Source: a virus. Taken from it: a stretch of 64,000 bases of DNA. Location: IMG/VR virus record IMGVR_UViG_3300024258_000005; one strand, 5' to 3'. Of this stretch, positions 1 to 64,000 are shown piece after piece; position 1 is the stretch's first letter, and the number at the start of each line of letters is the position of its first letter. The position numbers and the translations under genes were made by a program. The notes under the pieces are model-generated. The model was not told the DNA's origin. It was given only the letters and a program-made list of their open reading frames with translations, and searched no databases.

Positions 1-63
1 GCACCTGCTGCTCCTGTTGCACCTGCTGCTCCTGCTGCTCCTGCTGCTCCTGTTGCACCATAA
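1..63 (+). CDS. 3' end of a gene with a Pro/Ala-rich low-complexity C-terminus (partial)
   Basis: Frame 1 reads APAAPVAPAAPAAPAAPVAP-stop (TAA 61-63), built from 9-bp GCWCCTGYT-like repeats; a hairpin follows. Confidence 0.75.
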   Translation, partial: APAAPVAPAAPAAPAAPVAP

Positions 64-65
64 TT

Positions 66-87
66 ATTAGAAACTTCGGTTTCTAAT
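66..87 (+). terminator. Hairpin with C(UUCG)G tetraloop
   Basis: ATTAGAAAC-TTCG-GTTTCTAAT, 9-bp perfect stem just after the stop codon. Confidence 0.65.
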
Positions 88-89
88 TC

Positions 90-560
90 ATGTATTATAA
101 TTATATTTTTCTTGATTTAAGAAAACCTGGTAAATATCAATTTGATAATTTAAATTTTAGTTTACTATTTGAACCATTTTATGTTGGAAAAGGTACAAAG
201 GAAAGATGGAAACATCATAAATATAATAAAAATATATCACATAAAGATAAATTAATAAATTTATTATTATGTGATTATGAATTAAAAGAATTGGTTATTT
301 TATTTAATTATAATAAATTAAGTAAAATAACAGAAGATAAAGAAATTTTACTTATATCTGATATGGGTAGATTATTCAACAATTCTGGAATACTTACAAA
401 TATTTTACCGGGTGGGGAAGGAATGTCTTCACAATATATGATTGATAATAATCCAATGATAAATATATCACATGATGAGCATTCAAAGAAAATAAAAGAA
501 GCTCAATGGTCAGGTGATATAGGAAAAAAAGAAAAAAAGAATTATCAAAAAAAGTTTTAG
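90..560 (+). CDS. GIY-YIG-like (LEM-3/Seg-type) homing endonuclease; continues in the -1 frame to 793
   Basis: YNYIF...EPFYVGKG...RW.HH and LTNILPGGEG motifs; the -1 frame gives VLGSNNPSAKRYKIIFPNG..., a NUMOD-like DNA-binding tail. Confidence 0.7.
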   Translation: MYYNYIFLDLRKPGKYQFDNLNFSLLFEPFYVGKGTKERWKHHKYNKNISHKDKLINLLLCDYELKELVILFNYNKLSKITEDKEILLISDMGRLFNNSGILTNILPGGEGMSSQYMIDNNPMINISHDEHSKKIKEAQWSGDIGKKEKKNYQKKF

Positions 561-785
561 GAAGTAATAATCCTTCAGCTAAAAGGTATAAAATAATATT
601 TCCAAATGGAGATATTAATGAAATAAAAGGTTTAAAAAATTATTGCCGAGATAATAATTTTTCTTATTCATTACTTAGAAAATGGATAAATAAAGGAAAA
701 ATAACAAAATCAACGGATAAAGATAATAGTTTTGAAATCTTTGAATCAAAAAGAAAATTAAAAAATTTTGAAATATTGGAGTTAT

Positions 786-1361
786 ATGGCTAAATGGATA
801 ATTGATAAAATTGTAGGCGAGTTTGACTATGGTCACAATGTTTGGGTTCAGCATCTTGATGAAGTATTAAGTTGTGGTTCAAAACCAAAATGTTTACATA
901 GACATGGTCACAGAGGAAAGGTGGTTGCTTATTTAACAGCTGGCGAATTAACAGCTGCTTCAAAAAATATGGTTATTGATTTTAATGATATGAAAATTAT
1001 GACTAAGTTTATAGATGATACATTAGATCATAAATATTTAATTGATATTTCAGATCCTGCTAATTATGATACATTTCATCACTTTTGGGATCCTGATAAT
1101 AATAGTTTTAAAGATGATATTCTAGAACTTAAAGAAGAAGGACATTGGATTATAAAAGAAGAATTATATAATAATATGCCTCAATCTATGATTGATAAAT
1201 ATAGTTCATATGTTATTTTACCTTTTGTTCCTACATCAGAAAATCTTTCAAAATGGATGTATGATATAATGACTTCTAAAATGGCTGATACTGGAGTAAA
1301 AGTTCATAAAATTGAATGGTATGAAACACCGAAATCTCGAGCAACATTTTACGGTGACTAA
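786..1361 (+). CDS. queD: 6-carboxy-5,6,7,8-tetrahydropterin synthase (QueD/PTPS family)
   Basis: FDYGH, CLHRHGH, DHKYL, PTSENL and WYETPKSRA motifs; start moved to ATG 786, which has GGAG upstream (track used TTG 768). Confidence 0.9.
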   Translation: MAKWIIDKIVGEFDYGHNVWVQHLDEVLSCGSKPKCLHRHGHRGKVVAYLTAGELTAASKNMVIDFNDMKIMTKFIDDTLDHKYLIDISDPANYDTFHHFWDPDNNSFKDDILELKEEGHWIIKEELYNNMPQSMIDKYSSYVILPFVPTSENLSKWMYDIMTSKMADTGVKVHKIEWYETPKSRATFYGD

Positions 1362-1370
1362 AAAGTAGAA

Positions 1371-1400
1371 GCTTAATTATCATTATAGGGATAATTAAGC
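1371..1400. terminator. Inverted repeat after queD
   Basis: GCTTAATTATC-(8 nt)-GATAATTAAGC, 11-bp stem. Confidence 0.5.
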
Positions 1401-1413
1401 ATATAAACCGCAT

Positions 1414-1439
1414 ATAACTACTCGTATACGAGTAGTTAT
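1414..1439 (+). terminator. 26-bp perfect palindrome followed by a T-rich tract
   Basis: ATAACTACTCGTA|TACGAGTAGTTAT then TCTTGTCTTT. Confidence 0.6.
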
Positions 1440-1508
1440 TCTTGTCTTTGATTTCATATAAGCTTATGGATTAAAAGACGTTATTTCTATGTTAAAAGGA
1501 GTTCTTAG

Positions 1509-1760
1509 ATGAAGCATAAAGGTTTCAATACAGAAATTTCAATCGGGAAACAACAATTTAGATTCATTGAAAATGATTCCGAATATGTTGTGGGCATAGT
1601 AAAAACTGGATATGTATTAATTCAATTCACAGATGGTGTTGAAGTTGATAGACATACAAAGATGCACTTAGACAAATTAAATAAACTGATGCCTGATAAT
1701 TTTCAATTATCAAAAGATCAAATTATTTATATATTAACAGCTGATCACGATACTGATTAG
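1509..1760 (+). CDS. Hypothetical protein
   Basis: 83-aa ORF, AAGGAG upstream, coding-like composition. Confidence 0.7.
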   Translation: MKHKGFNTEISIGKQQFRFIENDSEYVVGIVKTGYVLIQFTDGVEVDRHTKMHLDKLNKLMPDNFQLSKDQIIYILTADHDTD

Positions 1761-1786
1761 TTTGTTTAAATTAAAAGCATATTATT

Positions 1787-2143
1787 ATGCAAAATTTTAA
1801 AAGGAAAAAAATGAGACAAAAGTTAATATTAAAGTTTGATGTAAAAGAATCTAATTTACGTTTAGATTTATACAAAGTTGAGTCTATTCGTGTTTCGGGT
1901 AGATGCAAAGTGGTATTTAAAGAAGATGCGAGTAAAGGTAGTTTATATCATATAATTAATGATTTAATTATGCAGATGGATAGTGAATTTGAAGTTGGTT
2001 TTAAAAAGAATAATTTAAAATCTATTAAGGCTTGGATTGTTTCAAATATATTCAAGATCTATATCCGTAAAGATGTACCGTCTGATATTTCAGAAGCAAT
2101 CATTAAACTTATTAGTGACAAATGTATAATTATTAGAGATTAA
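1787..2143 (+). CDS. Hypothetical protein
   Basis: 118-aa ORF in operon with downstream genes; start may be the internal ATG after AAGGA. Confidence 0.65.
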   Translation: MQNFKRKKMRQKLILKFDVKESNLRLDLYKVESIRVSGRCKVVFKEDASKGSLYHIINDLIMQMDSEFEVGFKKNNLKSIKAWIVSNIFKIYIRKDVPSDISEAIIKLISDKCIIIRD

Positions 2144-2144
2144 T

Positions 2145-2585
2145 ATGTATTTTAATGATGTAAAAGTTGATGATGAAATATATTCTATTATATATGGTAA
2201 AGGTGTTGTAACTTCAGTGTTACCAAAAAAGAAGAGAATTTCAGGATTCTATATGATGCAAGTTCAATATAAAAAACAAACAGTTCATTATACAGAAGAC
2301 GGTATTCCAAATTGGTGTCCACTTGCGGGTTGTTCTCAAACAGCGTTCTATGTTGAACACATAGACTTATCAAAAGAAGATTTTTCTCCAATAACTAAAA
2401 TATTATCATATGATAAAATTTTAAAATTGATAGATAAAGATCAATTAGAGATGAGATGCCCTTCTGGTTTATGGAGAGATGTTGCGGAATGTCCTTCTAT
2501 TTTAGTTCAGAAGAATATTAAAAAATCAAAACTTCATTTATTTAAAAAACTTGAATATACTGGTAATGATAGACGCAAGGATTAA
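2145..2585 (+). CDS. Hypothetical protein (SH3-like KVDD...GKGVV N-terminus)
   Basis: 146-aa ORF closely packed between neighbours. Confidence 0.7.
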   Translation: MYFNDVKVDDEIYSIIYGKGVVTSVLPKKKRISGFYMMQVQYKKQTVHYTEDGIPNWCPLAGCSQTAFYVEHIDLSKEDFSPITKILSYDKILKLIDKDQLEMRCPSGLWRDVAECPSILVQKNIKKSKLHLFKKLEYTGNDRRKD

Positions 2586-2587
2586 AC

Positions 2588-3838
2588 ATGAAAGAATATA
2601 AAATAAAAGATATAAAAGATTTAGCTGCTCATTTAAAAACAATGGGCGCTTATGTTCAACAACCTAATCCACAAATTGTTGGTTTATCTAATACACAAGT
2701 AGTAGGTTCACAAGATGCCAAATCTTTATATCCAACGATAATGGTTCTTTTAAATATTGGATATGATACTCTTCGTGGAAGAATTTATGATTATGCAATC
2801 GTTGGCAAAGTACTTGAAATGTTTGATACTATCTTTGAAATGAGAGGTACATCAGAACAAGATATCATTGAAATTGGACTTAATAATTTTAAATCTGCTT
2901 TTAGAAATCTTGCTCGTGATTATACAACTCGTGAAAAGCTTAAAAACTCTAAAGCAGAATTCATAGAATTTACAACTGATTTTTATGGTGAATGTTTTAG
3001 AAAGATAGTTAATTATCAAGGAGCACTTGATGATATTTATACACCAAAAACTGATGAACAATACTATTTATTGAAGAGTGCATTGTATCCTTTATTAGAA
3101 GCGATGACATGGATACATCAAAAAAATAAAGGTTATAGTTCAATTGTAATCGATCATGTATTTTATAATGATGGTTTTAATGAGAAATATCAAGATAAGA
3201 AATTTGTAATCTTTAATGAAATTAATTCATCTAAGACACATGTTAAGATTTTAAATCTTGATCAATTTCATGATCAAATTTCATCAAAGTATATTTTAAA
3301 TCCATATGGCACATATTTTGATAAACATGATAATAATAAATCTTTCGAAGTTGATTTAATTTTGAAAGGTATGTCTGATCGTGGTTATGTAAAAAATCAG
3401 ATGCTTATAATTGAAGCGATTGTTGAAAACTGGGGAAAACTTTCTCAAGCTCAACAGATTGCTTTTGTTTTAGATGGTCAACATTTAGATCCGACAATAG
3501 CAGAACAAGTAGTAGACCTAGTTGGTGATTCAGATCCAGGTACAAAAGCTTGGCAATTGAAAAATCTAAAAGGTATTAAATTTGATACTATTGTAACAGA
3601 AGAGAAGTTAAATTCTCGATTAGGATTAGCTGCATCGCAGAGAAATTCTAAAAGTAACGGTATTAAGGTAACACTTAACTCCGGTTATGGTATTTATGGT
3701 ATGGCTACGTGGAACTATGGTAATAATTTAATTGCCAATAGCATTACATCAGGTGGTAAAATTTATGGAATTAAATTATTCCAGCAAATTGCATCTAATA
3801 AACTTAGAGTTGAAAGAGATAAAATAAAAGGACAGTAA
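2588..3838 (+). CDS. Family-B DNA polymerase fragment (motifs A and B only; split polymerase)
   Basis: GAYV..P, motif A QDAKSLYPTIM, motif B KVTLNSGYGIYG, ANSITSGG; ends before any DTDS motif C and has no exonuclease domain. Confidence 0.85.
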   Translation: MKEYKIKDIKDLAAHLKTMGAYVQQPNPQIVGLSNTQVVGSQDAKSLYPTIMVLLNIGYDTLRGRIYDYAIVGKVLEMFDTIFEMRGTSEQDIIEIGLNNFKSAFRNLARDYTTREKLKNSKAEFIEFTTDFYGECFRKIVNYQGALDDIYTPKTDEQYYLLKSALYPLLEAMTWIHQKNKGYSSIVIDHVFYNDGFNEKYQDKKFVIFNEINSSKTHVKILNLDQFHDQISSKYILNPYGTYFDKHDNNKSFEVDLILKGMSDRGYVKNQMLIIEAIVENWGKLSQAQQIAFVLDGQHLDPTIAEQVVDLVGDSDPGTKAWQLKNLKGIKFDTIVTEEKLNSRLGLAASQRNSKSNGIKVTLNSGYGIYGMATWNYGNNLIANSITSGGKIYGIKLFQQIASNKLRVERDKIKGQ

Positions 3839-4009
3839 ATGTATGATTATGAGTTAGATGAACATATAGAATTAATGATACGTGACCAAATCGATAAGAC
3901 TTGTAAAAATAAGCATAAAATATTAAGTGAAGAATTTATCGCAACGATAATAGATTCACTTAATGAGGCATATAACATTGAAATGGAATACTTAATGGAC
4001 CAACGATAA
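3839..4009 (+). CDS. Small acidic hypothetical protein (56 aa, not in ORF track)
   Basis: ATG directly after the polB stop; its TAA overlaps the next ATG (TAATG). Confidence 0.55.
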   Translation: MYDYELDEHIELMIRDQIDKTCKNKHKILSEEFIATIIDSLNEAYNIEMEYLMDQR

Positions 4010-4086
4010 TGTGGTTATGTAGAAAATGTTATACTATGAACTTATCTCAAGCTAAAGAGTGTATTGTTTGTAGAAGAGAGAAGTAG
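4009..4086 (+). CDS. 25-aa stand-alone RanBP2-type zinc finger
   Basis: MWLCRKCYTMNLSQAKECIVCRREK matches W-x-C-x2-C-x3-N-x6-C-x2-C; TAATG coupling to the upstream ORF. Confidence 0.6.
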   Translation: MWLCRKCYTMNLSQAKECIVCRREK

Positions 4087-4193
4087 TGGACACTAATTGG
4101 GATCTTTTAAAAGAAGATATTGAAAAATATGGAATTAGACATATACATGTTTTAACGGAGCCTCCCTTAGAGGCTCATTCTAGAGTGGTGTGA
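4086..4193 (+). pseudogene. Short ORF resembling a relic of an nrdA C-terminal segment
   Basis: GTG start; NWDLLKEDIEKYGIRH resembles DWPWLREQILKYGMRH in this window's NrdA. Confidence 0.4.
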
Positions 4194-4250
4194 GTGGTGT
4201 CAACCCTGACCTGGCAAAAACAATATATTATAAAACACAAAGGAAAGTAA

Positions 4251-4478
4251 ATGAGTAAATTAGAAGAGTATCAAACAAAAAAAGTAGCACTTACCTCTGA
4301 ATTAGAGCAAGTGAATCGAGACTGTATTTTAACAGAGCAATCTGTTAAACAACAAGAAGAGTTATTTATGCAGCAGTTTCAAACAACTGATATATCTGAG
4401 CTTCAAAAAATTGCGACTCAATATCAAGATGCTATTGTTGCAAAAGAAGCTGAATTAGCTGCGTTAGAACAGGCTTAA
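4251..4478 (+). CDS. Small coiled-coil protein
   Basis: 75 aa, AAGGAAA RBS, Q/E/L-rich heptads. Confidence 0.75.
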   Translation: MSKLEEYQTKKVALTSELEQVNRDCILTEQSVKQQEELFMQQFQTTDISELQKIATQYQDAIVAKEAELAALEQA

Positions 4479-4522
4479 TTATAAAGTTGGAGATACGAGT
4501 ACTTCGAGTGTAAAGGATAAAT

Positions 4523-4651
4523 ATGAAATTCAAGATACTAAAACACAAGTTAGATAAGTGGTATATAACACACGAAAAGGAAGTTATATATGGAATGCTA
4601 CTAGTTGTAGTTATAGCGGTATGTAGTTTAAACTACATAACTAAAGGATAG
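4523..4651 (+). CDS. Small membrane peptide (42 aa)
   Basis: AAAGGATAA RBS; hydrophobic stretch VIYGMLLVVVIAVCSL. Confidence 0.55.
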   Translation: MKFKILKHKLDKWYITHEKEVIYGMLLVVVIAVCSLNYITKG

Positions 4652-4654
4652 GTG

Positions 4655-4783
4655 ATGACTAATCTTATAGCTGATGGGTTCATAGATAGTCTTAGAACTA
4701 AGTGTCTAGTAGAATCAGTATCTAACATTGATATTATTGAATTAGATTCACTAGCTATAGAAATTATTAGTGGAGATATGTAA
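4655..4783 (+). CDS. Small hypothetical protein (42 aa)
   Basis: AAAGGATA RBS; TAATG coupling to the next gene. Confidence 0.5.
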   Translation: MTNLIADGFIDSLRTKCLVESVSNIDIIELDSLAIEIISGDM

Positions 4784-5007
4784 TGAGCAAGAGAAATGAT
4801 GAAGAAATGGCTGAGTTTAGACAGGAAATGTTAGGTGATGCTAGAGCTGATGAATTGCATGAGATTAAACTACATGGTGATTATGACTATGCTTTAGAGC
4901 AACATGAAGATGATATACAAGATGCTATAGATATACTTCATATGGTAACAGTAAAGCTTGCATCATATGGTTGGGAAGTAACGATTAAAGACCTTGTAGA
5001 TGTCTAA
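4783..5007 (+). CDS. Hypothetical acidic protein
   Basis: 74-aa ORF with overlapping start/stop codons. Confidence 0.65.
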   Translation: MSKRNDEEMAEFRQEMLGDARADELHEIKLHGDYDYALEQHEDDIQDAIDILHMVTVKLASYGWEVTIKDLVDV

Positions 5008-5089
5008 ACAAGATATGCTTACTTATATAGCATGGGTAGTAGTTTTAGCTGTAATAGCTATTGGAGCATTGATAATAACGAAAGGGTAG
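5000..5089 (+). CDS. Small membrane peptide (29 aa)
   Basis: MSKQDMLTYIAWVVVLAVIAIGALIITKG, one TM helix, overlaps the upstream stop. Confidence 0.5.
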   Translation: MSKQDMLTYIAWVVVLAVIAIGALIITKG

Positions 5090-5136
5090 AGATACCTAGT
5101 GTAAGAGTAAGAACTTGTGTCATAAAGGAGATATAT

Positions 5137-5373
5137 ATGAAACTAGAATTAGATGAGATACAGTTTATGAAGATTGCTATAAATAATTCAGACCCGTTCT
5201 GTTCAGTAAAAGAAGCTAAGTCCAGAGTATATAGAACATCACAAAGTATAGCTGACTTAGGAAAACAGCTAGTTTTAGATAAGAAGCACTTAGCACAACT
5301 AGAAGCTAGGGACAATATGGTCGAGAAGCTTAAAGACAAGCTGTCAGTAGAGTTAGAAAAAAATGAAACATGA
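5137..5373 (+). CDS. Hypothetical protein
   Basis: Start moved to ATG 5137 after AAGGAG (track start 5032). Confidence 0.6.
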   Translation: MKLELDEIQFMKIAINNSDPFCSVKEAKSRVYRTSQSIADLGKQLVLDKKHLAQLEARDNMVEKLKDKLSVELEKNET

Positions 5374-5401
5374 TATAGCAATATGTGTAACTAAAGGATA
5401 A

Positions 5402-5599
5402 ATGATGAATAAGAATAAAATAATTAATGAGTTAGAAGCTAAACTAAACATAGCAAACAACACTGTACATAGACAAATGAACCATATTGAGATGTTAAAT
5501 AAGCAACTAGACCAGCAAGACAAAGCTATAGAACGAAAAGATAGACAGTTCTTGGGTCTTAGGTGTGCATACCAAGATGAGATAATAAACAAAGGATAA
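5402..5599 (+). CDS. Hypothetical coiled-coil protein
   Basis: 65 aa, AAAGGATAA RBS. Confidence 0.6.
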   Translation: MMNKNKIINELEAKLNIANNTVHRQMNHIEMLNKQLDQQDKAIERKDRQFLGLRCAYQDEIINKG

Positions 5600-5602
5600 G
5601 TA

Positions 5603-5926
5603 ATGTATGACCATAGTAAATATATATTAGATAACATAAAAGTAGATGAATCAAAGCTTAAAGTGGGTGATTGGGTAAGAGATAACAAGAATAAATCCTG
5701 TCATATCTTTTGTATGGATGAACTATCTATTAATCATAAAGTAGATGACTTTGACACTAGGTTTAAACTATGGAAACCAACAGAAGGTGAGATGGTTTTC
5801 TATGAGATAAGTGAAACAGAGTTTACACTATTAGTATATACACCAGATGAGTGGCTGCAAGAGTTTGTATCTAAGACTAAGTTCTACCCGCTAGAATTTG
5901 CTATGACATTAAAGGATAAACAATGA
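5603..5926 (+). CDS. Hypothetical protein
   Basis: 107 aa, AAAGGATAA RBS, KLKVGDWVR and LWKP motifs. Confidence 0.65.
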   Translation: MYDHSKYILDNIKVDESKLKVGDWVRDNKNKSCHIFCMDELSINHKVDDFDTRFKLWKPTEGEMVFYEISETEFTLLVYTPDEWLQEFVSKTKFYPLEFAMTLKDKQ

Positions 5927-6282
5927 ATGAAATAACAATAGATGGAATAACATACGATATGGTAAAGAGAGATAGGCACCCTTGGCGAATGCCAAACATA
6001 AAAGAGCTACTAAGTGCAGTAGACTATGAGAAATGTGACCCTGCTACAAGTATGGAAGGATTTACTTCTAGGTTTTATTGGTCTTCTTCATCAAATGTTT
6101 CGGATTATAAGTATGCTTGGGGTGTAAACTTTAAGTATGGCTATTCCAGCTACTACCATAAGGCAAATGAGAATTATGTCTGGTGTGTTAGAACAGATGA
6201 AAATGGTACTCTTGTTTGGGGTAAATCAAGTGATTACCTAATGACTTGGGAAGATGCTCAAGAATGGTGTAAAAAACAATAA
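5923..6282 (+). CDS. Lcl C-terminal/DUF1566 (C-type-lectin-like) domain protein, circularly permuted
   Basis: WRMPNIKEL, YWSSS, AWGVNF..G and VWCVR, followed by GTLVW...MTWEDAQEWC, which is normally N-terminal. Confidence 0.75.
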   Translation: MNEITIDGITYDMVKRDRHPWRMPNIKELLSAVDYEKCDPATSMEGFTSRFYWSSSSNVSDYKYAWGVNFKYGYSSYYHKANENYVWCVRTDENGTLVWGKSSDYLMTWEDAQEWCKKQ

Positions 6283-6373
6283 ACAAAAGGTAAGTAATGC
6301 ATAAACAAGATTTCTGGAAGATTATAAGATGAGTCATGGTCATTGTATCATGAGCAAATACTAAGGAGCAGAA

Positions 6374-7639
6374 ATGAAAAAGATGCTAATCTTTGTCGAT
6401 GCAAAAGGCAATAAAAATAAGTTCTATCAATTAGAAATGATTGGTGATACTGTTGAAGTTGAATATGGCCGAGTTGGTAGTAATCCACAAAAACGATCAT
6501 ATTCTGGTGGTGAACGTACATTCAATAAAAAAATGAATGAGAAACTTAAAAAGGGTTATACCGAAAGTAAAGTTAACTTAGAAGTTATTGAAGAGATTAC
6601 TGGAAGTAAAGGAAATATGTTAGATATTGCTATGGAGCAAATAACAACAGATGATATTTCTAAATTACTTATAGCTGAATTAGTAAAACAAAATATTCAC
6701 AATATTACAAGTAATACAAAAATTAAATATGATATTGATACTGGTTATTTTAAAACAGCTCTTGGAATCATTACCCAAGAAGGTGTTGAAGAGGCGATTG
6801 AATTATTAACCGAAATTGAAACTTTTCAAGACAAAATGGGTAAACATTCAGATGCTGAGTACGATAAGTTTGTAAAACTTAATGAAAAGTATTTCAGTAT
6901 AATTCCAACAAAAATTCAAAATCTTAGAGATTATAAAAACTTACTTATTACAAATGAGAAAGTGGAATCTCAGATGGATATTTGTACCGCTCTTTTAAAT
7001 TCTTTGGATATTATTGAAGATGAGAAAGCTAAGATTAAAGCTAAAGATTCAGGAGAAACCATTATTTATGAGAAAGTATTTGAAGCAAGTGTTTTACATT
7101 TAACAGATAAAGTTGAATATAAAAGATTAGAAGATTATTTTCATGATTCTAAAAATAGAAGACATGGACATGGATCTTATAAGATTAGTAATATTTTTAG
7201 AATAAGTCTTGGAGAAGAAGAAAAAAATTATAGAAATGATCTTGATAATCAAGAAGAACTTTTTCATGGTACGAAGGTTTCTAATCTTTTAAGTATTCTT
7301 AAAAGTGGTTTACTGATGCCTAAATATTCCCCTGGTCAATCAACAGGTTATATGTTTGGTCAAGGTTTATACTTTGCTAGTCAAAGTACCAAAAGCTTAA
7401 ATTATTGTGATGGTATGTATTGGAATAATTCTAAATCACAAGATAAGATTTATATGTTTGTTGCTGATATTGCAATGGGTAATTATCAAGTACCAAGTTC
7501 AAGTCGAAGTAGAAAACCTGATGCAGGTTATGATTCATATTGGGCAAAACCTGGTAAATCCGGTATATCAAACGATGAAATGATTATTTTTGAAAACAAT
7601 CAAATTAAATTAAAGTATATTTTAGAGATTACAAAATGA
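6374..7639 (+). CDS. Poly(ADP-ribose) polymerase-like protein: WGR + helical/regulatory + PARP catalytic domain
   Basis: NKFYQL...YGRVG...KLKKGY (WGR); LFHGT, GYMFGQGLYFA, KSLNY and NDEMIIF give the H-Y-E triad. Confidence 0.9.
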   Translation: MKKMLIFVDAKGNKNKFYQLEMIGDTVEVEYGRVGSNPQKRSYSGGERTFNKKMNEKLKKGYTESKVNLEVIEEITGSKGNMLDIAMEQITTDDISKLLIAELVKQNIHNITSNTKIKYDIDTGYFKTALGIITQEGVEEAIELLTEIETFQDKMGKHSDAEYDKFVKLNEKYFSIIPTKIQNLRDYKNLLITNEKVESQMDICTALLNSLDIIEDEKAKIKAKDSGETIIYEKVFEASVLHLTDKVEYKRLEDYFHDSKNRRHGHGSYKISNIFRISLGEEEKNYRNDLDNQEELFHGTKVSNLLSILKSGLLMPKYSPGQSTGYMFGQGLYFASQSTKSLNYCDGMYWNNSKSQDKIYMFVADIAMGNYQVPSSSRSRKPDAGYDSYWAKPGKSGISNDEMIIFENNQIKLKYILEITK

Positions 7640-7692
7640 TAAGTAAAATAGTATTTATTATACTTATTATAATCGGTTATTTAAATTATGAA
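7636..7692 (+). CDS. Putative 18-aa hydrophobic peptide
   Basis: ATGA overlap with the PARP stop; MISKIVFIILIIIGYFKL. Confidence 0.3.
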
Positions 7693-7789
7693 ACGGGTTA
7701 TTATGGGTTTTAGAAACAATGCGCAATTTAGAAAAAGAAACAAAGTTGATTCAACAGAATCTACTCAAACACAAAATAAAGGAAATATA

Positions 7790-9007
7790 ATGAATAAAGA
7801 AATCACAGGAATTGATGCTAACTTACCAGATGGTGTAGTAAAAGAATTATACAAAAGAATTGACAAGTATATTGAATATTTACCAGAAGATGAAAGATAT
7901 TTTGCTAAGCAATTAATTATTTGGATTAGTGGTGATAACAGTGGAACAAGTTCTGTTAATACTGCAATCATTGAAAAGAGAAGTATGTTTATGATCTTTA
8001 TGGCAATTGGTAAAAGAAAACAATTTAATGTTGATAGTGATCCAAAATACATTATGTTATATAAAAAATATCAAACACATATGGAAGTAAAATATAGTTT
8101 ACAGATTCCTTCTTGGCAAGAATTATCAGACTTTTATTCATATCCTGCAATGACTGCTGATATTTTTAAGGTTGAGATTAAAAAACATGATGATGATATT
8201 CAAAGATTTGTGAAAGCAAGTCAGGTGGAAAAAGAGATTAATGATGTTCCTGACGCAGTATCTTTTATTCCAACACAAACAGATGTTGATCGTCTTGGTA
8301 AAGTAAAGGACCGTGTAGTGAAAAATATTAGTGAAAATTATGAAAAATGTATAGAAGCAGCTGTTGATTTAGATATGGATACTTTTGGTTTTATGAAACC
8401 TGTTATTGAAGAATTTAAAGGTGATAAAGGCACCATGAATACTTTTCTAAAAGCATTAGATAATAAGAATCCTTTAAAGCTTTTCGAAGCGGCTACAAAA
8501 CGTAAACCAAAAAGTGAAAAACTTAAAACTATTTTAGAGCAATATGTAGAATTTATTGATGATATGAAAAAAACTGATGAGGCGGCTGCACATACAGCTA
8601 CTGATGAAGTTGCTGTTGATGTGTTTAAGGTGTTTAATGACGCTTCAAAATCACAATGTCATACTACACCTGATGTAGGTGCAACTCGTGGAGATACTCA
8701 AAAAGTTCCTTTCGTTGCAAAAGAACTATTAATGTTAAATAAAGTAGAAATTGTTCAACATATTGATCAGATGATGTTAAAAATTATAAATGATACTGTT
8801 TCAACATTTGGTGTTGAATTTGAGAGTTTCAATGATTATGAAAATGAAATTTTTAATGAAGCAATTGTTTCGTTGAAAAAACGTCACCAATTTGAAATAT
8901 ATGGTAGATGTCAATCTCTTCGTGAGATGATTGCACTATTAGATATTTATGTTAATAGACGCGGACATAATATGTTATCACATGTTATTGAAACTTACGA
9001 AGCTTAA
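7790..9007 (+). CDS. Hypothetical alpha-helical protein
   Basis: Long ORF; start moved to ATG 7790 after AAGGAAA (track start 7688). Confidence 0.8.
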   Translation: MNKEITGIDANLPDGVVKELYKRIDKYIEYLPEDERYFAKQLIIWISGDNSGTSSVNTAIIEKRSMFMIFMAIGKRKQFNVDSDPKYIMLYKKYQTHMEVKYSLQIPSWQELSDFYSYPAMTADIFKVEIKKHDDDIQRFVKASQVEKEINDVPDAVSFIPTQTDVDRLGKVKDRVVKNISENYEKCIEAAVDLDMDTFGFMKPVIEEFKGDKGTMNTFLKALDNKNPLKLFEAATKRKPKSEKLKTILEQYVEFIDDMKKTDEAAAHTATDEVAVDVFKVFNDASKSQCHTTPDVGATRGDTQKVPFVAKELLMLNKVEIVQHIDQMMLKIINDTVSTFGVEFESFNDYENEIFNEAIVSLKKRHQFEIYGRCQSLREMIALLDIYVNRRGHNMLSHVIETYEA

Positions 9008-9016
9008 AGGGTAAAA

Positions 9017-10051
9017 ATGTTATTAGAATTCGTCACAATGAAAGATCCACATCTTTCATTTGGTTTTCAAAATAGAATTCGAAAGAACTATGAGAAACAT
9101 ATTAGTCAAAAGTTAGAGTTTGTTAGAGGTTATGCTTTATCAAATAATATAGATACTGTTGTTTTTACAGGTGATGTTTTTGATTCTAGTACAGAAGATA
9201 AATGGTCATTTAAAAAATACAGAAAGAATAAAAGAGCACTTGAAGAATTTAAAGGTTCAGAATTAAAGCTTTATTCAAATGTTGGTAACCATGATATGTT
9301 TCATGGTTATGAAGAATCTGAAGATACTATCTTCGGTGAAATGGTTCATGATAATATTTTAATAAACTTAACTAAAAATCCTTTAGTTCATATGGAAAAT
9401 ACATCTGTTATAAAAGTTCAAGGTGTTGATTATTCAAATGAAAATAATATTGTTCTTGAGAACATTAGAGTTTTTGATGAAGAAGCATATCCTGGATATG
9501 ATGTATTTAAAGTTTGTGTGTTACATTCTAATGTAACACCGAATGAAGTAAAAAGAGTTACAGACTTTACTTATAAATCATTAGCTGAAAAATTTCCAGA
9601 TATTGATGTTTTTATATTAGGTCATTACCATGTTGGTTATGATACTACTACTATGAAACGAGAAGGTGGTAAAGATATAACTTTTATAAACAATTGGAAC
9701 TTTACTCGTGTAGTAAGAGATTATGAAGTTGAATTAGATGAACATTCTCCTGAGTTTGAACATGTATCAATTCAATTTGATAATATTACTAAACAGTTTA
9801 ATTTGGAAACTAAAACTATTAAGGTACCATTCGTTACTTACAATGAAGCTTTTTCTGCAAAAGATATTGATATATTAAAGAAGAGTAAAAAAGAAATTTT
9901 TAACTTTTTTGAAGATATAAATTTTGAAGATATAAAAGTAGATAGTAAAAAAGATGATGATACTTTAATTACAAAAATAGTTGAAGAAAATGAATATACT
10001 GAGGGTGCTATGAATTGCGCCCTCGAGTATTTAAATAATGCACAAGGATAA
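9017..10051 (+). CDS. sbcD: Mre11/SbcD-like metallophosphoesterase nuclease
   Basis: DPH, FTGDVFD, VGNHD, VLH and LGHYH motifs. Confidence 0.85.
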   Translation: MLLEFVTMKDPHLSFGFQNRIRKNYEKHISQKLEFVRGYALSNNIDTVVFTGDVFDSSTEDKWSFKKYRKNKRALEEFKGSELKLYSNVGNHDMFHGYEESEDTIFGEMVHDNILINLTKNPLVHMENTSVIKVQGVDYSNENNIVLENIRVFDEEAYPGYDVFKVCVLHSNVTPNEVKRVTDFTYKSLAEKFPDIDVFILGHYHVGYDTTTMKREGGKDITFINNWNFTRVVRDYEVELDEHSPEFEHVSIQFDNITKQFNLETKTIKVPFVTYNEAFSAKDIDILKKSKKEIFNFFEDINFEDIKVDSKKDDDTLITKIVEENEYTEGAMNCALEYLNNAQG

Positions 10052-10053
10052 AC

Positions 10054-11697
10054 ATGCAAGGTACAAATAGACCCTCAATATTACAATTAAGCATAATGAA
10101 AATATTTGCAACAGATACAAAAACATCAAAATATTTAGAAAAACGTTTTGAGTTAGATGATGAAGCATTTATTGATGCTGCTAAAAAGCAACGTCCGAAA
10201 AATAGAAAGTTGATTGATTTTTTAGATGAACGTAGAGTTCATTTAGAAAATACAGTTCCACCTGAAGTCGAAGAAGAAGTTGCTGAGACTGAACCTGAGA
10301 CTGAACCTGAGACTGAACCTGAGATTAGTAAAGATGATCAAATTCTTTTACAACTAAGAGAAATCTTTGCAAAAGATTCTGGTACACTAAAAAGAATTAA
10401 TCGTAATTATGTGCAAGGTGTCGTCGGTGAAGCATTAGTTGTTATTGCTTTAAAGGCTAGACCTAAAAATGCTAAAACTTTAGCAATATTACATGAGATC
10501 AGATTTGGTCCTAAACGTGTTGTAGAAGAAGAAGATGTTGTAGATGATACATGGTCTAAAGAAGTTGCTGATAAAGTGTCTAAAGAAGATGATGAAGTAA
10601 AAGTTACAACAGCTGCTGGTAAATATGATAATGTTGTAGTAGGCAAAATAAAAGGTAAAGTTGAAAAAATTGGTAAAGTTTCACATGTAGCTGAAGGTTT
10701 TGATGTTCGTGCTAAACTATTAGTTGCATTCTCAACAGATACTGGCACTTTAAAAGCAATCAATAAAAAGATTGGTAAGAATATTGGTGATGATGATTTA
10801 ATTGAAATGTGTTTAAGTCGTCGTCCTAAGAATGCAAAACTTAAAGCAATAATGAAAGACTTATCAGATTTTAGAGAATCAGAAGATGATGTTCGAGAAT
10901 TTGAAGGTGATGACTCAATCGTAGGTGATTACGAAATTAAAGCACAGATGAAAGTTGATAATATTCCATATGTTCAAAATGATGATAAAAATTTAACTAT
11001 GTTTATTAATGGTGAGATGGAAGTAATTAATAATGAACATCCAAATTTTAAAAAGATAGTAAAATGTCTTGAAGAAGAAAAATGGAATGATATTATACCA
11101 ATGCTTGATATTCGTTGTAGTGTTGCAAATTTAGTTTATAAGCAATTGGAGTTTAAAAATGATACTCTTTATCATGAAGGTAAAGAATTAGATGGAGCAC
11201 TTATTGATTTCATTTTAGCAATGGTGGAATCAGGTGAAAATGATATTCAACCATTTATGAGATTCTTACATAAGTTATTAAAGAATCCAAGTAAACGAGC
11301 ACAAAAAGAACTTTATAGTTTTCTAGCATCAGGTAAGATTCCAATTAATGAGAGAGGCAATATTCTAACTTATAAACGTATTAATGAAAACTGGACTGAT
11401 TGTCATTCTGGTAGTATTAGTAATAAAGTTGGTGAAACTGTTTCAATGGAAAGAGGTAAAGTTGATGATAGAAGTACTGTAACTTGTTCTCAAGGTTTAC
11501 ATGTTTGTTCATATAGTTATCTTTCATCATTCGGTGGAGGTAGAACAGTTATATGTGAAGTTAATCCTTTAGATGTTGTTTCAATTCCTTCAGATTATCG
11601 GAATGCGAAAATGAGATGTTGTAAATATACAATTCTTAAAGAAATTAAGAATAACGAAGCAGATGTACTTTCAGAAAGTCCTATCTACTTTAAATAA
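10054..11697 (+). CDS. rIIB: rIIB-like protein with a long repeated N-terminal extension
   Basis: HPNF, FL..LLKNPS, YKRI..NWTDCHSG, TCSQGLH, VNPLDVVSIPSDY..AKMRCCKY. Confidence 0.9.
   Translation: MQGTNRPSILQLSIMKIFATDTKTSKYLEKRFELDDEAFIDAAKKQRPKNRKLIDFLDERRVHLENTVPPEVEEEVAETEPETEPETEPEISKDDQILLQLREIFAKDSGTLKRINRNYVQGVVGEALVVIALKARPKNAKTLAILHEIRFGPKRVVEEEDVVDDTWSKEVADKVSKEDDEVKVTTAAGKYDNVVVGKIKGKVEKIGKVSHVAEGFDVRAKLLVAFSTDTGTLKAINKKIGKNIGDDDLIEMCLSRRPKNAKLKAIMKDLSDFRESEDDVREFEGDDSIVGDYEIKAQMKVDNIPYVQNDDKNLTMFINGEMEVINNEHPNFKKIVKCLEEEKWNDIIPMLDIRCSVANLVYKQLEFKNDTLYHEGKELDGALIDFILAMVESGENDIQPFMRFLHKLLKNPSKRAQKELYSFLASGKIPINERGNILTYKRINENWTDCHSGSISNKVGETVSMERGKVDDRSTVTCSQGLHVCSYSYLSSFGGGRTVICEVNPLDVVSIPSDYRNAKMRCCKYTILKEIKNNEADVLSESPIYFK
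10285..10323 (+). repeat. In-frame 12-bp tandem repeat (ETEP x3)
   Basis: GAGACTGAACCT x3 plus GAG. Confidence 0.9.
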
Positions 11698-11703
11698 AAA
11701 ACG

Positions 11704-11731
11704 ATCTTTAAAGATTTCGATCTTTAAAGAT
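11704..11731. repeat. Two copies of palindrome ATCTTTAAAGAT
   Basis: Copies at 11704-11715 and 11720-11731, intergenic between rIIB and rIIA. Confidence 0.9.
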
Positions 11732-11743
11732 CATAATGTCATG

Positions 11744-11752
11744 TGATATAAC
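11744..11752 (+). promoter_or_regulatory. Extended -10-like promoter element upstream of rIIA
   Basis: TG-A-TATAAC resembles TGnTATAAT, about 35 nt before the ATG. Confidence 0.4.
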
Positions 11753-11786
11753 CACAAATAAAAATAAAATTATATAAGGAAAAAAA

Positions 11787-14450
11787 ATGATAATTCAAGA
11801 TGAAAAATCAATAGTAAAAATGAACGGAGCACTTGAAACTGCTGACTTTGAAATTAAAACAGATGATGGAAAAATGTTTCACATTCTTTCAAATCTTTAT
11901 TCTAATCCATTAGGCGCAGTAGTAAGAGAATTAAGTACAAACTGTGGAGATGGTCATAAAATTGCAGGAAGTGAAGAATTACCTTTTGATATTATTCTAC
12001 CTGGTAGAATGGATAGCGGTAACTTTATTACTTTTCGTGATTATGGTCCTGGTATGCCACATGATGTGGTTATGAGTATTTTTACTACATTTGGTCAAAG
12101 TACTAAATCTGGTTCAAATACAGAAACTGGTTGTTTAGGTTTAGGGAGTAAATCTCCTTTAGCTATTACTGATTCATTTACGGTTACAAGTGTTAATGAT
12201 GGTTTTAAAACAACATATTCCGTATCAAAAGATGCTCAAAGAAAACCAGTACTTGCTAAATTTGGAAGTATTGAAACAGAAGAAGAAAATGGTTTAAGTG
12301 TAACTGTTCCTTTATCAAGTACACATCAAAATAATGTTATGAATGAAATTATTTCACAACTAGAATTCTTTAAAGTTAAACCAAATGTTTATAATGGTGA
12401 TAAAGAAATTAATATGAATTGGAATGATAATTCAAGATTCTTTTCTTTAACTGATGAGATATTTATTAAAGAAAAAAGATATGATAAGGATTCTAGAATC
12501 ATTCAAGGTGAGATTGGTTATTCATTTAACAGTTCAACTTTAATTAATACGTTTGTTATTGATGATAAAGATCAACATAAATTAGAATTTTTGGAAGTTA
12601 AAGATCAACATATTTCTAGAGAAACTTTTGAGATATTAAATAAATTTTTTAATAGACATGAGTTGCAGATTTATATGCCAATGGGTACTGTAACATTTGC
12701 TCCTTCGCGTGAAGAGCTAATTTATGATATATTAACTTGTCATAATATTATGGAACAACTATTAAAAAGTATTCAACTTATTGGTCATAAATATAAAGAT
12801 ATTTATGACCTTGTTGAAAACACTTATCAGTATAGACAAATCAGACAAGGTTATTCTAGTTCAAGTGAATATATTGCTGGTCTAGATGATAAAATGAAAC
12901 GATTTATGTCTATTATTGGATGGGGTTTTGAAAATTCATTTCGTACTAAATGGAAATTATTAGATGGTACAGACGCTAATATAAACATAGGTCCAATTAA
13001 AAGTTTTCCTAAGTTTAATCAATTTATTGAGCTTCGTCATATGACATATAATCCTTGGTCTTTCCAGATTCAAACGAAAAATATGATTACAAAAAAGAAA
13101 GACCGTTGGTCAAGTCCAGATGAAGTTACAATCTCATCCGGTCCAATTTATGATTTCGTTGATAAAGTGAATTATAAAAATATCAAGTTTGTTCTTGTAG
13201 CTAAAGATGAAAAGTTTCATAAGAAGCACATCAATAATTATTTAACTTCTGTTAATACAGGTAAAAATGGTTTAGGTGATACAATAGATGTTGTTATGAT
13301 TAAGACTTTAGATATACATGCAACAGATGAGATGCAAAAAGAGTTTATAAAGTATTGTGGATTATCTCCTGAAAATGCTTTACATTATGAGAAAGTTCTT
13401 GAAATTTCTCAAGAGTTAATTGATTCAGGTAAGGCACCTGTTAAAGCATATGAAAGCAAACCTAAAACTTTACGATACGCTTACTTAAAAAACGTTTCTA
13501 GAGATAATAGAAATTGGAGTACTGCGGAAGTAACATCAAAAACAATTAAAGAAGATTTGATTGGTTTATATATCCCAACTTTCAATAATAAGATTATTTT
13601 TAAAAATTCAACAAAAGAGTTGTATCCTGAGTTATGGAGCATAGTTGAAAGACCAAGAACAAAAGAAGATGGTTTAAGTTATCTTTTAAAATTTTTAAAC
13701 ACTTTTGGTCATAAGATTAATTTTGATATTAAGCTTTATAGTGGTCATGAAAATAATTTTAAAACTACCCAACTAGTTCACCTTGAAGATTTTATAAATG
13801 CTGTTGTTGCTAAATCTAGATATCAAAATGCTTGGCATGCTTTAAATCGTACACAAAAAACATTCAATGGTAATATTACACAAGTGGATTCTGTTTCTAC
13901 TTTTGTAAATAATATTGATTTTTATAGTGGAATATATGATGGTAAAATATCTGATAGACATAAAACTTTATTAGCTAAAATACAAAAAGAAATGAAACCA
14001 TTAAAGGATTGGTTTTTTAAAGATGAACATCCAATTATAGCATTATATGAAAAGTGTAAAAAGTATAATGTTCGAAATGATTATATGGGTATACTTCAAA
14101 ATACAAATCTAATTAATTATCCGGAAGAATTAAAAATTATAGGCGGTTATTTAGATGTTAAATTTGATTTTGTTAACTTAGATGTTGATTTTGTTAAGGT
14201 TGATGATATGTATAACTTAGGTGAATTTAGAAGTTCAAATAATTTTAAATATGGTTACAATCAGGTTTCTGATATGTTTACACGATTAGAAAATACATTA
14301 TATTCAATCAATAAGCAAGACTTTATGGAAGAATTTGCACCAGGCTTAAATACATTTGGAAGAATTCCAGTAGTTATTGATGACGAAGAAGAACAAGATA
14401 GTGCTATTAATAAGCATGATTCTACCGAGGTAGAATTGGTAGCTGAATAA
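11787..14450 (+). CDS. rIIA: rIIA-like protein (N-terminal GHKL/Hsp90-like ATPase)
   Basis: LYSNPLGAVVRELSTN, RDYGPGM, FGQSTK, GCLGLGSKSP; adjacent to rIIB. Confidence 0.9.
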   Translation: MIIQDEKSIVKMNGALETADFEIKTDDGKMFHILSNLYSNPLGAVVRELSTNCGDGHKIAGSEELPFDIILPGRMDSGNFITFRDYGPGMPHDVVMSIFTTFGQSTKSGSNTETGCLGLGSKSPLAITDSFTVTSVNDGFKTTYSVSKDAQRKPVLAKFGSIETEEENGLSVTVPLSSTHQNNVMNEIISQLEFFKVKPNVYNGDKEINMNWNDNSRFFSLTDEIFIKEKRYDKDSRIIQGEIGYSFNSSTLINTFVIDDKDQHKLEFLEVKDQHISRETFEILNKFFNRHELQIYMPMGTVTFAPSREELIYDILTCHNIMEQLLKSIQLIGHKYKDIYDLVENTYQYRQIRQGYSSSSEYIAGLDDKMKRFMSIIGWGFENSFRTKWKLLDGTDANINIGPIKSFPKFNQFIELRHMTYNPWSFQIQTKNMITKKKDRWSSPDEVTISSGPIYDFVDKVNYKNIKFVLVAKDEKFHKKHINNYLTSVNTGKNGLGDTIDVVMIKTLDIHATDEMQKEFIKYCGLSPENALHYEKVLEISQELIDSGKAPVKAYESKPKTLRYAYLKNVSRDNRNWSTAEVTSKTIKEDLIGLYIPTFNNKIIFKNSTKELYPELWSIVERPRTKEDGLSYLLKFLNTFGHKINFDIKLYSGHENNFKTTQLVHLEDFINAVVAKSRYQNAWHALNRTQKTFNGNITQVDSVSTFVNNIDFYSGIYDGKISDRHKTLLAKIQKEMKPLKDWFFKDEHPIIALYEKCKKYNVRNDYMGILQNTNLINYPEELKIIGGYLDVKFDFVNLDVDFVKVDDMYNLGEFRSSNNFKYGYNQVSDMFTRLENTLYSINKQDFMEEFAPGLNTFGRIPVVIDDEEEQDSAINKHDSTEVELVAE

Positions 14451-14461
14451 AAGGAGATACG

Positions 14462-16450
14462 TTGGAAGAAACATTTGATGTTGTAAAATTCAAAATGAAT
14501 AGTCATAAACAGAACATCGATACATTATCGCAAAAGATAACACAAGATGAAGCTGAGTTATTAACTGTTCAACAAAAGATGAAAGATTTAGGTGATGCAA
14601 AAAGTATCTTAACAATTCTAAAAAATTATAAGATGGAATCTAAAAAAGATTTCATTCTTAAAACAATTAACACCGCACTCGAAGATGTATTTGATCAAAA
14701 CCTTAGAGTAGATATTGAAGCAATGTCTGCAACAAGTACTGGTAAAATTAACATGAAGTATGATATTGTTCTTTATCAGAATGATATTGAAATGGCTCGT
14801 AATGAAAAACTTTTAGGTAATAATGGTGGTGGGGTATTAAGTTTTATTAGTATTCTATTTAAAGTTCTTGTTGGTTATATTTACTCTGATAATAAATTCT
14901 TTTTATTTGATGAAAGTATAGCTCAAGTTAGTCCTTTGTATCGTCCTAGGTTAGCACAATTCTTAAGAAAGTTTTGTGAAGAATATAAATTTACTTTAGT
15001 TCTTATTAGTCAGACAGATGATATAGATGAATATGCCCATGTTGGTTATTATCTTGATGGAGAATTTGATGAAAATAATGTTCCTCTTTTAAAGATTGAT
15101 CATGTCATGGGTGAATATCCTACTGATAAATATGTCTACACTAAGATTGAAAATTTTCAAAGTATAGTTAAACTTGAATTTCGGTATAAAGGTTTTACTG
15201 TTATTCGTGGAAATAATAATATTGGTAAGAGTGCATCTTTTAGAGCTGTTAATGCAATTCTATTTAATACATTTGATGTAAAAGATCATCCTAGAAAACT
15301 TAGACCTCGTGGTGCAGAATCTAAAATCTTATTTGGTTTCTATGATTCCGAAGCAGAAGAAGATAATAGAAGTATTAGTTTAAAATACAAATCAAATAAA
15401 GTTGTATATGAATTTGATGGTAATACATTCTCTGGTAAAAGTTTAGCTTTTGATAAAGTTAAAGAGAAGGTTGAAAGTATTGGATTTAAATATGTTGACT
15501 TAAAAGAAACATATAAGAATTTTAAAGGTAATTTAAAAGATCAAACTGAAAGATTAGCAATGACTTCTCAGCATGATGGTTTTTATCTTGTTGGCAATAA
15601 AGCTTCTGAAACAGAAAAGGTTTTTAACTTTCTATTTGATAGCACTGAAGTAGCTAATGCTATATCATCTGTTACTATTGATATAAATATTAATCATAAT
15701 ATATTTAATGCTCTAAATGATGCTGTTGTTTTAAATAAAGGTAATCTAGAGAAAGAAAAAATTAATTATGATATATATGTTTATAAATATTATGTTAGTA
15801 TGATTACAACGCATATAACTAACGCATACGCCCTAGAACATAAGGCTCATATCAAAGTAACTGTTGAGGATTTAATTGCAAATATCGATACTTATATGAT
15901 GATTACACTAGGTATTGATAGTTTAGTAGAGAATAGAAATATTCTAATACAATTACAAAATACTAATGTAAAAAATAGAGAAACTATAGTAGATGAATTA
16001 ATTGAATATAGTACTTATTTAGATAAGCTTTATACGTATTTTAATGATCATGAAAAGCATAAGATTGCAAATGATAAAATGCTAGTTGTTGAAGCTGGTA
16101 TTTTAAAGTACTCGAAGTTGGAAGTTATTGCAAATGATATATACAGTCTCGAATACTATATAAATTCAATTAGTAAATATAATGATGATTTGGTAAGATT
16201 AGATTCTTTAAAACATAATAATGCTAGTTTACGATTTAGTGTTTTAAATGAATTGATTGATAGTGAACCACATTACCAATCATTAACTAATGCTATAACT
16301 CAGTATCAAAGAAATCTAGATAAAGTAGAAACATTAAAAGATAAAGATTATAGTATCTTAAATTCTATGTCTAATCTAGATAAAGAATTTGGTATAGCGA
16401 TTTGTGGTACGTGTGGAGGTTCCGGTCATATATTCGGAGAAGGACATTAA
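14462..16450 (+). CDS. sbcC: Rad50/SbcC-like ABC ATPase, circularly permuted
   Basis: Signature GNNGGG and Walker B FLFDES come before IENFQS and Walker A GNNNIGKS; C-terminal CGTC hook; TTG start with AAGGAG. Confidence 0.85.
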   Translation: MEETFDVVKFKMNSHKQNIDTLSQKITQDEAELLTVQQKMKDLGDAKSILTILKNYKMESKKDFILKTINTALEDVFDQNLRVDIEAMSATSTGKINMKYDIVLYQNDIEMARNEKLLGNNGGGVLSFISILFKVLVGYIYSDNKFFLFDESIAQVSPLYRPRLAQFLRKFCEEYKFTLVLISQTDDIDEYAHVGYYLDGEFDENNVPLLKIDHVMGEYPTDKYVYTKIENFQSIVKLEFRYKGFTVIRGNNNIGKSASFRAVNAILFNTFDVKDHPRKLRPRGAESKILFGFYDSEAEEDNRSISLKYKSNKVVYEFDGNTFSGKSLAFDKVKEKVESIGFKYVDLKETYKNFKGNLKDQTERLAMTSQHDGFYLVGNKASETEKVFNFLFDSTEVANAISSVTIDININHNIFNALNDAVVLNKGNLEKEKINYDIYVYKYYVSMITTHITNAYALEHKAHIKVTVEDLIANIDTYMMITLGIDSLVENRNILIQLQNTNVKNRETIVDELIEYSTYLDKLYTYFNDHEKHKIANDKMLVVEAGILKYSKLEVIANDIYSLEYYINSISKYNDDLVRLDSLKHNNASLRFSVLNELIDSEPHYQSLTNAITQYQRNLDKVETLKDKDYSILNSMSNLDKEFGIAICGTCGGSGHIFGEGH

Positions 16451-17082
16451 TGAAAAATGTATTATTTATTCTAGCACATATGGACGATGAATCATTCAGT
16501 GCTGGAACAATTAAGAAAATGGTTGATAAAGGAATAATTGTTACAACACTAATTGTATGTGGTAATGGATATGTTTTATCTGATGATAGACGAGCAATCA
16601 TAGAAAAGAATTTAAAACTATTGGGTGTTGTTGGTTTTACATTACAATATTTTGATTTATCTCTTAGTGATTTAAAACAAGATGTTTATGGTGAAATTAA
16701 AGAGTCTATTCAAAAATTAATTATGAGCACAAGAGCTGATACAGTCTTTACTAATAACAGTGGCGATTTGCATCCTGATCATAAAATTATTAGTAATTTG
16801 GTAAGGACAGTTTGTCGTCCAAGTTCAACAACTGTTAAATCACTATATGAATGTTATATTCCTGGTAGCACTGAATACGGAGAAGGTATTAATGCTTTTA
16901 CGACTGTTGTTGATGTATCAGAATATCTTTCTGTAAAGATGAAATGTCTTGAAAATTATGGTACAAGTTTAAAAGCTGCAACAAGTGTTGATAGTGCTTT
17001 AAATGCTAGTTCATATTTTGGAAGTATGAATGGTTATAAATATGCTGAAATATTTAAACCAATCTTTACTGAACTACTATGA
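16450..17082 (+). CDS. PIG-L/LmbE-family N-acetyl-sugar deacetylase
   Basis: AHMDDE and HPDH motifs; start moved to 16450 (TAATG overlap). Confidence 0.85.
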   Translation: MKNVLFILAHMDDESFSAGTIKKMVDKGIIVTTLIVCGNGYVLSDDRRAIIEKNLKLLGVVGFTLQYFDLSLSDLKQDVYGEIKESIQKLIMSTRADTVFTNNSGDLHPDHKIISNLVRTVCRPSSTTVKSLYECYIPGSTEYGEGINAFTTVVDVSEYLSVKMKCLENYGTSLKAATSVDSALNASSYFGSMNGYKYAEIFKPIFTELL

Positions 17083-17382
17083 ATTTAAAACAAACTAAAT
17101 TAGAGTCTGGTATTGAGCAAGTTGCAAATATGGGTTCGGGTTTCTTTACTTAGTGTATTTGCAACTCAACCTTTAGCATTAGGTACTAAAACTTTCTTTA
17201 CTTTACATAATTTTAGAAACATTAATCATATTTATATTGGTGAATCAAAAATAGTACCATATACTGATGGATTAGAATATTTTAATGTTGCAGATTTTTT
17301 TAGTAGAACTGATAATATTATAAATAGGTTAAATGAACTTTTAAACCTAAAATTATATAAGGAACCAAATGAAATTAGATAA
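17079..17382 (+). pseudogene. Apparently frameshifted small membrane-protein gene
   Basis: ATGA-coupled ORF MNLKQTKLESGIEQVANMGSGFFT stops at 17153; the +1 frame continues VSLLSVFATQPL. Confidence 0.4.
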
Positions 17383-18421
17383 TAGAGATACTATGGTGAC
17401 ATGGTTTTGTCAAAATTATAAACCTTTAGTTGATGGAATGAAAGAGATTTCACATTTTCCATCTCACAGAACGAATCATCCATTTCATGGTGAAGGTCCT
17501 GTATGGACTCATGTGTTAATGGTAATGACTCATATACAATGTGATGAAACTTTAAGCTCAACCAATAAACAAGTTTTATTAACTGTTGGTTTGCTTCATG
17601 ATATTGGTAAAGTTAGTGCTCATCAAGTAAAAGATGATGGTGAAAAATATTCATTTGAGGGACATGAAGGACTTAGCTTTTTTAAAGCATTAGATATCCT
17701 TGATCACATGGAAAAAGAGGATGATTTCTATAGTAACTTTATGAAACTTACGATTGCAAGAATGGTAAGTTTACATGGAACTGGAATTATTTTTGATGAA
17801 GGAAGTACTGATTATTATTTAGCTCATCGTTTTAGAAAAGCAGATAAAGAAGGTGCAATTAGAAATATTGATGAAAATATATTTGCACAATATCCAAAAA
17901 GAAAAATATCATCAAGAGCTAAAGTTGAAAAAGATAAACATGTTATACTTATGTGTGGATTACCTGGTTCAGGAAAAACTACAGTTGTGGGCGAATATAA
18001 TGGATACTATATTGTATCAAGAGATAATTATATGGAAAAATATTATTATTTATATAATGAAAAAGGTTTAGAAACATCCAATGATATATATCATTGGATT
18101 TATTCTGAAGAAAATTTGCCAAATTTTAATATGGATTTTGATAGATATTTAAATAAAGTAGCAAAAGAACAAGATAAAGTTATAGTTGATATGACATTAT
18201 TGACTGCAGGTAAAAGACGAAACATGTTAAATAGATTTTCAAAATTTAATGCAACATGTGTATGTTTACTAACTGGAGAAAAAGAATTTCATAGAATTAA
18301 TGACCAGCGTGAATTAGAAGGTAGTGGACTTTCTAAAGAACGTTTTAGAGAATTAAAAAAGAAGTTTATATTTCCAATCGAAGCGGAAGGCTTTGAACAG
18401 ATACATGTTAGGACTCGATGA
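17369..18421 (+). CDS. HD-domain phosphohydrolase fused to P-loop (polynucleotide-kinase-like) kinase
   Basis: HGEGPVWTH...LLHDIGK; GLPGSGKTT; VIVDMT...R. Confidence 0.85.
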   Translation: MKLDNRDTMVTWFCQNYKPLVDGMKEISHFPSHRTNHPFHGEGPVWTHVLMVMTHIQCDETLSSTNKQVLLTVGLLHDIGKVSAHQVKDDGEKYSFEGHEGLSFFKALDILDHMEKEDDFYSNFMKLTIARMVSLHGTGIIFDEGSTDYYLAHRFRKADKEGAIRNIDENIFAQYPKRKISSRAKVEKDKHVILMCGLPGSGKTTVVGEYNGYYIVSRDNYMEKYYYLYNEKGLETSNDIYHWIYSEENLPNFNMDFDRYLNKVAKEQDKVIVDMTLLTAGKRRNMLNRFSKFNATCVCLLTGEKEFHRINDQRELEGSGLSKERFRELKKKFIFPIEAEGFEQIHVRTR

Positions 18422-18422
18422 T

Positions 18423-18587
18423 ATGAGTTTTATAAGCTCTGTTGGTTCTATTGGTGGGTCTATGGGTTCTAATATACACAAAAAGTTAAATCCAAATCAT
18501 GATTCTACAAAATTTAATAGGATTGTAGATAAATTAATAAAAAAGGGAAATAAAATAAAAGGTTTTAAAAAAAGTTCCAGATCATAA
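18423..18587 (+). CDS. Small basic hypothetical protein
   Basis: Probable ATG at 18423, just after the upstream stop. Confidence 0.5.
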   Translation: MSFISSVGSIGGSMGSNIHKKLNPNHDSTKFNRIVDKLIKKGNKIKGFKKSSRS

Positions 18588-18718
18588 AGTGCAAAAATTT
18601 GATGACTTTCTCACATCAAGTGGAGAGGAATTTTGAAGGCTCCATTAGAAACATGGAGGAATTAATTAAAGAAGTAGAAATTAGAAGCAGAAGAAGTTTC
18701 TAAATAAAAAGGTTTTAT

Positions 18719-19228
18719 ATGCGAATTAATACGATTGATGTAAAATTTTTAGCCGATCAACATTTATTAGCTGAATGGGTAGAAATTTTAATGTTGAAAC
18801 CATATATTAAACGTTCTATTAATTCTAAAAATGGTTTAGAATTACCAATGGAAAAAACTACTATTTATATTCTTGGAACAGGACATGCTAAATTCTTTTA
18901 TGATAAATTATTGTATGTCCAGAAAAGATATGAAGAAATAGAAGTAGAATTAAAAAAACGTAAATATAATACGAATCCAACATTAGATTTTTCAGACTTA
19001 CCTCTTGAATTATTTAATGATTGGGAACCAACAAGAGAAGATAAAATTTTAAACTTGAATAGAATAATCTCTCGAATTTTATTAAAACCTTTATGGTATA
19101 CATATAAAAAGAGAAATGTAGATTGGATAGAATTTTATGAACACACAATGAATCATAGTTATATACACGATGATTCATATATAGGAAATTTTGGTAATAA
19201 TGTTCAAGCTAAAAAGATAAAACAATAA
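18719..19228 (+). CDS. denV: Pyrimidine-dimer DNA glycosylase (T4 endonuclease V family)
   Basis: MRIN...LADQHLLAE, LGTGH.KFFYDKL. Confidence 0.9.
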   Translation: MRINTIDVKFLADQHLLAEWVEILMLKPYIKRSINSKNGLELPMEKTTIYILGTGHAKFFYDKLLYVQKRYEEIEVELKKRKYNTNPTLDFSDLPLELFNDWEPTREDKILNLNRIISRILLKPLWYTYKKRNVDWIEFYEHTMNHSYIHDDSYIGNFGNNVQAKKIKQ

Positions 19229-19237
19229 GGAGTAATT

Positions 19238-19480
19238 ATGAAACCAGAAGATCAAAGATCTTATAAAGGTAGTGGACATAAAGTTGATTATCATGTGAGA
19301 GAAAATGGTAAGCCTATTGGTAATTGGTGGGAAGATGTTGCTTCCCCTCACAGTAAAAGTAAATTAGTAATGGGTTTAGAAAATGAGATACATCAAGGTA
19401 TCGAAGAATTTGAGCATCAACGAGCAGAAGATTCAGAAGAACATAGAAAACTTATTATAGAAGGAATTTCTGATCTTTAA
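19238..19480 (+). CDS. Hypothetical protein
   Basis: 80 aa, AAGGAG RBS. Confidence 0.7.
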   Translation: MKPEDQRSYKGSGHKVDYHVRENGKPIGNWWEDVASPHSKSKLVMGLENEIHQGIEEFEHQRAEDSEEHRKLIIEGISDL

Positions 19481-19615
19481 AGATAGAAAATAAATGATCT
19501 TTAAAGATCATTTTAGTCAAAAAAAAGCGATCTTTAAAGATAGAAAAATTTTACAATTATAGTCAATAAATTTATTAACTATAATTTAAAAAAACAATAA
19601 ACGATCTTTAAAGAT
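19473..19615. repeat. Four copies of palindrome ATCTTTAAAGAT in an AT-rich intergenic region
   Basis: Copies start at 19473, 19497, 19530 and 19604. Confidence 0.9.
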
Positions 19616-19736
19616 AGAAATTTAAATAAGGAATGAAAATGAGATTAAAATATTTTAAAAAATATTTGCATAATATTATAAAAGATCTGTATTTTAAAAA
19701 ATATAGTTCTTTGGGTATAGATAAAAAAATTATAGA

Positions 19737-19788
19737 TGCGAATTATTAGGAGAAGTTAAATTAATTTAACTTCTCCTAATAATTCGCA
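19737..19788. repeat. 52-bp perfect palindrome (no loop)
   Basis: TGCGAATTATTAGGAGAAGTTAAATT|AATTTAACTTCTCCTAATAATTCGCA. Confidence 0.9.
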
Positions 19789-19813
19789 ATCAGCTGCTCT
19801 TTCTAATCTAATT

Positions 19814-20551
19814 ATGGATTATCATAAATTAGATTTAGAGGTAGAACCATATTTTCAATCTGATGGTTTACGTGAAATTGTAATGCTTCATACTATTGCA
19901 GATGAATCAATGGAAATAGCTGCAAAACATTTTGATGACGTAACAAAAGAAGTTATTAATATTCTTAAAATGTTTAGCTCAGAAAGTTGTTTAGTTGGTG
20001 GAGCAGTTAGAGATATAATTGCAGGATATGAAGAAAATGATTATGATTTTGTAACTGATACAGGTTATGATATTTTAACTGAAGTATTTGAAATGAATGG
20101 TTTTAAATGTATAGAGACAGGACTACAATTTTTAGTTCTAAATATTAGTAAGGATGGTATGAAGTATGAGATTGCAAATTTTAGAAAAGATGGAACATAT
20201 ACAGATGGTAGACGGCCTGATAGTGTTTCAATCGGGACTATTGATGACGATGCTAATAGGAGAGATTTCTCAATTGGCGCATTGTATTATAATCTTAAAA
20301 CAGGTCATGTCTTAGACCCTACTGGTTTAGGTCTTTTAGATTTATCTAATAAGACCTTATGTTTTGTTGGTAACCCGGAAAACCGTTTAAATGAAGACCT
20401 TTTAAGAGTTTATAGATTTTATAGATTCATATGCAAAGGTTTTAAACCTGAAAGTAATTCATTAACTGCTGTTAGACGACACTTTAAATGTGCACAAAAA
20501 ACGGTTGCACCTGAAAGAGTTAAAGATGAACTTGAGAAAATGGTTTTATGA
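19814..20551 (+). CDS. Class II tRNA nucleotidyltransferase (CCA-adding/poly(A) polymerase family), lacking a tail domain
   Basis: LVGGAVRD..DYDF, RRDF, EDLLRVYR motifs; 245 aa. Confidence 0.85.
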   Translation: MDYHKLDLEVEPYFQSDGLREIVMLHTIADESMEIAAKHFDDVTKEVINILKMFSSESCLVGGAVRDIIAGYEENDYDFVTDTGYDILTEVFEMNGFKCIETGLQFLVLNISKDGMKYEIANFRKDGTYTDGRRPDSVSIGTIDDDANRRDFSIGALYYNLKTGHVLDPTGLGLLDLSNKTLCFVGNPENRLNEDLLRVYRFYRFICKGFKPESNSLTAVRRHFKCAQKTVAPERVKDELEKMVL

Positions 20552-20742
20552 AAGATGTAAAATATCTGGATTCTCCTTATCCAGAAACTTTTAAAAAAAT
20601 ATGTGAAAGCGCATTTAAAGATGGGTATGTTCCATGTACTGATCAACCAACTGTAAATTTTGGAACAAGCACTTTTTCTGATCAACATATATTATTAGTT
20701 GAAAAAGAAATTAAAGAAGAAATTATAAAAAAAGGATTTTAA
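20548..20742 (+). CDS. Hypothetical protein
   Basis: 64 aa, ATGA overlap. Confidence 0.6.
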   Translation: MKDVKYLDSPYPETFKKICESAFKDGYVPCTDQPTVNFGTSTFSDQHILLVEKEIKEEIIKKGF

Positions 20743-20952
20743 ATGGCAAAAAGAGCGGTAAAATTAAAGCCTCAAACGGAGGCAAAGTTAAAAGAATTAT
20801 TACATAAAATGCAAACATATAAAACAAAAGCTATGTCAAGTCTACAATCAGGTGACTTAGGTAAAGCAAGTTTAATGTTTAATTTAGATGCTAGAAATTC
20901 TGATGAAATAAGTGAATTGCTTAAAAAGGAAAATGATGGTAGTAACGGTTAA
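20743..20952 (+). CDS. Hypothetical protein
   Basis: 69 aa, AAGGA RBS. Confidence 0.65.
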   Translation: MAKRAVKLKPQTEAKLKELLHKMQTYKTKAMSSLQSGDLGKASLMFNLDARNSDEISELLKKENDGSNG

Positions 20953-21208
20953 ATATAAATGGAATAAAAATGAGATTACATTTAAAGCTTTTTCAAATGA
21001 AGTATCTGCTTTTAAATTTATGGATAAGATAGCAAATGATACATCATATTCAGAAGTTGCACCTTTAGTAGACTATTCAAATGTTGCAATATATAAAGAA
21101 AAATTTGAATTATTATTTCAAAGATTATTAGACCAAGCAGATAATGTTGCTAATGTAAATGTTAAAAGCAAAATCGAAAAAGAAGAACCAACAAAGAAAA
21201 CATTTTAA
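20933..21208 (+). CDS. Hypothetical protein
   Basis: Start moved to the ATG after AAGGA. Confidence 0.6.
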   Translation: MMVVTVKYKWNKNEITFKAFSNEVSAFKFMDKIANDTSYSEVAPLVDYSNVAIYKEKFELLFQRLLDQADNVANVNVKSKIEKEEPTKKTF

Positions 21209-21218
21209 AGGAATTAAT

Positions 21219-21440
21219 ATGGTATTAAAGAACGTAAGTGAAGCAGAATATGAATTATATTACTGGCAATTTAGTGATGGTGATAATTTTAGTACAAGAT
21301 TATTTCAAGCAATATCAAAAGCTGATACAAGTAATTTGAATAAACTTGCTAAGGGTTTCCCAGAAGAAGTTGCAGTATATAGAAGATATGCAAATGACGA
21401 TGGTTATTGGGATGATGTTCAAAAAAGAATCAAAGAGTAA
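21219..21440 (+). CDS. Hypothetical protein
   Basis: Start moved to ATG 21219 after AAGGA; FSTRLFQAISKAD..NL.KLAKGFPEEV motif. Confidence 0.65.
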   Translation: MVLKNVSEAEYELYYWQFSDGDNFSTRLFQAISKADTSNLNKLAKGFPEEVAVYRRYANDDGYWDDVQKRIKE

Positions 21441-21575
21441 TTATGAAAGCTATGGGAACAGATGAACAAGTGTTTGATAATAAATACTATGATTGGACGG
21501 GTAACCAAGCGAGGCGTTCTCAAAGACTTCGTAATAAAAAATCGAAGAAAACAATTAGAAGATTAAAGGATAATA

Positions 21576-22958
21576 ATGAAATTTACATTTAATAAAACAG
21601 AGTATACATTAATACTCTTAAATGTTGCAGGTAGTAGATTATATGGAAATGCAACTGAAAAATCTGATTACGATTACAGAGGTGTCTTTATAGCTGATAA
21701 GTCTATGCATATTTCATTAAATGAAAACGTAGAACAATTAGGTGGTAAGACTGGAAAAGGTGCATCAGGTGAACAATTATGTCAAGCACTTTTAGACGCT
21801 GGTATTAATATGAAATTTACAGATGATGTTGTTCTATATGAGATTAGAAGATTTATGGAGTTAGGATTGGATGCTAATCCTAACATAATGGATAGTATAA
21901 ATTTTAATTATACAAATAAAGAGAATTGTATTTATATTAACGATGCAGGTCAAAAACTATTAGATAATCAAAGTTTGTTTATGAGTAAGAAACTCAAACA
22001 TACATTCTCAGGTTATGCATTTGCACAATTAAAAAAGATTCAAAGTCATAATAAATGGATTACTGAATTTCCTGATACTAGTAAAGTTATCAAAATTTTA
22101 GAAGATGCTTTACATATAGACAAAGCAATTGATTTTGATTTTATTGTTCAAAACTTTGGTGGCCCTTTAGCAGAAGAAATTACAGGAGAAACAGCTCAAG
22201 AACATACTTCAATTAATGATAGTTATAGTTGGGACAATTTTGTTTTAAGTTATGAAACAATAGATTTTGATTTAAATAAATATAGACTTCCAAGACTTTA
22301 TGATTATACAAAAGCTTTTGATTTAAAGGCTAAGCCTTTAAATAAAGATAAAAGTATTACATTAATAAATAGTTCTACTATAGTACATACAACATCTACA
22401 CCAAAAGAGTTATTGATGAGTACTGGTGGTTTTCGTGCAATTGGTGGTAGTATATATACTATTTTTGATATGATTGCAAATAAACCTTTAGGTGGTGTTT
22501 ATGATTTAAATGGAAACGTTAAAACTCATCCTCCAAAAGAAGTAGGGGATTTTAGATTCATTGCAATTTTTGATAAAAATGAATACAAGAAACATACTGA
22601 TCATATTAATAATATGTGGCATTGGAAAATTAAGCGTAATAAATCAAGAGCTGTACTCGAAGATGAATTTGGTTATGATACCAAACATGCTAGCCATTTA
22701 GTACGATTACTTTTAAGTGCGATGGACTTAATACAAACAGGTAAATTTGTACCTGAACTTAGTGGAGACACTTTGCAAATTGTAAAAGATACGAGAGCTG
22801 GTCTTTATACTTATGAAACTGTTTTAACAATGGCTAATGAGTATGAAACTAAATTGAATGATTATTATGCATCTAAAGATTGTCCTTTACCTGATAAGCC
22901 AAATAGAGTTGCAGCTGATAAATTATTGATTGATATGATAAATGAAAATAATAGATAA
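21576..22958 (+). CDS. Pol-beta superfamily nucleotidyltransferase (RlaP/Nuc-transf type) with a large central insertion
   Basis: GSRLYG...SDYDYRGVF, ANPNI and GYDTKHASHLVRL motifs. Confidence 0.85.
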   Translation: MKFTFNKTEYTLILLNVAGSRLYGNATEKSDYDYRGVFIADKSMHISLNENVEQLGGKTGKGASGEQLCQALLDAGINMKFTDDVVLYEIRRFMELGLDANPNIMDSINFNYTNKENCIYINDAGQKLLDNQSLFMSKKLKHTFSGYAFAQLKKIQSHNKWITEFPDTSKVIKILEDALHIDKAIDFDFIVQNFGGPLAEEITGETAQEHTSINDSYSWDNFVLSYETIDFDLNKYRLPRLYDYTKAFDLKAKPLNKDKSITLINSSTIVHTTSTPKELLMSTGGFRAIGGSIYTIFDMIANKPLGGVYDLNGNVKTHPPKEVGDFRFIAIFDKNEYKKHTDHINNMWHWKIKRNKSRAVLEDEFGYDTKHASHLVRLLLSAMDLIQTGKFVPELSGDTLQIVKDTRAGLYTYETVLTMANEYETKLNDYYASKDCPLPDKPNRVAADKLLIDMINENNR

Positions 22959-23175
22959 ATCTTCATTATTTATTGAGCCAGGACTTTATGATATTACTTA
23001 TACTCGATCAAACAATCATTCACATATAATTACGATTGAAATTGATAGTGAAATTACACATGGTGAATTATTTAAATCTTTAAAGAATGATAGAAATATA
23101 AGACTTTACAAAATGAATTCTATAAAGAAGCTTGAAAATTTATCAAGTACTACATATATAAAAAAAGCATTATAA
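22942..23175 (+). CDS. Hypothetical protein
   Basis: 77 aa; overlaps neighbours; resembles the next ORF (PGL...ITY). Confidence 0.6.
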   Translation: MKIIDKSSLFIEPGLYDITYTRSNNHSHIITIEIDSEITHGELFKSLKNDRNIRLYKMNSIKKLENLSSTTYIKKAL

Positions 23176-23417
23176 TGTTTAATATTGTAGAATCAAAAGA
23201 TAAGTTTTATAAACCTGGTCTAGTAAAAATCACTTATGAATTGTCAAATAGTAATAATCAAATTGAAAAAGAATTATATGCAGATGATTATTATACAAAG
23301 GAACAATTGGTTGAATATTTAAAGGGAATAATTCCAAATATTGATACAAATTTAAAGAGAATTCAACTAAATGTTGAATCTGTTTATAAGCACAAAAATA
23401 GATTAGGAACATTTTAA
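23175..23417 (+). CDS. Hypothetical protein
   Basis: 80 aa, TAATG coupling. Confidence 0.6.
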   Translation: MFNIVESKDKFYKPGLVKITYELSNSNNQIEKELYADDYYTKEQLVEYLKGIIPNIDTNLKRIQLNVESVYKHKNRLGTF

Positions 23418-23426
23418 GGAGAATAA

Positions 23427-24746
23427 ATGACAAACGGAAATGAAAGACAACAGATAATATTTGCTGACTTTATTAAAAATGTTAAAGCATTAATGGATGA
23501 AGCTGAAACGCTTCCACATTTAGTTTATAGTTTAATAGGTTCTGCTGGAACAGGTAAGACTTGGCTAACTGCTGAAATTATCAAAGCTATTAGAGATGAA
23601 GGTATTGATGTTGCTATGACAACACCTACACATAAAGCTCTTGGTGTTATCACTGAGATGCTAGAAAAGAATAAAATATCAGAAGATGTAACAAAAGCAA
23701 CTATTCACTCATTCTTAAATCTAAAATTAGATTATGGTTTTGGTGAAGATGGTAATTCTGATAATGTTACAACTAAGCCTAAGTTAAAGGTTAATAAATT
23801 TAATGAATGTATCCAACATACAGATATCCTTATCCTGGATGAGAGTTCAATGGTATCAGAAGAGCTTTATAATTTAACGCTAAGTATTCTTGGTGATCGA
23901 TGTAAAATGATTCTTTTTGTTGGAGATCAATTTCAATTAAAGCCTATTGAGGGTGGTGAAAATATTATTTATAATCATCCTGATATTGTACATTATGAAC
24001 TTATAGAAACTGTTAGACAAAAAGAAGGTAGTTCTGTGATTGCTAAGGCTAATGAGATTAGAGATTATATTAAGTATCAAAACTATCCTCCAAATATTTA
24101 TGATTTATTTGAAGAGACAGATGAGATTAAATTATTAACAGATGGTGAATTTCTTCCTATTTATTTTCAAGATGAAAGTAAAAAGATGGTTGGAAGTTAT
24201 ACAAATGCTATGGTTGATCAATATAATAAATATGTTAGATATGTTGAAACAAAAGAACTTGAATACCTTTGTGATCAAGATGAGGTTGTATTTCAAAAAC
24301 CTTATACAAATTCAATGGGCGAAGTTATATTCCAAAATGGAGAACAAGTTGCAATACAAAGTACTAAACTAGTTCAAGATTTACCAACTGGTTTTTGGTA
24401 TTGGAGATGTAAGGGTAATGGGCGAATGTTTAATATCTTAGATCCTCAAAGTGAAGTTCTTTTTAAAACAAAGATGGCAGACTTAGCGGAAGTAGCAAAG
24501 AGCTCTTCTGGTTTTAATAAAACCAAAGCTTGGAAAAGTTTCTTTAAATTACAATCAAAGTTTGGTCAAGTAAAATATTCATATGCAAGTACTCTACATA
24601 AACTTCAGGGTTCAACCTATGAAGCAATGTATTTTGATATGAGAGATCTAGGTAAATTCTATAGAAGAGACCCAGATAACATTCTTAGATTGATTTATGT
24701 TGCGATTACAAGAACGTCAGATAAGCTATATATCTTAAATGATTAA
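23427..24746 (+). CDS. dda: Dda/RecD-like SF1B DNA helicase
   Basis: GSAGTGKT, TPTHKA, ILDESSM, VGDQFQL, ETVRQ, YASTLHKLQGST, YVAITR. Confidence 0.9.
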   Translation: MTNGNERQQIIFADFIKNVKALMDEAETLPHLVYSLIGSAGTGKTWLTAEIIKAIRDEGIDVAMTTPTHKALGVITEMLEKNKISEDVTKATIHSFLNLKLDYGFGEDGNSDNVTTKPKLKVNKFNECIQHTDILILDESSMVSEELYNLTLSILGDRCKMILFVGDQFQLKPIEGGENIIYNHPDIVHYELIETVRQKEGSSVIAKANEIRDYIKYQNYPPNIYDLFEETDEIKLLTDGEFLPIYFQDESKKMVGSYTNAMVDQYNKYVRYVETKELEYLCDQDEVVFQKPYTNSMGEVIFQNGEQVAIQSTKLVQDLPTGFWYWRCKGNGRMFNILDPQSEVLFKTKMADLAEVAKSSSGFNKTKAWKSFFKLQSKFGQVKYSYASTLHKLQGSTYEAMYFDMRDLGKFYRRDPDNILRLIYVAITRTSDKLYILND

Positions 24747-24904
24747 ATACAAATAAAAGGGGACAATTATAATGTTAACACAAAGAGAAATATACGACAG
24801 CATATACAAAGCAAAGGTTTTTGAATTTAAACTTTCACATTCGGATGATAAGTCATCGCGATTAGCAAACATGTATGCTATAAAACATACATGGGAGTTA
24901 TTTA

Positions 24905-25303
24905 ATGAGCAACGCCGACAAAAAAACTGCTAATTATAGATTCACCGGTGAATTAGAAAAGAGAAATTCTTCTCAAATTCATATGCATGGTCATGTAAAA
25001 ATTCTTTTAAGAAATGTTCGTTTAAATGGTAATTTATTATTTCGAGATCATGTGTGGATAAAAGATTCTAAGATTTTTAATAAAATAAAAATTGGCGATG
25101 TTTTATGCTTCACAGGAAAGTTGGAATATTATATGAATGGTGATACTCAGAAAAAAGATAAATTAGGCATTGTTGGAATTAGGAATTTAAAAGTACTAAA
25201 AAACAATAAAAGATTTATTCGAAATGATGAGCCATATATCTTGAATAAATGGATGAAAATTTTAAAGACTAAGTATGACACCAAAAGAAATTCTAAAAAA
25301 TAA
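24905..25303 (+). CDS. Hypothetical protein (possible OB-fold)
   Basis: 132 aa; FTG..KR...LLRNV...DHVW...GD...FTG. Confidence 0.65.
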   Translation: MSNADKKTANYRFTGELEKRNSSQIHMHGHVKILLRNVRLNGNLLFRDHVWIKDSKIFNKIKIGDVLCFTGKLEYYMNGDTQKKDKLGIVGIRNLKVLKNNKRFIRNDEPYILNKWMKILKTKYDTKRNSKK

Positions 25304-25547
25304 GATGACACTCATCACAACACTTGTAAAAGATATGTTCTTAGATGATTGGTATTATGTTTATAATGATAGACGAAAGTATGGTAGAAGAATTAAAATT
25401 GTTAATCGAAGATTTACATTTTCTAAACAAGATGAAATTCGATTAAATAAAGAGTTGGTTAAATATGATTATGTAATTTTAAAACATGGTTTTGTTAAAT
25501 CTAAAAATTATAAAGATTATTATGCTATACATTTAAAAGATCTTTAA
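25275..25547 (+). CDS. Hypothetical protein
   Basis: 90-aa basic ORF. Confidence 0.6.
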   Translation: MTPKEILKNKMTLITTLVKDMFLDDWYYVYNDRRKYGRRIKIVNRRFTFSKQDEIRLNKELVKYDYVILKHGFVKSKNYKDYYAIHLKDL

Positions 25548-25603
25548 TGATCGTTTTAGATAGTATAGAAATAATACTTAAACAAGATTACGAAGGAATA
25601 TAA

Positions 25604-26515
25604 ATGAGCTTTTATATAGAAAAATTAGACGAAGAACAAAATGTTTTTGGCGATGAAATAGCTAAAGTTGAGCTATGGGATTTTAGTAGAGCAAATACTA
25701 ATGATGAATCTCGAATTGAAGCGATTACAACTGTAGCCTCAATATGTTATGATAACCCAAATGTAATTGGGAAAGAGAATCTATATAATAGATTGAAAGC
25801 TGAAGCAATGGGTCTACCAAGTTCAAGTTTTGAATTTGTACCTATCCTTTTAGATAATGATGAATTTGATACAATTGTTATGTTCTATGTAGCTGCATTT
25901 AGAGACGATGATGGAAATGATGATAGATTCATTTTAAACATTGAAAAGTATGGTCAATGGATTATAGAAGATGGTGTTGAATATCTTCTTACTAATTATC
26001 GTGCACTATTAGCTGATCATGAAAGAATTAAAAATGTTTATCAATATCAAGATATTACTCAATTTTATAATGATGAAGCAGATTGTAAAGTTATAGAAAA
26101 ATACTCAAAGACATTTTTATATAAAATGGACATCAGTACAAGTAAACAACATAATCGTCACCGTGTTTCTCTTCAAGAACTTAGTCGTCGTTACGTTTCA
26201 GGGAAGAAGACTAAATTTGAATTTTACCATTCAACTGGATTAAAAGTAGTTGAGAGTACAAATAAAAATAATCCTAGTGTAACTACAGAGTCATTAACAG
26301 ATATGATGATTGATCATTATTTTGCTGCATTGGATGCTGGTGTTAAAGCGCAAGAAGCTAGACGCATATTACCTCAATCAATGTACACAACTATTTGGTC
26401 AAGTTTCTTACCTTTCCAATTAGACAATTATTTAGCGTTACGCGATGATTTACATGCACAACAAGAAATAATGTGGTTATCGCAAGCTATGAAGAGATTA
26501 CTAAAGGTCGCGTAA
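25604..26515 (+). CDS. thyX: Flavin-dependent thymidylate synthase
   Basis: SSFEF, HNRHRVSLQELSRRY, QEARRILPQS, HAQQEI. Confidence 0.85.
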   Translation: MSFYIEKLDEEQNVFGDEIAKVELWDFSRANTNDESRIEAITTVASICYDNPNVIGKENLYNRLKAEAMGLPSSSFEFVPILLDNDEFDTIVMFYVAAFRDDDGNDDRFILNIEKYGQWIIEDGVEYLLTNYRALLADHERIKNVYQYQDITQFYNDEADCKVIEKYSKTFLYKMDISTSKQHNRHRVSLQELSRRYVSGKKTKFEFYHSTGLKVVESTNKNNPSVTTESLTDMMIDHYFAALDAGVKAQEARRILPQSMYTTIWSSFLPFQLDNYLALRDDLHAQQEIMWLSQAMKRLLKVA

Positions 26516-26817
26516 TGGAATTTAAAACATATACTGATTCAAATACTTTAATTATGTCATTTGAATCAGGTGAACCATTTAATGCTAATATTTTAATAGA
26601 TGCTGAAAAGTGTTTTAAAGAATTAGATAATGATAAAGACATTAGTGTTCAATTGTTAGGTAATATACCATTTGAAATATTAGCTTATGTTTTAGAAGTA
26701 TCGATGTTCTGTCAAATGAATATTTTGATTCCTGATGATGAAAGAGGCTATAATTTCTTAATTGATTTAAAAGATAAGAAAAAATTAAAAACAAAAATAA
26801 GGAGAGATTATGGCTAA
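26515..26817 (+). CDS. Hypothetical protein
   Basis: Start moved to 26515 (TAATG overlap). Confidence 0.65.
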   Translation: MEFKTYTDSNTLIMSFESGEPFNANILIDAEKCFKELDNDKDISVQLLGNIPFEILAYVLEVSMFCQMNILIPDDERGYNFLIDLKDKKKLKTKIRRDYG

Positions 26818-27658
26818 TGCAGTACCATTAGAAATATATAGAGGTATTATGACATATAATACAATTGCGTTATACTCAAACGGCACCAAAAAAAGATTTA
26901 CTGGTTTTATTATTGTTGCTGATGAACATGGAAATGAAACATCTTATAAGATTAATTCATTTCGTAGTCAAGTAATAATACAATCAGAAACTTTAGGTGA
27001 ACGTGGAATGAAAGGTATGCATTGTACTGTTCATGGTAACTTTAAAGAAAATACTTGGAATGGTGAAACCAAGTGGGAACTTATGGCGGAGAAGATTATT
27101 CTCGATGGTCAAGAACAGTTAGCAGCAGATGCTGAAGCAGCTGTTCGTCCTATGCCAACAGCACCCCCTGGCACATTACCTAGTTCGCCTGGGGCATCAC
27201 CAATGGTTCCTCAAACGGCTACACCGATACCTGTGCAGCCTATATATAATATGCCTGCTGCACCTGCTGCGATTCCAGGAACAGTTGCTGGATCTATGGC
27301 TCCTGTTGCTGCACCTAATATTCCAGCTCCAACCGCAAATGCCGGTTATATTTATAATCCAGCAGTATCAGCACCTCAGGCAATGAATCCTGTAGCTGCT
27401 GCTCCTGCTGCTATTCCTGTTGTTGCAGGCGGTTATGTTTATAATCCAGCCGCACATGTTGCACCTGCACAAGCAGCTTATGTTACACCACCTGCTATAA
27501 CAACACCGATGGCCGCACCAGCAGTTCCTCAAACACCTTTGGCTCCTAATGTAGCAGCACCAGCTGTTCCTCAGACTCCTCTTAATAAAGCGGAAGTTAC
27601 AAGAAAGACTAAAGTCGTAGAAGAAGAGGAGTTGCCTGATGCACCTGATCCAATTTAG
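26810..27658 (+). CDS. ssb: Single-stranded DNA-binding protein with a long Pro/Ala-rich linker
   Basis: N-terminal OB-like segment (GM..TVHG.F....W.GETKW..MAE.I), disordered linker, acidic tip EEEELPDAPDPI. Confidence 0.65.
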   Translation: MANAVPLEIYRGIMTYNTIALYSNGTKKRFTGFIIVADEHGNETSYKINSFRSQVIIQSETLGERGMKGMHCTVHGNFKENTWNGETKWELMAEKIILDGQEQLAADAEAAVRPMPTAPPGTLPSSPGASPMVPQTATPIPVQPIYNMPAAPAAIPGTVAGSMAPVAAPNIPAPTANAGYIYNPAVSAPQAMNPVAAAPAAIPVVAGGYVYNPAAHVAPAQAAYVTPPAITTPMAAPAVPQTPLAPNVAAPAVPQTPLNKAEVTRKTKVVEEEELPDAPDPI

Positions 27659-27680
27659 AGCTCCTCGGAGCTCTATTTTT
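27656..27680 (+). terminator. Intrinsic terminator
   Basis: TAGAGCTC-CTCG-GAGCTCTA followed by a T run. Confidence 0.8.
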
Positions 27681-27777
27681 TATTGCTTTAAAAAATGATT
27701 TTGCATAGTTTATGCATTTGACAAAGTTAATAGCGTATACTCGAGATACTCGAGATATGAGTGAATTAAGGATATAT

Positions 27778-28467
27778 ATGAGAAAAATAATTATGGTAAA
27801 CGGTAAGAAGAGATCTGGAAAAGATTATACTTCTGATATGTTTGTCGATAAAGGTTTTATAAAACTTTCTATCGCAATGGGATTAAAAGATAGAGCTTGC
27901 AAAATCGCAGGAATTGATTTTGATACAATGGAAGAATTAAAAAATGAGGAATTATCATTTGAAGCAGATGATGGTTTCAAAGAAAGATTTAAAGATTCTT
28001 TATATTTAATGAATAATGATATTTATAATTCTGATGATTCTGAACATAGAATTGACATTTTAAATGTTGGGTCAATTCCTTTTTGGAATTCGGATGGAAC
28101 TGTTGATGCTCGAAAGTTTCTTCAGAATATGAATGTATTTAAAGATGTATTTAAAGATGATAATATTTGGATTAATCTTTTAATTCATGAAATTAAAGTA
28201 CATCATAAAGGTGATATTATTATTGCTGACTTTAGATTTCCGAATGAACATACATCAATGGTCGAAGCATTCGGAAAGATAACTACAATGAAAGTAATAG
28301 GTAAGAATTATTATGATGTTGATAAATATGATAATCACTCAAGTGAAACATCTTTAAATGATTGGAAATTTGATTATCATTTTAATAATACTATTTGGCA
28401 CAGTGGAGTAGTATTTTGGCAAGTTCAAGGTCTTTTACAAACATTAGATATAGAAGAGGGAAAATAA
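27778..28467 (+). CDS. Deoxynucleoside monophosphate kinase
   Basis: VNGKKRSGKD, RKFLQ and IIADFRFPNE, H.SE motifs; start moved to ATG 27778 after AAGGA. Confidence 0.85.
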   Translation: MRKIIMVNGKKRSGKDYTSDMFVDKGFIKLSIAMGLKDRACKIAGIDFDTMEELKNEELSFEADDGFKERFKDSLYLMNNDIYNSDDSEHRIDILNVGSIPFWNSDGTVDARKFLQNMNVFKDVFKDDNIWINLLIHEIKVHHKGDIIIADFRFPNEHTSMVEAFGKITTMKVIGKNYYDVDKYDNHSSETSLNDWKFDYHFNNTIWHSGVVFWQVQGLLQTLDIEEGK

Positions 28468-28468
28468 A

Positions 28469-29350
28469 ATGGATTTGAATAATTTAAATAATTTAAATTT
28501 TAGTATGCCATCAGAAGGTGATATCAGTGATGCACATAGAGCTGCTATCTTAGATGCTACTGGTTTTGATATGTCAATTTTTCAAGAAATTCTTGAATTG
28601 CAAAATACATTAAATGAAAGAGTTAATATTGATTGGAAAACTGCTAATCAAGATTGGGATTTTGCTATACTATTAGAATCAAATGAATTATTAGATTCAT
28701 TTGATTGGAAATGGTGGAGAGCAGGAATAACTGATTGGGCTAATATTGAAATTGAAATGATTGATTTGTTTCATTTTTTAATTGCAAAGAGTATTGAAAA
28801 AAATCAAACTACTATGTTTGCAAGTTTTATAATTGCTGTTGAAGCAGAAAATAAAAATAAAGAAGCTCCGGCTAAAGATAAAGATTTAGAAGAAAAGATA
28901 AAGAAAATCTTTACTGGAAAATTTATCCCAAATTTATCAACTGGTAATTTAGTTGGTAATTTAATGGCGTGGTTAGAAGTTTGGTATTTAATAGGTAAAG
29001 ATATTAATGATATATTTTTATCTTATAAAATGAAATATGCTTTAAATATGTTTAGACAAGATAATGGTTACAGCACGGGCGAATATATGAAAATATGGAA
29101 TGGTGTTGAAGATAATGTTGTTGCTCAAAGATTAATAAAAAATATTCCAAATGATAAACAATTTATTGAAACATTACAAATTGGTCTCAAGAAAGAGTAT
29201 TCAGAGCTTGTAAAACCAAAAGATAAGAATTTAGAAGATTTTATAAAAAATGATCCTAAATGGTCTCAATTTATAACATTAGTACCTGAGGATTCTAAAA
29301 AGGTTATGATTAATCTAGCAGAAGACTTTCAAAAATATCTTGAGAAATAA
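28469..29350 (+). CDS. dut: Dimeric (all-alpha) dUTPase
   Basis: QNTLN, E..ELLDS..WKWW, EMIDLFHF, K..LN.FRQDNGY, WNG.EDN. Confidence 0.9.
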   Translation: MDLNNLNNLNFSMPSEGDISDAHRAAILDATGFDMSIFQEILELQNTLNERVNIDWKTANQDWDFAILLESNELLDSFDWKWWRAGITDWANIEIEMIDLFHFLIAKSIEKNQTTMFASFIIAVEAENKNKEAPAKDKDLEEKIKKIFTGKFIPNLSTGNLVGNLMAWLEVWYLIGKDINDIFLSYKMKYALNMFRQDNGYSTGEYMKIWNGVEDNVVAQRLIKNIPNDKQFIETLQIGLKKEYSELVKPKDKNLEDFIKNDPKWSQFITLVPEDSKKVMINLAEDFQKYLEK

Positions 29351-29354
29351 ATAA

Positions 29355-29412
29355 TTTAACATAGAAATATACTAAATTATCCATAGAGATAAAAAAATTT
29401 AACATAGAAATA
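29355..29412 (+). repeat. Direct repeat TTTAACATAGAAATA x2 in an intergenic spacer
   Basis: Copies at 29355-29369 and 29398-29412, each followed by a -10-like hexamer (TATACT, TATAAT). Confidence 0.6.
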
Positions 29413-29443
29413 AAAAATATAATATAAAATTAAGGAAATAGTT

Positions 29444-29878
29444 ATGAAAGAACAAACAAAAGAAATTGAAGATTTGGCTGCAGCACAAGAAGCAGCAGGA
29501 GATATTGTACCTTTAAAATTAGATGAAAGTGCTATTGATATCATTGGATTAGATGTATTCAGATTAAATAAATCTGTTTCTACAGTAGAAGAAGCAAATG
29601 CTGCAATTGAAAAATTCTCAACAACTACTGTTGGTATTGTTGAAATCGCAGGCAGTACTTTTGTTATTCGTGCTACACTAGCTAAATTAAATGAATTAAA
29701 TGCTATGGACCCAAGTGATATGGAAACACATGAAGCTATTCCTGTTCAAGTAAAAATTGCTGAACTATTACAAGAAGCGGGTCTCAATGTTGGTGTTAAT
29801 CAAGAAATGAAAGATATCATTGAAAAAGAAATCGATAACATCAAAGAAGAATCAACGGTTGATAGCTGTTCAGCATAA
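29444..29878 (+). CDS. Hypothetical acidic protein
   Basis: 144 aa, AAGGAAA RBS. Confidence 0.75.
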   Translation: MKEQTKEIEDLAAAQEAAGDIVPLKLDESAIDIIGLDVFRLNKSVSTVEEANAAIEKFSTTTVGIVEIAGSTFVIRATLAKLNELNAMDPSDMETHEAIPVQVKIAELLQEAGLNVGVNQEMKDIIEKEIDNIKEESTVDSCSA

Positions 29879-29887
29879 AGGTAAATC

Positions 29888-32134
29888 ATGAGTAATGAAT
29901 TAGAAAGAGAATTTACTTACCCAGGAAAAGAACTTAAAGAGATTGAGAAAACAGAAGAGCTTACTCGATTAGAGAAGTTCTTATATGATTCAAATGCAAG
30001 TTCTCTTTATATGGATGATGTTATTGATTTTAAACATGAACCAATGTTCCTCGGAACAGGTAAAAATACTCAAAGATTTGATGATCCCAAATATGCATTT
30101 TTTGATAAATCAAATGATAAACAACAAGGTAATGATTGGAAACATAATGAAGTACCACTTGTTCAAGATCAAGCAGATTTTAAAACATCATTAACTGATG
30201 CACAAAGATTTATAACTAGAGTTGATCATCAAAAATTAATATTTTTAGATTCAATTCAAGGTCGTGGACCATTATTAATTTTTGGACAAATCACAACTTT
30301 GCCTGAACTTGAAAATGTTATTCTTACATGGGAATATTTTGAAGGTGCAAAACATTCAAGAACTTACACGGAACATCTTAGAGCATTCTATGATAAACCA
30401 GATGAGGTATTTGATGAAGCATTTCAACTTCCAGAGTTAAAAAAACTAGCTAAGAAGATTGGTGTAGTTTATGACATTGCTTATTATAATGTAATTAATT
30501 ATGTTTATAAAGATCAACGTGGTTTAGAATACACTCAACAAGAATACAAAGACTTAAAAGAAAGTATTGTTATGTTATGGGTTGAGATTAATATACTTGA
30601 AGGTATAAGATTTTATCCTGGTTTTGCTAGTATTTGGGGAATGACTGAATCAAAAAATATTTTTAGAGGTGTTTCTGAAAATTTACAATTTATTTGTATG
30701 CATCCAGAAACTGACATATTGACAGATAAAGGTTGGAAAAAAGTAGAATTTTTATCATTAGATGATAATATTGCACAACAAGATTTAGATACAGGTTTAG
30801 TGTCATTTGCTAAACCAACTAGAAAGATATGGAGAGAATATAAAGGAAAGATGCATAAAATCATAGATGCAACTGGAAAAACTATTCAACATTTAACAGA
30901 AGATCATGAAATAGTTGTTAGTAGAAGAAATTCAAAAACAAAAGAATTAACAACAAAAAAAGTTAAAGTTCAAGATACAAAATTTAATAATTCAACATAT
31001 TACCCACAAGGTGGAAAATTAGAAATCTCAAATGATGAATTTGCATTAAATACTTTAGAACAATTTAGAATCATGACAGCGGCTGATGGATATATTAATC
31101 CTCGCAGTAATGGTAAACAAACAGGATTTCAAGCAGTTAATTTTTCATTAAAAAAAGAACGAAAAATAGAATTATTCTTTCAATATTGTAATGAATTAGA
31201 TTATAAAATAGTTGAAACAAAATCAATTAATGATGTTAGAATGTTTATAGTAAGTGTTCCTGTTGAAATTAATATATCTAAATCTTTAAATTGGATATGT
31301 TTAAATTCAAGCACTGATTATATAGATAGTATTTTAATGGAGTTAATTAAATGGGATGGTTCAGATAAAACAGAAGCTTCAAATAATAAATATGCTTTTT
31401 TTACAAGCGATAAAGAAGTTGCTGATCAGGTAATTGCGTTAATTACTTTAAGTTCATATAAATCATTTAATTACAAACAAGTTAATAAATCACAAGGACA
31501 TTATAAAGATTCGTATAAAATATATTTTAGAGATGATGAAAAAATTATAAATACTCAAAAATATATTGATGATGTATATGATTATGATGGAATGATTGGA
31601 TGTGTGACTATGCCAAAAGGTACTATTATAACTAAATCGGTTGATAATAAGGTAACTACAACTGGAAACTGTCGCGATGAAAATGAACATTTAGCATTAA
31701 CTCAATTTATGTTAAAACTTCTAAAAAAAGAAAAAGAAGAAGGTTTTGTTGAAGTTTATAAAGAACTTGAACCTCGTATTGAAGCGAGATTTTATGAAGC
31801 TTATCATGAAGAATGTGATTGGATAGATTTTAAATTTAGTAAAGGTTCATACACTGGTATGAATGCTGCTATCCAAAAAATGTATTTAAATTATATTACT
31901 ATTCGTAGAATGCGTGCTGTTGGTTTAAATCCAACAAAAGAACGTCTTGGTGATATGTATATTATAAAGAATCCAATTCCATGGGTTGATAAATTTATCA
32001 ACATGGACAAAAATGAAAAACTTCCACAGGAAGAAAAAGTTCTAAATTATATAACAGGTGCTGTTGAACAAGATGTTGCAAAACATAGCGAACTTGCTTG
32101 TGTTAAACGACTACTAAAACAATTTATAAAATAA
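29888..32134 (+). CDS. nrdB: Ribonucleotide reductase class Ia beta subunit with intein
   Basis: LDSIQGR, EGAKHSR.Y, LEGIRFY, I|CRDENEH, EEC.W; 423 aa after splicing. Confidence 0.95.
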   Translation: MSNELEREFTYPGKELKEIEKTEELTRLEKFLYDSNASSLYMDDVIDFKHEPMFLGTGKNTQRFDDPKYAFFDKSNDKQQGNDWKHNEVPLVQDQADFKTSLTDAQRFITRVDHQKLIFLDSIQGRGPLLIFGQITTLPELENVILTWEYFEGAKHSRTYTEHLRAFYDKPDEVFDEAFQLPELKKLAKKIGVVYDIAYYNVINYVYKDQRGLEYTQQEYKDLKESIVMLWVEINILEGIRFYPGFASIWGMTESKNIFRGVSENLQFICMHPETDILTDKGWKKVEFLSLDDNIAQQDLDTGLVSFAKPTRKIWREYKGKMHKIIDATGKTIQHLTEDHEIVVSRRNSKTKELTTKKVKVQDTKFNNSTYYPQGGKLEISNDEFALNTLEQFRIMTAADGYINPRSNGKQTGFQAVNFSLKKERKIELFFQYCNELDYKIVETKSINDVRMFIVSVPVEINISKSLNWICLNSSTDYIDSILMELIKWDGSDKTEASNNKYAFFTSDKEVADQVIALITLSSYKSFNYKQVNKSQGHYKDSYKIYFRDDEKIINTQKYIDDVYDYDGMIGCVTMPKGTIITKSVDNKVTTTGNCRDENEHLALTQFMLKLLKKEKEEGFVEVYKELEPRIEARFYEAYHEECDWIDFKFSKGSYTGMNAAIQKMYLNYITIRRMRAVGLNPTKERLGDMYIIKNPIPWVDKFINMDKNEKLPQEEKVLNYITGAVEQDVAKHSELACVKRLLKQFIK
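30695..31669 (+). mobile_element. Intein (325 aa) with LAGLIDADG-like endonuclease in nrdB
   Basis: Starts CMHPETDILTDKGW, ends VTTTGN, followed by Cys+1; AADG and WDG blocks. Confidence 0.9.
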
Positions 32135-32170
32135 TAGGTTAGAATCATTTCTAACCCTAAAAGGAAATTA

Positions 32171-35100
32171 ATGATTAATATCATAAAAGATGATGGTTCT
32201 AAAGAGGAATATAAGCCCGAGAAATCACAACAGCATTTAGGTTATGCTGTTGAAGGACTATCTAGGGTATCAATTTCAGAAATTGAAATGAGAGCTTCTC
32301 TTTCAATCGAAGATGGAACAACGTCAAAAGAAATTCAACAAGCATTGATTAAATCTTGTGCTGATCACATTAGTGAAGATGAAGATGAATATCAAATTGC
32401 AGCTGCTAGATTGTTAAATCAAGATATTCGTAAAGATGTTTACAAGCAATATACTCCAAAATCATTTATTGAAATGATTGATAAAGGGTGCGATGCTGGT
32501 TATTATGATTCTGAATATTTATGGAAATATTACACAAGAGATGAAATTATTACTTATGGTAAATTAATTGATTATGACCGTGATGACAATTTTGTATATT
32601 CAGGTTTAAAGAAAACAAAAGATTCTTATCTAGTTAAACAATTTGGTAAAATTCAAGAAACTCCTCAAGAGATGTTTCTATTAATTAACATATTTGCATT
32701 TGCAAAGTACAAAGGTGCTTTAAGAGACAAATGGGTTAAAAATGGTTATGATATTTTATCTAACTTTGAAGCTAGTCTTCCTACTCCTGTTATGATTCAA
32801 GTTCGATCGATGTTCAGAAAATATATTTCATGTTTTAGAGGAAATACTAAAATACGCATAGCTAATTTAGATTTTAAACTTATACAGGACATTGTTATTG
32901 GTGATAAAGTTCAAACAATTCAAGGAAATCTTAAAGAAGTTGTTGCTATAAATATAAAAGAACATACAGATGAATTTATAACAATTAATTCATCATATGG
33001 ATTAAATGATGAATTTACATCAACTGATAATCATCCAATAAAAAGCATTTTATTTGATGATATAAAATGTATTAGAAACCAAACTCCTAGTAATACTAAA
33101 CCAATTTGCATAACTTCTCAAACTAAAGCAAAACATTGTTTAAAATCTAAAAATCATTATAAAAATGATTGTGAATTATTAAATACTGACTGGTCAACTA
33201 TATCAAAATTTGTAGAAGCAAAAGATTTATCAATACATGATTATATCGCCATTCCTTTTGATAATAAGATAATATGCGATAATTTATTTGATATGAAAGA
33301 TTTTATAAATGATGATAAATACAAATTAATAAATGGATATATAACAAAAGAGCATATTAAAGTTTTTAATTTAAATCGGTTAATTAAAGTTGATGCAGAT
33401 TTTATGTATATTCTTGGTTGGTTTGCTGCTGAAGGGTGTGTTGTAAATAATCATTTAAATTTCTCACTAAATATAAATGAGATGGATTATTTAATAGATA
33501 TTAAAGATAAGATAAAACGAGTCTTTAATATAGAAGGTAAAATATATGATAATGGTGATAATTCCGTATCGTTGCAGGTTTCTCATAAAATACTAGCAAA
33601 TTTCTTTAATATTATATTAAATAATGCTAAGGAGAAAAGAGAAGGTTCTGTAATTCATGAAAAGATATTATACGCTGATTATGAATCACAAAAATATTTT
33701 CTCAAAGGAATATTTCTAGGAGATGGGTTTTTAGCAAGTAATTATTTAGGATTAGATATTGTTGATAAGAGATTCATTGATTTTACAAATCATTGTTTAC
33801 TTAGAAATGGTTTTATTTCACAAAATAGTAAATATATAAATGCTGCTAACACTCAATGTTATAGAATTAATATTCGTTTTGGTTTAAATGCAGAATTTAT
33901 AAAATTTGTAGATAAACGAACAGAAAATTTTAAAATTATTAAACAATTAGAAAATATTAATAATATAAAGTCTCCTAAAAATATAGGATTTTTTCAAGAG
34001 AATATATTATATAGTAAAATTATTAATATTAAAAAATTTAAAGAGGTTGTTGAAGTCTATGATATTGAAGTTCAAGATGATCATACTTTTATAGCAAATG
34101 ATTATGGTGTACATAATTGTAACTTAATTCATCCAGGCGATAGTAATACTACATTAGCAGAAGCTTCTAAAATTATTATGAAACTTGTTGCTGCTGGTGC
34201 TGGTCTAGGAATCGGTAATACTGTTCGTGGATTAGATGCTGATATTGATAATGGTCGTTTATCACATACTGGTTGTTTACCAATTTATAAGGGTTATGAA
34301 AAATTGACTAAAGCTTTTGTTCAACCATCACGAGATGGTTCAAGTACTGTTTACCATCCTTTCTTCCATGTTGAAATAGAATCAATGATGGTATGGGGAA
34401 ATGCTAAAGGTACTGAAGAAACACGTATTCGTGAGATGGATCATGCTATTACATTTAGTGCTCTCTTTTGGGAACGTTATGCTAATGGTGAAGATATTAC
34501 ATTATTCTATTTAAATGATGTTAAAGATCTTGTTAACTTTATGGGTGATGATGAAAAATTCAAAGAGCTTTATGAAGGTTATGAGAAATCTGTTCCGGCT
34601 GAACGTAGAACAACTATTACAGCTGAAAGTATATTTGATACATTTGTAGATGAAAGACATTTACAATCTAGAGAATATACTGCTTTCTTGGATAATATTG
34701 GTAAACAAGGAATGTACAAAGTTCCTATTTTTATTAGTAATTTATGTACTGAAATAACTCAACCAATTTATCCTGTTCATGAACAAGGACATAAAAGAAA
34801 TATTAAATTCAATGATGCGGCTTCTGAAGAGAAGTATTGGGATCTACGAACTGAAGCATATTTCTATCCAGATAATGATGTTAAGCGTACAAGCTTTATG
34901 CGTCAAATGTCTGAGTTATATACTTTTGTTGATGCTGATCCTTTTGCGGAAGTAGATGAAGATAAAGTATATGATTACTTTACTAATCGTGGATTTCCAA
35001 ACCTAGCAGAAGTTGGTGTTTGTATTCTAGGTGGTGTAAATATGGGTCATACTACTGATAAGCGTTTACCAATTGTAAGTGAATACTTAGTTCGTTTCTT

Positions 35101-35914
35101 AGAAGAGTTAATTGATATGGGGACATATGATGTACCTGAAGTTGAAAAAGCTGCTAAGATGCGTAGAACATTAGGTATTGGTTTCAGTGATATATTCCAT
35201 TTAATGGCAATCAATAAAGTATTTTATAATACTAGAGAAGGTCGTCAATTTATTGCAAATAGAATTGAATTATGTACATATCATATGACAAGAACTTCTA
35301 TGGAACTTGCGAAAGAGCGTGGAGCATGTTTACTATTTAAAGACACTAAGTACTCTGATGGTCTATTACCAATAGATACTTATAACAAACATGTTGATGA
35401 ACTTATTGGTAAAAATACCGAATTTGATATTGATTGGCCTTGGCTTCGTGAGCAAATTTTGAAATATGGAATGAGACATTCTACATTGACAGCTAATGCT
35501 CCATTTGGAAGTTCTTCAATGGTTTCAAATTCAACTCCAGGGATTGAACCTCCAAGAGGTTTACAAGTTTCTAAAAAAGGTGTTACTAAATTAGTACCTG
35601 ATATTAGAAGATTTGGTAAATATTATACAACTGCATGGAGTGATGATTTTAACAATATTGATTATTTTAAATTTATTGCTGTTGTTCAGAAATTTATGGA
35701 TCAAACATTAAGTGTTAATCAATATCATAATATGATTAAAACTGATGGTAAGAAAAAGAAATCATTATTAATAGAAGAAATTTTAGTTGCTTGGTATTAT
35801 GGTTTAAAAACATTATACTATTCAAATATTAGAAGTACTGATCAAGCTGATGGTGATGATGAAATTGAAGAAGAAGAAGATGATGGTTGCGCAGGCGGCG
35901 GTTGTAAAGTATAG
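32171..35914 (+). CDS. nrdA: Ribonucleotide reductase class Ia alpha subunit with intein
   Basis: ATP cone, SLPTP, SNLCTE, EVGVC, GIEP, QTLS.N, KTLYY, C-terminal CAGGGC; 818 aa after splicing. Confidence 0.95.
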   Translation: MINIIKDDGSKEEYKPEKSQQHLGYAVEGLSRVSISEIEMRASLSIEDGTTSKEIQQALIKSCADHISEDEDEYQIAAARLLNQDIRKDVYKQYTPKSFIEMIDKGCDAGYYDSEYLWKYYTRDEIITYGKLIDYDRDDNFVYSGLKKTKDSYLVKQFGKIQETPQEMFLLINIFAFAKYKGALRDKWVKNGYDILSNFEASLPTPVMIQVRSMFRKYISCFRGNTKIRIANLDFKLIQDIVIGDKVQTIQGNLKEVVAINIKEHTDEFITINSSYGLNDEFTSTDNHPIKSILFDDIKCIRNQTPSNTKPICITSQTKAKHCLKSKNHYKNDCELLNTDWSTISKFVEAKDLSIHDYIAIPFDNKIICDNLFDMKDFINDDKYKLINGYITKEHIKVFNLNRLIKVDADFMYILGWFAAEGCVVNNHLNFSLNINEMDYLIDIKDKIKRVFNIEGKIYDNGDNSVSLQVSHKILANFFNIILNNAKEKREGSVIHEKILYADYESQKYFLKGIFLGDGFLASNYLGLDIVDKRFIDFTNHCLLRNGFISQNSKYINAANTQCYRINIRFGLNAEFIKFVDKRTENFKIIKQLENINNIKSPKNIGFFQENILYSKIINIKKFKEVVEVYDIEVQDDHTFIANDYGVHNCNLIHPGDSNTTLAEASKIIMKLVAAGAGLGIGNTVRGLDADIDNGRLSHTGCLPIYKGYEKLTKAFVQPSRDGSSTVYHPFFHVEIESMMVWGNAKGTEETRIREMDHAITFSALFWERYANGEDITLFYLNDVKDLVNFMGDDEKFKELYEGYEKSVPAERRTTITAESIFDTFVDERHLQSREYTAFLDNIGKQGMYKVPIFISNLCTEITQPIYPVHEQGHKRNIKFNDAASEEKYWDLRTEAYFYPDNDVKRTSFMRQMSELYTFVDADPFAEVDEDKVYDYFTNRGFPNLAEVGVCILGGVNMGHTTDKRLPIVSEYLVRFLEELIDMGTYDVPEVEKAAKMRRTLGIGFSDIFHLMAINKVFYNTREGRQFIANRIELCTYHMTRTSMELAKERGACLLFKDTKYSDGLLPIDTYNKHVDELIGKNTEFDIDWPWLREQILKYGMRHSTLTANAPFGSSSMVSNSTPGIEPPRGLQVSKKGVTKLVPDIRRFGKYYTTAWSDDFNNIDYFKFIAVVQKFMDQTLSVNQYHNMIKTDGKKKKSLLIEEILVAWYYGLKTLYYSNIRSTDQADGDDEIEEEEDDGCAGGGCKV
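32831..34117 (+). mobile_element. Intein (429 aa) with LAGLIDADG endonuclease in nrdA
   Basis: Starts CFRGNTKI, ends VYDIEVQDDHTFIANDYGVHN, followed by Cys+1; LGWFAAEG and FLKGIFLGDG blocks. Confidence 0.95.
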
Positions 35915-35929
35915 TACCTTCGGGTACTA
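35912..35929 (+). terminator. C(UUCG)G hairpin at the nrdA stop
   Basis: TAGTACC-TTCG-GGTACTA. Confidence 0.6.
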
Positions 35930-35946
35930 ATAAAAAAGGAAAAAAG

Positions 35947-36528
35947 ATGAAAAAAATTGATGAAAACTTTAATAAAGTATTTGAAGGCATGAGTGATGTA
36001 TTTGATGAAATGTTCACTAAAATTGACAAAGAATTAAATAAAGAAGATAATGATGGTAAAGTACATTTGGATTACAAGAATATTCAGACTCATATCAATA
36101 ATGCTAGTGAAGTTATTAGCGATGAGTTTGATACTATTTTATGTATTACTCGTGGGGGTCTCGTACCTGCTGGATTGCTTGCCTACCAATTAGGCATTAA
36201 AAATATTGTTAATATTAATATTTCTTCATATGAAGATGATAATTCTCAAGGTACAATTGATTTAGAAAAATTATCTAAAAAAGAGATTAAGATTCTAAGT
36301 AAAGCAAAAGGTATTTTAATTGTTGATGATATTATTGATACAGGTGATACTGTTCAAGCTCTTGCTATTTATTTAAATGAATTACAAGTAGCTGGTAAGA
36401 TTGTTTGTAACAATATTGAGATGTTTGCTTTAGTTACAAAACAAGTTGACAAGTGTAGTTATTATGTATATAACATGGAAGGTGATGACCGATGGATTGA
36501 ATTCCCGTGGAGTATTGGAATGTCGTGA
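35947..36528 (+). CDS. Purine phosphoribosyltransferase (Gpt/XPRT-like)
   Basis: ITRGGLVPA, ILIVDDIIDTGDT and WIEFPW motifs. Confidence 0.9.
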   Translation: MKKIDENFNKVFEGMSDVFDEMFTKIDKELNKEDNDGKVHLDYKNIQTHINNASEVISDEFDTILCITRGGLVPAGLLAYQLGIKNIVNINISSYEDDNSQGTIDLEKLSKKEIKILSKAKGILIVDDIIDTGDTVQALAIYLNELQVAGKIVCNNIEMFALVTKQVDKCSYYVYNMEGDDRWIEFPWSIGMS

Positions 36529-36547
36529 TTAATAAATCTGACATGAC

Positions 36548-37201
36548 ATGACAAAAGAATTTATCATCAATAATTTTATTGATGATAATGGCCAGTTAGA
36601 TAGACAAGCTTTTTTAAAATATTATGATTGTGATTCAACTTCTATTTATAAATTGTTAAAAATATTAAATAATAAAATATTAAATTATGAATATTGGAAC
36701 AATAGAGAATATATAATTAATAATTTTCTTGATAAAAATAACATAATAGATAGAAAAATTATTGAATCTTTTTTTGGATGTGAAAGAACATCGATAGATA
36801 GACAGCTTAAAAAATTAAAAATAGATTATAATTATAAAAGAAAACAATTTAAAAGATCCAATAAAAGTAAATATGAATATAAAATTATTAATATTTTAAA
36901 AAAACTCAACCCAAATATAAAAATAACACATTCAACTTATAATATTATATCTCCATTAGAACTTGATATTTTTCTACCTGAATATAATATAGCTATTGAG
37001 TTTAATGGTCTATATTGGCATAGTTATTCTAAAAATAATAATGTTTCAAAAAGACAAGGAAATTTAGAATTTCATAATGGTGAAATATTAAAAGATGAAA
37101 ATTATATGTGGGAAAATACTATATTACATTTAGGTCAAAAAATTTTAAATGGTAGAATACTGTATAATGCTGGAAAAATAATATATAAAAGGAAAAATTA
37201 A
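36548..37201 (+). CDS. PD-(D/E)XK (DUF559/Vsr-like) putative homing endonuclease, probably degenerate
   Basis: ELDIFLPEYNIAIEFNGLYWHS; two N-terminal repeats. Confidence 0.7.
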   Translation: MTKEFIINNFIDDNGQLDRQAFLKYYDCDSTSIYKLLKILNNKILNYEYWNNREYIINNFLDKNNIIDRKIIESFFGCERTSIDRQLKKLKIDYNYKRKQFKRSNKSKYEYKIINILKKLNPNIKITHSTYNIISPLELDIFLPEYNIAIEFNGLYWHSYSKNNNVSKRQGNLEFHNGEILKDENYMWENTILHLGQKILNGRILYNAGKIIYKRKN

Positions 37202-38592
37202 TGGCTAAAGAAATTGGCGATAAAAGAGAACGGAAATTAAAAATTAGTGTAGAAGAGGTTGAAATAACTATTAAGCAATTATTAGTTGATTTTGATCTAG
37301 ATTACAAAATTGAAAGATTCATTGACTCCAAATTGGACGTAATGTTAAATGAAACTCAAATATTAAAAAATAATGAATTAAAGAATAATAGAAACTATAA
37401 ATATCAATTTGATAATGATTTATTTGTTGAAATTTATGATTTTATATATCCATTAATTAAAGAAACAACTCAAAAAGATATTGCAAACTCTGCTAATGAT
37501 GAAAACTATGAACGTAAAATTGAAATTTATGATAATATATTTCAAGTAGTAGATTTAACAATGTACAAGATTGGAATCTCTAAAATTAAGTTGGTAACTT
37601 TCCATTATTTATTAAAAATGTTAGAAAAGAAAGCTGATGTAATAATGCAGCAAAGAAAGATTAAAATTATTCGTGGATATAAAACTTCAATTGAAATATT
37701 TTCGCATGAGCTTTTAACTATCATTGCACAGAATCCTGATTTAGAAAAATTTACTTTAACTTTAAGAAGTTTAATTGAACAGTGGCTTATAAAGTATAAT
37801 AACCGCACTAAAATTGGTCAATTTTATTACAGCATACTAATGATCAACCAAGAGCAAGTTATTGAGAAAATCTTGAGATATATGATGTTTACAGCTATTA
37901 AAAATATGAACCCTATTTACTTACGAGCTATCTTTAGTACATATGTAACATTAATTCATAAAAACATATTTTCATTTTATGCTTTAAAGCTTAGTAATGT
38001 TAAAGTTGGATATTTTAAACAACTAGAATCTCTTTTCGAAGATTCTTTGACAAATAATGTTCAAACAATTCAAGTAAATGAAATGATTGTTCAAAATCGG
38101 ATAATGTCATACGCTATGAAAAATAAAAAGTATTTTAAACACAATTATGAGTTTCTAATGGATGAATATAGTTCTAGTTTTATGGATTTAAACTATTTTG
38201 ACTTACTTTATAGTTATGATAAGAATATACCTATATTAGATTATTTCTTTTATTATTCGAAATTTTTAAAGCTTACACGAAACAGCTTTAGAAGTCAAAG
38301 TAAACTATATAAAATAAATTCTGATTTTTTTAAATCAAATAATAAGAAGACTTTAAAAATCTATATTAATGATTTAATACATGAAAGATTTTATGAATAT
38401 TTTTATGAAATATTTAAAGATAAAGACACTATTGATACTATATGTGAGACAATTGGTAATAACCTTCTAAAGAAAATTAATCAAAACAATTTTGTGACTA
38501 GTGATTTTAATAAATTACTATTAACATTTGATGATTATTTAAATCAATTAGGTCAACTGATTTCATCTATGCAAAAACTTATGAACGAATAG
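37201..38592 (+). CDS. Hypothetical helical protein
   Basis: 463-aa ORF with TAATG coupling; no motif recognised. Confidence 0.8.
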   Translation: MAKEIGDKRERKLKISVEEVEITIKQLLVDFDLDYKIERFIDSKLDVMLNETQILKNNELKNNRNYKYQFDNDLFVEIYDFIYPLIKETTQKDIANSANDENYERKIEIYDNIFQVVDLTMYKIGISKIKLVTFHYLLKMLEKKADVIMQQRKIKIIRGYKTSIEIFSHELLTIIAQNPDLEKFTLTLRSLIEQWLIKYNNRTKIGQFYYSILMINQEQVIEKILRYMMFTAIKNMNPIYLRAIFSTYVTLIHKNIFSFYALKLSNVKVGYFKQLESLFEDSLTNNVQTIQVNEMIVQNRIMSYAMKNKKYFKHNYEFLMDEYSSSFMDLNYFDLLYSYDKNIPILDYFFYYSKFLKLTRNSFRSQSKLYKINSDFFKSNNKKTLKIYINDLIHERFYEYFYEIFKDKDTIDTICETIGNNLLKKINQNNFVTSDFNKLLLTFDDYLNQLGQLISSMQKLMNE

Positions 38593-38629
38593 TTCATAGG
38601 TTTTCTTGTCCTTTATTCATAGTTCCTTG

Positions 38630-38642
38630 AACAAATATTAAA
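38630..38642 (+). promoter_or_regulatory. Candidate late promoter motif AACAAATATTAAA
   Basis: 16 nt upstream of the baseplate hub ATG; identical copy 16 nt upstream of the wedge gene on the - strand. Confidence 0.5.
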
Positions 38643-38658
38643 ACTAGAAGGAGTACAC

Positions 38659-40032
38659 ATGGATTATTCAGCAGGTACTATGAGAAGTGCATTAGTAGGA
38701 AACACACAAAGTATTATAATTGAAAAATCATATATAGGTGTAATCAAAGAAGGTGTTAGTAAAGAACTTGATGGAAAATATTTAGTTCATATTCGAGAAC
38801 TTATGGGTTTGGATGGAGCGCTTAAACCTATATGGGTAAAAAATGAAGTACTTGGAAACAGATTTTCTAGATGGTTAGATTTAGAATCAAAAGATACAAA
38901 ATCTTCTGGTTCATATTTTCCATTGCAACCAGGTATGATGGTCAATGTTAGGTTCCGTGGTTATACAATGGAATCTGGATATATTTCAAATGTTGTTTCA
39001 TATTTACCACTTGTTGATAAACCAGGTGCAAGAGATACTTTTTATTTATTAAATAAGACTGTTAAAAATTCTTGGATTTACCAAGATGATGCTAGAAATT
39101 TAACACATATTATGCAGAGTGGGGGTAAGAGTAATATTACTTTAGATGATAATGGTATTACACTTCAAACTGGTGGTAAAGTCAAGACTAATGGTTTTGA
39201 AGTTTCAAAAACCGGTACAAGATTTGAATTTGGAAATGCTTCTATTTCTTTAGATAGTTCAGGTATTACTTTTAAAGTTGGAGACACTACTTTAACGATG
39301 TCGGAGACAGGTATTAATGTTAATACTCAAGGTGCTCTTGATATTGAATCAGGTAAGATGGCTAGGATAAAAGCTAGACGTTTAGAACTTGGTGCAAGTG
39401 AAGAAATGACATTACACTCTAATGTTCTAAGAGTAACTGGTTCAACTCAATGTTCTCTTGCCTCAAATGTAGTAAATATTAATAGTGTTATACATACTAA
39501 TATTGAGTCACAAGCTCAAGTTAATATTGCTGGATTAATGAAAACTAAAATTGCTGCTCCTGTATTAGATATAACAAGTTTAACTAATATCAATATTGCT
39601 GGACCAGTTATTACACTTTCAGGTCAAAATACAAATATTGATGGAACTGCTGCGCTTAATATATCAAGTGCTAGTATAGCAATGGATGGTATGCTATCAC
39701 ATGGTTTAGGTTTAGCTACTTCTACTAATACATCAATGGCTGCTACAAATTTAGCTCTTGGTCTTTCAACAGATGCTGCAAATATTGCTTTAGTTACTGG
39801 TTTAGGTTTATCCAATCCAGTATCAGCTATTGTTAATTCAACTATGGTTCAAGCTATTCCAGGTTCATGTGCTCCAGTTGGTGAGATATTAAAACCTGTA
39901 ATAACATCAGCGAAAGTTGGTAGCTCAACGACTGAAAAATTACAATACATTGCATCATCAAATGATAGTTATAATATAGCACTAAAAGATCAATTTGATG
40001 GATTAAGGAATACACATGAAATACGCGTCTAG
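38659..40032 (+). CDS. Baseplate hub/spike protein (gp5/VgrG-like OB-fold + beta-helix)
   Basis: GVI...DGKYLVHI.EL...GSYFPLQPGMMVNVRF; S/T/G/I-rich beta-repeat region; PAAR-like gene downstream. Confidence 0.7.
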   Translation: MDYSAGTMRSALVGNTQSIIIEKSYIGVIKEGVSKELDGKYLVHIRELMGLDGALKPIWVKNEVLGNRFSRWLDLESKDTKSSGSYFPLQPGMMVNVRFRGYTMESGYISNVVSYLPLVDKPGARDTFYLLNKTVKNSWIYQDDARNLTHIMQSGGKSNITLDDNGITLQTGGKVKTNGFEVSKTGTRFEFGNASISLDSSGITFKVGDTTLTMSETGINVNTQGALDIESGKMARIKARRLELGASEEMTLHSNVLRVTGSTQCSLASNVVNINSVIHTNIESQAQVNIAGLMKTKIAAPVLDITSLTNINIAGPVITLSGQNTNIDGTAALNISSASIAMDGMLSHGLGLATSTNTSMAATNLALGLSTDAANIALVTGLGLSNPVSAIVNSTMVQAIPGSCAPVGEILKPVITSAKVGSSTTEKLQYIASSNDSYNIALKDQFDGLRNTHEIRV

Positions 40033-43000
40033 TTTTGAAGATGTTTTTACAAACGGATATACTTCAGAGTCTCGTTCTCTTTTGGAGGCTGAAACTATAA
40101 ATTCAATAAATAATAACATGGACGATGCTACCGGAACGATTCTACCACCATGTCATTTGGATTTTGGAAACTTTGGAAATATAGAATTTCCTTGGATGGA
40201 TATTAAAGCTGCTCCTGTTAATTATAAATTATTTAATAAACTTCATCAATTATCAAATGTTATTCGATCTATTAATGATGCGTTTATATCTTTAATTTTA
40301 GAGTTTCAATGTTGTGGAATTGCTGAGCTTTATAATAATAGTATTATTCCTATTTTCGAATGGGTACTTAAAGATTTTATTGGTGTTTTAACTGATATTG
40401 CTAGTGGATTAATTCAAGGCAATCAAGCGTTTAAAGTTTTAGTTTGTGCTGTAAAACCGGTTCCGGCTAACCCTTGGTTAGGTATAGGGGGCGTGGATTA
40501 TTTAAGTACAGTATATTCATATTTAAATGGTTTTGAAGCTATTTATAATTGGATTATGGATGGGAATCCAGTAGATTTAATTTTAAATCCGGTTCAAGAT
40601 TTTTATAATAAAATTAGTTCTTGTACTCCAATTAATGCCCCAGTAACGGAAGTTAACCTTGAATTAGGAAGTGAAAGATTAAAAGAATTATTATCAAGTT
40701 ATAAAAATTCAGATAAGACCAGCCCAGAAGCAATTACTTCTGTTCAACAAACATTTAATGATTTTAAATCATATGAGAAAGATAAATTCGTAATACATAG
40801 AAAGATTACAGATTTAAAAAATCAAAAAATTATTTTAAGTTATGCTCCAGAAGAATTATATGCTATATTAAGAACTTTTGATATTGATGAAGAATTAAAA
40901 ACTTTAAATGATGAAGTTAAACAATTGAATACTGACAACGCTGAAACTATTAAAGCTTATAATGCTTATCAAGATGAAGAAATTGCAAGTACAATCATTG
41001 AGAGTACAAAATTATTATCAAGTGATAGATTAGTATCAAAAAATATTGATCAATTGTTAGTTGACAAATTTAATCCTACATGTTCATGTTTGACAAATAT
41101 TATAGGAATTAGTGCTTATAATTTACCCACTTATAGAACTATTCGAACTTGGGCTGATGTTGATAATCTTTCAAGTGAAGTTCATTGGGGAAGTAGAGAA
41201 ATTTGGAAAACTGCTTTAGAAAAAATTGATGATGGTTTATCTTTAGATACTGATATTGTTAACAATATCTTTATCAGTAGAAAAAATATACAAAAATTAT
41301 ATGATGATAATAATAGTAGTATTGATCGTGATAATAAAGTAACTCTTGAAGTTAATTCTTATAATTTTGGAAATAGTATATCTGGAAGTGACATAGATTA
41401 TAATTATATTGATGGTAATGGTGTTAGAGAAGATGAATCTTTTGATGTTTCAGTTGTTTCAAATCTTCCTTTTATAACTTGGGATACACAAAAGCTTTAT
41501 TTATATAGTGATGTGTATGCTCATTCTGATTCTGATGTTAGAACTATTTTTGATATTAATGCAGAAAGATACGACGAAAAAAATAGATTATTAAAAGACA
41601 TGGCTATTGTTACAAGTAGAAAAATTCAAATAGAATATAGAATGGAAGAAATTTGGAATAATCTCCGTAGAGCTGCTATTGATAAAATGAATTTTGAAAA
41701 ATTCTATGAAGCAACTAAAGATACAGATGAATCATTTTTAGATTTAGATATATTTCATGCTACAAGTTATAGCACTGGTTTTGAAAGTAGTTTAGATTTT
41801 CTATCAGGTGCAAACATGTTATCTAAACTTGGTGCTGGTTTTGATATGAATAAGTTTTTATTAGAATTTCAAATTACAGATTTTACATTTGATGAAGCTG
41901 AAACTGATATGGAAAACTTTGAATTTCTTAAAATTGAATGGATTGAACTTTCAAAAAGTGCTGGTCAGTATGACGGTTTAATTACTAGAATCGATAGTGT
42001 TATTAAAATTGATAATGTTGTAGTTGAAATTATTGATCAAAGTATTCAAGATTGTGGATGTGATATACTTTGTAAATTACTTCAATGGGTTTTAGATATT
42101 ATTTTAAGTACTGTTAATTCACTTATTGAGATGATAATTGCTAAAATTTTAAAGATGGTATTAAACGAACATGTTGCTTATATAATAAAAGTTATTTTAC
42201 AATATGCTCAATGTATTGCGGATATTGCGGCATTCAGTGATAATATAAGTGATATTAAAGCCAGAGCTTCTGCTATGAATGATGAAACATCTGGAGAAAA
42301 TGCTGGACTAAATCTTATGAAAGATCCTGCTTATTGTGATGCTCAGGCAACTGTTTTTAATACTTTAGATAAATTATTAATAGAAGATGAGATTCATGTT
42401 TCTCATGGTGATGCAAATGATTTAGATGATGATGATACTATTATATATCCTGATCCTAGTTTTGGTGTAATTGATACAGATAATACTCCAAATCCTGGAA
42501 ACATTCTTATTAATAATGGAACAACAGTTAAAGGTGATATTAAAGCAGGTAAATCAATACCTGAAGTAGAAATAATTTGTGCTGAGGATTTAAAACCTAG
42601 CTTAACTGCTGTTTTAGATCCAGTAAATCAATATGAAGTTCTACTTGTGTTTAAACCTAGTGATTATATAAATTCTGCACCTGTGGTTGAAGTGGAACAA
42701 GGTGATATTGTTACACCTGATGCATTAGATATAGATGGGAATATTATAAACACCAGTGAAGTAACAAGTCAAGTTCAATCACTTAGTGATCTTTTAAAAG
42801 TTGCAGAACAACAAGTACAAGAAGCTTTAAATGCTCCTGTGTATTTAGATACGGATTGCGAAATACATGCTACGCCAAATACAATGACATTATGTAGTAC
42901 TGATAATTTATTTATTGAAAGTACTTATATTATTGATGATGTGGGTGAAGAAGTTGTAGATTTTGATACATATGGTGAGCTATCTGCGAACGCAAATATA

Positions 43001-44902
43001 ACTGTAGATGTTAAATATGAATATTTCCCTGAAGATGATAATGCTGATGAAAATGGTATGGTTCAGATTCCAGAAAACGAAACATATAGAACATATACAA
43101 TACCTGATGGAACGATTACTGTTAATCCTCCTGTTGTTAATACGTGGGTTGAGATAGTTGATATTGATACTCCACAAATAGACGATTTTTCTTCTTCAAC
43201 TGAAACAGTTATAGAAAATTTTGAAACACTAAGTACATTAATTGAATTACAAACTAGTTTTAATTTAAACGGAGATATACTTGAGAAGCATTATGAAGAA
43301 ACAAGAACATTAACAGTTGATGCCCCATTTCGATTTATTGATTTAGAAATTTTAGTTACTTTTAAAAATTTAGTAAATAGTCTTGATGTTCGATTTGTTT
43401 TAGATGTTCTTGGTTCAGGTGAAGTATCATCTCCCTCATTATATGATGCAAATGTTAGATATAGAAATGTTGTTGATATAGGTTTTTTACAATCTACTAA
43501 TGGGGTCGTTTATCATATTAGTGATAGGCGATTATTATTTCTTTCACAAACGTTATTAAAAGATAATAGTCTTATAAAGGATCCTAGAGCAGTTGCGGAA
43601 GAAGCAGAAACTCAAAAGAATGCTGGTAATACTGAACTTGATAAATGTTTATTACCTGAAAATCAACAAGAAGTTGTTCAAGTACAACAAGGAATAACTG
43701 AAAATATTACAGCTGCTATTGATTCATTTAATAAAAGCACAGCGGCTTTAATTCCAGAAGTTGTTGAGATAGAACCAATTGATTATAATCCTATTCAATT
43801 GGATACTTTAAAATATTCAATTCCATTAATAGTATTAAATCAAGAACATAATATTATACTACAAATTGTTGACAAGAAGATATTTCTTCAGTTCAAATCT
43901 AATTCCTTGGTGATGTCTGCTCCTTTAATTATTGACCATGAGTTGGTACCTGATGATACTTATATGTTAGTTTTTGGTACAAATAATCTGATGGTTGATT
44001 TAAAATTAATTACTCAGGATAAAATCGTACATGAAATTAGAGGTATTAATTCATCTGGTGTTTCTTTACTTCCTACTATTATTGGTGGTAATGCTGATGG
44101 TACGGAATCATTCTGTGGTGCCACTCTTTTAGATTTAATATTTTCAAAAGGTGGTGGATTATCAGATGATTATTATAATAGATCTGTAATGTCATATATT
44201 CCTAGAACAGCTGCTGTTGTATTTGACTTTAGTGTAAGTCAAGGTTCAAGAGTATTTAACACTATTAATAAAGCAGGTGCTGTTTTTATTAAAGATCAAA
44301 CTGTACTAGATAGATTTAATAATCCTATTGAAGTGGCTGCTCAAAAAGCAGATTACTATGGTGATATTTTATCAAATAATTATTATCAAGTTCTAAATGG
44401 ATACATGGATAATTTCTTTTGTAGAGAGAATTTACAAAATAAAGATTTTACTGTTTCATTATGGTTAAATAAAATAGACACTGTTGAGAGTACACGACAT
44501 ATAATTTTAGCAGATGATATTAATCAGAATTATATTTATTATGATTCTGTTGCTAATAGAATAATTTTGGATATTTATTTAGAAGAGATTCAATTTGTAT
44601 TTATACAGTTGACAACTTGGACACATATAACATTTAAACATAATTATTACAGTAATCGTTTTGTTTTAGATATTCATGAATTGGATGGTGCTTCACACAC
44701 TCTAGCTATTAACTCAAGAATTCAATTTTCACTTATGAGTATTTTTGCTGAGTATAGTTATGACACTAAAAAATATATTAATGAATTCGGCGGATTATTA
44801 AGTACAGTATCAATATTCTTTACAGATATTGATTCACTAACTTATAATACTTTGCACAATGAACAGAGTATTTTAGTTAGAGGTATGGAGAATTTATTAT
44901 GA
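40016..44902 (+). CDS. Large virion structural protein (C-terminal LamG/ConA-like region)
   Basis: 1628 aa, acidic, scattered Cys; FTVSLWL...WTHITF near the C-terminus; lies between hub and PAAR genes. Confidence 0.6.
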   Translation: MKYASSFEDVFTNGYTSESRSLLEAETINSINNNMDDATGTILPPCHLDFGNFGNIEFPWMDIKAAPVNYKLFNKLHQLSNVIRSINDAFISLILEFQCCGIAELYNNSIIPIFEWVLKDFIGVLTDIASGLIQGNQAFKVLVCAVKPVPANPWLGIGGVDYLSTVYSYLNGFEAIYNWIMDGNPVDLILNPVQDFYNKISSCTPINAPVTEVNLELGSERLKELLSSYKNSDKTSPEAITSVQQTFNDFKSYEKDKFVIHRKITDLKNQKIILSYAPEELYAILRTFDIDEELKTLNDEVKQLNTDNAETIKAYNAYQDEEIASTIIESTKLLSSDRLVSKNIDQLLVDKFNPTCSCLTNIIGISAYNLPTYRTIRTWADVDNLSSEVHWGSREIWKTALEKIDDGLSLDTDIVNNIFISRKNIQKLYDDNNSSIDRDNKVTLEVNSYNFGNSISGSDIDYNYIDGNGVREDESFDVSVVSNLPFITWDTQKLYLYSDVYAHSDSDVRTIFDINAERYDEKNRLLKDMAIVTSRKIQIEYRMEEIWNNLRRAAIDKMNFEKFYEATKDTDESFLDLDIFHATSYSTGFESSLDFLSGANMLSKLGAGFDMNKFLLEFQITDFTFDEAETDMENFEFLKIEWIELSKSAGQYDGLITRIDSVIKIDNVVVEIIDQSIQDCGCDILCKLLQWVLDIILSTVNSLIEMIIAKILKMVLNEHVAYIIKVILQYAQCIADIAAFSDNISDIKARASAMNDETSGENAGLNLMKDPAYCDAQATVFNTLDKLLIEDEIHVSHGDANDLDDDDTIIYPDPSFGVIDTDNTPNPGNILINNGTTVKGDIKAGKSIPEVEIICAEDLKPSLTAVLDPVNQYEVLLVFKPSDYINSAPVVEVEQGDIVTPDALDIDGNIINTSEVTSQVQSLSDLLKVAEQQVQEALNAPVYLDTDCEIHATPNTMTLCSTDNLFIESTYIIDDVGEEVVDFDTYGELSANANITVDVKYEYFPEDDNADENGMVQIPENETYRTYTIPDGTITVNPPVVNTWVEIVDIDTPQIDDFSSSTETVIENFETLSTLIELQTSFNLNGDILEKHYEETRTLTVDAPFRFIDLEILVTFKNLVNSLDVRFVLDVLGSGEVSSPSLYDANVRYRNVVDIGFLQSTNGVVYHISDRRLLFLSQTLLKDNSLIKDPRAVAEEAETQKNAGNTELDKCLLPENQQEVVQVQQGITENITAAIDSFNKSTAALIPEVVEIEPIDYNPIQLDTLKYSIPLIVLNQEHNIILQIVDKKIFLQFKSNSLVMSAPLIIDHELVPDDTYMLVFGTNNLMVDLKLITQDKIVHEIRGINSSGVSLLPTIIGGNADGTESFCGATLLDLIFSKGGGLSDDYYNRSVMSYIPRTAAVVFDFSVSQGSRVFNTINKAGAVFIKDQTVLDRFNNPIEVAAQKADYYGDILSNNYYQVLNGYMDNFFCRENLQNKDFTVSLWLNKIDTVESTRHIILADDINQNYIYYDSVANRIILDIYLEEIQFVFIQLTTWTHITFKHNYYSNRFVLDIHELDGASHTLAINSRIQFSLMSIFAEYSYDTKKYINEFGGLLSTVSIFFTDIDSLTYNTLHNEQSILVRGMENLL

Positions 44903-45183
44903 TAGTTGCTAAAGTAGGAGATGTTGCCCCAGGCATGTGTATGTGTGTTCCGTACCCACCTGGACCTTATCCTGCAACTGGTGTTGTAATGACTGGTTCA
45001 GCTTTAGTGTCAACTACTGGTATACCAATAGCTGACGCTTCAAGTATAGTAATGTACCCTTGTGGTACTAGTGTTATAATAGCAACAGGTGTTAATCTAT
45101 TGATGGCTGCTAGAACAGGAGATGTTGTTACTGGGTGTGGAGTAGGAACACTTACAGGAACAAGTACAATAACAAGTTTATAA
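44899..45183 (+). CDS. PAAR-like spike tip protein
   Basis: 94 aa; AKVGD..GMC.C...P...G...TG...V...GIP.A...CG....AARTGD. Confidence 0.8.
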   Translation: MIVAKVGDVAPGMCMCVPYPPGPYPATGVVMTGSALVSTTGIPIADASSIVMYPCGTSVIIATGVNLLMAARTGDVVTGCGVGTLTGTSTITSL

Positions 45184-45192
45184 AGGATATAA

Positions 45193-47277
45193 ATGAACAC
45201 AGCAATTCAGAGATTGATAACTGATACGGCAGCGCTAAAGATTACTTTAGATGAAAAGATTGTCGAAACAAACACCGTAGTTGATAATATTAATTCAACT
45301 AAAGATGTTGATGCAACAACTATTATTTTAAATAATTTAAATACTGATTTAATAACAACTGGAGTTTTAAACTTTACGGGTGATTCAACTACAGGAGCAA
45401 ATGCTTTATCTGATAGATTAATACTAAGAGGTAAAGATTTATTATTAATAGCTGACCAAACTGATCAGTTTATTTGTATAGCAACTGATTCATTAACTAG
45501 AGTTATTGATGTATTTTTACATATAAATGCTAAACGTTTTAATTTTACTCTTTTGGATATTTTAGAATTAGTAATATTAAAACAAGTAGAACTTTTAGAT
45601 TATTTAGAATCAAGAGCTTTAAACTTAACAGCAGCAGAAGTGCTTATAACATCTACAACTGCTAATGCTTTAAATAATGAAAAGATTGCTTTATTGAATT
45701 CATTTTCTTCAACTACTGGAGACTTTAAAAATATAATTGATGAATCAATGAATGTTTTAGATATCTTCCAAAAAATATTAGCGGTTAATTCGTCAGTTGG
45801 TGTTGCATTGAGTGTTACAAAACAAGCATGGTCTGAATTAGCCATTATGAATACTTTACAATATGAGGTAGAAGAAGAAGTTTTAGCTCCAGTTAATGAA
45901 GTCGAAACAGTAAATGTTTTATCTGATAGTTTTTTACTAAATAGTAAAGGATTGGGAACATTACATTTAAAATTCTTAAAATATATTCCGCAATTATTTT
46001 TAAACTCTGGAATATATAAATCTGGTTTATATAGTTATGTTGTTCTTAATGAACAAGATTCCTCGCCTTTAATTCCAACTATTCCAACTGAGTTTGAAAA
46101 ATTATTAGTAGGAGACATTAATCTTTTACCTAGAAATTTACCTATTCAATTAGAAGAAATTTTTGGATATATGAGTTTTGTTCAAAATTTAGATACAAGT
46201 GATGTTGCTCTTGAAACTTATTATGATACTTTAATATCTCCTATAATTAGCTTAATTGATTTTAAAGCTTTATTTGTATCTGATGATTATTTAAGTTTTA
46301 TTAATGGTTTATCTAATGGTTTAGATAGTACTAGCATTCCTGAATTTATTGAACAATATCATAATAGATTAAATGTTACAAAATTAAATAATGTTTTAGA
46401 TGATAAAAATATTTCTAGGAATGTTGAATTTCAAGAAGAAATGTTTTTACATGCTTCTTTATTTGATGGTACTAATACATTTTTTAATGCAGAACTTGTA
46501 ACTTTTATTCAAGATGCCTTTAATTCTTATAATGGTAGTTTTGATTACTTAACTGATATTGAAGACTATAAGGTGCAGTATAGAGTTGCTCATTTAGATG
46601 ATACATTAAGAATCAAAAATAATTCTGGTAAAATAAAAATAAAAGAATTTATTGATGATAAACTTACTGTAAATATATCTGATCTTCCTTATAAATATAT
46701 CACATATAGTGACGATCTTCAAATATATTATGCTGAGGTTCAATTTGGTGATATGACTTTTGTAATCAAAGGTGATACTTTAAGATTAGTATATGTTATT
46801 GATTATGAGGGACCTGGTGTTGAAACTATTTTACTTGAGAAGAGAACTTTAATTGTAGATTATAAAATTAGTGGTTATTTAATAAACTCTAATGATATAC
46901 ATTCACTAATATTAAATACATTAATAGAAAATAATATACAAAAAGAATCTGACTTAGTTGCTGGATTAGAAGCTAATAATGTTATAGATATTTCATTATT
47001 ATATGATGATGTTTTAGATGAATATAATATTGTCAAAGATAAAGAATCAATTGAAACAACAACTACTTATATTTCTGAGGATGCTGTTGATAGAATATCA
47101 ACTAACGTAACGAATGCTTATAGACAACAATTGATCGATGGGAATATTGATTATTCTCAAGCTAGAACAAGAAGTATTATTAGTGCTTTACGACATTTGA
47201 AATATCGACAAACATTGGAAGATTTTATTGATCTGACTTGGACGTCTGGTATTCCACACCCAACAAGGTTATTATAA
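45193..47277 (+). CDS. Hypothetical structural protein
   Basis: 694-aa acidic ORF in the baseplate operon. Confidence 0.7.
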   Translation: MNTAIQRLITDTAALKITLDEKIVETNTVVDNINSTKDVDATTIILNNLNTDLITTGVLNFTGDSTTGANALSDRLILRGKDLLLIADQTDQFICIATDSLTRVIDVFLHINAKRFNFTLLDILELVILKQVELLDYLESRALNLTAAEVLITSTTANALNNEKIALLNSFSSTTGDFKNIIDESMNVLDIFQKILAVNSSVGVALSVTKQAWSELAIMNTLQYEVEEEVLAPVNEVETVNVLSDSFLLNSKGLGTLHLKFLKYIPQLFLNSGIYKSGLYSYVVLNEQDSSPLIPTIPTEFEKLLVGDINLLPRNLPIQLEEIFGYMSFVQNLDTSDVALETYYDTLISPIISLIDFKALFVSDDYLSFINGLSNGLDSTSIPEFIEQYHNRLNVTKLNNVLDDKNISRNVEFQEEMFLHASLFDGTNTFFNAELVTFIQDAFNSYNGSFDYLTDIEDYKVQYRVAHLDDTLRIKNNSGKIKIKEFIDDKLTVNISDLPYKYITYSDDLQIYYAEVQFGDMTFVIKGDTLRLVYVIDYEGPGVETILLEKRTLIVDYKISGYLINSNDIHSLILNTLIENNIQKESDLVAGLEANNVIDISLLYDDVLDEYNIVKDKESIETTTTYISEDAVDRISTNVTNAYRQQLIDGNIDYSQARTRSIISALRHLKYRQTLEDFIDLTWTSGIPHPTRLL

Positions 47278-47784
47278 ATGAAATATAAATACGACATTTC
47301 AGCTGAGAAAGAATTTAAAAGAGTTGCCACATTTAAAAGACCACCAAAAGGTTTTATTATCTTTGATAGTTATAACAATGAATGGTTTCCTCTTAAATTA
47401 GTAACAGTTGATAAGGTAGATTTTAATCTACGAATTTTAAAAGACGAATTTCACCGAACATTTGGTGGTAGTGCGATGCAAGAAATTTTTATGCCTTGGC
47501 ATTATACAGTAGAACTTATTTCAAAAAATTATTATTGTATGAATACAAGACCAATTGCTTATAAAAGTTTAATACCTGGATATGAAGATTATATATCCAT
47601 TTGTGTTGTAGGTGATAGTAATTTAGATATTTATTCACCTGAATTCTATAAAGTTATTGCTCACACAGTTATGAATCCAATTCATTATCTTCCAGGTTGG
47701 CGTTTAAATCCTGATGGTAATACAACTTTTCATAATCTGGGAAGTGGTTTTAAAGAAAATAGTTTAGAAAAGAATTTTAGATAA
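47278..47784 (+). CDS. Amidase_2/T7-lysozyme-fold-like protein, probably lacking zinc ligands
   Basis: PWHYTV, NTRP and ISICVVGD resemble GYHFVI, GRP and SIGIC..G. Confidence 0.45.
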   Translation: MKYKYDISAEKEFKRVATFKRPPKGFIIFDSYNNEWFPLKLVTVDKVDFNLRILKDEFHRTFGGSAMQEIFMPWHYTVELISKNYYCMNTRPIAYKSLIPGYEDYISICVVGDSNLDIYSPEFYKVIAHTVMNPIHYLPGWRLNPDGNTTFHNLGSGFKENSLEKNFR

Positions 47785-47930
47785 GGAGATATAATGTATA
47801 GTTGGGAAAATAATGATTAATCAGTTAGAAAAATTAAAAAAATTAGATTTAACTGAAAAGGAAGTAGAAGAGCTTGGAATTATTATTGAAGTATTTGATG
47901 ATTATCCGATAAAAGAAGAAGGAACTTTAG

Positions 47931-48629
47931 ATGAGTTTAAATATAAAAATTTTTAAAGATCGATCTATATTGCTTCATAATGATCGATATATTTACGATA
48001 AAGTAATTTATAAAAATTTGAAAACAAAAGTTGATATAATTTGCAAAGATCATGGATTATATCAACAATTACCAATTGTACATTTGCGGGGAAGCGGATG
48101 TTCCAAATGTAGTAAAGTTTATAAATATTCAACATTAAGTTTTATAGAAAAAGCTCAGATAATTCATCAAAATAAATACACTTATAAAAAAACAAAATAT
48201 GTAAACAATTCTAAACATTTAATAATAACATGTCCTCATCATGGTGATTTTAAACAAAACGCTAAAGGACATTTAAATAATAAAAATGGTTGTCCTATTT
48301 GTAAAATACCAAAAGGTGAATTAAAAATTAGAAAATTATTATTGGAAAATAATATAGAATTTACACATCATCAAAAATTTAAAGATTGTGCTTATAAAAA
48401 TAAATTATCGTTTGATTTTTATTTACCCAATTTGAATATGTGTATAGAATATGATGGTATTCAGCATTTTGAACCAGTTGAATATTTTGGTGGAGATAAA
48501 GTGTTTAAATTACAAATTAAAAAAGATTTAATTAAAACACAATATTGTGAAAAGAATAATATAAAATTAGTTAGAATAAAATATAATGATAATATATTAA
48601 AAGTATTGATAGGAGAACATATAATATGA
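47931..48629 (+). CDS. Putative homing endonuclease (CxxH/CxxC repeats + PD-(D/E)XK)
   Basis: Two Y.Y.K..Y......I.C..HG......HL....CP.C repeats; FDFYLPNLNMCIEYDGIQHF. Confidence 0.85.
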   Translation: MSLNIKIFKDRSILLHNDRYIYDKVIYKNLKTKVDIICKDHGLYQQLPIVHLRGSGCSKCSKVYKYSTLSFIEKAQIIHQNKYTYKKTKYVNNSKHLIITCPHHGDFKQNAKGHLNNKNGCPICKIPKGELKIRKLLLENNIEFTHHQKFKDCAYKNKLSFDFYLPNLNMCIEYDGIQHFEPVEYFGGDKVFKLQIKKDLIKTQYCEKNNIKLVRIKYNDNILKVLIGEHII

Positions 48630-49114
48630 TTAATCCATTAGAAAAAGTTAGACCTCGAGTTAATCATTTTAATTATAAAGATCATTCTCATTATGTTTAC
48701 GTTTATCTTAATCCTTTTAGGGAAGTTCAGTCTAAGTATAGATTACCTGGACAATTTATAGAATTTGCATATGAACCTATTTATGTAGGTAAGGGAACAA
48801 GTGGTAAGGGTTATCGTTTAAATCAGCATATTGCTGAATATTTAAAGAATGGTGAAGAAACAAGAAATCATCAAACAATACATAATGAAACAAAAAAGAA
48901 TGCTTTTAAAGAACTTGAGAAAAATATGAAAACATTTGGTCATACGAATGTTAAGTATCCTCGAGATTGGGAAGAGTATCAAAAAGATTGGGTTATAGTT
49001 ATTAAAGCTCTTAATAATCCAGATGCGTTATCTAGATTTGAAAGTACATTAATTAAAACGATTGGAACAGTTCGAAGAGGTACTGGTCCGTTGGTAAATG
49101 CCCTACTGGGTTAA
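48626..49114 (+). CDS. GIY-YIG-like endonuclease (paralog of 90..560)
   Basis: YVYVY...EPIYVGKG...RL.QH; GPLVN. Confidence 0.7.
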   Translation: MINPLEKVRPRVNHFNYKDHSHYVYVYLNPFREVQSKYRLPGQFIEFAYEPIYVGKGTSGKGYRLNQHIAEYLKNGEETRNHQTIHNETKKNAFKELEKNMKTFGHTNVKYPRDWEEYQKDWVIVIKALNNPDALSRFESTLIKTIGTVRRGTGPLVNALLG

Positions 49115-49131
49115 ATAAAAAGGAAAAAAAA

Positions 49132-49503
49132 ATGAAAGAAAGATTACAGTCTGGTAAGATGACTATAAATTGGAACAACATGGATTATGTTGAAGTAGAG
49201 AAAGATGTTGATTGTTACATAGTACATTATATGTTTCGTCCTAAAATAAAAACAGAAAAGTTAAAGATTCTAAAAGAATTTAAAACTGTTACTTTAATGA
49301 GAGACTTTTTTCAGAAGATGAATTTCTTTGAAGTTGGAAATTATTTTGTAAATGCAAATAACTTTTCAGTTATAACTGATGATTCTTATAATGAAAAATC
49401 AAAAAAGAATACTGTTACATGTTATATGAAAAATACTGCTCCTTTAGAAATAGAAATTACTAGAGACCAATGGACATCAATTAAAAATACTAAGCTACTG
49501 TAG
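49132..49503 (+). CDS. Hypothetical protein
   Basis: 123 aa, AAGGAAA RBS; last gene of the + block. Confidence 0.75.
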   Translation: MKERLQSGKMTINWNNMDYVEVEKDVDCYIVHYMFRPKIKTEKLKILKEFKTVTLMRDFFQKMNFFEVGNYFVNANNFSVITDDSYNEKSKKNTVTCYMKNTAPLEIEITRDQWTSIKNTKLL

Positions 49504-49515
49504 CTTAGTATTTTT
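49483..49515. terminator. 15-bp inverted repeat, probably a bidirectional terminator
   Basis: AAAAATACTAAGCTA-CTG-TAGCTTAGTATTTTT. Confidence 0.8.
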
Positions 49516-49583
49516 CTTGTCTTTAAATTCAAAGAACTAGAAATCTATAAAAAATAAAAAATTTACAGATTTTTGAAAAAACG

Positions 49584-49595
49584 ATCTTTAAAGAT
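49584..49595. repeat. Single ATCTTTAAAGAT palindrome
   Basis: ACG-ATCTTTAAAGAT-AAT. Confidence 0.9.
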
Positions 49596-49648
49596 AATAA
49601 CCATGTAAAATTATATATTAGTTGTTTATTTCGTTATCTAATTTTTCT

Positions 49649-49775
49649 ATCTTTAAAGATCGAAAAATTTTATCTTTAAAGATCGAAAAATTTTATCTTT
49701 AAAGATCGAAAAATTTTATCTTTAAAGATCGAAAAATTTTATCTTTAAAGATCGAAAAATTTTATCTTTAAAGAT
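49649..49775. repeat. Perfect 23-bp tandem array (5 full units, 6 palindrome copies)
   Basis: (ATCTTTAAAGATCGAAAAATTTT)x5 + ATCTTTAAAGAT; copies at 49649, 49672, 49695, 49718, 49741, 49764. Confidence 0.95.
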
Positions 49776-49807
49776 AAATATTCCTCTGAACTGAGCCACA
49801 AGAAATT

Positions 49808-49834
49808 ATTGCATATACTTTGAGTATATGCAAT
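49808..49834. terminator. 12-bp inverted repeat downstream of the - strand block
   Basis: ATTGCATATACT-TTG-AGTATATGCAAT. Confidence 0.7.
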
Positions 49835-49914
49835 TTATTTTATTGTTCGATGATTTGTATTACCTTCGATATAAAACCTTGTAAACCTATAGATATGTGA
49901 AGATTACCCTATAT

Positions 49915-51252
49915 TTAAAATACTCTCCAATCTCCGTTTACATATAGAATTGTACTAACACTATCATTTACTGTTAGATTATAATCAGTACTTGAACCCA
50001 TAATAAGAACAGGTGAAGTTAGTATAACATTCTTGATATTAAAATTACTTTTAATATCAAGAATTTGAATTGATTCATTGTCAGCTAAGGGAGTTCCTAA
50101 TGTGACTATAATTGATCCATCTTTGTTTGGTACTAAATTAGTAATCGTAGCATCTGAACTTGTCATGGTAAATGCTACACCGGGCACATCTGCCGTAACT
50201 ATAATAGCTTGACCAATAACTACTGCAGTGACAACACTACCAACATTGGTATTAATAATATCTTTAATTCCAATTAAAATAGAAGTTTCACTTGAGTTTT
50301 GATTATTAATAATTATTGTAGATGTAAATGTTCCTGCTGTAACCCCTAATGTAAATGGAGTACCACCAACGTTAGCATCTACTGTAATAGAGGTTGCATT
50401 ATTTGTAATAGTAACTGGTTGAGCTGCAGCATTTAATGAAATAACAAGACCATCAATAATTTCAACAAGTGTAGTAAGATGATTTGGTGTTGTTATTGTT
50501 GCTGTCATTGTACCAGTTGTAACAACTGCAATATGAGATGTACCAGCAACATCCGATGTCACTGTAAAAGTTCCTAGTAAATCGGTTGCTGTTACACTAG
50601 TGTTTATAAGTACTTCATTATTAATAGCTAAAACTAATCCTGCTGTAATTTCTTCAATTGTTGCGCCTACACCTGAAGTAAAACCTATTAACGTACCATT
50701 GATTGTAACCTCATATAACGTGCTATCTACAGCTGTTATCGTATCAATCGTAGTAACCTGTGCATCTGTTGTTAAACTCGTATAACTCGCAGCTATGCCA
50801 TTTAGAGTAGCTGTATATAATGTTGAGTCCGTTACAACAAAATTTTCTAATACGTTTTGTTGAGCAACTGTAACACTAGTATGTAAACATGGAGTACCAT
50901 TAATAGTAACAGTATAAGGTGCATTGTCCAAAACAGCTATAGCGGAAATTTCATTTTTTTGTGCTGTAGTAACAGTTGTATCACATAATAAAAATTCATT
51001 ATCCTTAGAAGTATAATCATCTGTTACTGTTACATAATCTGGTGTAGTTGGTGTATCTATAATTTTCTTTAAATTGAAATTGATTTTATCAACCATTCTA
51101 TCATCACCTTCAGGAATAAAATATATTCCTGAAGCTTCTGGTGTGTCTGGACTAAAATCAAAAGTTCCATTATCATAATCTAATTGGTCCGCGGCTTCTC
51201 TTGCAATTTTATTTGCATCCGCTGCGGCGAATAAGTCATTTAATTCTGGCAT
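49915..51252 (-). CDS. Tail fibre/baseplate-associated beta-rich protein with nested repeats
   Basis: T/V-rich; YVTVTDDYT..CDTT...GSIIVTL...ILDIKSNF...LYVNGDW tail-fibre-type motif; three nested modules. Confidence 0.7.
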   Translation of the reverse strand: MPELNDLFAAADANKIAREAADQLDYDNGTFDFSPDTPEASGIYFIPEGDDRMVDKINFNLKKIIDTPTTPDYVTVTDDYTSKDNEFLLCDTTVTTAQKNEISAIAVLDNAPYTVTINGTPCLHTSVTVAQQNVLENFVVTDSTLYTATLNGIAASYTSLTTDAQVTTIDTITAVDSTLYEVTINGTLIGFTSGVGATIEEITAGLVLAINNEVLINTSVTATDLLGTFTVTSDVAGTSHIAVVTTGTMTATITTPNHLTTLVEIIDGLVISLNAAAQPVTITNNATSITVDANVGGTPFTLGVTAGTFTSTIIINNQNSSETSILIGIKDIINTNVGSVVTAVVIGQAIIVTADVPGVAFTMTSSDATITNLVPNKDGSIIVTLGTPLADNESIQILDIKSNFNIKNVILTSPVLIMGSSTDYNLTVNDSVSTILYVNGDWRVF

Positions 51253-51270
51253 AATTTTCCTTTGTTTATT

Positions 51271-53625
51271 TTATGTTAATTTAACTTCATTAACTTTGTG
51301 TTGTCCAAAAATATCAGTTGTACCGAATTTAAGAACAATTGTTGCATTATCACCTAATAAATCAAGTACGTCTTCGCCAATTAAATCATTCTCATCTACA
51401 AATACTTTAGAAGCAATTTGATCTGTATAAATACCTTGATCATAACCAACAGTAATATCATTTAATTCAATTGGAGCACCCATACCATCAGCAACTCTAA
51501 TGATTTCACCAATAGGGCCGGCTGAACCATTAGGATCTAAATTAGAGAATTTTAAATCAGAATCTAATTTAAGAGAAATATCAAATGTTGAATTAGGAAC
51601 ATTAAGATATATAACATAATCAATATTATTAATTGTGCCAGCAAGTACTTGAACTTTATCAATTACTGTAGAGAATACTGTATCAATATCTGCATCTGTA
51701 AGTGAACCAGGATTATTTACATATTTAAACATCTTCTGTAAGAATGGTAAAATAGTATCATAACGAACCATTTCAACCTGCAACTCTTCTGTTTGTTGAG
51801 CTAGTGCTTCATTAGAATCAGTATTTGCTGTGGCAACATTATCAATTTGTGTTTGAAGATTAGCAATGCTACCAATTTGTAAAGAAGTATCATAATCTAG
51901 GATTTTTTTATCAGTTGAACCCTCAACTGTATCATCTCCATTTATAATAGTTATTGAACCGGTAGTTGCGTTGTTTAATGTATTATCTAAAACATCTACT
52001 GCCGTTTTTACTGTATGACTTACTGAACCGGCAGTACCTATATTACCATTTAATAATAATAGTGCATCTTTATTTAAATTGATTTGTGTCATTGGCCAAT
52101 TTGTTGCCAAATATGTTGCTATATGCCCATCTGTTAATAATTTAAATCCTGTTGTGGATGCATCTGCAATCCAAGCTTGTAAGTTTAAATCCCCTACTTC
52201 AGATGCAGTTACTCCTGTAGCTGAAGTACCAAAATATGTTACAAATCTATCCATTATATCATTTGCAAATGCTTTATCTGTTTCGATTTTCATATCATAA
52301 AGAACTGTAGGTGTAAATACTGTTGTAGTTGCTCCTACATATGTTAGTGTATCATCTACTATTGTAGATGATATATTAGCAATTGCAAGTTCAACTGTAT
52401 CTACATCTGTTTCAAGTGTAGATATTTTAGAATCTTGTACTACATCAATTGCTTCTGTTGCAGATATTCTAACTATATTAGAATTTACAACAGCTGTTAA
52501 ATCAATTACTGTTTGATTTGATGAGGCACTTGATGCTGTAGCAGATGCTTCTAATGCATCGATATCAGCACGTAGTTGAATTGTATAATCAATAAGACCA
52601 TTTCCACTAGCATATATAGAATCATATATACTTTGAGGATTTAAATTTTCAATTGTAGTTAAACGAAGTTGTAATCCTAATGTATCATTAAGTCCTACAA
52701 TATCTGATAATGTATTATGTAAGCCAGTTAAAACTTTTACATCACCAATCAAACCTGAGTCATTATTTATATCTAAATTTCCAAGTCTTTGTTCTAAGTA
52801 ATTTACTTTGGGATTTACAAATGCAATTTGTGCATTTAAACTAGTTCTTGTTGTTTGTGCAAAGAATGTTAATCCACTTACATTATCCCCAACGAGTGAT
52901 AAAAGTCCTTCATATGTACCATCACCAAAAATCATATCTTTATTTAATTTATTATCTTTAACTAGTCCACTACCAACATCACCAATTATTGTTTGAACCT
53001 CTGCTAATCTTGGAACAAGACCAGTACCAGCTGCTGATGTAATAACTTGTTGATCAATTATATCATCTTGAGCGGCTGCAAGTTCTGTTGCTGTTTGTGT
53101 AACAATATCTGATATGCCTGTGAATTGTTGTAGTAAACCGCCTGTACCTGTAATACCAACAGCATCTTCTAATACATCAATCTGTTTTACCATACCTGTA
53201 TTAGAGTCACCTATAATATCAACAAGTGCTACTGTATCTGCTACAATACCACCATTTCCATCAACGCCTTCTAATTGTATTCGAAATGCTTCTAAACTAT
53301 CAACTGTAGTTGTTAATGCTTCATCTGTTAATTGTACGATTTTAGCAAAAATTGCATCATTAAATAAATTTATTCTTGAATCGATTTCTGCTTGTGCAGT
53401 TGCAATTAAAGCATCTAAGTCAAAAGTTACAGCACTTAATCCACCATCTTGCATTGCTTTGATATCATCAACTATATTAGCTAAATTTTGTGACATTACA
53501 GAATGGTAGCTAAAATGTGAATAACCAATTAGGTTTATATTTAAATATGGTACAGTTGTCGCCACAGGAACAATTACTTCACCTGTAGTTGTTTGTACAA
53601 TGTATGATTCATTGCTTAATGCCAT
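51271..53625 (-). CDS. Long coiled-coil tail fibre/shaft protein
   Basis: 784 aa; heptad stretches separated by GL/DG turns; N-terminal LIG...Y...QNL motif. Confidence 0.65.
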   Translation of the reverse strand: MALSNESYIVQTTTGEVIVPVATTVPYLNINLIGYSHFSYHSVMSQNLANIVDDIKAMQDGGLSAVTFDLDALIATAQAEIDSRINLFNDAIFAKIVQLTDEALTTTVDSLEAFRIQLEGVDGNGGIVADTVALVDIIGDSNTGMVKQIDVLEDAVGITGTGGLLQQFTGISDIVTQTATELAAAQDDIIDQQVITSAAGTGLVPRLAEVQTIIGDVGSGLVKDNKLNKDMIFGDGTYEGLLSLVGDNVSGLTFFAQTTRTSLNAQIAFVNPKVNYLEQRLGNLDINNDSGLIGDVKVLTGLHNTLSDIVGLNDTLGLQLRLTTIENLNPQSIYDSIYASGNGLIDYTIQLRADIDALEASATASSASSNQTVIDLTAVVNSNIVRISATEAIDVVQDSKISTLETDVDTVELAIANISSTIVDDTLTYVGATTTVFTPTVLYDMKIETDKAFANDIMDRFVTYFGTSATGVTASEVGDLNLQAWIADASTTGFKLLTDGHIATYLATNWPMTQINLNKDALLLLNGNIGTAGSVSHTVKTAVDVLDNTLNNATTGSITIINGDDTVEGSTDKKILDYDTSLQIGSIANLQTQIDNVATANTDSNEALAQQTEELQVEMVRYDTILPFLQKMFKYVNNPGSLTDADIDTVFSTVIDKVQVLAGTINNIDYVIYLNVPNSTFDISLKLDSDLKFSNLDPNGSAGPIGEIIRVADGMGAPIELNDITVGYDQGIYTDQIASKVFVDENDLIGEDVLDLLGDNATIVLKFGTTDIFGQHKVNEVKLT

Positions 53626-53628
53626 TCG

Positions 53629-54819
53629 TTATCCTTTGTTTATTTCATTTAATATCCAACTATTAACTGTTATTGCAGTTACTGTTGGAAAATTTGTATC
53701 GAGGTAGCTAATTACTTGTGCTTCAATAAGGCCATTATAATTAACATCAAACATTTCTGCTTTTAAAGTGTCAAAATATCCAGTTACGATATTAAGTAAA
53801 TCTATATTAATAAAATCATCTTTAAATGTAGTAAATGCTTCATCTATAAATTGTCTCATTATTGTATTGTACTTAGTAGTTAAATATGTATCAACTTGTT
53901 GTGCAATTAATGCGTCGTAGTTTGTACCTAGTAGTTCAGCTCTAAGAGTGTCGAACTTGGCATCTATAATTGTATCAAATGAACTGTTTAAAAAATCATC
54001 TTTAAACGTATTAAACATCTCTTGTACCTTTTCAGGTGTAAGTGATTTTAATAGGAGATTTTTTAACTCAATTTCTTTATCGAGTATAATTTTTATTTCA
54101 TTATTTTGATATACTGATGTTATCAAAAAACTATTCGAATCTATTAGCGCTTGAACAGCAGCAATACTTTCATCAGTAACAAACGTTATATGACTTTTAA
54201 CACGTTCTAATAAATTTATTAATTCAGTGCTAGTCAAAATCTGCATAGTATCATTTGTATTTGATAATATAAGTTCTAATTTTTCAAAAGATATAAATAC
54301 ATTTTCTTCAAGTTTTTGATCTAATATATTTGTTGTGTATTGCTCTACTAGATTTAAATCTATAAGAACTTCAGGATTCAGTTGAATCACTTTAATAATA
54401 CTATCAAATAAACCATTAGCTTCTAAATCAGTTATATTAGGAACTCTTGTTACAAAATGTAACTGGCTATATAATAATGCATGTATATCATTCATTAGAA
54501 TTTCGTCATAAACTTTAGTTGCATCACTCATCAATAGGATGATCTGCTCTTCAGTTATATAATAAGCTTCTAATGCTTGTTTAAATAGAATTTGTAATTC
54601 ATACTCGGTAAAAATATTAAGTAAATTATCCGGGTCAGCTATTGCTGATTCAATTTTAGTTCGATCAAGAAGAATATATTCTCTGTCGAACTTTATACGT
54701 TGATCAATAATTAAATTTAAATCATTTTGATTAGCGAATGTAACAGGATCATGTAGGGTACTATCTCTAAGTACAGAATCTGTTATAACTTCATAAATAG
54801 GGCTAGTGTAACCTGCCAT
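53629..54819 (-). CDS. Hypothetical structural protein with an internal duplication
   Basis: F.TFKDDF.N...FDTL.AE....NY..LI..QV..YL.T repeated twice near the C-terminus. Confidence 0.7.
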   Translation of the reverse strand: MAGYTSPIYEVITDSVLRDSTLHDPVTFANQNDLNLIIDQRIKFDREYILLDRTKIESAIADPDNLLNIFTEYELQILFKQALEAYYITEEQIILLMSDATKVYDEILMNDIHALLYSQLHFVTRVPNITDLEANGLFDSIIKVIQLNPEVLIDLNLVEQYTTNILDQKLEENVFISFEKLELILSNTNDTMQILTSTELINLLERVKSHITFVTDESIAAVQALIDSNSFLITSVYQNNEIKIILDKEIELKNLLLKSLTPEKVQEMFNTFKDDFLNSSFDTIIDAKFDTLRAELLGTNYDALIAQQVDTYLTTKYNTIMRQFIDEAFTTFKDDFINIDLLNIVTGYFDTLKAEMFDVNYNGLIEAQVISYLDTNFPTVTAITVNSWILNEINKG

Positions 54820-54831
54820 TTTTTCTCCTTT

Positions 54832-57192
54832 TTATACTACTTGTATATTTAAATTAATTGAATCATAATCAAAGAAGAAATAAGGAGGAACAAAATTAAC
54901 TATATCAAATAGTTTTAAATCTGCTCCACCTAATTTATTATCCATTGCATTATAAATAATTCTGGCGCTGTTTGTTGTAAACACTTTGGGACTGATAACA
55001 TCGACATTTTTAATCATGTCATATATTTTAACAATTTCTTTTTCAAGTAGTGTCTCATAAAATTCAGTTTCAAACCCTTCAGCTGTTCGAAGAACTTTAT
55101 ATATTGTATCCTTCATATCATATTCAAGTTCTTCAATTGATTCATAATCAGATAAAGAGTATTTATATTTATCGATAATAAGATCGATTACAATAATATT
55201 TCTAGTAGTAAGAATATCACCATTAGTATTCTTATCAATAATATATTCTCTATATTTAGGTTCAATTGCAATCGTGTTATAAAATGATTGTGTTGTTCCT
55301 ACATTAAAACTAATTGTTTTAATATCTTTTTCCACTCGAAAGAAAGTATCTAGTTTAGTAAAGAACTTTTCTATATTAGAAAGTTTAAGATAATTTAATT
55401 CCAGAAAAGGTAAATGTAATACATATCTAGTTTCATCTTGAGTATTTAATATATCAAGTTCAGTGTAGTAAAAGTGATCTTGTTTTTTTACTAGTTGATT
55501 ATATGAACCAACAGAAGTGTAAGTCATTACAAGTAAAGTATCTTGATAAATATCAATTTCAATATCTGATAAATCATCTTCAAATAAACAATATTCATCT
55601 AGAAATCTTTGGTTGACAATTTGTTTAAATTCATTATGAATAGAAAGTTCCATATCAAATTTATTACTTCTAAGTTTATATGTATATAATGTATTGAAAT
55701 TTTTAAGTTCAAGACGAGTTTTTCTTTCAAAATAATCATATGTTATATAAAGACCTACAGAATTCTGTAACTTAGTAAGTCTATCAGTAGAAGTATCTGT
55801 TTTCAATTCTACTTTTATATTTGGTTGTACCATATATGCAGTATAATGATTAAATCTTTTCTTATAATAAAAAGGACTAATTAAATCGATACCTTCATAT
55901 GTTTTAGTTGGCATAAACAATTCTGATTGAAATTCTGATTCTTCTATGTTAAATGTATTTGTTGGCACTATACGTTGATTTGTATCTCTGATAATATTAT
56001 ATATAAATAAATGATTTTGAGAGTTAAAGAATTTTGGATCCACGAATGGGATACCATCATCCATTGTATACATAATTTCAAAATCATTAATTGATGTAAT
56101 TGAATTTCTTGTACTATTCTTTTTAATCATTTCGGTTTTTATATCTTCAATATCTTTAATATCCATACCAAGTTCACCACCACTTAAAGAAAGAACTTTT
56201 AAGTTGGTTTTAGAAGCAGTACTATAACCACCTTCATCCTCAGATGAAACAATAATATCTTCAAGATTGATCTCAGCAGAGTTTACATTACCTCCTGAAC
56301 CTTTAGTAAGCTTCGTTTCAATAATAATTTGATCACCCGCAAATAGCTTGCGACCATTAATACCATCACCAACTGTAAATATAAGTTGATTCTCGGCTAT
56401 CTTCAAATACAAGTTATCATCAAATTGGCTAGCATTAAATTTATTATATTTAATTTGCATTTGAGATAAATCACCATAACCTTTAATGTTATCAGTATCT
56501 AGTAAATATAAATCATCTAATTCAACTTCGGGTTTTTCATTTGCTTCATTTTTAATCCAAGCTTGAATCTCATAAATATCATCTAAACTAGGAATATCTA
56601 AAGAGAATGAAAATGTTTCGCCAATACCATAATCAGGTATGTTAAATTTGTGGAATGATCTTTTATATTGTCTAAGTCCATTATATTCAACCATGTACAT
56701 ATTTAAATCAGCGTTTAACGGATTCTGTACTTTACTTACTTCAAGTACATTAATTTCTGTATCTGAATATCTCTTTGCTGTTACAACTGAGTTATTTACA
56801 AAGATTTTTACATCTTCTTCTAATGTATAATTTAATCCTGAACCATCAACAAAACTCACATTTCTTTTAATATCATAAGTAATGATTTCACTTTCTCTTA
56901 ATCTGTATTCAGGGATAAGAAATGATATCTGCATTGAAGCAGGTGTACCAAAAGTAATGTTATAGTTTAGAATACTTGCGTGGAATAATAATGAACTAAA
57001 TTCTGTTGCTGTTGCAGGATTCATTTCGCGTAGCAGCTTATTATAATATATTGCATTATCATATTTAATGTTAGCAAATATATTAACTAATGTTCCAAGT
57101 GCTCCTGTTTTTAACAAAGCAGGATTACTAACTTTTAATGTATCACGAACTATATTTTCATAGTCTAAAAGTGTATCAGTAATACTTTTCAT
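54832..57192 (-). CDS. Baseplate wedge protein (T4 gp6/baseplate J-like)
   Basis: TA...SSL..HA....Y...PASM; FTVGDG..G...GD.I.I....TKGSGGN; GG....E.IK...NSITSINDF. Confidence 0.7.
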   Translation of the reverse strand: MKSITDTLLDYENIVRDTLKVSNPALLKTGALGTLVNIFANIKYDNAIYYNKLLREMNPATATEFSSLLFHASILNYNITFGTPASMQISFLIPEYRLRESEIITYDIKRNVSFVDGSGLNYTLEEDVKIFVNNSVVTAKRYSDTEINVLEVSKVQNPLNADLNMYMVEYNGLRQYKRSFHKFNIPDYGIGETFSFSLDIPSLDDIYEIQAWIKNEANEKPEVELDDLYLLDTDNIKGYGDLSQMQIKYNKFNASQFDDNLYLKIAENQLIFTVGDGINGRKLFAGDQIIIETKLTKGSGGNVNSAEINLEDIIVSSEDEGGYSTASKTNLKVLSLSGGELGMDIKDIEDIKTEMIKKNSTRNSITSINDFEIMYTMDDGIPFVDPKFFNSQNHLFIYNIIRDTNQRIVPTNTFNIEESEFQSELFMPTKTYEGIDLISPFYYKKRFNHYTAYMVQPNIKVELKTDTSTDRLTKLQNSVGLYITYDYFERKTRLELKNFNTLYTYKLRSNKFDMELSIHNEFKQIVNQRFLDEYCLFEDDLSDIEIDIYQDTLLVMTYTSVGSYNQLVKKQDHFYYTELDILNTQDETRYVLHLPFLELNYLKLSNIEKFFTKLDTFFRVEKDIKTISFNVGTTQSFYNTIAIEPKYREYIIDKNTNGDILTTRNIIVIDLIIDKYKYSLSDYESIEELEYDMKDTIYKVLRTAEGFETEFYETLLEKEIVKIYDMIKNVDVISPKVFTTNSARIIYNAMDNKLGGADLKLFDIVNFVPPYFFFDYDSINLNIQVV

Positions 57193-57208
57193 AAATCTCC
57201 TTTTTTTA

Positions 57209-57221
57209 TTTAATATTTGTT
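57209..57221 (-). promoter_or_regulatory. Candidate late promoter motif AACAAATATTAAA (second copy)
   Basis: 16 nt upstream of the wedge gene ATG (57192). Confidence 0.5.
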
Positions 57222-57263
57222 GGCTTGTTTGAAATTAACCTCAAGGAAATCTTAGAAAAGAAA

Positions 57264-57596
57264 TTAATCTTTTCTAAGAGAATCTAGGGCACCACCTGAG
57301 AAGTAAAATCCTAAGATGGCTAATATAATCATACCTAAATTAAAAGCCGCTATAATCGCTATAATCGCTTTATAGTCTACACCTATAGCATTAGCTGATA
57401 ATGCTAATGATATTGCTATAACATATATTAACGAGAAGATTAAAGCTATTGAACGTTGCATTAATTTGAACGCTGTGTACTCGCTAAACATAAAATTAAT
57501 TTGTTTGGTTTTTGTATCATCTGATATAGGAAGAGAGTTGATGAATTCAACTCTATCTGCTATATATTCTTTTGTTCCAAATATTTTTCCTATCAT
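57264..57596 (-). CDS. Holin-like membrane protein (3TM/GTA-holin-like)
   Basis: AFKLMQRSIAL followed by hydrophobic helices and LGFYFSGG. Confidence 0.6.
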   Translation of the reverse strand: MIGKIFGTKEYIADRVEFINSLPISDDTKTKQINFMFSEYTAFKLMQRSIALIFSLIYVIAISLALSANAIGVDYKAIIAIIAAFNLGMIILAILGFYFSGGALDSLRKD

Positions 57597-57608
57597 TTAT
57601 TTTCCTTC

Positions 57609-58775
57609 TTAAAATAATATATCTAATCTGATACAATATCTAAATGATTCATCATCTATTGGTGTAACACTGTTACCACCAGATAATTTAGCATAATCTA
57701 TTTGTTCGTATCTTCCGGTTACACCTAGTTTAATCTTTGGTGTAACATATATACCTGTATACACTTTAAAGGTATTTCCTAAATTACCCCATGAGTAAGC
57801 ATTTATATTTTCTAAATCGGTAGCATAACTTATCCAATGTTTAGAAGCATAAAAATACTCTGCACCGAAATAAGAATCTAATCTAAATATATTAGCATCA
57901 AAATCTTTCTTAGCTCCAACAAGAACACTATATCCAGTTCGTTTACCTTCATCGCTAAAGTTGATACCCGGACCTTCTAATGCTGTGCCAGTTGGTGATA
58001 TTTCTGTACCATCAAAATCTGTAACAGATACCCCGGCTATACCATAATATACCATTCCTGATGTATCTCGATCATCATACTGATAACCAACACCTGCGAA
58101 GTATAAATTTCCTAATGATTCTAATGTTTCTTCATCATATATCTTTTCATATATAATATTCGATACTGAAGCATTAATTCTAAACGTATGTTTATCAATT
58201 ACACTCTTTGTAAATAAATATCCTATATCACTTCCATTTCTAGAGTTTTCATATCTATCTTCTGGTAACTGGTAAATGTCATCTATTCTGGCACCATAAC
58301 CAAATTGTATTTTATGATTTTCATTTATATAATGGGTATAAAATACACCAGTCATATTAATATAATAAAATGTCATAAGAGCATCGCTAAGTTTTAAACC
58401 AGCAGTACTATGTTCACTAAACACACCATTCTTAAAACTAAAATTACCAACGCTGATAATATCATCAGGTGTTATAAATATGTTTAAATCTAATTCACTA
58501 ATTTCAAAATAATTCTCAGCTGGACGTATTTTATTATATGAACGAGAATATATCTCTGATCTACTTGTATAATTAATCGTACTATTAATAGTAACATATT
58601 TATTAAATATGATGTCATTATAAGTATTCAATATTATTCTATGTCCTTCGGCTTCTATATCATTTCCTAGAACTGTTCCACTACTACTGCCATACATAAA
58701 CTCTAGTTTGTTAAAATTTTTAAGTTCTACCGCGTATAAGTTTAAACAGATTACTAATATCATTAAATATTTCAT
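57609..58775 (-). CDS. Outer-membrane beta-barrel (porin-like) protein
   Basis: Signal peptide MKYLMILVICLNLYA; many alternating Y/F/G beta-strands; C-terminal IRLDILF ending in Phe. Confidence 0.7.
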   Translation of the reverse strand: MKYLMILVICLNLYAVELKNFNKLEFMYGSSSGTVLGNDIEAEGHRIILNTYNDIIFNKYVTINSTINYTSRSEIYSRSYNKIRPAENYFEISELDLNIFITPDDIISVGNFSFKNGVFSEHSTAGLKLSDALMTFYYINMTGVFYTHYINENHKIQFGYGARIDDIYQLPEDRYENSRNGSDIGYLFTKSVIDKHTFRINASVSNIIYEKIYDEETLESLGNLYFAGVGYQYDDRDTSGMVYYGIAGVSVTDFDGTEISPTGTALEGPGINFSDEGKRTGYSVLVGAKKDFDANIFRLDSYFGAEYFYASKHWISYATDLENINAYSWGNLGNTFKVYTGIYVTPKIKLGVTGRYEQIDYAKLSGGNSVTPIDDESFRYCIRLDILF

Positions 58776-59041
58776 AATTTATCTCCTATCTCACGTGAGT
58801 GCTTATCAATATCAAACCCTTTTGAAATCAAGCATTGCCCTAAATAAAATTTATCAAAGTCACTTACTTTGCCGTCTGTATACTCATAAAGTTCATTCTT
58901 TTTAACTACCCTTTTCCATCCAGAGATACTTTTTATCTCGGGCGAAATTAGATACTTGTTAAAATATATTTGACAGGATTCAGCATACACATGAGAAAAT
59001 GATAGCATTATAATAATGCATATCTTTTTTATATTTTTCAT
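58772..59041 (-). CDS. Small secreted/periplasmic protein
   Basis: Signal peptide ending VYA; two Cys in the mature part. Confidence 0.7.
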   Translation of the reverse strand: MKNIKKICIIIMLSFSHVYAESCQIYFNKYLISPEIKSISGWKRVVKKNELYEYTDGKVSDFDKFYLGQCLISKGFDIDKHSREIGDKL

Positions 59042-60394
59042 TTACACTCCTATATATATTGCAGGGAAGATTATTTCGAATACTGTTCCGTTTCCGGATG
59101 TTTCACGAAGTTTTAAATCTCCTGCCTTTTCATTTAGTAACTCTTTATTTAAATAAAGACCTACACCTCTAACATTAACATCAGTTGGTTTTTTAAATAT
59201 GTTTGCTAATTTATGTAAAGAGTCTAATATGTATCCTTTAGATTCGCGAATTACAAACTCACCTGATGAATCTTTACTTGAATAGTATGGTTTAAATATG
59301 TCTTCATATTTCTCTTTACTAAGAAGTAGACCAGTTGTTCTATCTCTTAATCCTACACCATTATCTATAATATATAAATGTAAATCTTTAGTTACATTAT
59401 TAAATTTAACTTGTGTGACAATTCTTGATGAGTTTGCTTCTAAAGAATTTCTAAAATGATTAGATACAATATTTAAAAGGTCACCATTTTTTAATAGTCC
59501 ATCTAATTTGTATTTTCCTAAATTGGGATCTATTTTGATATTAAAATTTGATTTTTTATATATGTTCATTGAGTTCACACTGTACTCAATTATGTTTTTT
59601 AATGTTTTATTTCCCTTACTGTATTTCAAGTTTTTAAAATTACTCATACGCTGGAGAACATTATCTATTTGTTCTATACTAGAATATAATTGACCGAAGT
59701 CGAAGAAGAATTTTTCATTACACTTACAATCATAAATGGGAGATAATGTGCTTTGCATTTCAATTTCTAACTTTCTAATATTACCTTGAATAATAGCAAC
59801 AGGTGTATTAAGTTCATGATGAATATTCTCCGTTAGGATTTGCATATTCTTTTCTCTTAATGTATTACTTGTACTCATCATATCTAAAATTTTTCGTTTT
59901 CTTAATTTATATTCTAAACCGAAGAAGACAAAGGTGTATATTAAAAATAATATAATATTTATATTTATATACCCCATAAAAATATTGTCTATTAAAAGTT
60001 GTGTATTTGGAACTATATAAATTTGATAATCAGGAAATTCCATATATAAATTTAAATTATTAGTTAATGATAGTTCTTTACCACTAAAAGATAACTCTGG
60101 TTTTAAATAGGATTCTCTTTGTAATATATTATTTTCTTGTAGAGTATAAGTTGAATTATTGACAAATCCTATTTCAGAACAAGTTGTAATAATACATAAA
60201 TGTTGTAAATCAATTTCATCAAACTCTTCAATAATACTTATAATAGTAGAATTTATTCTATCCTTATATACTACATTTATTGTATAAAAATTTTCAAATA
60301 GTACAGCATTCATAATAAATATATTTAATAAAAGATATAAACTATAACGTGTACACGTTTTAATATTGTCATGGGTATACATTATATCTCCCAT
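59042..60394 (-). CDS. Membrane sensor histidine kinase
   Basis: Two TM helices; H-box IHHELNTP, N-box SNHFRNS, G1 DNGVG, F-box IFKPYYSSK, G2 GVGLY, GNGTVF. Confidence 0.92.
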   Translation of the reverse strand: MGDIMYTHDNIKTCTRYSLYLLLNIFIMNAVLFENFYTINVVYKDRINSTIISIIEEFDEIDLQHLCIITTCSEIGFVNNSTYTLQENNILQRESYLKPELSFSGKELSLTNNLNLYMEFPDYQIYIVPNTQLLIDNIFMGYININIILFLIYTFVFFGLEYKLRKRKILDMMSTSNTLREKNMQILTENIHHELNTPVAIIQGNIRKLEIEMQSTLSPIYDCKCNEKFFFDFGQLYSSIEQIDNVLQRMSNFKNLKYSKGNKTLKNIIEYSVNSMNIYKKSNFNIKIDPNLGKYKLDGLLKNGDLLNIVSNHFRNSLEANSSRIVTQVKFNNVTKDLHLYIIDNGVGLRDRTTGLLLSKEKYEDIFKPYYSSKDSSGEFVIRESKGYILDSLHKLANIFKKPTDVNVRGVGLYLNKELLNEKAGDLKLRETSGNGTVFEIIFPAIYIGV

Positions 60395-61053
60395 TTTTGC
60401 TGAGTGTAATACTCTTCTATTAAATCTCCATACGCTGAAACTCTATTACCATTTTTATTAATAATATGTTTATACATTTCAATCTCTTCACCTTTGTAAA
60501 CTAACTTTTTAGTTTCATCTATTGGTGTTTGGAAAAACTCTTCAAATTTTTGAATGAATTCAAAAATTTCAGGATTATATTTATTTAATGTGTGCCCTGT
60601 TATAAATTTAATTAAGCACTTTGGATTATGTTGTTTTAACATGATGGCTACATCGATGCCATCATATTCAATATTATTAATTACACCACCAAGTGTGATA
60701 TCTAGAATTCCAACATCTACTGTTTTATCAGGATCTTTAAGATATTTTTCTACTGTAAATCCAGCATAGTTGCCAGTTGCCATCATAATATTAAATTCTT
60801 TATATACATCACAATATTGAACTCTACTAAGCTCGTCTTTAATTAATTCAGCCATTCCAGTAAAATCATCCATTATAAGAATATTTGGATTTCCTTCTAT
60901 TTCTGGTTGACAGAAAAACATTTCAGGAACTTTGATACTATATTCTGCAGGTTTTAATTCTGCAGGTGTAATATATTCATCATTGAATTTCATTTTCTTT
61001 TTACGTGATTTAAAAGGGTTAATTGTTTGTATTATAGTAAGAATCTTATTCAT
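60382..61053 (-). CDS. Stand-alone response-regulator receiver protein
   Basis: ILIMDD, ILDITL (phospho-Asp), DGIDV, FITG and probable IINK; no recognisable output domain. Confidence 0.85.
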   Translation of the reverse strand: MNKILTIIQTINPFKSRKKKMKFNDEYITPAELKPAEYSIKVPEMFFCQPEIEGNPNILIMDDFTGMAELIKDELSRVQYCDVYKEFNIMMATGNYAGFTVEKYLKDPDKTVDVGILDITLGGVINNIEYDGIDVAIMLKQHNPKCLIKFITGHTLNKYNPEIFEFIQKFEEFFQTPIDETKKLVYKGEEIEMYKHIINKNGNRVSAYGDLIEEYYTQQKWEI

Positions 61054-61517
61054 TTCGTTTCCTTTATAACATCAGCTGTCTCATTTATAACTCTGATTAA
61101 ACTTTCATTAATTGCTCTGTATGCTCCAGGATCAATTTCATAAATAGTAACAAGTACCATTACAATTACTACCCAAGTAAATAAAACTCGTTTAGCATTT
61201 TCCCATGTTAACATTTCATATAATCTTTGTGTCCATGGTAAGTACTTTTTTCTTTCATTAATCATTTTATTAACAGTTGTTGATTTAATTGTTAATGCTT
61301 TATCTAAAAGAATAAGCATTTGTTTTTTATCTGATTTATTTGTCATATTAAATTCATTATATATTAGTACAAATAATTCATATGTCTCAGGGGATACTTT
61401 TTTTACTTCAAAAAATTTGCCCATAAGATCTTGTTTTTCATCATCAGAATTTTTATAGTTCAGTATATCAATTCTTAATTCTTCTAATTTATTACTTAAT
61501 GTAATATAATCTTCCAT
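61050..61517 (-). CDS. Single-pass membrane protein
   Basis: C-proximal TM helix VLFTWVVIVMVLVTIY; overlaps the receiver gene start. Confidence 0.75.
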   Translation of the reverse strand: MEDYITLSNKLEELRIDILNYKNSDDEKQDLMGKFFEVKKVSPETYELFVLIYNEFNMTNKSDKKQMLILLDKALTIKSTTVNKMINERKKYLPWTQRLYEMLTWENAKRVLFTWVVIVMVLVTIYEIDPGAYRAINESLIRVINETADVIKETK

Positions 61518-61541
61518 ACTCTCTCCTTTTTATTCTCGTGT

Positions 61542-62468
61542 TTAATTGTTGTCTAAACTATGTGCTTTTGACATATCTTCTATAAATTCATCAAATAATG
61601 GACCTTTACGGTCAGCATCACTATCATAAAATTTATAAACCATATCATTTGATTTATAACTTTGATTTATTGTTGATATGGCATTTTTGCCTCTATCACC
61701 AATTATTTGTTTAAATGGTAAATTGATAGGAGATACTCCCATAATTTTAACTAAGCCTCTAATATTGGTTGTGAATGGTGCAAATATAACTACCCAAACA
61801 GCATTGAAATATGGAACATCTATAAAGTATTTTTTATCAACATTTTCTGGAATGTCTGGTTTAATATAACCTTTCTTTAAAGCATCTATATATTTAAACC
61901 AACTTTCATGGTATCTAAAAATGTGGTTATTATAGTCGTCAATATAATTTATACTAAAATCACCAGCAAAGTGCAACTTACTTGCGTAATTAAGATTTCT
62001 TGATTTACCTGATATACTTTCATATTCAATATTTAATTGAGGAATATCAATATCAGTTGCAAGTTGACCAAAATCCTTTGCTACTTTATTAAAGTGACCT
62101 TTATTAAATGTACTTGTATCATTATTAGTAATATAATCTTTTTCATATGAACTAATAACCTCTGTCTCTGTCTCTGCTGTCGTAGATTTTAAAGTCTGAG
62201 CTGTATTAACCCATGAACCATGAACCATTTGAATATAATAATAACCATTAATATGAGGAGCGAAGCTACTATAATCAATAGTTACTTTCTCATGCATAAT
62301 TTGAATAAGTTTATCATATTTAGGATTAGTAGCATTATGTGCGGTATTAAATTTCTTACTAATTTGTTCTTTATATGTGGTGGAATCTTCTATTCCACTA
62401 ATATCAGATGTTATATCCGATTGAGTTACGGGTGTTGCTGTAGTACTATTAAATTCCGTTAATGGCAT
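61542..62468 (-). CDS. Tail-tube-fold protein (T4 gp19/gp48/gp54-like)
   Basis: ATDIDIP...FSINYIDD...W and P.......D......STINQSY pattern. Confidence 0.55.
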   Translation of the reverse strand: MPLTEFNSTTATPVTQSDITSDISGIEDSTTYKEQISKKFNTAHNATNPKYDKLIQIMHEKVTIDYSSFAPHINGYYYIQMVHGSWVNTAQTLKSTTAETETEVISSYEKDYITNNDTSTFNKGHFNKVAKDFGQLATDIDIPQLNIEYESISGKSRNLNYASKLHFAGDFSINYIDDYNNHIFRYHESWFKYIDALKKGYIKPDIPENVDKKYFIDVPYFNAVWVVIFAPFTTNIRGLVKIMGVSPINLPFKQIIGDRGKNAISTINQSYKSNDMVYKFYDSDADRKGPLFDEFIEDMSKAHSLDNN

Positions 62469-62496
62469 TTATTTTTCCTTTTAAATTATTAATTTT

Positions 62497-62556
62497 GAAG
62501 ACTTTATAAATTGAAAAAATTTGAATTTATAAAGTCTTCGAGTCTAAGACTCGAAG
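62497..62556. promoter_or_regulatory. Two overlapping inverted repeats
   Basis: 16-bp IR (62497-62512/62524-62539) and 10-bp IR (62536-62545/62547-62556) share 62536-62539. Confidence 0.55.
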
Positions 62557-63722
62557 TTAGCATCTTTACAAAATGCTTGTTTTGCTCGTAGTACTATTAA
62601 TAATAATAGAACCTTTCTAAGTTTTAATCGACTGCTATTGCTACCAGATTTCATAATACCTTTATACATTGTATTTAAAAGAGTATCGACATATTTCTTA
62701 AGCTTAGCAATTTGAACATTATTACCCTTAGCCGAAGTTATCTTAGACACTGTCTGTAATATATGCATACCACATATTTTTGTATCATCAATTTTGATAA
62801 TATTAAACATCAATTCATAAATATTTTTAAGATCATCTTCTGCATCGTCAGAGTTTAAAAACACTTCTGAATCAGTTAGGAACTTATTTGAAATTGAATA
62901 AGGATCTGCTTTAAGATACCTTCTATCGCTTTCGGATATTTTTTGAGGACGATGCATTAGATTCTTTTGTAGTTTGCTAACGGTACTTGCTACCTTAGAA
63001 CTTTCAATTGAATCAACTTCTGTACCCTTAACATCAGATGTTGCTCCGATAACAGATTTATTACCATCAGCATGTGCTTGATAATAATGTTTTTGTATTC
63101 CCATGAATACTTGTTCCATTCTTCCCCATGCTTGCATCAATATAACAACTAAACCTAAAGTAGGATGAGCTGGATCTTTTTGAACATATGGAAAGTATTT
63201 TTCATCTAGAGTTGGTGCAAAGTATTGTGTAATTGCTACAAATGGATTGGGATATTTTTTAAAAGTATGTGACTTACGAAATATACTTTGAATTAAAAAT
63301 TGTGCAATCTCATCTTGACAGCCATTAGGCATGAACTTATATTGTCTACCATTAAACACTTTAACATATATAAGAGCAATCGAAATTGTTCTTAATAAAT
63401 CATCATCTGCTCTTACCCCAATGTAATATACAAGGCTTAAAGTTTGATAATATAAAGAACTATACATTCTTGAATCAGGATGAAATCCAATTTGAGTAAA
63501 ACTACTAAGCATTTGTCTATCGCTTATGCCAAATATCTTTAATAATTTCTTATCAAGTGTATTAGGTGTTCTAAGTGCATTACAAAAACTAGAATGACCC
63601 ATAGAGTCATTGTTTAGTTTTCGAATGATAGCAATTAGTAGATTTTTAATCTCATCATATAGTACTTTATTTTTAAGTATTTTATCTGCAACGAACTCTA
63701 TTTCTTGTGGCATTTTATGCAT
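62544..63722 (-). CDS. Hypothetical protein
   Basis: 392-aa ORF with AAGGA RBS. Confidence 0.8.
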   Translation of the reverse strand: MHKMPQEIEFVADKILKNKVLYDEIKNLLIAIIRKLNNDSMGHSSFCNALRTPNTLDKKLLKIFGISDRQMLSSFTQIGFHPDSRMYSSLYYQTLSLVYYIGVRADDDLLRTISIALIYVKVFNGRQYKFMPNGCQDEIAQFLIQSIFRKSHTFKKYPNPFVAITQYFAPTLDEKYFPYVQKDPAHPTLGLVVILMQAWGRMEQVFMGIQKHYYQAHADGNKSVIGATSDVKGTEVDSIESSKVASTVSKLQKNLMHRPQKISESDRRYLKADPYSISNKFLTDSEVFLNSDDAEDDLKNIYELMFNIIKIDDTKICGMHILQTVSKITSAKGNNVQIAKLKKYVDTLLNTMYKGIMKSGSNSSRLKLRKVLLLLIVLRAKQAFCKDANFES

Positions 63723-63736
63723 TTGAGTTCCTTAAA

Positions 63737-64000
63737 TTATCTTAGAGCTTTGGAGATTCCTGCGAAATTTTTAACACCTGAATCCGTAAGACCAGTTGAT
63801 TCTTCGAATAACTTCGGAGCAAGCATAGCTACCATATTAGTAACAGATTCAGTGATTGTATCATCAAGTGCTTTAGCATTCTTAGTAAATACATCAAAAT
63901 ATTCAGCATCTTGAACAGCAATAAAACTAGCAGTTCTTTCTTCTAGTATTTTTGGTAAAGCGATTCTACGCATGTTAGTGAATAAAGTGTTTTCAAATAA
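63737..64000 (-). CDS. Hypothetical protein (partial; frame stays open to the window end)
   Basis: No stop between 63974 and 64000 in frame (LFENTLFTN-M...). Confidence 0.7.
   Translation of the reverse strand, partial: LFENTLFTNMRRIALPKILEERTASFIAVQDAEYFDVFTKNAKALDDTITESVTNMVAMLAPKLFEESTGLTDSGVKNFAGISKALR

What the first reader, a model, noticed from the sequence alone, without database searches (positions are those of the whole stretch)
6374..7639. Eukaryote-like PARP (WGR, helical and catalytic domains, H-Y-E triad) in a phage
Seen: a WGR domain, a helical domain (NIH.IT...LG.IT, KYFSIIP) and a catalytic domain with HGT, GYMFGQGLYFA and NDEM. Established: this is the DNA-break-activated core of PARP1-type enzymes; H-Y-E is associated with polymer synthesis; T4 Alt/Mod are unrelated mono-ADP-ribosyltransferases. 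No PARG or macrodomain is visible in the window. Inference: the phage may make PAR or ADP-ribosylate DNA ends or host proteins for repair (sbcD and sbcC are nearby), host takeover, or NAD+ manipulation against NAD-dependent defence systems.
Basis: partly seen in the sequence, partly recalled or inferred. Interest (0 to 1): 0.8.

Follow-up and report, generated by a model that had tools for sequence, protein, structure and literature searches.

The report
Phage PARP enzyme with helical partner
An uncultured large AT-rich phage carries an intact three-domain PARP, the enzyme type that tags proteins with ADP-ribose when DNA is broken. Such phage PARPs are already catalogued but untested, and the new detail is a small unknown helical protein that almost always sits beside the gene in this lineage.

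Summary
ORF 6374-7639 (+, 421 aa) has WGR, helical regulatory and PARP catalytic domains, all above Pfam cut-offs. H298-Y333-E402 and the nicotinamide-pocket residues are invariant across 72 homologues. The AlphaFold model (pLDDT 89) matches PARP2 and PARP1 WGR-HD-ART structures over all three domains. dN/dS is about 0.1-0.2.

It is not a novelty. Phage PARPs were listed by Perina 2014 and by Iyer 2021 and 2022, Klebsiella phage FBKp34 has an annotated homologue at 45% identity, and this scan has reported phage PARPs on other DNA at least 17 times. No phage copy has been assayed.

In my tree the window's subclade joins a well-supported clade with Klebsiella-phage PARPs and the fungal Pyl1 class. 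Pyl1 is a proven polymer-forming PARP.

What is specific here:
- The gene sits between a DNA polymerase fragment and an SbcD-like nuclease, rIIB and rIIA.
- It is flanked in 18 loci by an unannotated helical domain of about 95 aa, here the C-terminus of ORF 7688-9007, which evolves much faster than the PARP.
- No Macro, PARG, ARH, NADAR, NUDIX or NAMPT gene lies in the 181.6 kb held (about 65% complete).

Whether it makes polymer, its targets and its role in infection remain untested.

The parts
6363..6368 (+). Shine-Dalgarno AAGGAG, 5 nt before the ATG of the PARP gene
   Evidence: Read directly from the sequence.
6374..7639 (+). PARP gene, 421 aa (WGR-HD-ART)
   Evidence: AF2 model pLDDT 89.1, pTM 0.82. 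Foldseek top hits are PARP2 7aeo and PARP1 8g0h and 4dqy_C, E 1e-22 to 4e-24. dN/dS is 0.08-0.23 against five homologues.
6374..6571 (+). WGR domain (residues 1-66), with YGR in place of WGR at 31-33
   Evidence: Pfam PF05406, E 2e-10. Among 72 homologues position 31 is Y in 39, W in 26 and F in 4; G32 is present in 68 and R33 in 71. Tyrosine is also the commonest residue at this position in bacterial PARPs (PMC5966428).
6617..7048 (+). Helical (regulatory, HD) domain, residues about 82-225
   Evidence: Pfam PF02877 at residues 112-208, E 9e-7, above cut-off. Model helices at 82-89, 94-113, 135-149, 160-176 and 194-225. The 'LG.(I/L)(T/S)' and 'Y..IP' motifs align to the PARP1 HD.
7088..7636 (+). 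ART catalytic domain, residues about 239-421. Triad codons: H298 at 7265-7267, Y333 at 7370-7372, E402 at 7577-7579
   Evidence: Pfam PF00644, E 1e-30. Aligned to PARP1. Triad invariant in 72 of 72 homologues.
7688..9007 (+). Partner gene, longest ORF 439 aa. The likelier start is ATG 7790, which has an AAAGGAA upstream. No family match.
   Evidence: No Pfam, PHROG, NCBIfam or PADLOC hit. Start site read. Clusters with genes adjacent to the PARP in related loci.
8714..8998 (+). Conserved PARP-linked helical domain (residues 343-437 of the partner ORF)
   Evidence: A profile built from alignment A3 hits 18 proteins in the fetched loci, all within three genes of the PARP and all in the window's subclade, plus one copy in the own genome. 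A database search found only 18 proteins, with no Pfam family and no informative name. At least 10 of them have a longest-contig length equal to that of a PARP-bearing contig. AF2 gives four helices, pLDDT 93.5. No informative structural match.
9017..10051 (+). Metallophosphoesterase, distantly SbcD/Mre11-like. Conserved third gene of the block.
   Evidence: Pfam Metallophos, E 6.5e-8. TIGR00619 sbcd E 8e-6, far below cut-off. PDB SbcD and Mre11 E 0.08-0.3. Syntenic in L003, L065, L067, L068, L072 and L093.
10054..14450 (+). rIIB (10054-11697) and rIIA (11787-14450), as context
   Evidence: PHROG 609, E 1e-70, and PHROG 612, E 4e-81. Syntenic in relatives.
2588..3838 (+). Family B DNA polymerase fragment. 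Conserved upstream anchor of the block.
   Evidence: PHROG 262 DNA polymerase, E 1.4e-18. Cluster 2 lies upstream of the PARP in L003, L065, L066, L067, L068 and L072.

Best explanation
ORF 6374-7639 encodes a functional PARP-family ADP-ribosyltransferase of the compact WGR-HD-ART type found in phages and bacteria. The proposed mechanism is inferred from PARP1-3, from Herpetosiphon and C. difficile PARPs and from yeast Pyl1. The WGR domain binds a DNA break or end, which relieves autoinhibition by the helical domain. The H-Y-E active site then uses NAD+ to ADP-ribosylate the enzyme itself and proteins nearby, probably as short or long polymers. The gene is co-oriented with the phage's replication and recombination block (polB fragment, SbcD-like nuclease, rIIB/rIIA, Dda helicase, RNR). 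It most likely acts on DNA ends that arise during infection, together with the lineage-specific helical protein encoded next to it, which would be either a cofactor or the acceptor. Shown here: the domains, the catalytic residues, the fold, purifying selection, clade placement, and linkage to the partner. Inferred: catalytic activity, DNA dependence, polymer formation, the targets and the timing of expression.
For: All three domains score above Pfam cut-offs. The triad and the nicotinamide pocket are invariant in 72 homologues. The model matches DNA-bound PARP2 and PARP1 WGR-HD-ART chains over about 480 aligned columns, E about 1e-23. dN/dS is 0.08-0.23. The protein falls in a well-supported clade (SH-aLRT 100) with Klebsiella phage FBKp34 PARP and the fungal Pyl1 class. 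Pyl1 auto-PARylates, PARylates Ku70/80 and binds dsDNA (PMC12412787). HaPARP and CdPARP make PAR with activated DNA (PMC5966428, PMC4245714). The order polB fragment, PARP, partner, SbcD-like, rIIB, rIIA is conserved in relatives. The partner domain is adjacent to the PARP in all 18 loci where it was found. It is rare elsewhere in the database.
Against: No phage PARP has been assayed. H-Y-E enzymes can be mono-transferases, as PARP4 shows. The residue aligned to PARP1 Y986 is Asn400, and the stretch between the 'GN' motif and the catalytic Glu is about 20 residues shorter than in PARP1, so the product length cannot be predicted. Pyl1 activity did not depend on added DNA (PMC12412787). No eraser gene was found in the 181.6 kb held, so reversibility is unsupported, although about a third of the genome is missing. 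Gene neighbourhood in a phage is weak evidence of shared function. The promoter and terminator scan gave nothing above chance.
Confidence: 0.6

Rival explanations
1. Nucleic-acid end capping. The enzyme ADP-ribosylates phosphorylated DNA (or RNA) termini rather than proteins. This would mark or shield phage genome ends and recombination intermediates from host exonucleases, or block the ends of host DNA.
For: The architecture is the PARP2/PARP3-like WGR-HD-ART. Nucleic acids are established substrates of ADP-ribosylation (abstract of PMC8385414, listed and not opened). That PARP2 and PARP3 in particular modify phosphorylated DNA ends in vitro is stated from memory. In other phage clades the PARP lies next to Rnl1-type RNA ligase, NUDIX and MazG-like genes. 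In Cellulophaga phage phi17:2 it lies between a tRNA nucleotidyltransferase and, one gene downstream, a DNA ligase. The window itself carries PNK-like and CCA-adding-type genes 10-14 kb downstream.
Against: No NADAR or Macro eraser is present in the held record. The nearest characterised relative, Pyl1, modifies proteins (PMC12412787). The end-processing genes are not adjacent to the PARP in the window's own subclade.
Confidence: 0.15
2. Host take-over. Breaks in the degrading host chromosome switch the enzyme on. It then modifies host proteins (nucleoid, repair or transcription factors) or drains NAD+ to shut down the host.
For: Iyer et al. propose that phage PARPs act like T4 ARTs on host proteins but add polymers (PMC7824862). 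The gene lies in the block of early and middle-type genes, all on the + strand. No eraser gene was found, which would fit an irreversible modification.
Against: The phage needs NAD+ and nucleotide pools for its own large replication programme, and no NAD salvage gene was found to compensate. Nothing here identifies a host target. The host itself is unknown.
Confidence: 0.15
3. Counter-defence module. The fast-evolving partner recruits the PARP to a variable host defence protein, which is inactivated by ADP-ribosylation.
For: The partner domain is 38% identical in the locus where the PARP is 88% identical. Its dN/dS is 0.35-0.69 against 0.08-0.23 for the PARP. Partner length varies from 84 to 439 aa, with added N-terminal modules.
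Against: dS is near saturation, so the ratios are rough. Nothing matched PADLOC or any known anti-defence family. Weak constraint on a small helical protein would explain the divergence equally well.
Confidence: 0.07
4. A catalytically dead relic, or a DNA-end-binding protein only.
For: None specific. Activity is untested.
Against: Every catalytic and NAD-pocket residue is invariant. Purifying selection is strong. The model is confident.
Confidence: 0.03

Closest known systems
Klebsiella phage vB_KpM_FBKp34 gp111 (QQV91759.1), annotated 'poly [ADP-ribose] polymerase', with homologues in phages 05F01 and KP13-16
   Same: Full-length WGR-HD-ART at 44-45% identity over 99% of the protein. Same well-supported clade in the tree. 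Untested.
   Different: Sister subclade. The genomic context differs (no partner domain, no SbcD-like or rII neighbours; a weak Macro-like gp105 lies about 2.4 kb upstream). The host is an enterobacterium rather than an unknown host of an AT-rich phage.
Yarrowia lipolytica Pyl1 and the fungal Pyl1-class PARPs (Yarrowia, Smittium, Coemansia, Dipsacomyces, Hesseltinella)
   Same: 38-47% identity with E 1e-85 to 1e-103, far closer than vertebrate PARP1 or PARP2. Shared YGRVG, STKSLNYCD and NDE motifs in the Mucoromycota and Kickxellomycotina rows. Same well-supported clade. Pyl1 is a proven PARylating enzyme in a lineage without PARG (PMC12412787).
   Different: Yarrowia proteins carry a coiled-coil insert in place of a recognisable PARP_reg domain and are 575-631 aa long (PMC12412787). 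They are eukaryotic nuclear proteins acting on Ku70/80 at telomeres. The fungal clade nests beside the Klebsiella-phage subclade, not beside the window's.
Bacterial PARPs: Herpetosiphon aurantiacus HaPARP and Clostridioides difficile CD160 CdPARP
   Same: Compact WGR(-HD)-ART proteins with H-Y-E. They make PAR in vitro with activated DNA and are inhibited by PARP inhibitors (PMC5966428, PMC4245714, PMC8120803).
   Different: Each is paired with a functional PARG in the same genome. None was found here.
Human PARP2, PARP3 and the PARP1 WGR-CAT module (PDB 7aeo, 6x0l, 4dqy, 3c49)
   Same: Same three-domain fold and catalytic residues.
   Different: Only 16-21% identity. The phage protein has no zinc fingers, BRCT or N-terminal extension. 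It has Y in place of the WGR tryptophan and Asn in place of PARP1 Y986, and the stretch before the catalytic Glu is shorter.
Jumbo-phage PARPs such as Xanthomonas phage XacN1 BBA65562.1, cited by Iyer et al. 2021
   Same: Same architecture at 31-33% identity. Published as 'viral versions of PARPs' (PMC7824862).
   Different: A separate large clade of 40 rows, with other downstream genes of about 200 aa. The downstream gene is annotated vWA in XacN1, and families 1 and 2 share an N-terminal domain.

Membership tests
PARP / PART family (Pfam PF00644; H-Y-[EDQ] clade of ARTs) | ART catalytic domain scoring above the family threshold | tested here: met
   107.2 bits against cut-off 26.7, E 1e-30. 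PHROG 23333, E 2e-49.
PARP / PART family (Pfam PF00644; H-Y-[EDQ] clade of ARTs) | H-Y-E triad and nicotinamide pocket (Gly after His; Ser and Tyr of the SxxxY motif) | tested here: met
   H298, G299, Y333, K340, S341, Y344 and E402 align to the PARP1 residues. They are invariant or nearly invariant in 72 homologues.
PARP / PART family (Pfam PF00644; H-Y-[EDQ] clade of ARTs) | The structure superimposes on the PARP fold | tested here: met
   The AF2 model (pLDDT 89) against PARP2 7aeo and PARP1 4dqy_C and 8g0h: E 1e-22 to 4e-24, TM by query 0.50-0.66.
DNA-dependent PARPs (PARP1-3 type, WGR-HD-ART) | WGR domain N-terminal to the catalytic region | tested here: met
   PF05406, 41 bits against cut-off 22. 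YGR replaces WGR, as in many bacterial PARPs (PMC5966428).
DNA-dependent PARPs (PARP1-3 type, WGR-HD-ART) | Autoinhibitory helical domain (PARP_reg) | tested here: met
   PF02877, 29.5 bits against cut-off 26.8, covering 93 of 135 profile positions. Helices are present in the model.
DNA-dependent PARPs (PARP1-3 type, WGR-HD-ART) | Activity stimulated by DNA breaks | not testable with these tools
   Needs an enzyme assay. Pyl1, the nearest characterised relative, did not need added DNA (PMC12412787).
Poly(ADP-ribose) polymerases in the strict sense | Synthesis of ADP-ribose polymers | not testable with these tools
   H-Y-E is necessary but not sufficient, since PARP4 is a mono-transferase. Clade-mate Pyl1 makes PAR (PMC12412787).
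Reversible PAR system (PARP plus PARG, Macro or ARH eraser) | An eraser gene in the same genome | tested here: not met
   No match at E<=1 for PF01661, PF10021, PF05028 or PF03747, and none at E<=0.1 for PF08719, in the 181,622 bp record. The record is about 65% complete, so absence from the whole genome is not shown. XacN1 has a Macro gene elsewhere in its genome.
T4 Alt/ModA/ModB-type ARTs (R-S-E clade) | R-S-E catalytic motif and Alt/VIP2 or Mod family match | tested here: not met
   The only ART family matched is PF00644, with H-Y-E.
   ORF 9017-10051: Metallophos passes its cut-off, sbcd scores 25.8 bits against cut-off 77.65. ORF 14462-16450: AAA_23 scores 22 bits against cut-off 27, matching only the Walker-A region.

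The most novel reading that the evidence does not exclude
The PARP and the adjacent, fast-evolving helical domain of about 95 aa form a dedicated two-protein module confined to this phage subclade. The partner would be an accessory factor that sets the PARP's target or residue specificity (functionally like HPF1 for PARP1/2), or the designated acceptor that carries the ADP-ribose signal to the neighbouring SbcD-like nuclease. This would be the first handle on what a phage PARP acts on.
Probability: 0.2. Interest if true: 0.6.

Novelty: new member of a known kind. Interest (0 to 1): 0.33.

Why it matters
Phage PARPs are a frequent but entirely untested class of viral ADP-ribosyltransferases. 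This copy adds three things. It is a well-conserved member of the subclade sister to the one holding the only characterised relative, yeast Pyl1. It has a fixed position within a replication and recombination gene block. It has a strictly linked, unannotated partner protein that can be co-expressed and tested. If the partner proves to be a cofactor or substrate, that would open the biochemistry of phage PARylation. The nesting of the fungal Pyl1 class among phage PARPs fits the published idea that eukaryotes acquired ARTs from phages. By itself, the presence of a PARP in a phage is not new.

Tried and rejected
- **Partner fold and family.** Foldseek against the PDB gave nothing with E<0.7. VIA-align wide gave Z<=7.0, generic helical bundles within the noise range for helical models. 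The ESM Atlas gave scores of 0.88 or less and no family. Pfam, PHROG, NCBIfam and PADLOC gave nothing. An earlier scan note spoke of a 'winged-helix partner' in other PARP clades. The partner here is all-helical, and its profile hits nothing in the other phage clade, so I do not equate the two.
- **Canonical eukaryotic PARPs as outgroup.** The 'longer' protein search returned only three ankyrin- or WGR-containing metagenomic proteins. Only score differences place those outside.
- **Context of long contigs.** I used the search for related loci instead.
- **Genome-contig scan.** A2 worked but found only 3 loci.
- **Host.** A copy at 63% identity lies on a 93 kb contig binned as Sulfurovum. That contig has GC 38-40%, a transposase nearby and no rIIA. 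Only 1 of 301 genomes sampled from that MAG's phylum (Campylobacterota by the record title) has a PARP domain. The host stays unknown, and 'gained from the host' is not supported.
- **NAD-related partners.** No NAMPT/NAPRTase, NADAR, NAD-dependent ligase or NUDIX was found in the record.
- **Operon signals.** Promoter-like and terminator-like sites are not enriched over shuffles.
Full report
**Observation.** The ORF at 6374-7639 (+) is real. It encodes 421 aa and is preceded by AAGGAG five bases before the ATG.
- Pfam finds WGR (residues 1-66), PARP_reg (112-208) and PARP catalytic (248-392), each above its curated cut-off. PHROG 23333 matches end to end at E 2e-49.
- Against PDB sequences the best matches are chicken and human PARP1 and PARP2 HD-ART fragments, E about 6e-18. 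HGT aligns on H862-G863, GLYFA on Y896, STKSLNY on K903-S904-Y907 and NDEM on E988. The numbering is that of human PARP1, from my knowledge; the alignment itself is.
- In an alignment of 72 homologues, H298, G299, Y333, K340, Y344 and E402 are invariant, and S341 is present in 68.
- AlphaFold2 with that alignment gives pLDDT 89.1 and pTM 0.82. Foldseek then returns DNA-bound PARP2 (7aeo, 6x0l) and the WGR-CAT chain of PARP1 (4dqy_C, 8g0h) at E 1e-22 to 4e-24, aligned across all three domains.
- Against five homologues of 71-88% identity, dN/dS is 0.08-0.23, with dS near saturation.
Its own refutation test, that the structure does not superimpose on the PARP fold, comes out in its favour.

**Genome.** The window is part of an IMG/VR virus record of 181,622 bp, linear, estimated about 65% complete by CheckV. 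GC is 24-35%.
- Genes on the + strand from 1 to 49.5 kb include a family B DNA polymerase fragment, rIIB and rIIA, a Dda-like helicase, NrdA and NrdB, ThyX and a CCA-adding-type nucleotidyltransferase.
- There are no tRNA genes in the window.
- Megablast finds no close cultured phage.
- rIIA is at most about 32% identical to that of cultured phages.

**How common it is.**
- tblastn against cultured phages finds full-length homologues in Klebsiella phages FBKp34, 05F01 and KP13-16 (44-45% identity) and in Xanthomonas phages XacN1 and Xoo-sp13 and Stenotrophomonas phages CM1 and RAS14 (31-33%). Two uncultured phage records match at lower identity (26% full-length; 33% over the catalytic domain). 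It finds catalytic-domain matches in Cellulophaga phages phi4:1 and phi17:2. FBKp34 gp111 is already annotated as poly[ADP-ribose] polymerase with all three domains.
- The exhaustive representative search gives 3459 clusters at E<1e-3 and 316 at E<1e-30, most about 420 aa long.
- IMG/VR holds at least 57 loci, many on contigs of 300-545 kb. One metagenome scan returned 78 more.
- The literature already records phage PARPs. Perina et al. 2014 list Aeh1 and phi4:1 (PMC4245714). Iyer et al. 2021 note them in jumbo phages, citing XacN1 (PMC7824862). Iyer et al. 2022 rank PART/PARP among the most frequent viral ART families and infer transfers from phages to eukaryotic viruses and to eukaryotes (PMC9503650).
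- This scan itself has reported phage PARPs on other DNA at least 17 times.
- I found no paper reporting an assay of a phage PARP.

**Phylogeny.** A quick IQ-TREE (LG+C20 PMSF, 92 rows, SH-aLRT only) gives the following picture.
- A well-supported clade of 45 rows (SH-aLRT 100) splits into two parts.
- The first part is the window's subclade of 20 rows (support 91). Its nearest rows are L003 and P0002 at 78% identity, and it includes the copy from the Sulfurovum-binned contig.
- The second part is a subclade of 25 rows (support 92). It holds Klebsiella phage FBKp34 and, nested within it, a fungal clade (support 99) of Yarrowia, Hesseltinella, Coemansia, Dipsacomyces and Smittium.
- The other large phage clade of 40 rows, which includes XacN1, is sister to these 45 rows.
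- The fungal proteins score 300-364 bits against the window protein, whereas vertebrate PARP1 and PARP2 score 60-68 bits. They share the YGRVG, STKSLNYCD and NDE motifs.
- I followed up a lead from an earlier scan note. Yarrowia lipolytica Pyl1 has been characterised. It auto-PARylates, PARylates Ku70/80, binds dsDNA, did not need added DNA in vitro, and sits in yeasts in which no PARG was found (PMC12412787).
- Pyl1 is therefore the closest characterised relative and the best argument that this clade can make polymer.
- Caveats: canonical eukaryotic and characterised bacterial PARPs could not be put in the tree, so there is no root. Support values come from a quick search.

**Neighbourhood and the partner.** I clustered ORFs from the loci whose PARP is at least about 50% identical to the window's.
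- The recurring order is polB fragment, one or more small ORFs, PARP, partner, SbcD-like metallophosphoesterase, rIIB, rIIA.
- The partner is defined by a C-terminal domain of about 95 aa, residues 343-437 of window ORF 7688-9007.
- That domain stands alone as an ORF of 84-116 aa in eleven loci (L004, L005, L069-L071, L075, L076, L078, L079, L081-L083). It forms the C-terminus of longer proteins of 178-439 aa in the others.
- A profile of the domain hits 18 proteins in the fetched loci. All lie within three genes of the PARP, either upstream or downstream. None lies in the 50 or so loci of the other phage clade, and the own genome has exactly one copy.
- A search of the 5.8-billion-protein database finds only 18 proteins, none with a Pfam family or an informative name.
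- AlphaFold predicts four helices with pLDDT 93.5. Structure searches return only generic helical bundles.
- The partner diverges far faster than the enzyme: 38% against 88% identity in L065, and dN/dS 0.35-0.69, which is a rough figure.
- ATG 7790 has a better ribosome-binding site than ATG 7688.
- The tight linkage suggests a functional pair, but I have no evidence on what the partner does.

**Erasers and NAD metabolism.** The held record has no match to Macro, bacterial or eukaryotic PARG, or ARH at E<=1, and no match to NADAR, NAPRTase/NAMPT, NAD-dependent ligase or NUDIX at E<=0.1. About a third of the genome is missing, so this cannot be generalised to the whole phage. XacN1 has a Macro gene far from its PARP. 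FBKp34 has only a sub-threshold Macro-like match, gp105, about 2.4 kb upstream of its PARP.

- ORF 9017-10051 is a metallophosphoesterase with weak SbcD/Mre11 similarity at its N-terminus: Pfam E 6.5e-8, TIGR00619 25.8 bits against cut-off 77.65, PDB SbcD E 0.08. It is a conserved member of the block.
- ORF 14462-16450 has only a sub-threshold AAA_23/OLD/GajA-like Walker-A region.
- A Mre11-like nuclease two genes downstream is plausible. An SbcC is not shown.

**Host.** One copy at 63% identity lies on a 93 kb contig binned as a Sulfurovum MAG. That region has GC 38-40%, a transposase and large proteins of unknown function, and the MAG has no rIIA. Only that genome among 301 sampled from its phylum (Campylobacterota by the record title) has a PARP domain. 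The gene is therefore not a typical gene of that phylum, and the host of the window's phage remains unknown. The low GC fits that guess, but I did not test it further.

**Mechanism.** The best-supported reading is an active PARP-family enzyme in which WGR senses DNA ends and the HD gates the H-Y-E site. It would be expressed with replication and recombination genes and would work with its partner. Three questions stay open.
- Protein versus nucleic-acid acceptor.
- Mono versus poly product. The Asn at the position of PARP1 Y986 and the shorter stretch before the catalytic Glu are family traits. That Y986 influences polymer length and branching in PARP1 is from memory.
- Phage-directed versus host-directed action.

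**Verdict.** This is a real, intact and almost certainly functional PARP, and it is a new member of a known but untested kind. The interest lies in the linked partner gene and in the clade relationship to Pyl1, not in the presence of a PARP in a phage.

Noticed in passing
window 32171-35914 and 29888-32134: NrdA (1247 aa) carries an intein with a LAGLIDADG homing endonuclease (Intein_splicing, Hint and LAGLIDADG_3 at about residues 213-649). NrdB (748 aa) matches its family in two separated stretches, which suggests an insert there too.
   Followed up: partly
window 768-1361: A QueD/6-pyruvoyl-tetrahydropterin synthase gene (PF01242, E 9e-23), as found in phage 7-deazaguanine DNA-modification pathways. 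The other pathway genes were not looked for.
   Followed up: no
window 17369-18421, 19814-20551, 21576-22958: A loose set of RNA-end-processing-type genes: an HD plus AAA_33 (PNK-like) protein, a PolyA_pol/CCA-adding head-domain protein, and a PHROG 388 nucleotidyltransferase. In other phage clades the PARP sits directly beside Rnl1-type RNA ligase, NUDIX and MazG-like genes.
   Followed up: partly
L007-L014, L020-L022, L026 (family 1); L013, L029, L033, L034, L047, L050-L055 (family 2): In the other large phage PARP clade, two families of unannotated proteins of about 200-300 aa lie downstream of the PARP in 19 loci, directly after it in about a dozen. They share an N-terminal domain of about 75 aa (hhalign probability 96%). 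They have no Pfam match and are unrelated to the window's partner.
   Followed up: partly
L057 / L073 (contig binned as Sulfurovum MAG, 93,411 bp): A PARP 63% identical to the window's lies in a GC 38-40% region with a transposase and a 1018-aa PHROG 7301 protein. It is the only PARP domain found in 301 genomes sampled from that MAG's phylum. It could be a mobile island or a mis-binned virus.
   Followed up: partly
L146 (Klebsiella phage FBKp34 42834-43187, gp105 'putative phosphatase'): A sub-threshold Macro-domain match (E 1.4e-3, 15.5 bits) about 2.4 kb upstream of that phage's PARP. It is a possible divergent eraser.
   Followed up: no
window 5923-6282: The gene directly upstream of the PARP encodes a 119-aa Lcl_C/DUF1566 domain protein (E 3.5e-21). 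It is not conserved next to the PARP in relatives.
   Followed up: partly
window 16402-17082 and 40016-44902: A PIG-L family deacetylase overlaps the end of the ATPase gene. A 1628-aa ORF has no Pfam match.
   Followed up: no
window 7688-9007, residues about 75-116 and 236-288: The long partner forms share a second module of about 55 aa, N-terminal to the conserved domain. The window's protein has two weak copies of it (BLAST E 0.001-0.007), which suggests expansion by internal duplication.
   Followed up: partly

Follow-up and report, generated by a model that had tools for sequence, protein, structure and literature searches.

Does a large phage own a complete sensor-kinase relay, and if so, which step of infection would it control? 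The question is raised by six tightly packed genes (g1 to g6), all on the minus strand, at 57264-61517 of a 64,000-nucleotide stretch of DNA (the window). The window belongs to a 181.6-kb virus record of an uncultured marine jumbo phage, which is rated 65% complete. We found no description of a complete, conserved, phage-owned sensor-kinase relay in the published literature.

Gene order and flanks of the locus

The predicted features of the locus, with the evidence on which each is based, are as follows:

61050..61517, minus strand: g1, a 155-aa tail-anchored membrane protein (ORF, TM prediction, 21-sequence alignment)
60382..61053, minus strand: g2, a 223-aa stand-alone receiver, i.e., a single-domain response regulator (invariant residues and modelled fold)
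59042..60394, minus strand: g3, a 450-aa membrane sensor histidine kinase (HATPase_c match and catalytic residues kept in relatives)
58772..59041, minus strand: g4, an 89-aa secreted protein (signal peptide, 13-sequence alignment)
57609..58775, minus strand: g5, a 388-aa outer-membrane beta-barrel (PF11853 match, signal peptide, modelled barrel)
57264..57596, minus strand: g6, a 110-aa protein with two TM helices and a charged C-terminus (TM prediction, gene position of homologs)
57250-57279, minus strand: a terminator-like hairpin (12-bp stem, 6-nt loop, T-rich tail) spanning the stop codon and last codons of g6

The ORFs of g1 and g2 overlap by 4 nt (61050-61053) and those of g2 and g3 by 13 nt (60382-60394); g3 and g4 abut at 59042/59041, g4 and g5 again overlap by 4 nt (58772-58775), and a 12-nt gap separates g5 from g6. 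All six ORFs and their junctions are thus present as the initial annotation had described them. The hairpin is the sole terminator-like site found in 56900-62700, and it is predicted to mark the 3' limit of a six-gene transcription unit.

The placement of the block inside a virion module is suggested by weak flank matches. The upstream flanking gene has sub-threshold matches only, of a structural type (Phage_TTP_15, E 0.0011; phrog_21400, "virion structural protein," 1.2e-5), and the 786-aa flanking gene that had been called a baseplate wedge gene had no match in any of the profile libraries searched or in the PDB.

The kinase, the receiver and their membrane-bound neighbor

The Pfam profile HATPase_c matched g3 with 30.0 bits, above the cut-off of 26.4. 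The HisKA domain is divergent: its H-box motif is present, the Pfam score of 19.3 bits lies under the gathering score of 26.9, and relatives of g3 carry precomputed PF00512 matches. Conservation was assessed among 25 non-redundant relatives and counted only where the alignment covers the position. By this measure all 25 retain the H-box residues H193, E194 and P198, and N316, D344xGxG348, F367 and G410xG412 are kept wherever covered. Two TM helices enclose a periplasmic loop of ~95 aa and are followed by the DHp and catalytic domains; the first helix is evident in the relatives, although its score in the window copy is sub-threshold. A Cys pair in the loop (C67/C72) is kept in 20-21 of 22 sequences, and an insert of ~40 aa separates the F and G2 boxes. 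The NCBIfam matches are weak, the best being AtoS and PhoR, and the nearest solved kinases (ZraS, SrrB and FixL, E ~1e-6) are remote. Homologs of g3 fall into 95 clusters, many of them on contigs of 180-295 kb. On the basis of the H box and the HATPase_c match, g3 is assigned to the HisKA-type sensor histidine kinases, and autophosphorylation is predicted.

In the receiver g2, residues D62, D63, D118, T152 and K200 do not vary among the 21 sequences aligned, and in the AlphaFold2 (AF2) model (pLDDT 87) they are located at the ends of beta1, beta3, beta4 and beta5 of a fold with (beta-alpha)5 order. All of the matches listed by Foldseek against the PDB were receiver domains or receiver-containing regulators (ComE, DrrB, Spo0F, NtrC1, RcsB), with TM scores by target of 0.6-0.73 against stand-alone receiver domains. 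The Pfam profile Response_reg remains below its cut-off (21.2 versus 30.2 bits; E 3.3e-4) because two beta-hairpin inserts interrupt the profile match; the protein also has a disordered N-terminal extension of ~55 aa. Neither the 21-sequence alignment nor the AF2 model contains a DNA-binding or other output domain. The best NCBIfam match, CpdR, is very weak (E 0.024, far under its cut-off). The conserved residues and the modelled fold identify g2 as a receiver (REC) domain protein.

Taken together, these results agree with the initial annotation of g3 and g2. The complete H, N, G1, F and G2 boxes of the kinase, its sensor loop between two TM helices (with helix 1 clear in the relatives only), and the DD, phospho-Asp and Thr residues of the receiver, to which the Lys can be added, were all recovered, and the pair is complete and intact in its catalytic and acceptor residues (25 kinases, 21 receivers).

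The third protein, g1, consists of a helical cytoplasmic N-terminal part of ~105 aa, a single TM helix near 108-129 and, at the C-terminus, a short tail. His is absent from the protein, which had no match in Pfam, PHROG, NCBIfam or the ESM Atlas, and the alignment of its 21-sequence family revealed no conserved catalytic-looking residue. In every context read, it is accompanied by g2 and the kinase. The trio g1-g2-g3 is thus the conserved unit, present in ~20 non-redundant phage loci, the flanks of which differ. The distance matrices of the three proteins correlate (Spearman 0.60-0.74), and none of 2000 permutations reached the observed value. Relatives share merely 20-60% identity, yet all residues for autophosphorylation and His-to-Asp transfer are retained.

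Searches of 185,579 bacterial species genomes and of the cultured-phage collection revealed no close relative of the cassette, and the best bacterial matches of the kinase and receiver reach only ~20% identity. The G+C content of the cassette is like that of the remainder of the window, and an independent DNA run yielded the cassette as contigs with zero differences. The sequence comparisons thus identify the cassette as a phage-only signalling family inherited with the phage, and the view that it is not a host operon was upheld.

The secreted protein, the barrel and the holin-like protein

The signal peptide of g4 is cleavable and ends in ...HVYA ahead of ESC; inspection of the signal peptide sequence and the alignment revealed no lipobox. 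The motif KS-x2-GW-x-R is invariant, with S38, G41, W42 and R44 unchanged in 13 sequences, whereas conservation of two Cys is confined to the nearer clade and does not extend to the distant one. The ESM Atlas gave only a weak lead to a "periplasmic protein" cluster (score 0.77).

In the contexts read, g4 is always followed by g5, and in two additional contexts of g5 (L110 and L112) g4 lies upstream in both. The barrel protein matched Pfam DUF3373 (PF11853) with 39.4 bits, exceeding the cut-off of 26.1, and in its alignment the N-terminal signal peptide and the C-terminal Phe (F388) are invariant. The AF2 model (pLDDT 82) is a 16-strand porin-like barrel, for which Foldseek retrieved OprB, OmpM1, AlgE and OmpF at E ~1e-12. 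DUF3373 corresponds to TCDB 1.B.62, with a family size of 505±71 aa (PMC4827864), so that g5, at ~390 aa, is shorter than is typical. Its branch has just 127 representatives among 1.84 billion proteins. Sequence and model identify g5 as a phage-specific, porin-like branch of DUF3373. The signal peptide of g4 and the DUF3373 match of g5 support the secreted or periplasmic protein and the outer-membrane barrel that had been proposed for the block.

Both genes follow the trio in about half of the loci. They have been lost repeatedly across the kinase tree, and the trio occurs without the barrel in two 100%-complete genomes. Since g4 and g5 occur in both of the major groups into which this tree divides, they are ancestral to the cassette, and we regard them as its older, dispensable extension.

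The TM helices of g6 lie at 50-68 and 77-95, and its C-terminal end is LRKD, which agrees with the criterion of a small membrane protein with a charged C-terminus applied to holins. Its PHROG match is a function-unknown family (phrog_9646); it had no Pfam match, no family annotated or shown as holin was matched in Pfam or PHROG, and profile comparison with GTA_holin_3TM revealed no relation (probability 0.3%). Full-length homologs with 30-31% identity occur in the Roseobacter phages CRP-831/821/822 and CRP-143, and in both of these cultured groups they lie directly upstream of an M15 endolysin; because of this position, g6 was read as a probable holin. The holin label of the initial annotation therefore stands on the position of the homologs, but not on a match to a holin family, and the M15 endolysin homolog of the window phage lies 107 kb from g6 (167733-168194 of the record). 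With the short gap before it and the terminator after it, g6 is within the transcription unit of the operon, although its presence in the cassette is restricted to the window phage and its closest relative (L002/L003). Co-conservation was accordingly found for the trio but not for the six genes as one unit.

Possible roles of the relay and comparison with known systems

Holins and antiholins are the known timers of phage lysis, and a few phages also respond to small-molecule or peptide signals. The cassette stands beside four unrelated lysis genes, each in a separate branch of the kinase tree: in the window phage and L002, g6; in L104 and L107, a three-TM holin (GTA_holin_3TM) together with a GH108 endolysin; in L097 and L117, an M15_3 endolysin immediately upstream of g1; and in L093, one gene away, a phrog_465 endolysin (M15). 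This recurrence in four lineages suggests that the phages may sense the envelope to time lysis. In ~12 of 16 contexts, however, no recognised lysis gene lies nearby, which counts against the link, and recurrent ClpX-like and actin-like neighbors of the trio point to other roles. By a rough estimate, the chance of at least four juxtapositions with lysis genes is 0.005-0.05, and the link is therefore suggestive only. Also on the negative side are the 107 kb between g6 and the endolysin homolog, the function-unknown PHROG of g6, the lack of a known family for g1 and the sub-cut-off HisKA and Response_reg scores. The lysis link proposed earlier has genuine, though circumstantial, support.

Phage and host are both uncultured, and for the steps beyond sequence and fold we infer the following course. 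During infection, g3 would use its Cys-pair loop to read a cue from the periplasm or envelope and would phosphorylate g2 on D118. Because g2 has no DNA-binding domain, it would act through protein contact at the membrane, most likely with its constant neighbor g1. The output would most likely adjust the time of holin firing, and would thereby correspond to T4 lysis inhibition, but by signal transduction; g4 and g5 would serve either to bring the outer membrane within reach of sensing or to change the surface of the infected cell. That g3 and g2 form a working phosphorelay is very probable from the retained residues and the modelled fold. A connection of its output to lysis timing, suggested by gene neighborhoods, is tentative and somewhat short of an even chance. 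As a whole, our best reading (a phage phosphorelay with a membrane output, most likely adjusting holin firing) appears to be evenly balanced between right and wrong. A more elaborate version is unlikely: a private envelope-spanning relay in which g5 and g4 would expose or release a surface signal, g3 would read it in the periplasm and phosphorylated g2 would act via g1 on the holin, so that outside conditions (superinfection, phage density) would set the burst time. If true, it would represent lysis inhibition by His-Asp signalling, or the Gram-negative equivalent of communication between phages.

The cassette may instead serve envelope remodelling by installing a phage porin and its periplasmic partner, for nutrient uptake or for replacement or masking of a receptor (superinfection exclusion), with the kinase and receiver tuning them to the envelope or nutrient state. 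Lambdoid phages carry porin genes, e.g., lc and nmpC, and other uncultured phages encode porin-like proteins; the ancestral and translationally coupled g4 and g5, the weak similarity of g3 to AtoS and PhoR and the PhoH-like gene that adjoins the trio in L093 all favor this explanation. Nevertheless, the trio was retained through the repeated losses of g4 and g5, including in the two complete genomes, and must therefore have a role that needs no porin; furthermore, g2 is without a DNA-binding domain for gene regulation. We consider this explanation possible but rather doubtful. Another candidate role is interference with host signalling, in which the phage proteins would drain phosphate from host two-component pathways or inject it into them, as a sink or decoy. 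A stand-alone receiver without an output domain resembles phosphorelay intermediates such as Spo0F, and in L093 the kinase is followed by another stand-alone receiver, an arrangement suggestive of a branched relay. On the other hand, the cassette lacks an Hpt or Spo0B-like partner, and g1 is devoid of His. The kinase and receiver are also far from any bacterial pair, at ~20% identity to the best bacterial matches and with only remote PDB matches, which argues against mimicry of host partners. We consider this role improbable.

The ClpX-like neighbor raises the possibility that g2 is a phosphorylation-controlled protease adaptor, like CpdR or RssB with ClpXP, which would set the stability of phage or host proteins. 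An AAA+ gene of this type, with the ClpX zinc finger, lies divergently beside g1 in L096, L098, L100, L106 and L110, and CpdR is the best, if very weak, NCBIfam match of g2. This match is far under its cut-off, the adjacency occurs only in related branches, all within one half of the kinase tree, and the 181.6 kb of the window phage, whose record is 65% complete, yielded no ClpX homolog; hence such a function seems quite improbable. Least credible, and very improbable indeed, is a mere passenger, i.e., a host operon recently captured or mis-assembled, or a decaying remnant without a phage role. The folds of DUF3373 and of histidine kinases are bacterial in origin, but the bacterial species genomes hold no close relative, the ~20 phage loci include two in complete genomes, key residues are all retained at 20-60% identity, the composition fits the phage, and the independent run carries the same cassette.

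Among known systems, phage porins (lc and nmpC, and the OmpC-like and OprO/P-like proteins of uncultured phages) share with g5 a porin-like barrel of ~16 strands, whereas g5 belongs to a phage-specific DUF3373 branch whose genes invariably follow g4, downstream of a kinase gene. A small secreted protein and a barrel beside an inner-membrane sensor kinase are reminiscent of the RcsF/OMP-RcsC/D/B and NlpE-CpxA pathways; no homology to these was found, g4 is not a lipoprotein of the RcsF or NlpE type because it lacks a lipobox, and g3 occurs without g4 and g5 in many phages. The phrog_9646 proteins of CRP-831/821/822 and CRP-143, annotated just as hypothetical or TM proteins and here considered putative holins, share two TM helices and a C-terminal FYFxGG motif with g6, which in contrast is located at the end of a signalling operon and not beside an endolysin.

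The relay would resemble T4 lysis inhibition (T, RI, RIII) if the phage itself senses the periplasm or envelope and delays or sets holin firing. Nothing homologous to T, RI or RIII was seen; sensing would be performed by a histidine kinase phosphorelay, whereas in T4 an antiholin binds the holin directly, and the lysis link in the present case is suggested by gene neighborhood. If the relay does set lysis timing, large phages would choose their burst time via active envelope signal transduction, with a defined gene set (kinase, receiver, g1 and holin). The window phage also carries rIIA- and rIIB-like genes, a further likeness to T4.

The closest parallels are the systems with single-domain regulators (CheA-CheY, KinA-Spo0F, DivJ/PleC-DivK, CpdR), and such regulators signal through protein contact or relay. 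They are alike in the HisKA-type H box, the complete N, G1, F and G2 boxes, the DD, D, T and K residues and (beta-alpha)5 fold of the receiver, and the absence of an output domain. The cassette differs from them in being phage-encoded and phage-only, with ~20% similarity to any bacterial pair; in the ~40-aa lid insert and Cys-pair sensor loop of g3; in the two beta-hairpin inserts and N-terminal extension of g2; and in an obligatory third gene, the tail-anchored g1 of no known family. Whatever its output, this family combines a very divergent yet intact histidine kinase/receiver pair with an obligatory third partner without a known fold, and also includes a phage-specific porin branch.

Organization of the gene block and its genomic setting

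The window corresponds to bases 17-64016 of the 181.6-kb IMG/VR virus record, which has a completeness rating of 65%. According to our reading of the open reading frames, the block near its end consists of six minus-strand genes (g1 to g6), with coordinates and junctions exactly as in the initial annotation, which had proposed an envelope signalling operon with a holin:

61517-61050, minus strand: g1, tail-anchored protein, ORF of 155 aa
61053-60382, minus strand: g2, receiver, ORF of 223 aa
60394-59042, minus strand: g3, kinase, ORF of 450 aa
59041-58772, minus strand: g4, secreted protein, ORF of 89 aa
58775-57609, minus strand: g5, barrel, ORF of 388 aa
57596-57264, minus strand: g6, holin-like protein, ORF of 110 aa

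The sole terminator-like hairpin within 56900-62700 spans the stop codon of g6, and the six genes therefore seem to form the end of a single transcription unit. Their G+C content (0.26-0.29) is no different from that of the remaining window. A PDB sequence search with the two genes flanking the block gave no meaningful match. An exact 13-mer occurs in two copies, at 57209-57221 (minus strand), between the terminator after g6 and the ribosome-binding site of the next gene, and at 38630-38642 (plus strand); with one mismatch allowed, four matches in the window against 2.1 expected indicate no enrichment.

The runs containing DNA of the window are labelled as seawater metagenomes. In three metatranscriptome runs, short contigs of 151-214 nt, mostly exact matches, fall on g4, g5, g6, the kinase and the flanking genes; since such contigs give neither strand nor level and may stem from DNA carry-over, they were not taken as expression, and the uncovered bins in these runs carry no meaning.

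Several other genes of the record characterize the phage:

10054-11697, plus strand: rIIB-like gene (PHROG E 1e-70)
11787-14450, plus strand: rIIA-like gene (PHROG E 4e-81)
29888-32134, plus strand: ribonucleotide reductase small subunit, 748 aa, family matches at residues 37-270 and 596-734
32171-35914, plus strand: ribonucleotide reductase large subunit, 1247 aa, best family match only from about residue 646
36717-37091: DUF7487 protein, with at least six such paralogs scattered across the full record

According to the rII-like matches, membrane-associated rII genes of the T4 type accompany the signalling cassette in this phage. The two family-matching stretches of the reductase small subunit are separated by an insert of about 325 aa, and both reductase ORFs possibly carry inteins or fused extra domains. 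The full record also encodes a T4 gp21-type prohead protease. Outside the window (150913-153975 of the record) lies a multisubunit RNA polymerase beta-like gene that shares 54% identity with a gene bearing Rpb2_6 in the related locus L004.

Probable relay proteins and envelope topology

The residues and folds for a His-to-Asp relay are present and conserved as a phage-only block. The kinase g3 passes the Pfam threshold for HATPase_c, while its HisKA region falls below the Pfam cut-off, and the solved kinases nearest to it are only remote. Among 25 non-redundant relatives, all sequences that cover these sites retain the H-box His and the residues of the N, G1, F and G2 boxes. A loop of about 95 aa lies between two hydrophobic helices, and 20-21 of 22 sequences retain its Cys pair (C67, C72). 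In the kinases of the nearer clade, about 40 aa are inserted between the F and G2 boxes, and the loop joining the two DHp helices carries, in this clade only, a Cys-x-Cys or CxxC motif (kinase residues 223-225, window 59722-59730). In the related locus L093, the kinase is directly followed by a second stand-alone receiver (8174-8581, plus strand; Pfam Response_reg, 38 bits, above the cut-off), which suggests a branched relay in some lineages.

The receiver g2 falls below the Pfam cut-off, and yet its D62, D63, D118, T152 and K200 are invariant across 21 sequences with 20-52% identity to g2. In its model (pLDDT 87), strands and helices follow the (beta-alpha)5 order, interrupted by two inserted beta-hairpins, one of them immediately after the acceptor Asp, and its listed Foldseek matches in the PDB are receiver domains or receiver-containing regulators. 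The protein has no output domain. In receivers of the more distant clade (L006, L010, L011, L096, L098, L100, L101 and L103), three or four Cys (CxxC...C) are clustered in the N-terminal extension; this cluster, absent from the window's clade, may represent a zinc-binding docking element.

The remaining proteins of the block complete the topology. In the g1 protein, an N-terminal part of about 105 aa is helical and a single transmembrane helix lies near the C-terminus; the protein had no match in any library searched and no usable one in the ESM Atlas. It contains no His, which rules it out as an Hpt or Spo0B-like phosphotransferase. The g4 protein bears a cleavable signal peptide that lacks a lipobox, and its KS-x2-GW-x-R motif is invariant; the ESM Atlas offered for it only a lead with a score of 0.77, pointing to a "periplasmic protein" cluster of Campylobacterota and not strong enough for use. 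The g5 protein passes the Pfam threshold for DUF3373, carries a signal peptide and ends in an invariant Phe; its model is a 16-strand barrel (pLDDT 82) with structural matches to OprB, OmpM1, AlgE and OmpF. Thus, the products of the block comprise a barrel in the outer membrane, a secreted protein, a kinase in the inner membrane with its loop in the periplasm, a receiver in the cytoplasm and the tail-anchored membrane protein g1. We consider it very probable that the cassette, that is g1, g2 and g3 with or without g4 and g5, is a working phosphorelay.

Distribution and inheritance of the cassette

The kinase belongs to a set of 95 homolog clusters, many of which lie on contigs 180-295 kb long. 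Scans of viral contigs with single proteins found no relative, and only the kinase alignment reached 19 loci in IMG/VR; one relative comes from a record named hydrothermal vent metagenome. Profile searches over all fetched loci placed the trio of g1, g2 and g3 in about 20 non-redundant loci with widely varying flanks, g4 and g5 after the kinase in about half of these, and g6 nowhere but in the window and L002/L003. The trio is present without a barrel in two genomes with a completeness rating of 100% (187.7 kb with terminal repeats, and 193.7 kb). The barrel subfamily of g5 numbers only 127 representatives among 1.84 billion proteins; in both additional barrel contexts that were read, g4 lies upstream, and in the complete one the trio with its kinase is present too. 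In L092 (9435-10131), g4 is kept (137 aa), but just a 118-aa ORF occupies the position of g5 and looks like a barrel gene in decay.

In the kinase tree, g4 and g5 occur on both sides of the main split, and their distribution calls for at least two to four changes; the simplest interpretation is an ancestor with five genes and subsequent repeated loss of g4 and g5. Distance matrices for g1, g2 and g3 show mutual correlation (Spearman 0.60-0.74), which fits the expectation for joint inheritance of the block.

The cultured-phage collection contained no DNA or protein match to the block or the kinase. Among the bacterial species genomes, the barrel alignment found nothing, and the kinase alignment found generic kinases of about 20% identity plus a contig of 5790 bases in a Cloacimonadota MAG bin (L011; QMNM01000115.1), which encodes g1 and g2 as well as the beginning of the kinase and is most likely a phage piece binned by mistake. 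In the genomes scanned, the block is therefore not a common host operon, an outcome that had been named as fatal to the initial reading.

Lysis genes and the possible output of the probable relay

The g6 protein has two transmembrane helices and a charged C-terminus and belongs to phrog_9646, of unknown function. Its only cultured-phage homologs (30-31% identity, full length), from two different Roseobacter phage groups, are encoded directly upstream of an M15 peptidase gene, the classical position of a holin. This gives independent support to the holin call, made initially from the shape of the protein alone. A profile comparison found the g6 family unrelated to GTA_holin_3TM.

Lysis genes adjoin the cassette elsewhere. 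In L104 and L107, a GTA_holin_3TM gene stands directly before g1, with a divergent GH108 and PG_binding_3 endolysin; in L097 and L117, an M15_3 endolysin stands directly before g1; and in L093 a phrog_465 endolysin lies one gene upstream. Together with g6, these four cases represent separate branches of the kinase tree, and the other three are unrelated to g6. About 12 of 16 contexts have no recognised lysis gene, and a rough estimate of the chance of at least four such juxtapositions is 0.005-0.05. The probable endolysin of the window's phage, judged by homology, is encoded at 167733-168194 (minus strand) of the full record, outside the window and 107 kb from g6; its product is 62% identical to the endolysin of L093, and no obvious holin lies beside it.

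Genes of two other kinds recur near the cassette:

ClpX-like AAA+ genes, all on the minus strand: L096, 5485-6723; L098, 5289-6383; L100, 5410-6585; L106, 5146-6297; L110, 1974-3182
Actin-like genes (ALP_N / MreB-like_C): L004, 5385-6290; L094, 5627-6550; L006, 8910-9860; own record, 171210-172115

The former, with a ClpX zinc finger, adjoin g1 divergently in related branches within one half of the kinase tree; the latter lie near the kinase in three relatives, and the order in L004 and L094 is actin-like gene, kinase, g4 and g5, without g1 and g2. We counted both recurrent neighbours against the link to lysis, as we did the contexts lacking a recognised lysis gene and the distance of the endolysin from g6.

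In the mechanism we propose, the kinase would sense an envelope or periplasmic cue, possibly redox through its Cys pair, and pass phosphate to D118 of the receiver. Having no DNA-binding domain, the receiver would act on a protein, and g1 is the prime candidate partner because it is never found apart from the kinase-receiver pair. The relay output would then affect the firing of the holin and hence the burst time. That lysis is the output can be proposed only tentatively, given the four juxtapositions on one side and the many contexts lacking a recognised lysis gene on the other. Envelope remodelling centred on the porin appears unlikely; the trio also occurs in complete genomes with no barrel. 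Interference with host phosphorelays seems to us improbable, the bacterial kinases found being only generic. An adaptor role of the receiver for ClpX is the least credible of these readings: the ClpX-like gene adjoins g1 only in related branches within one half of the tree, and the 181.6 kb of the window's own record yielded no homolog of it.

The literature searched on phage-encoded two-component systems, vent jumbo phages and DUF3373 yielded no description of a cassette of this kind. Both kinase and receiver belong to known families, though as divergent members; what is new in the cassette is the third gene that obligatorily accompanies them, the porin pair specific to phages and the repeated association with lysis genes.
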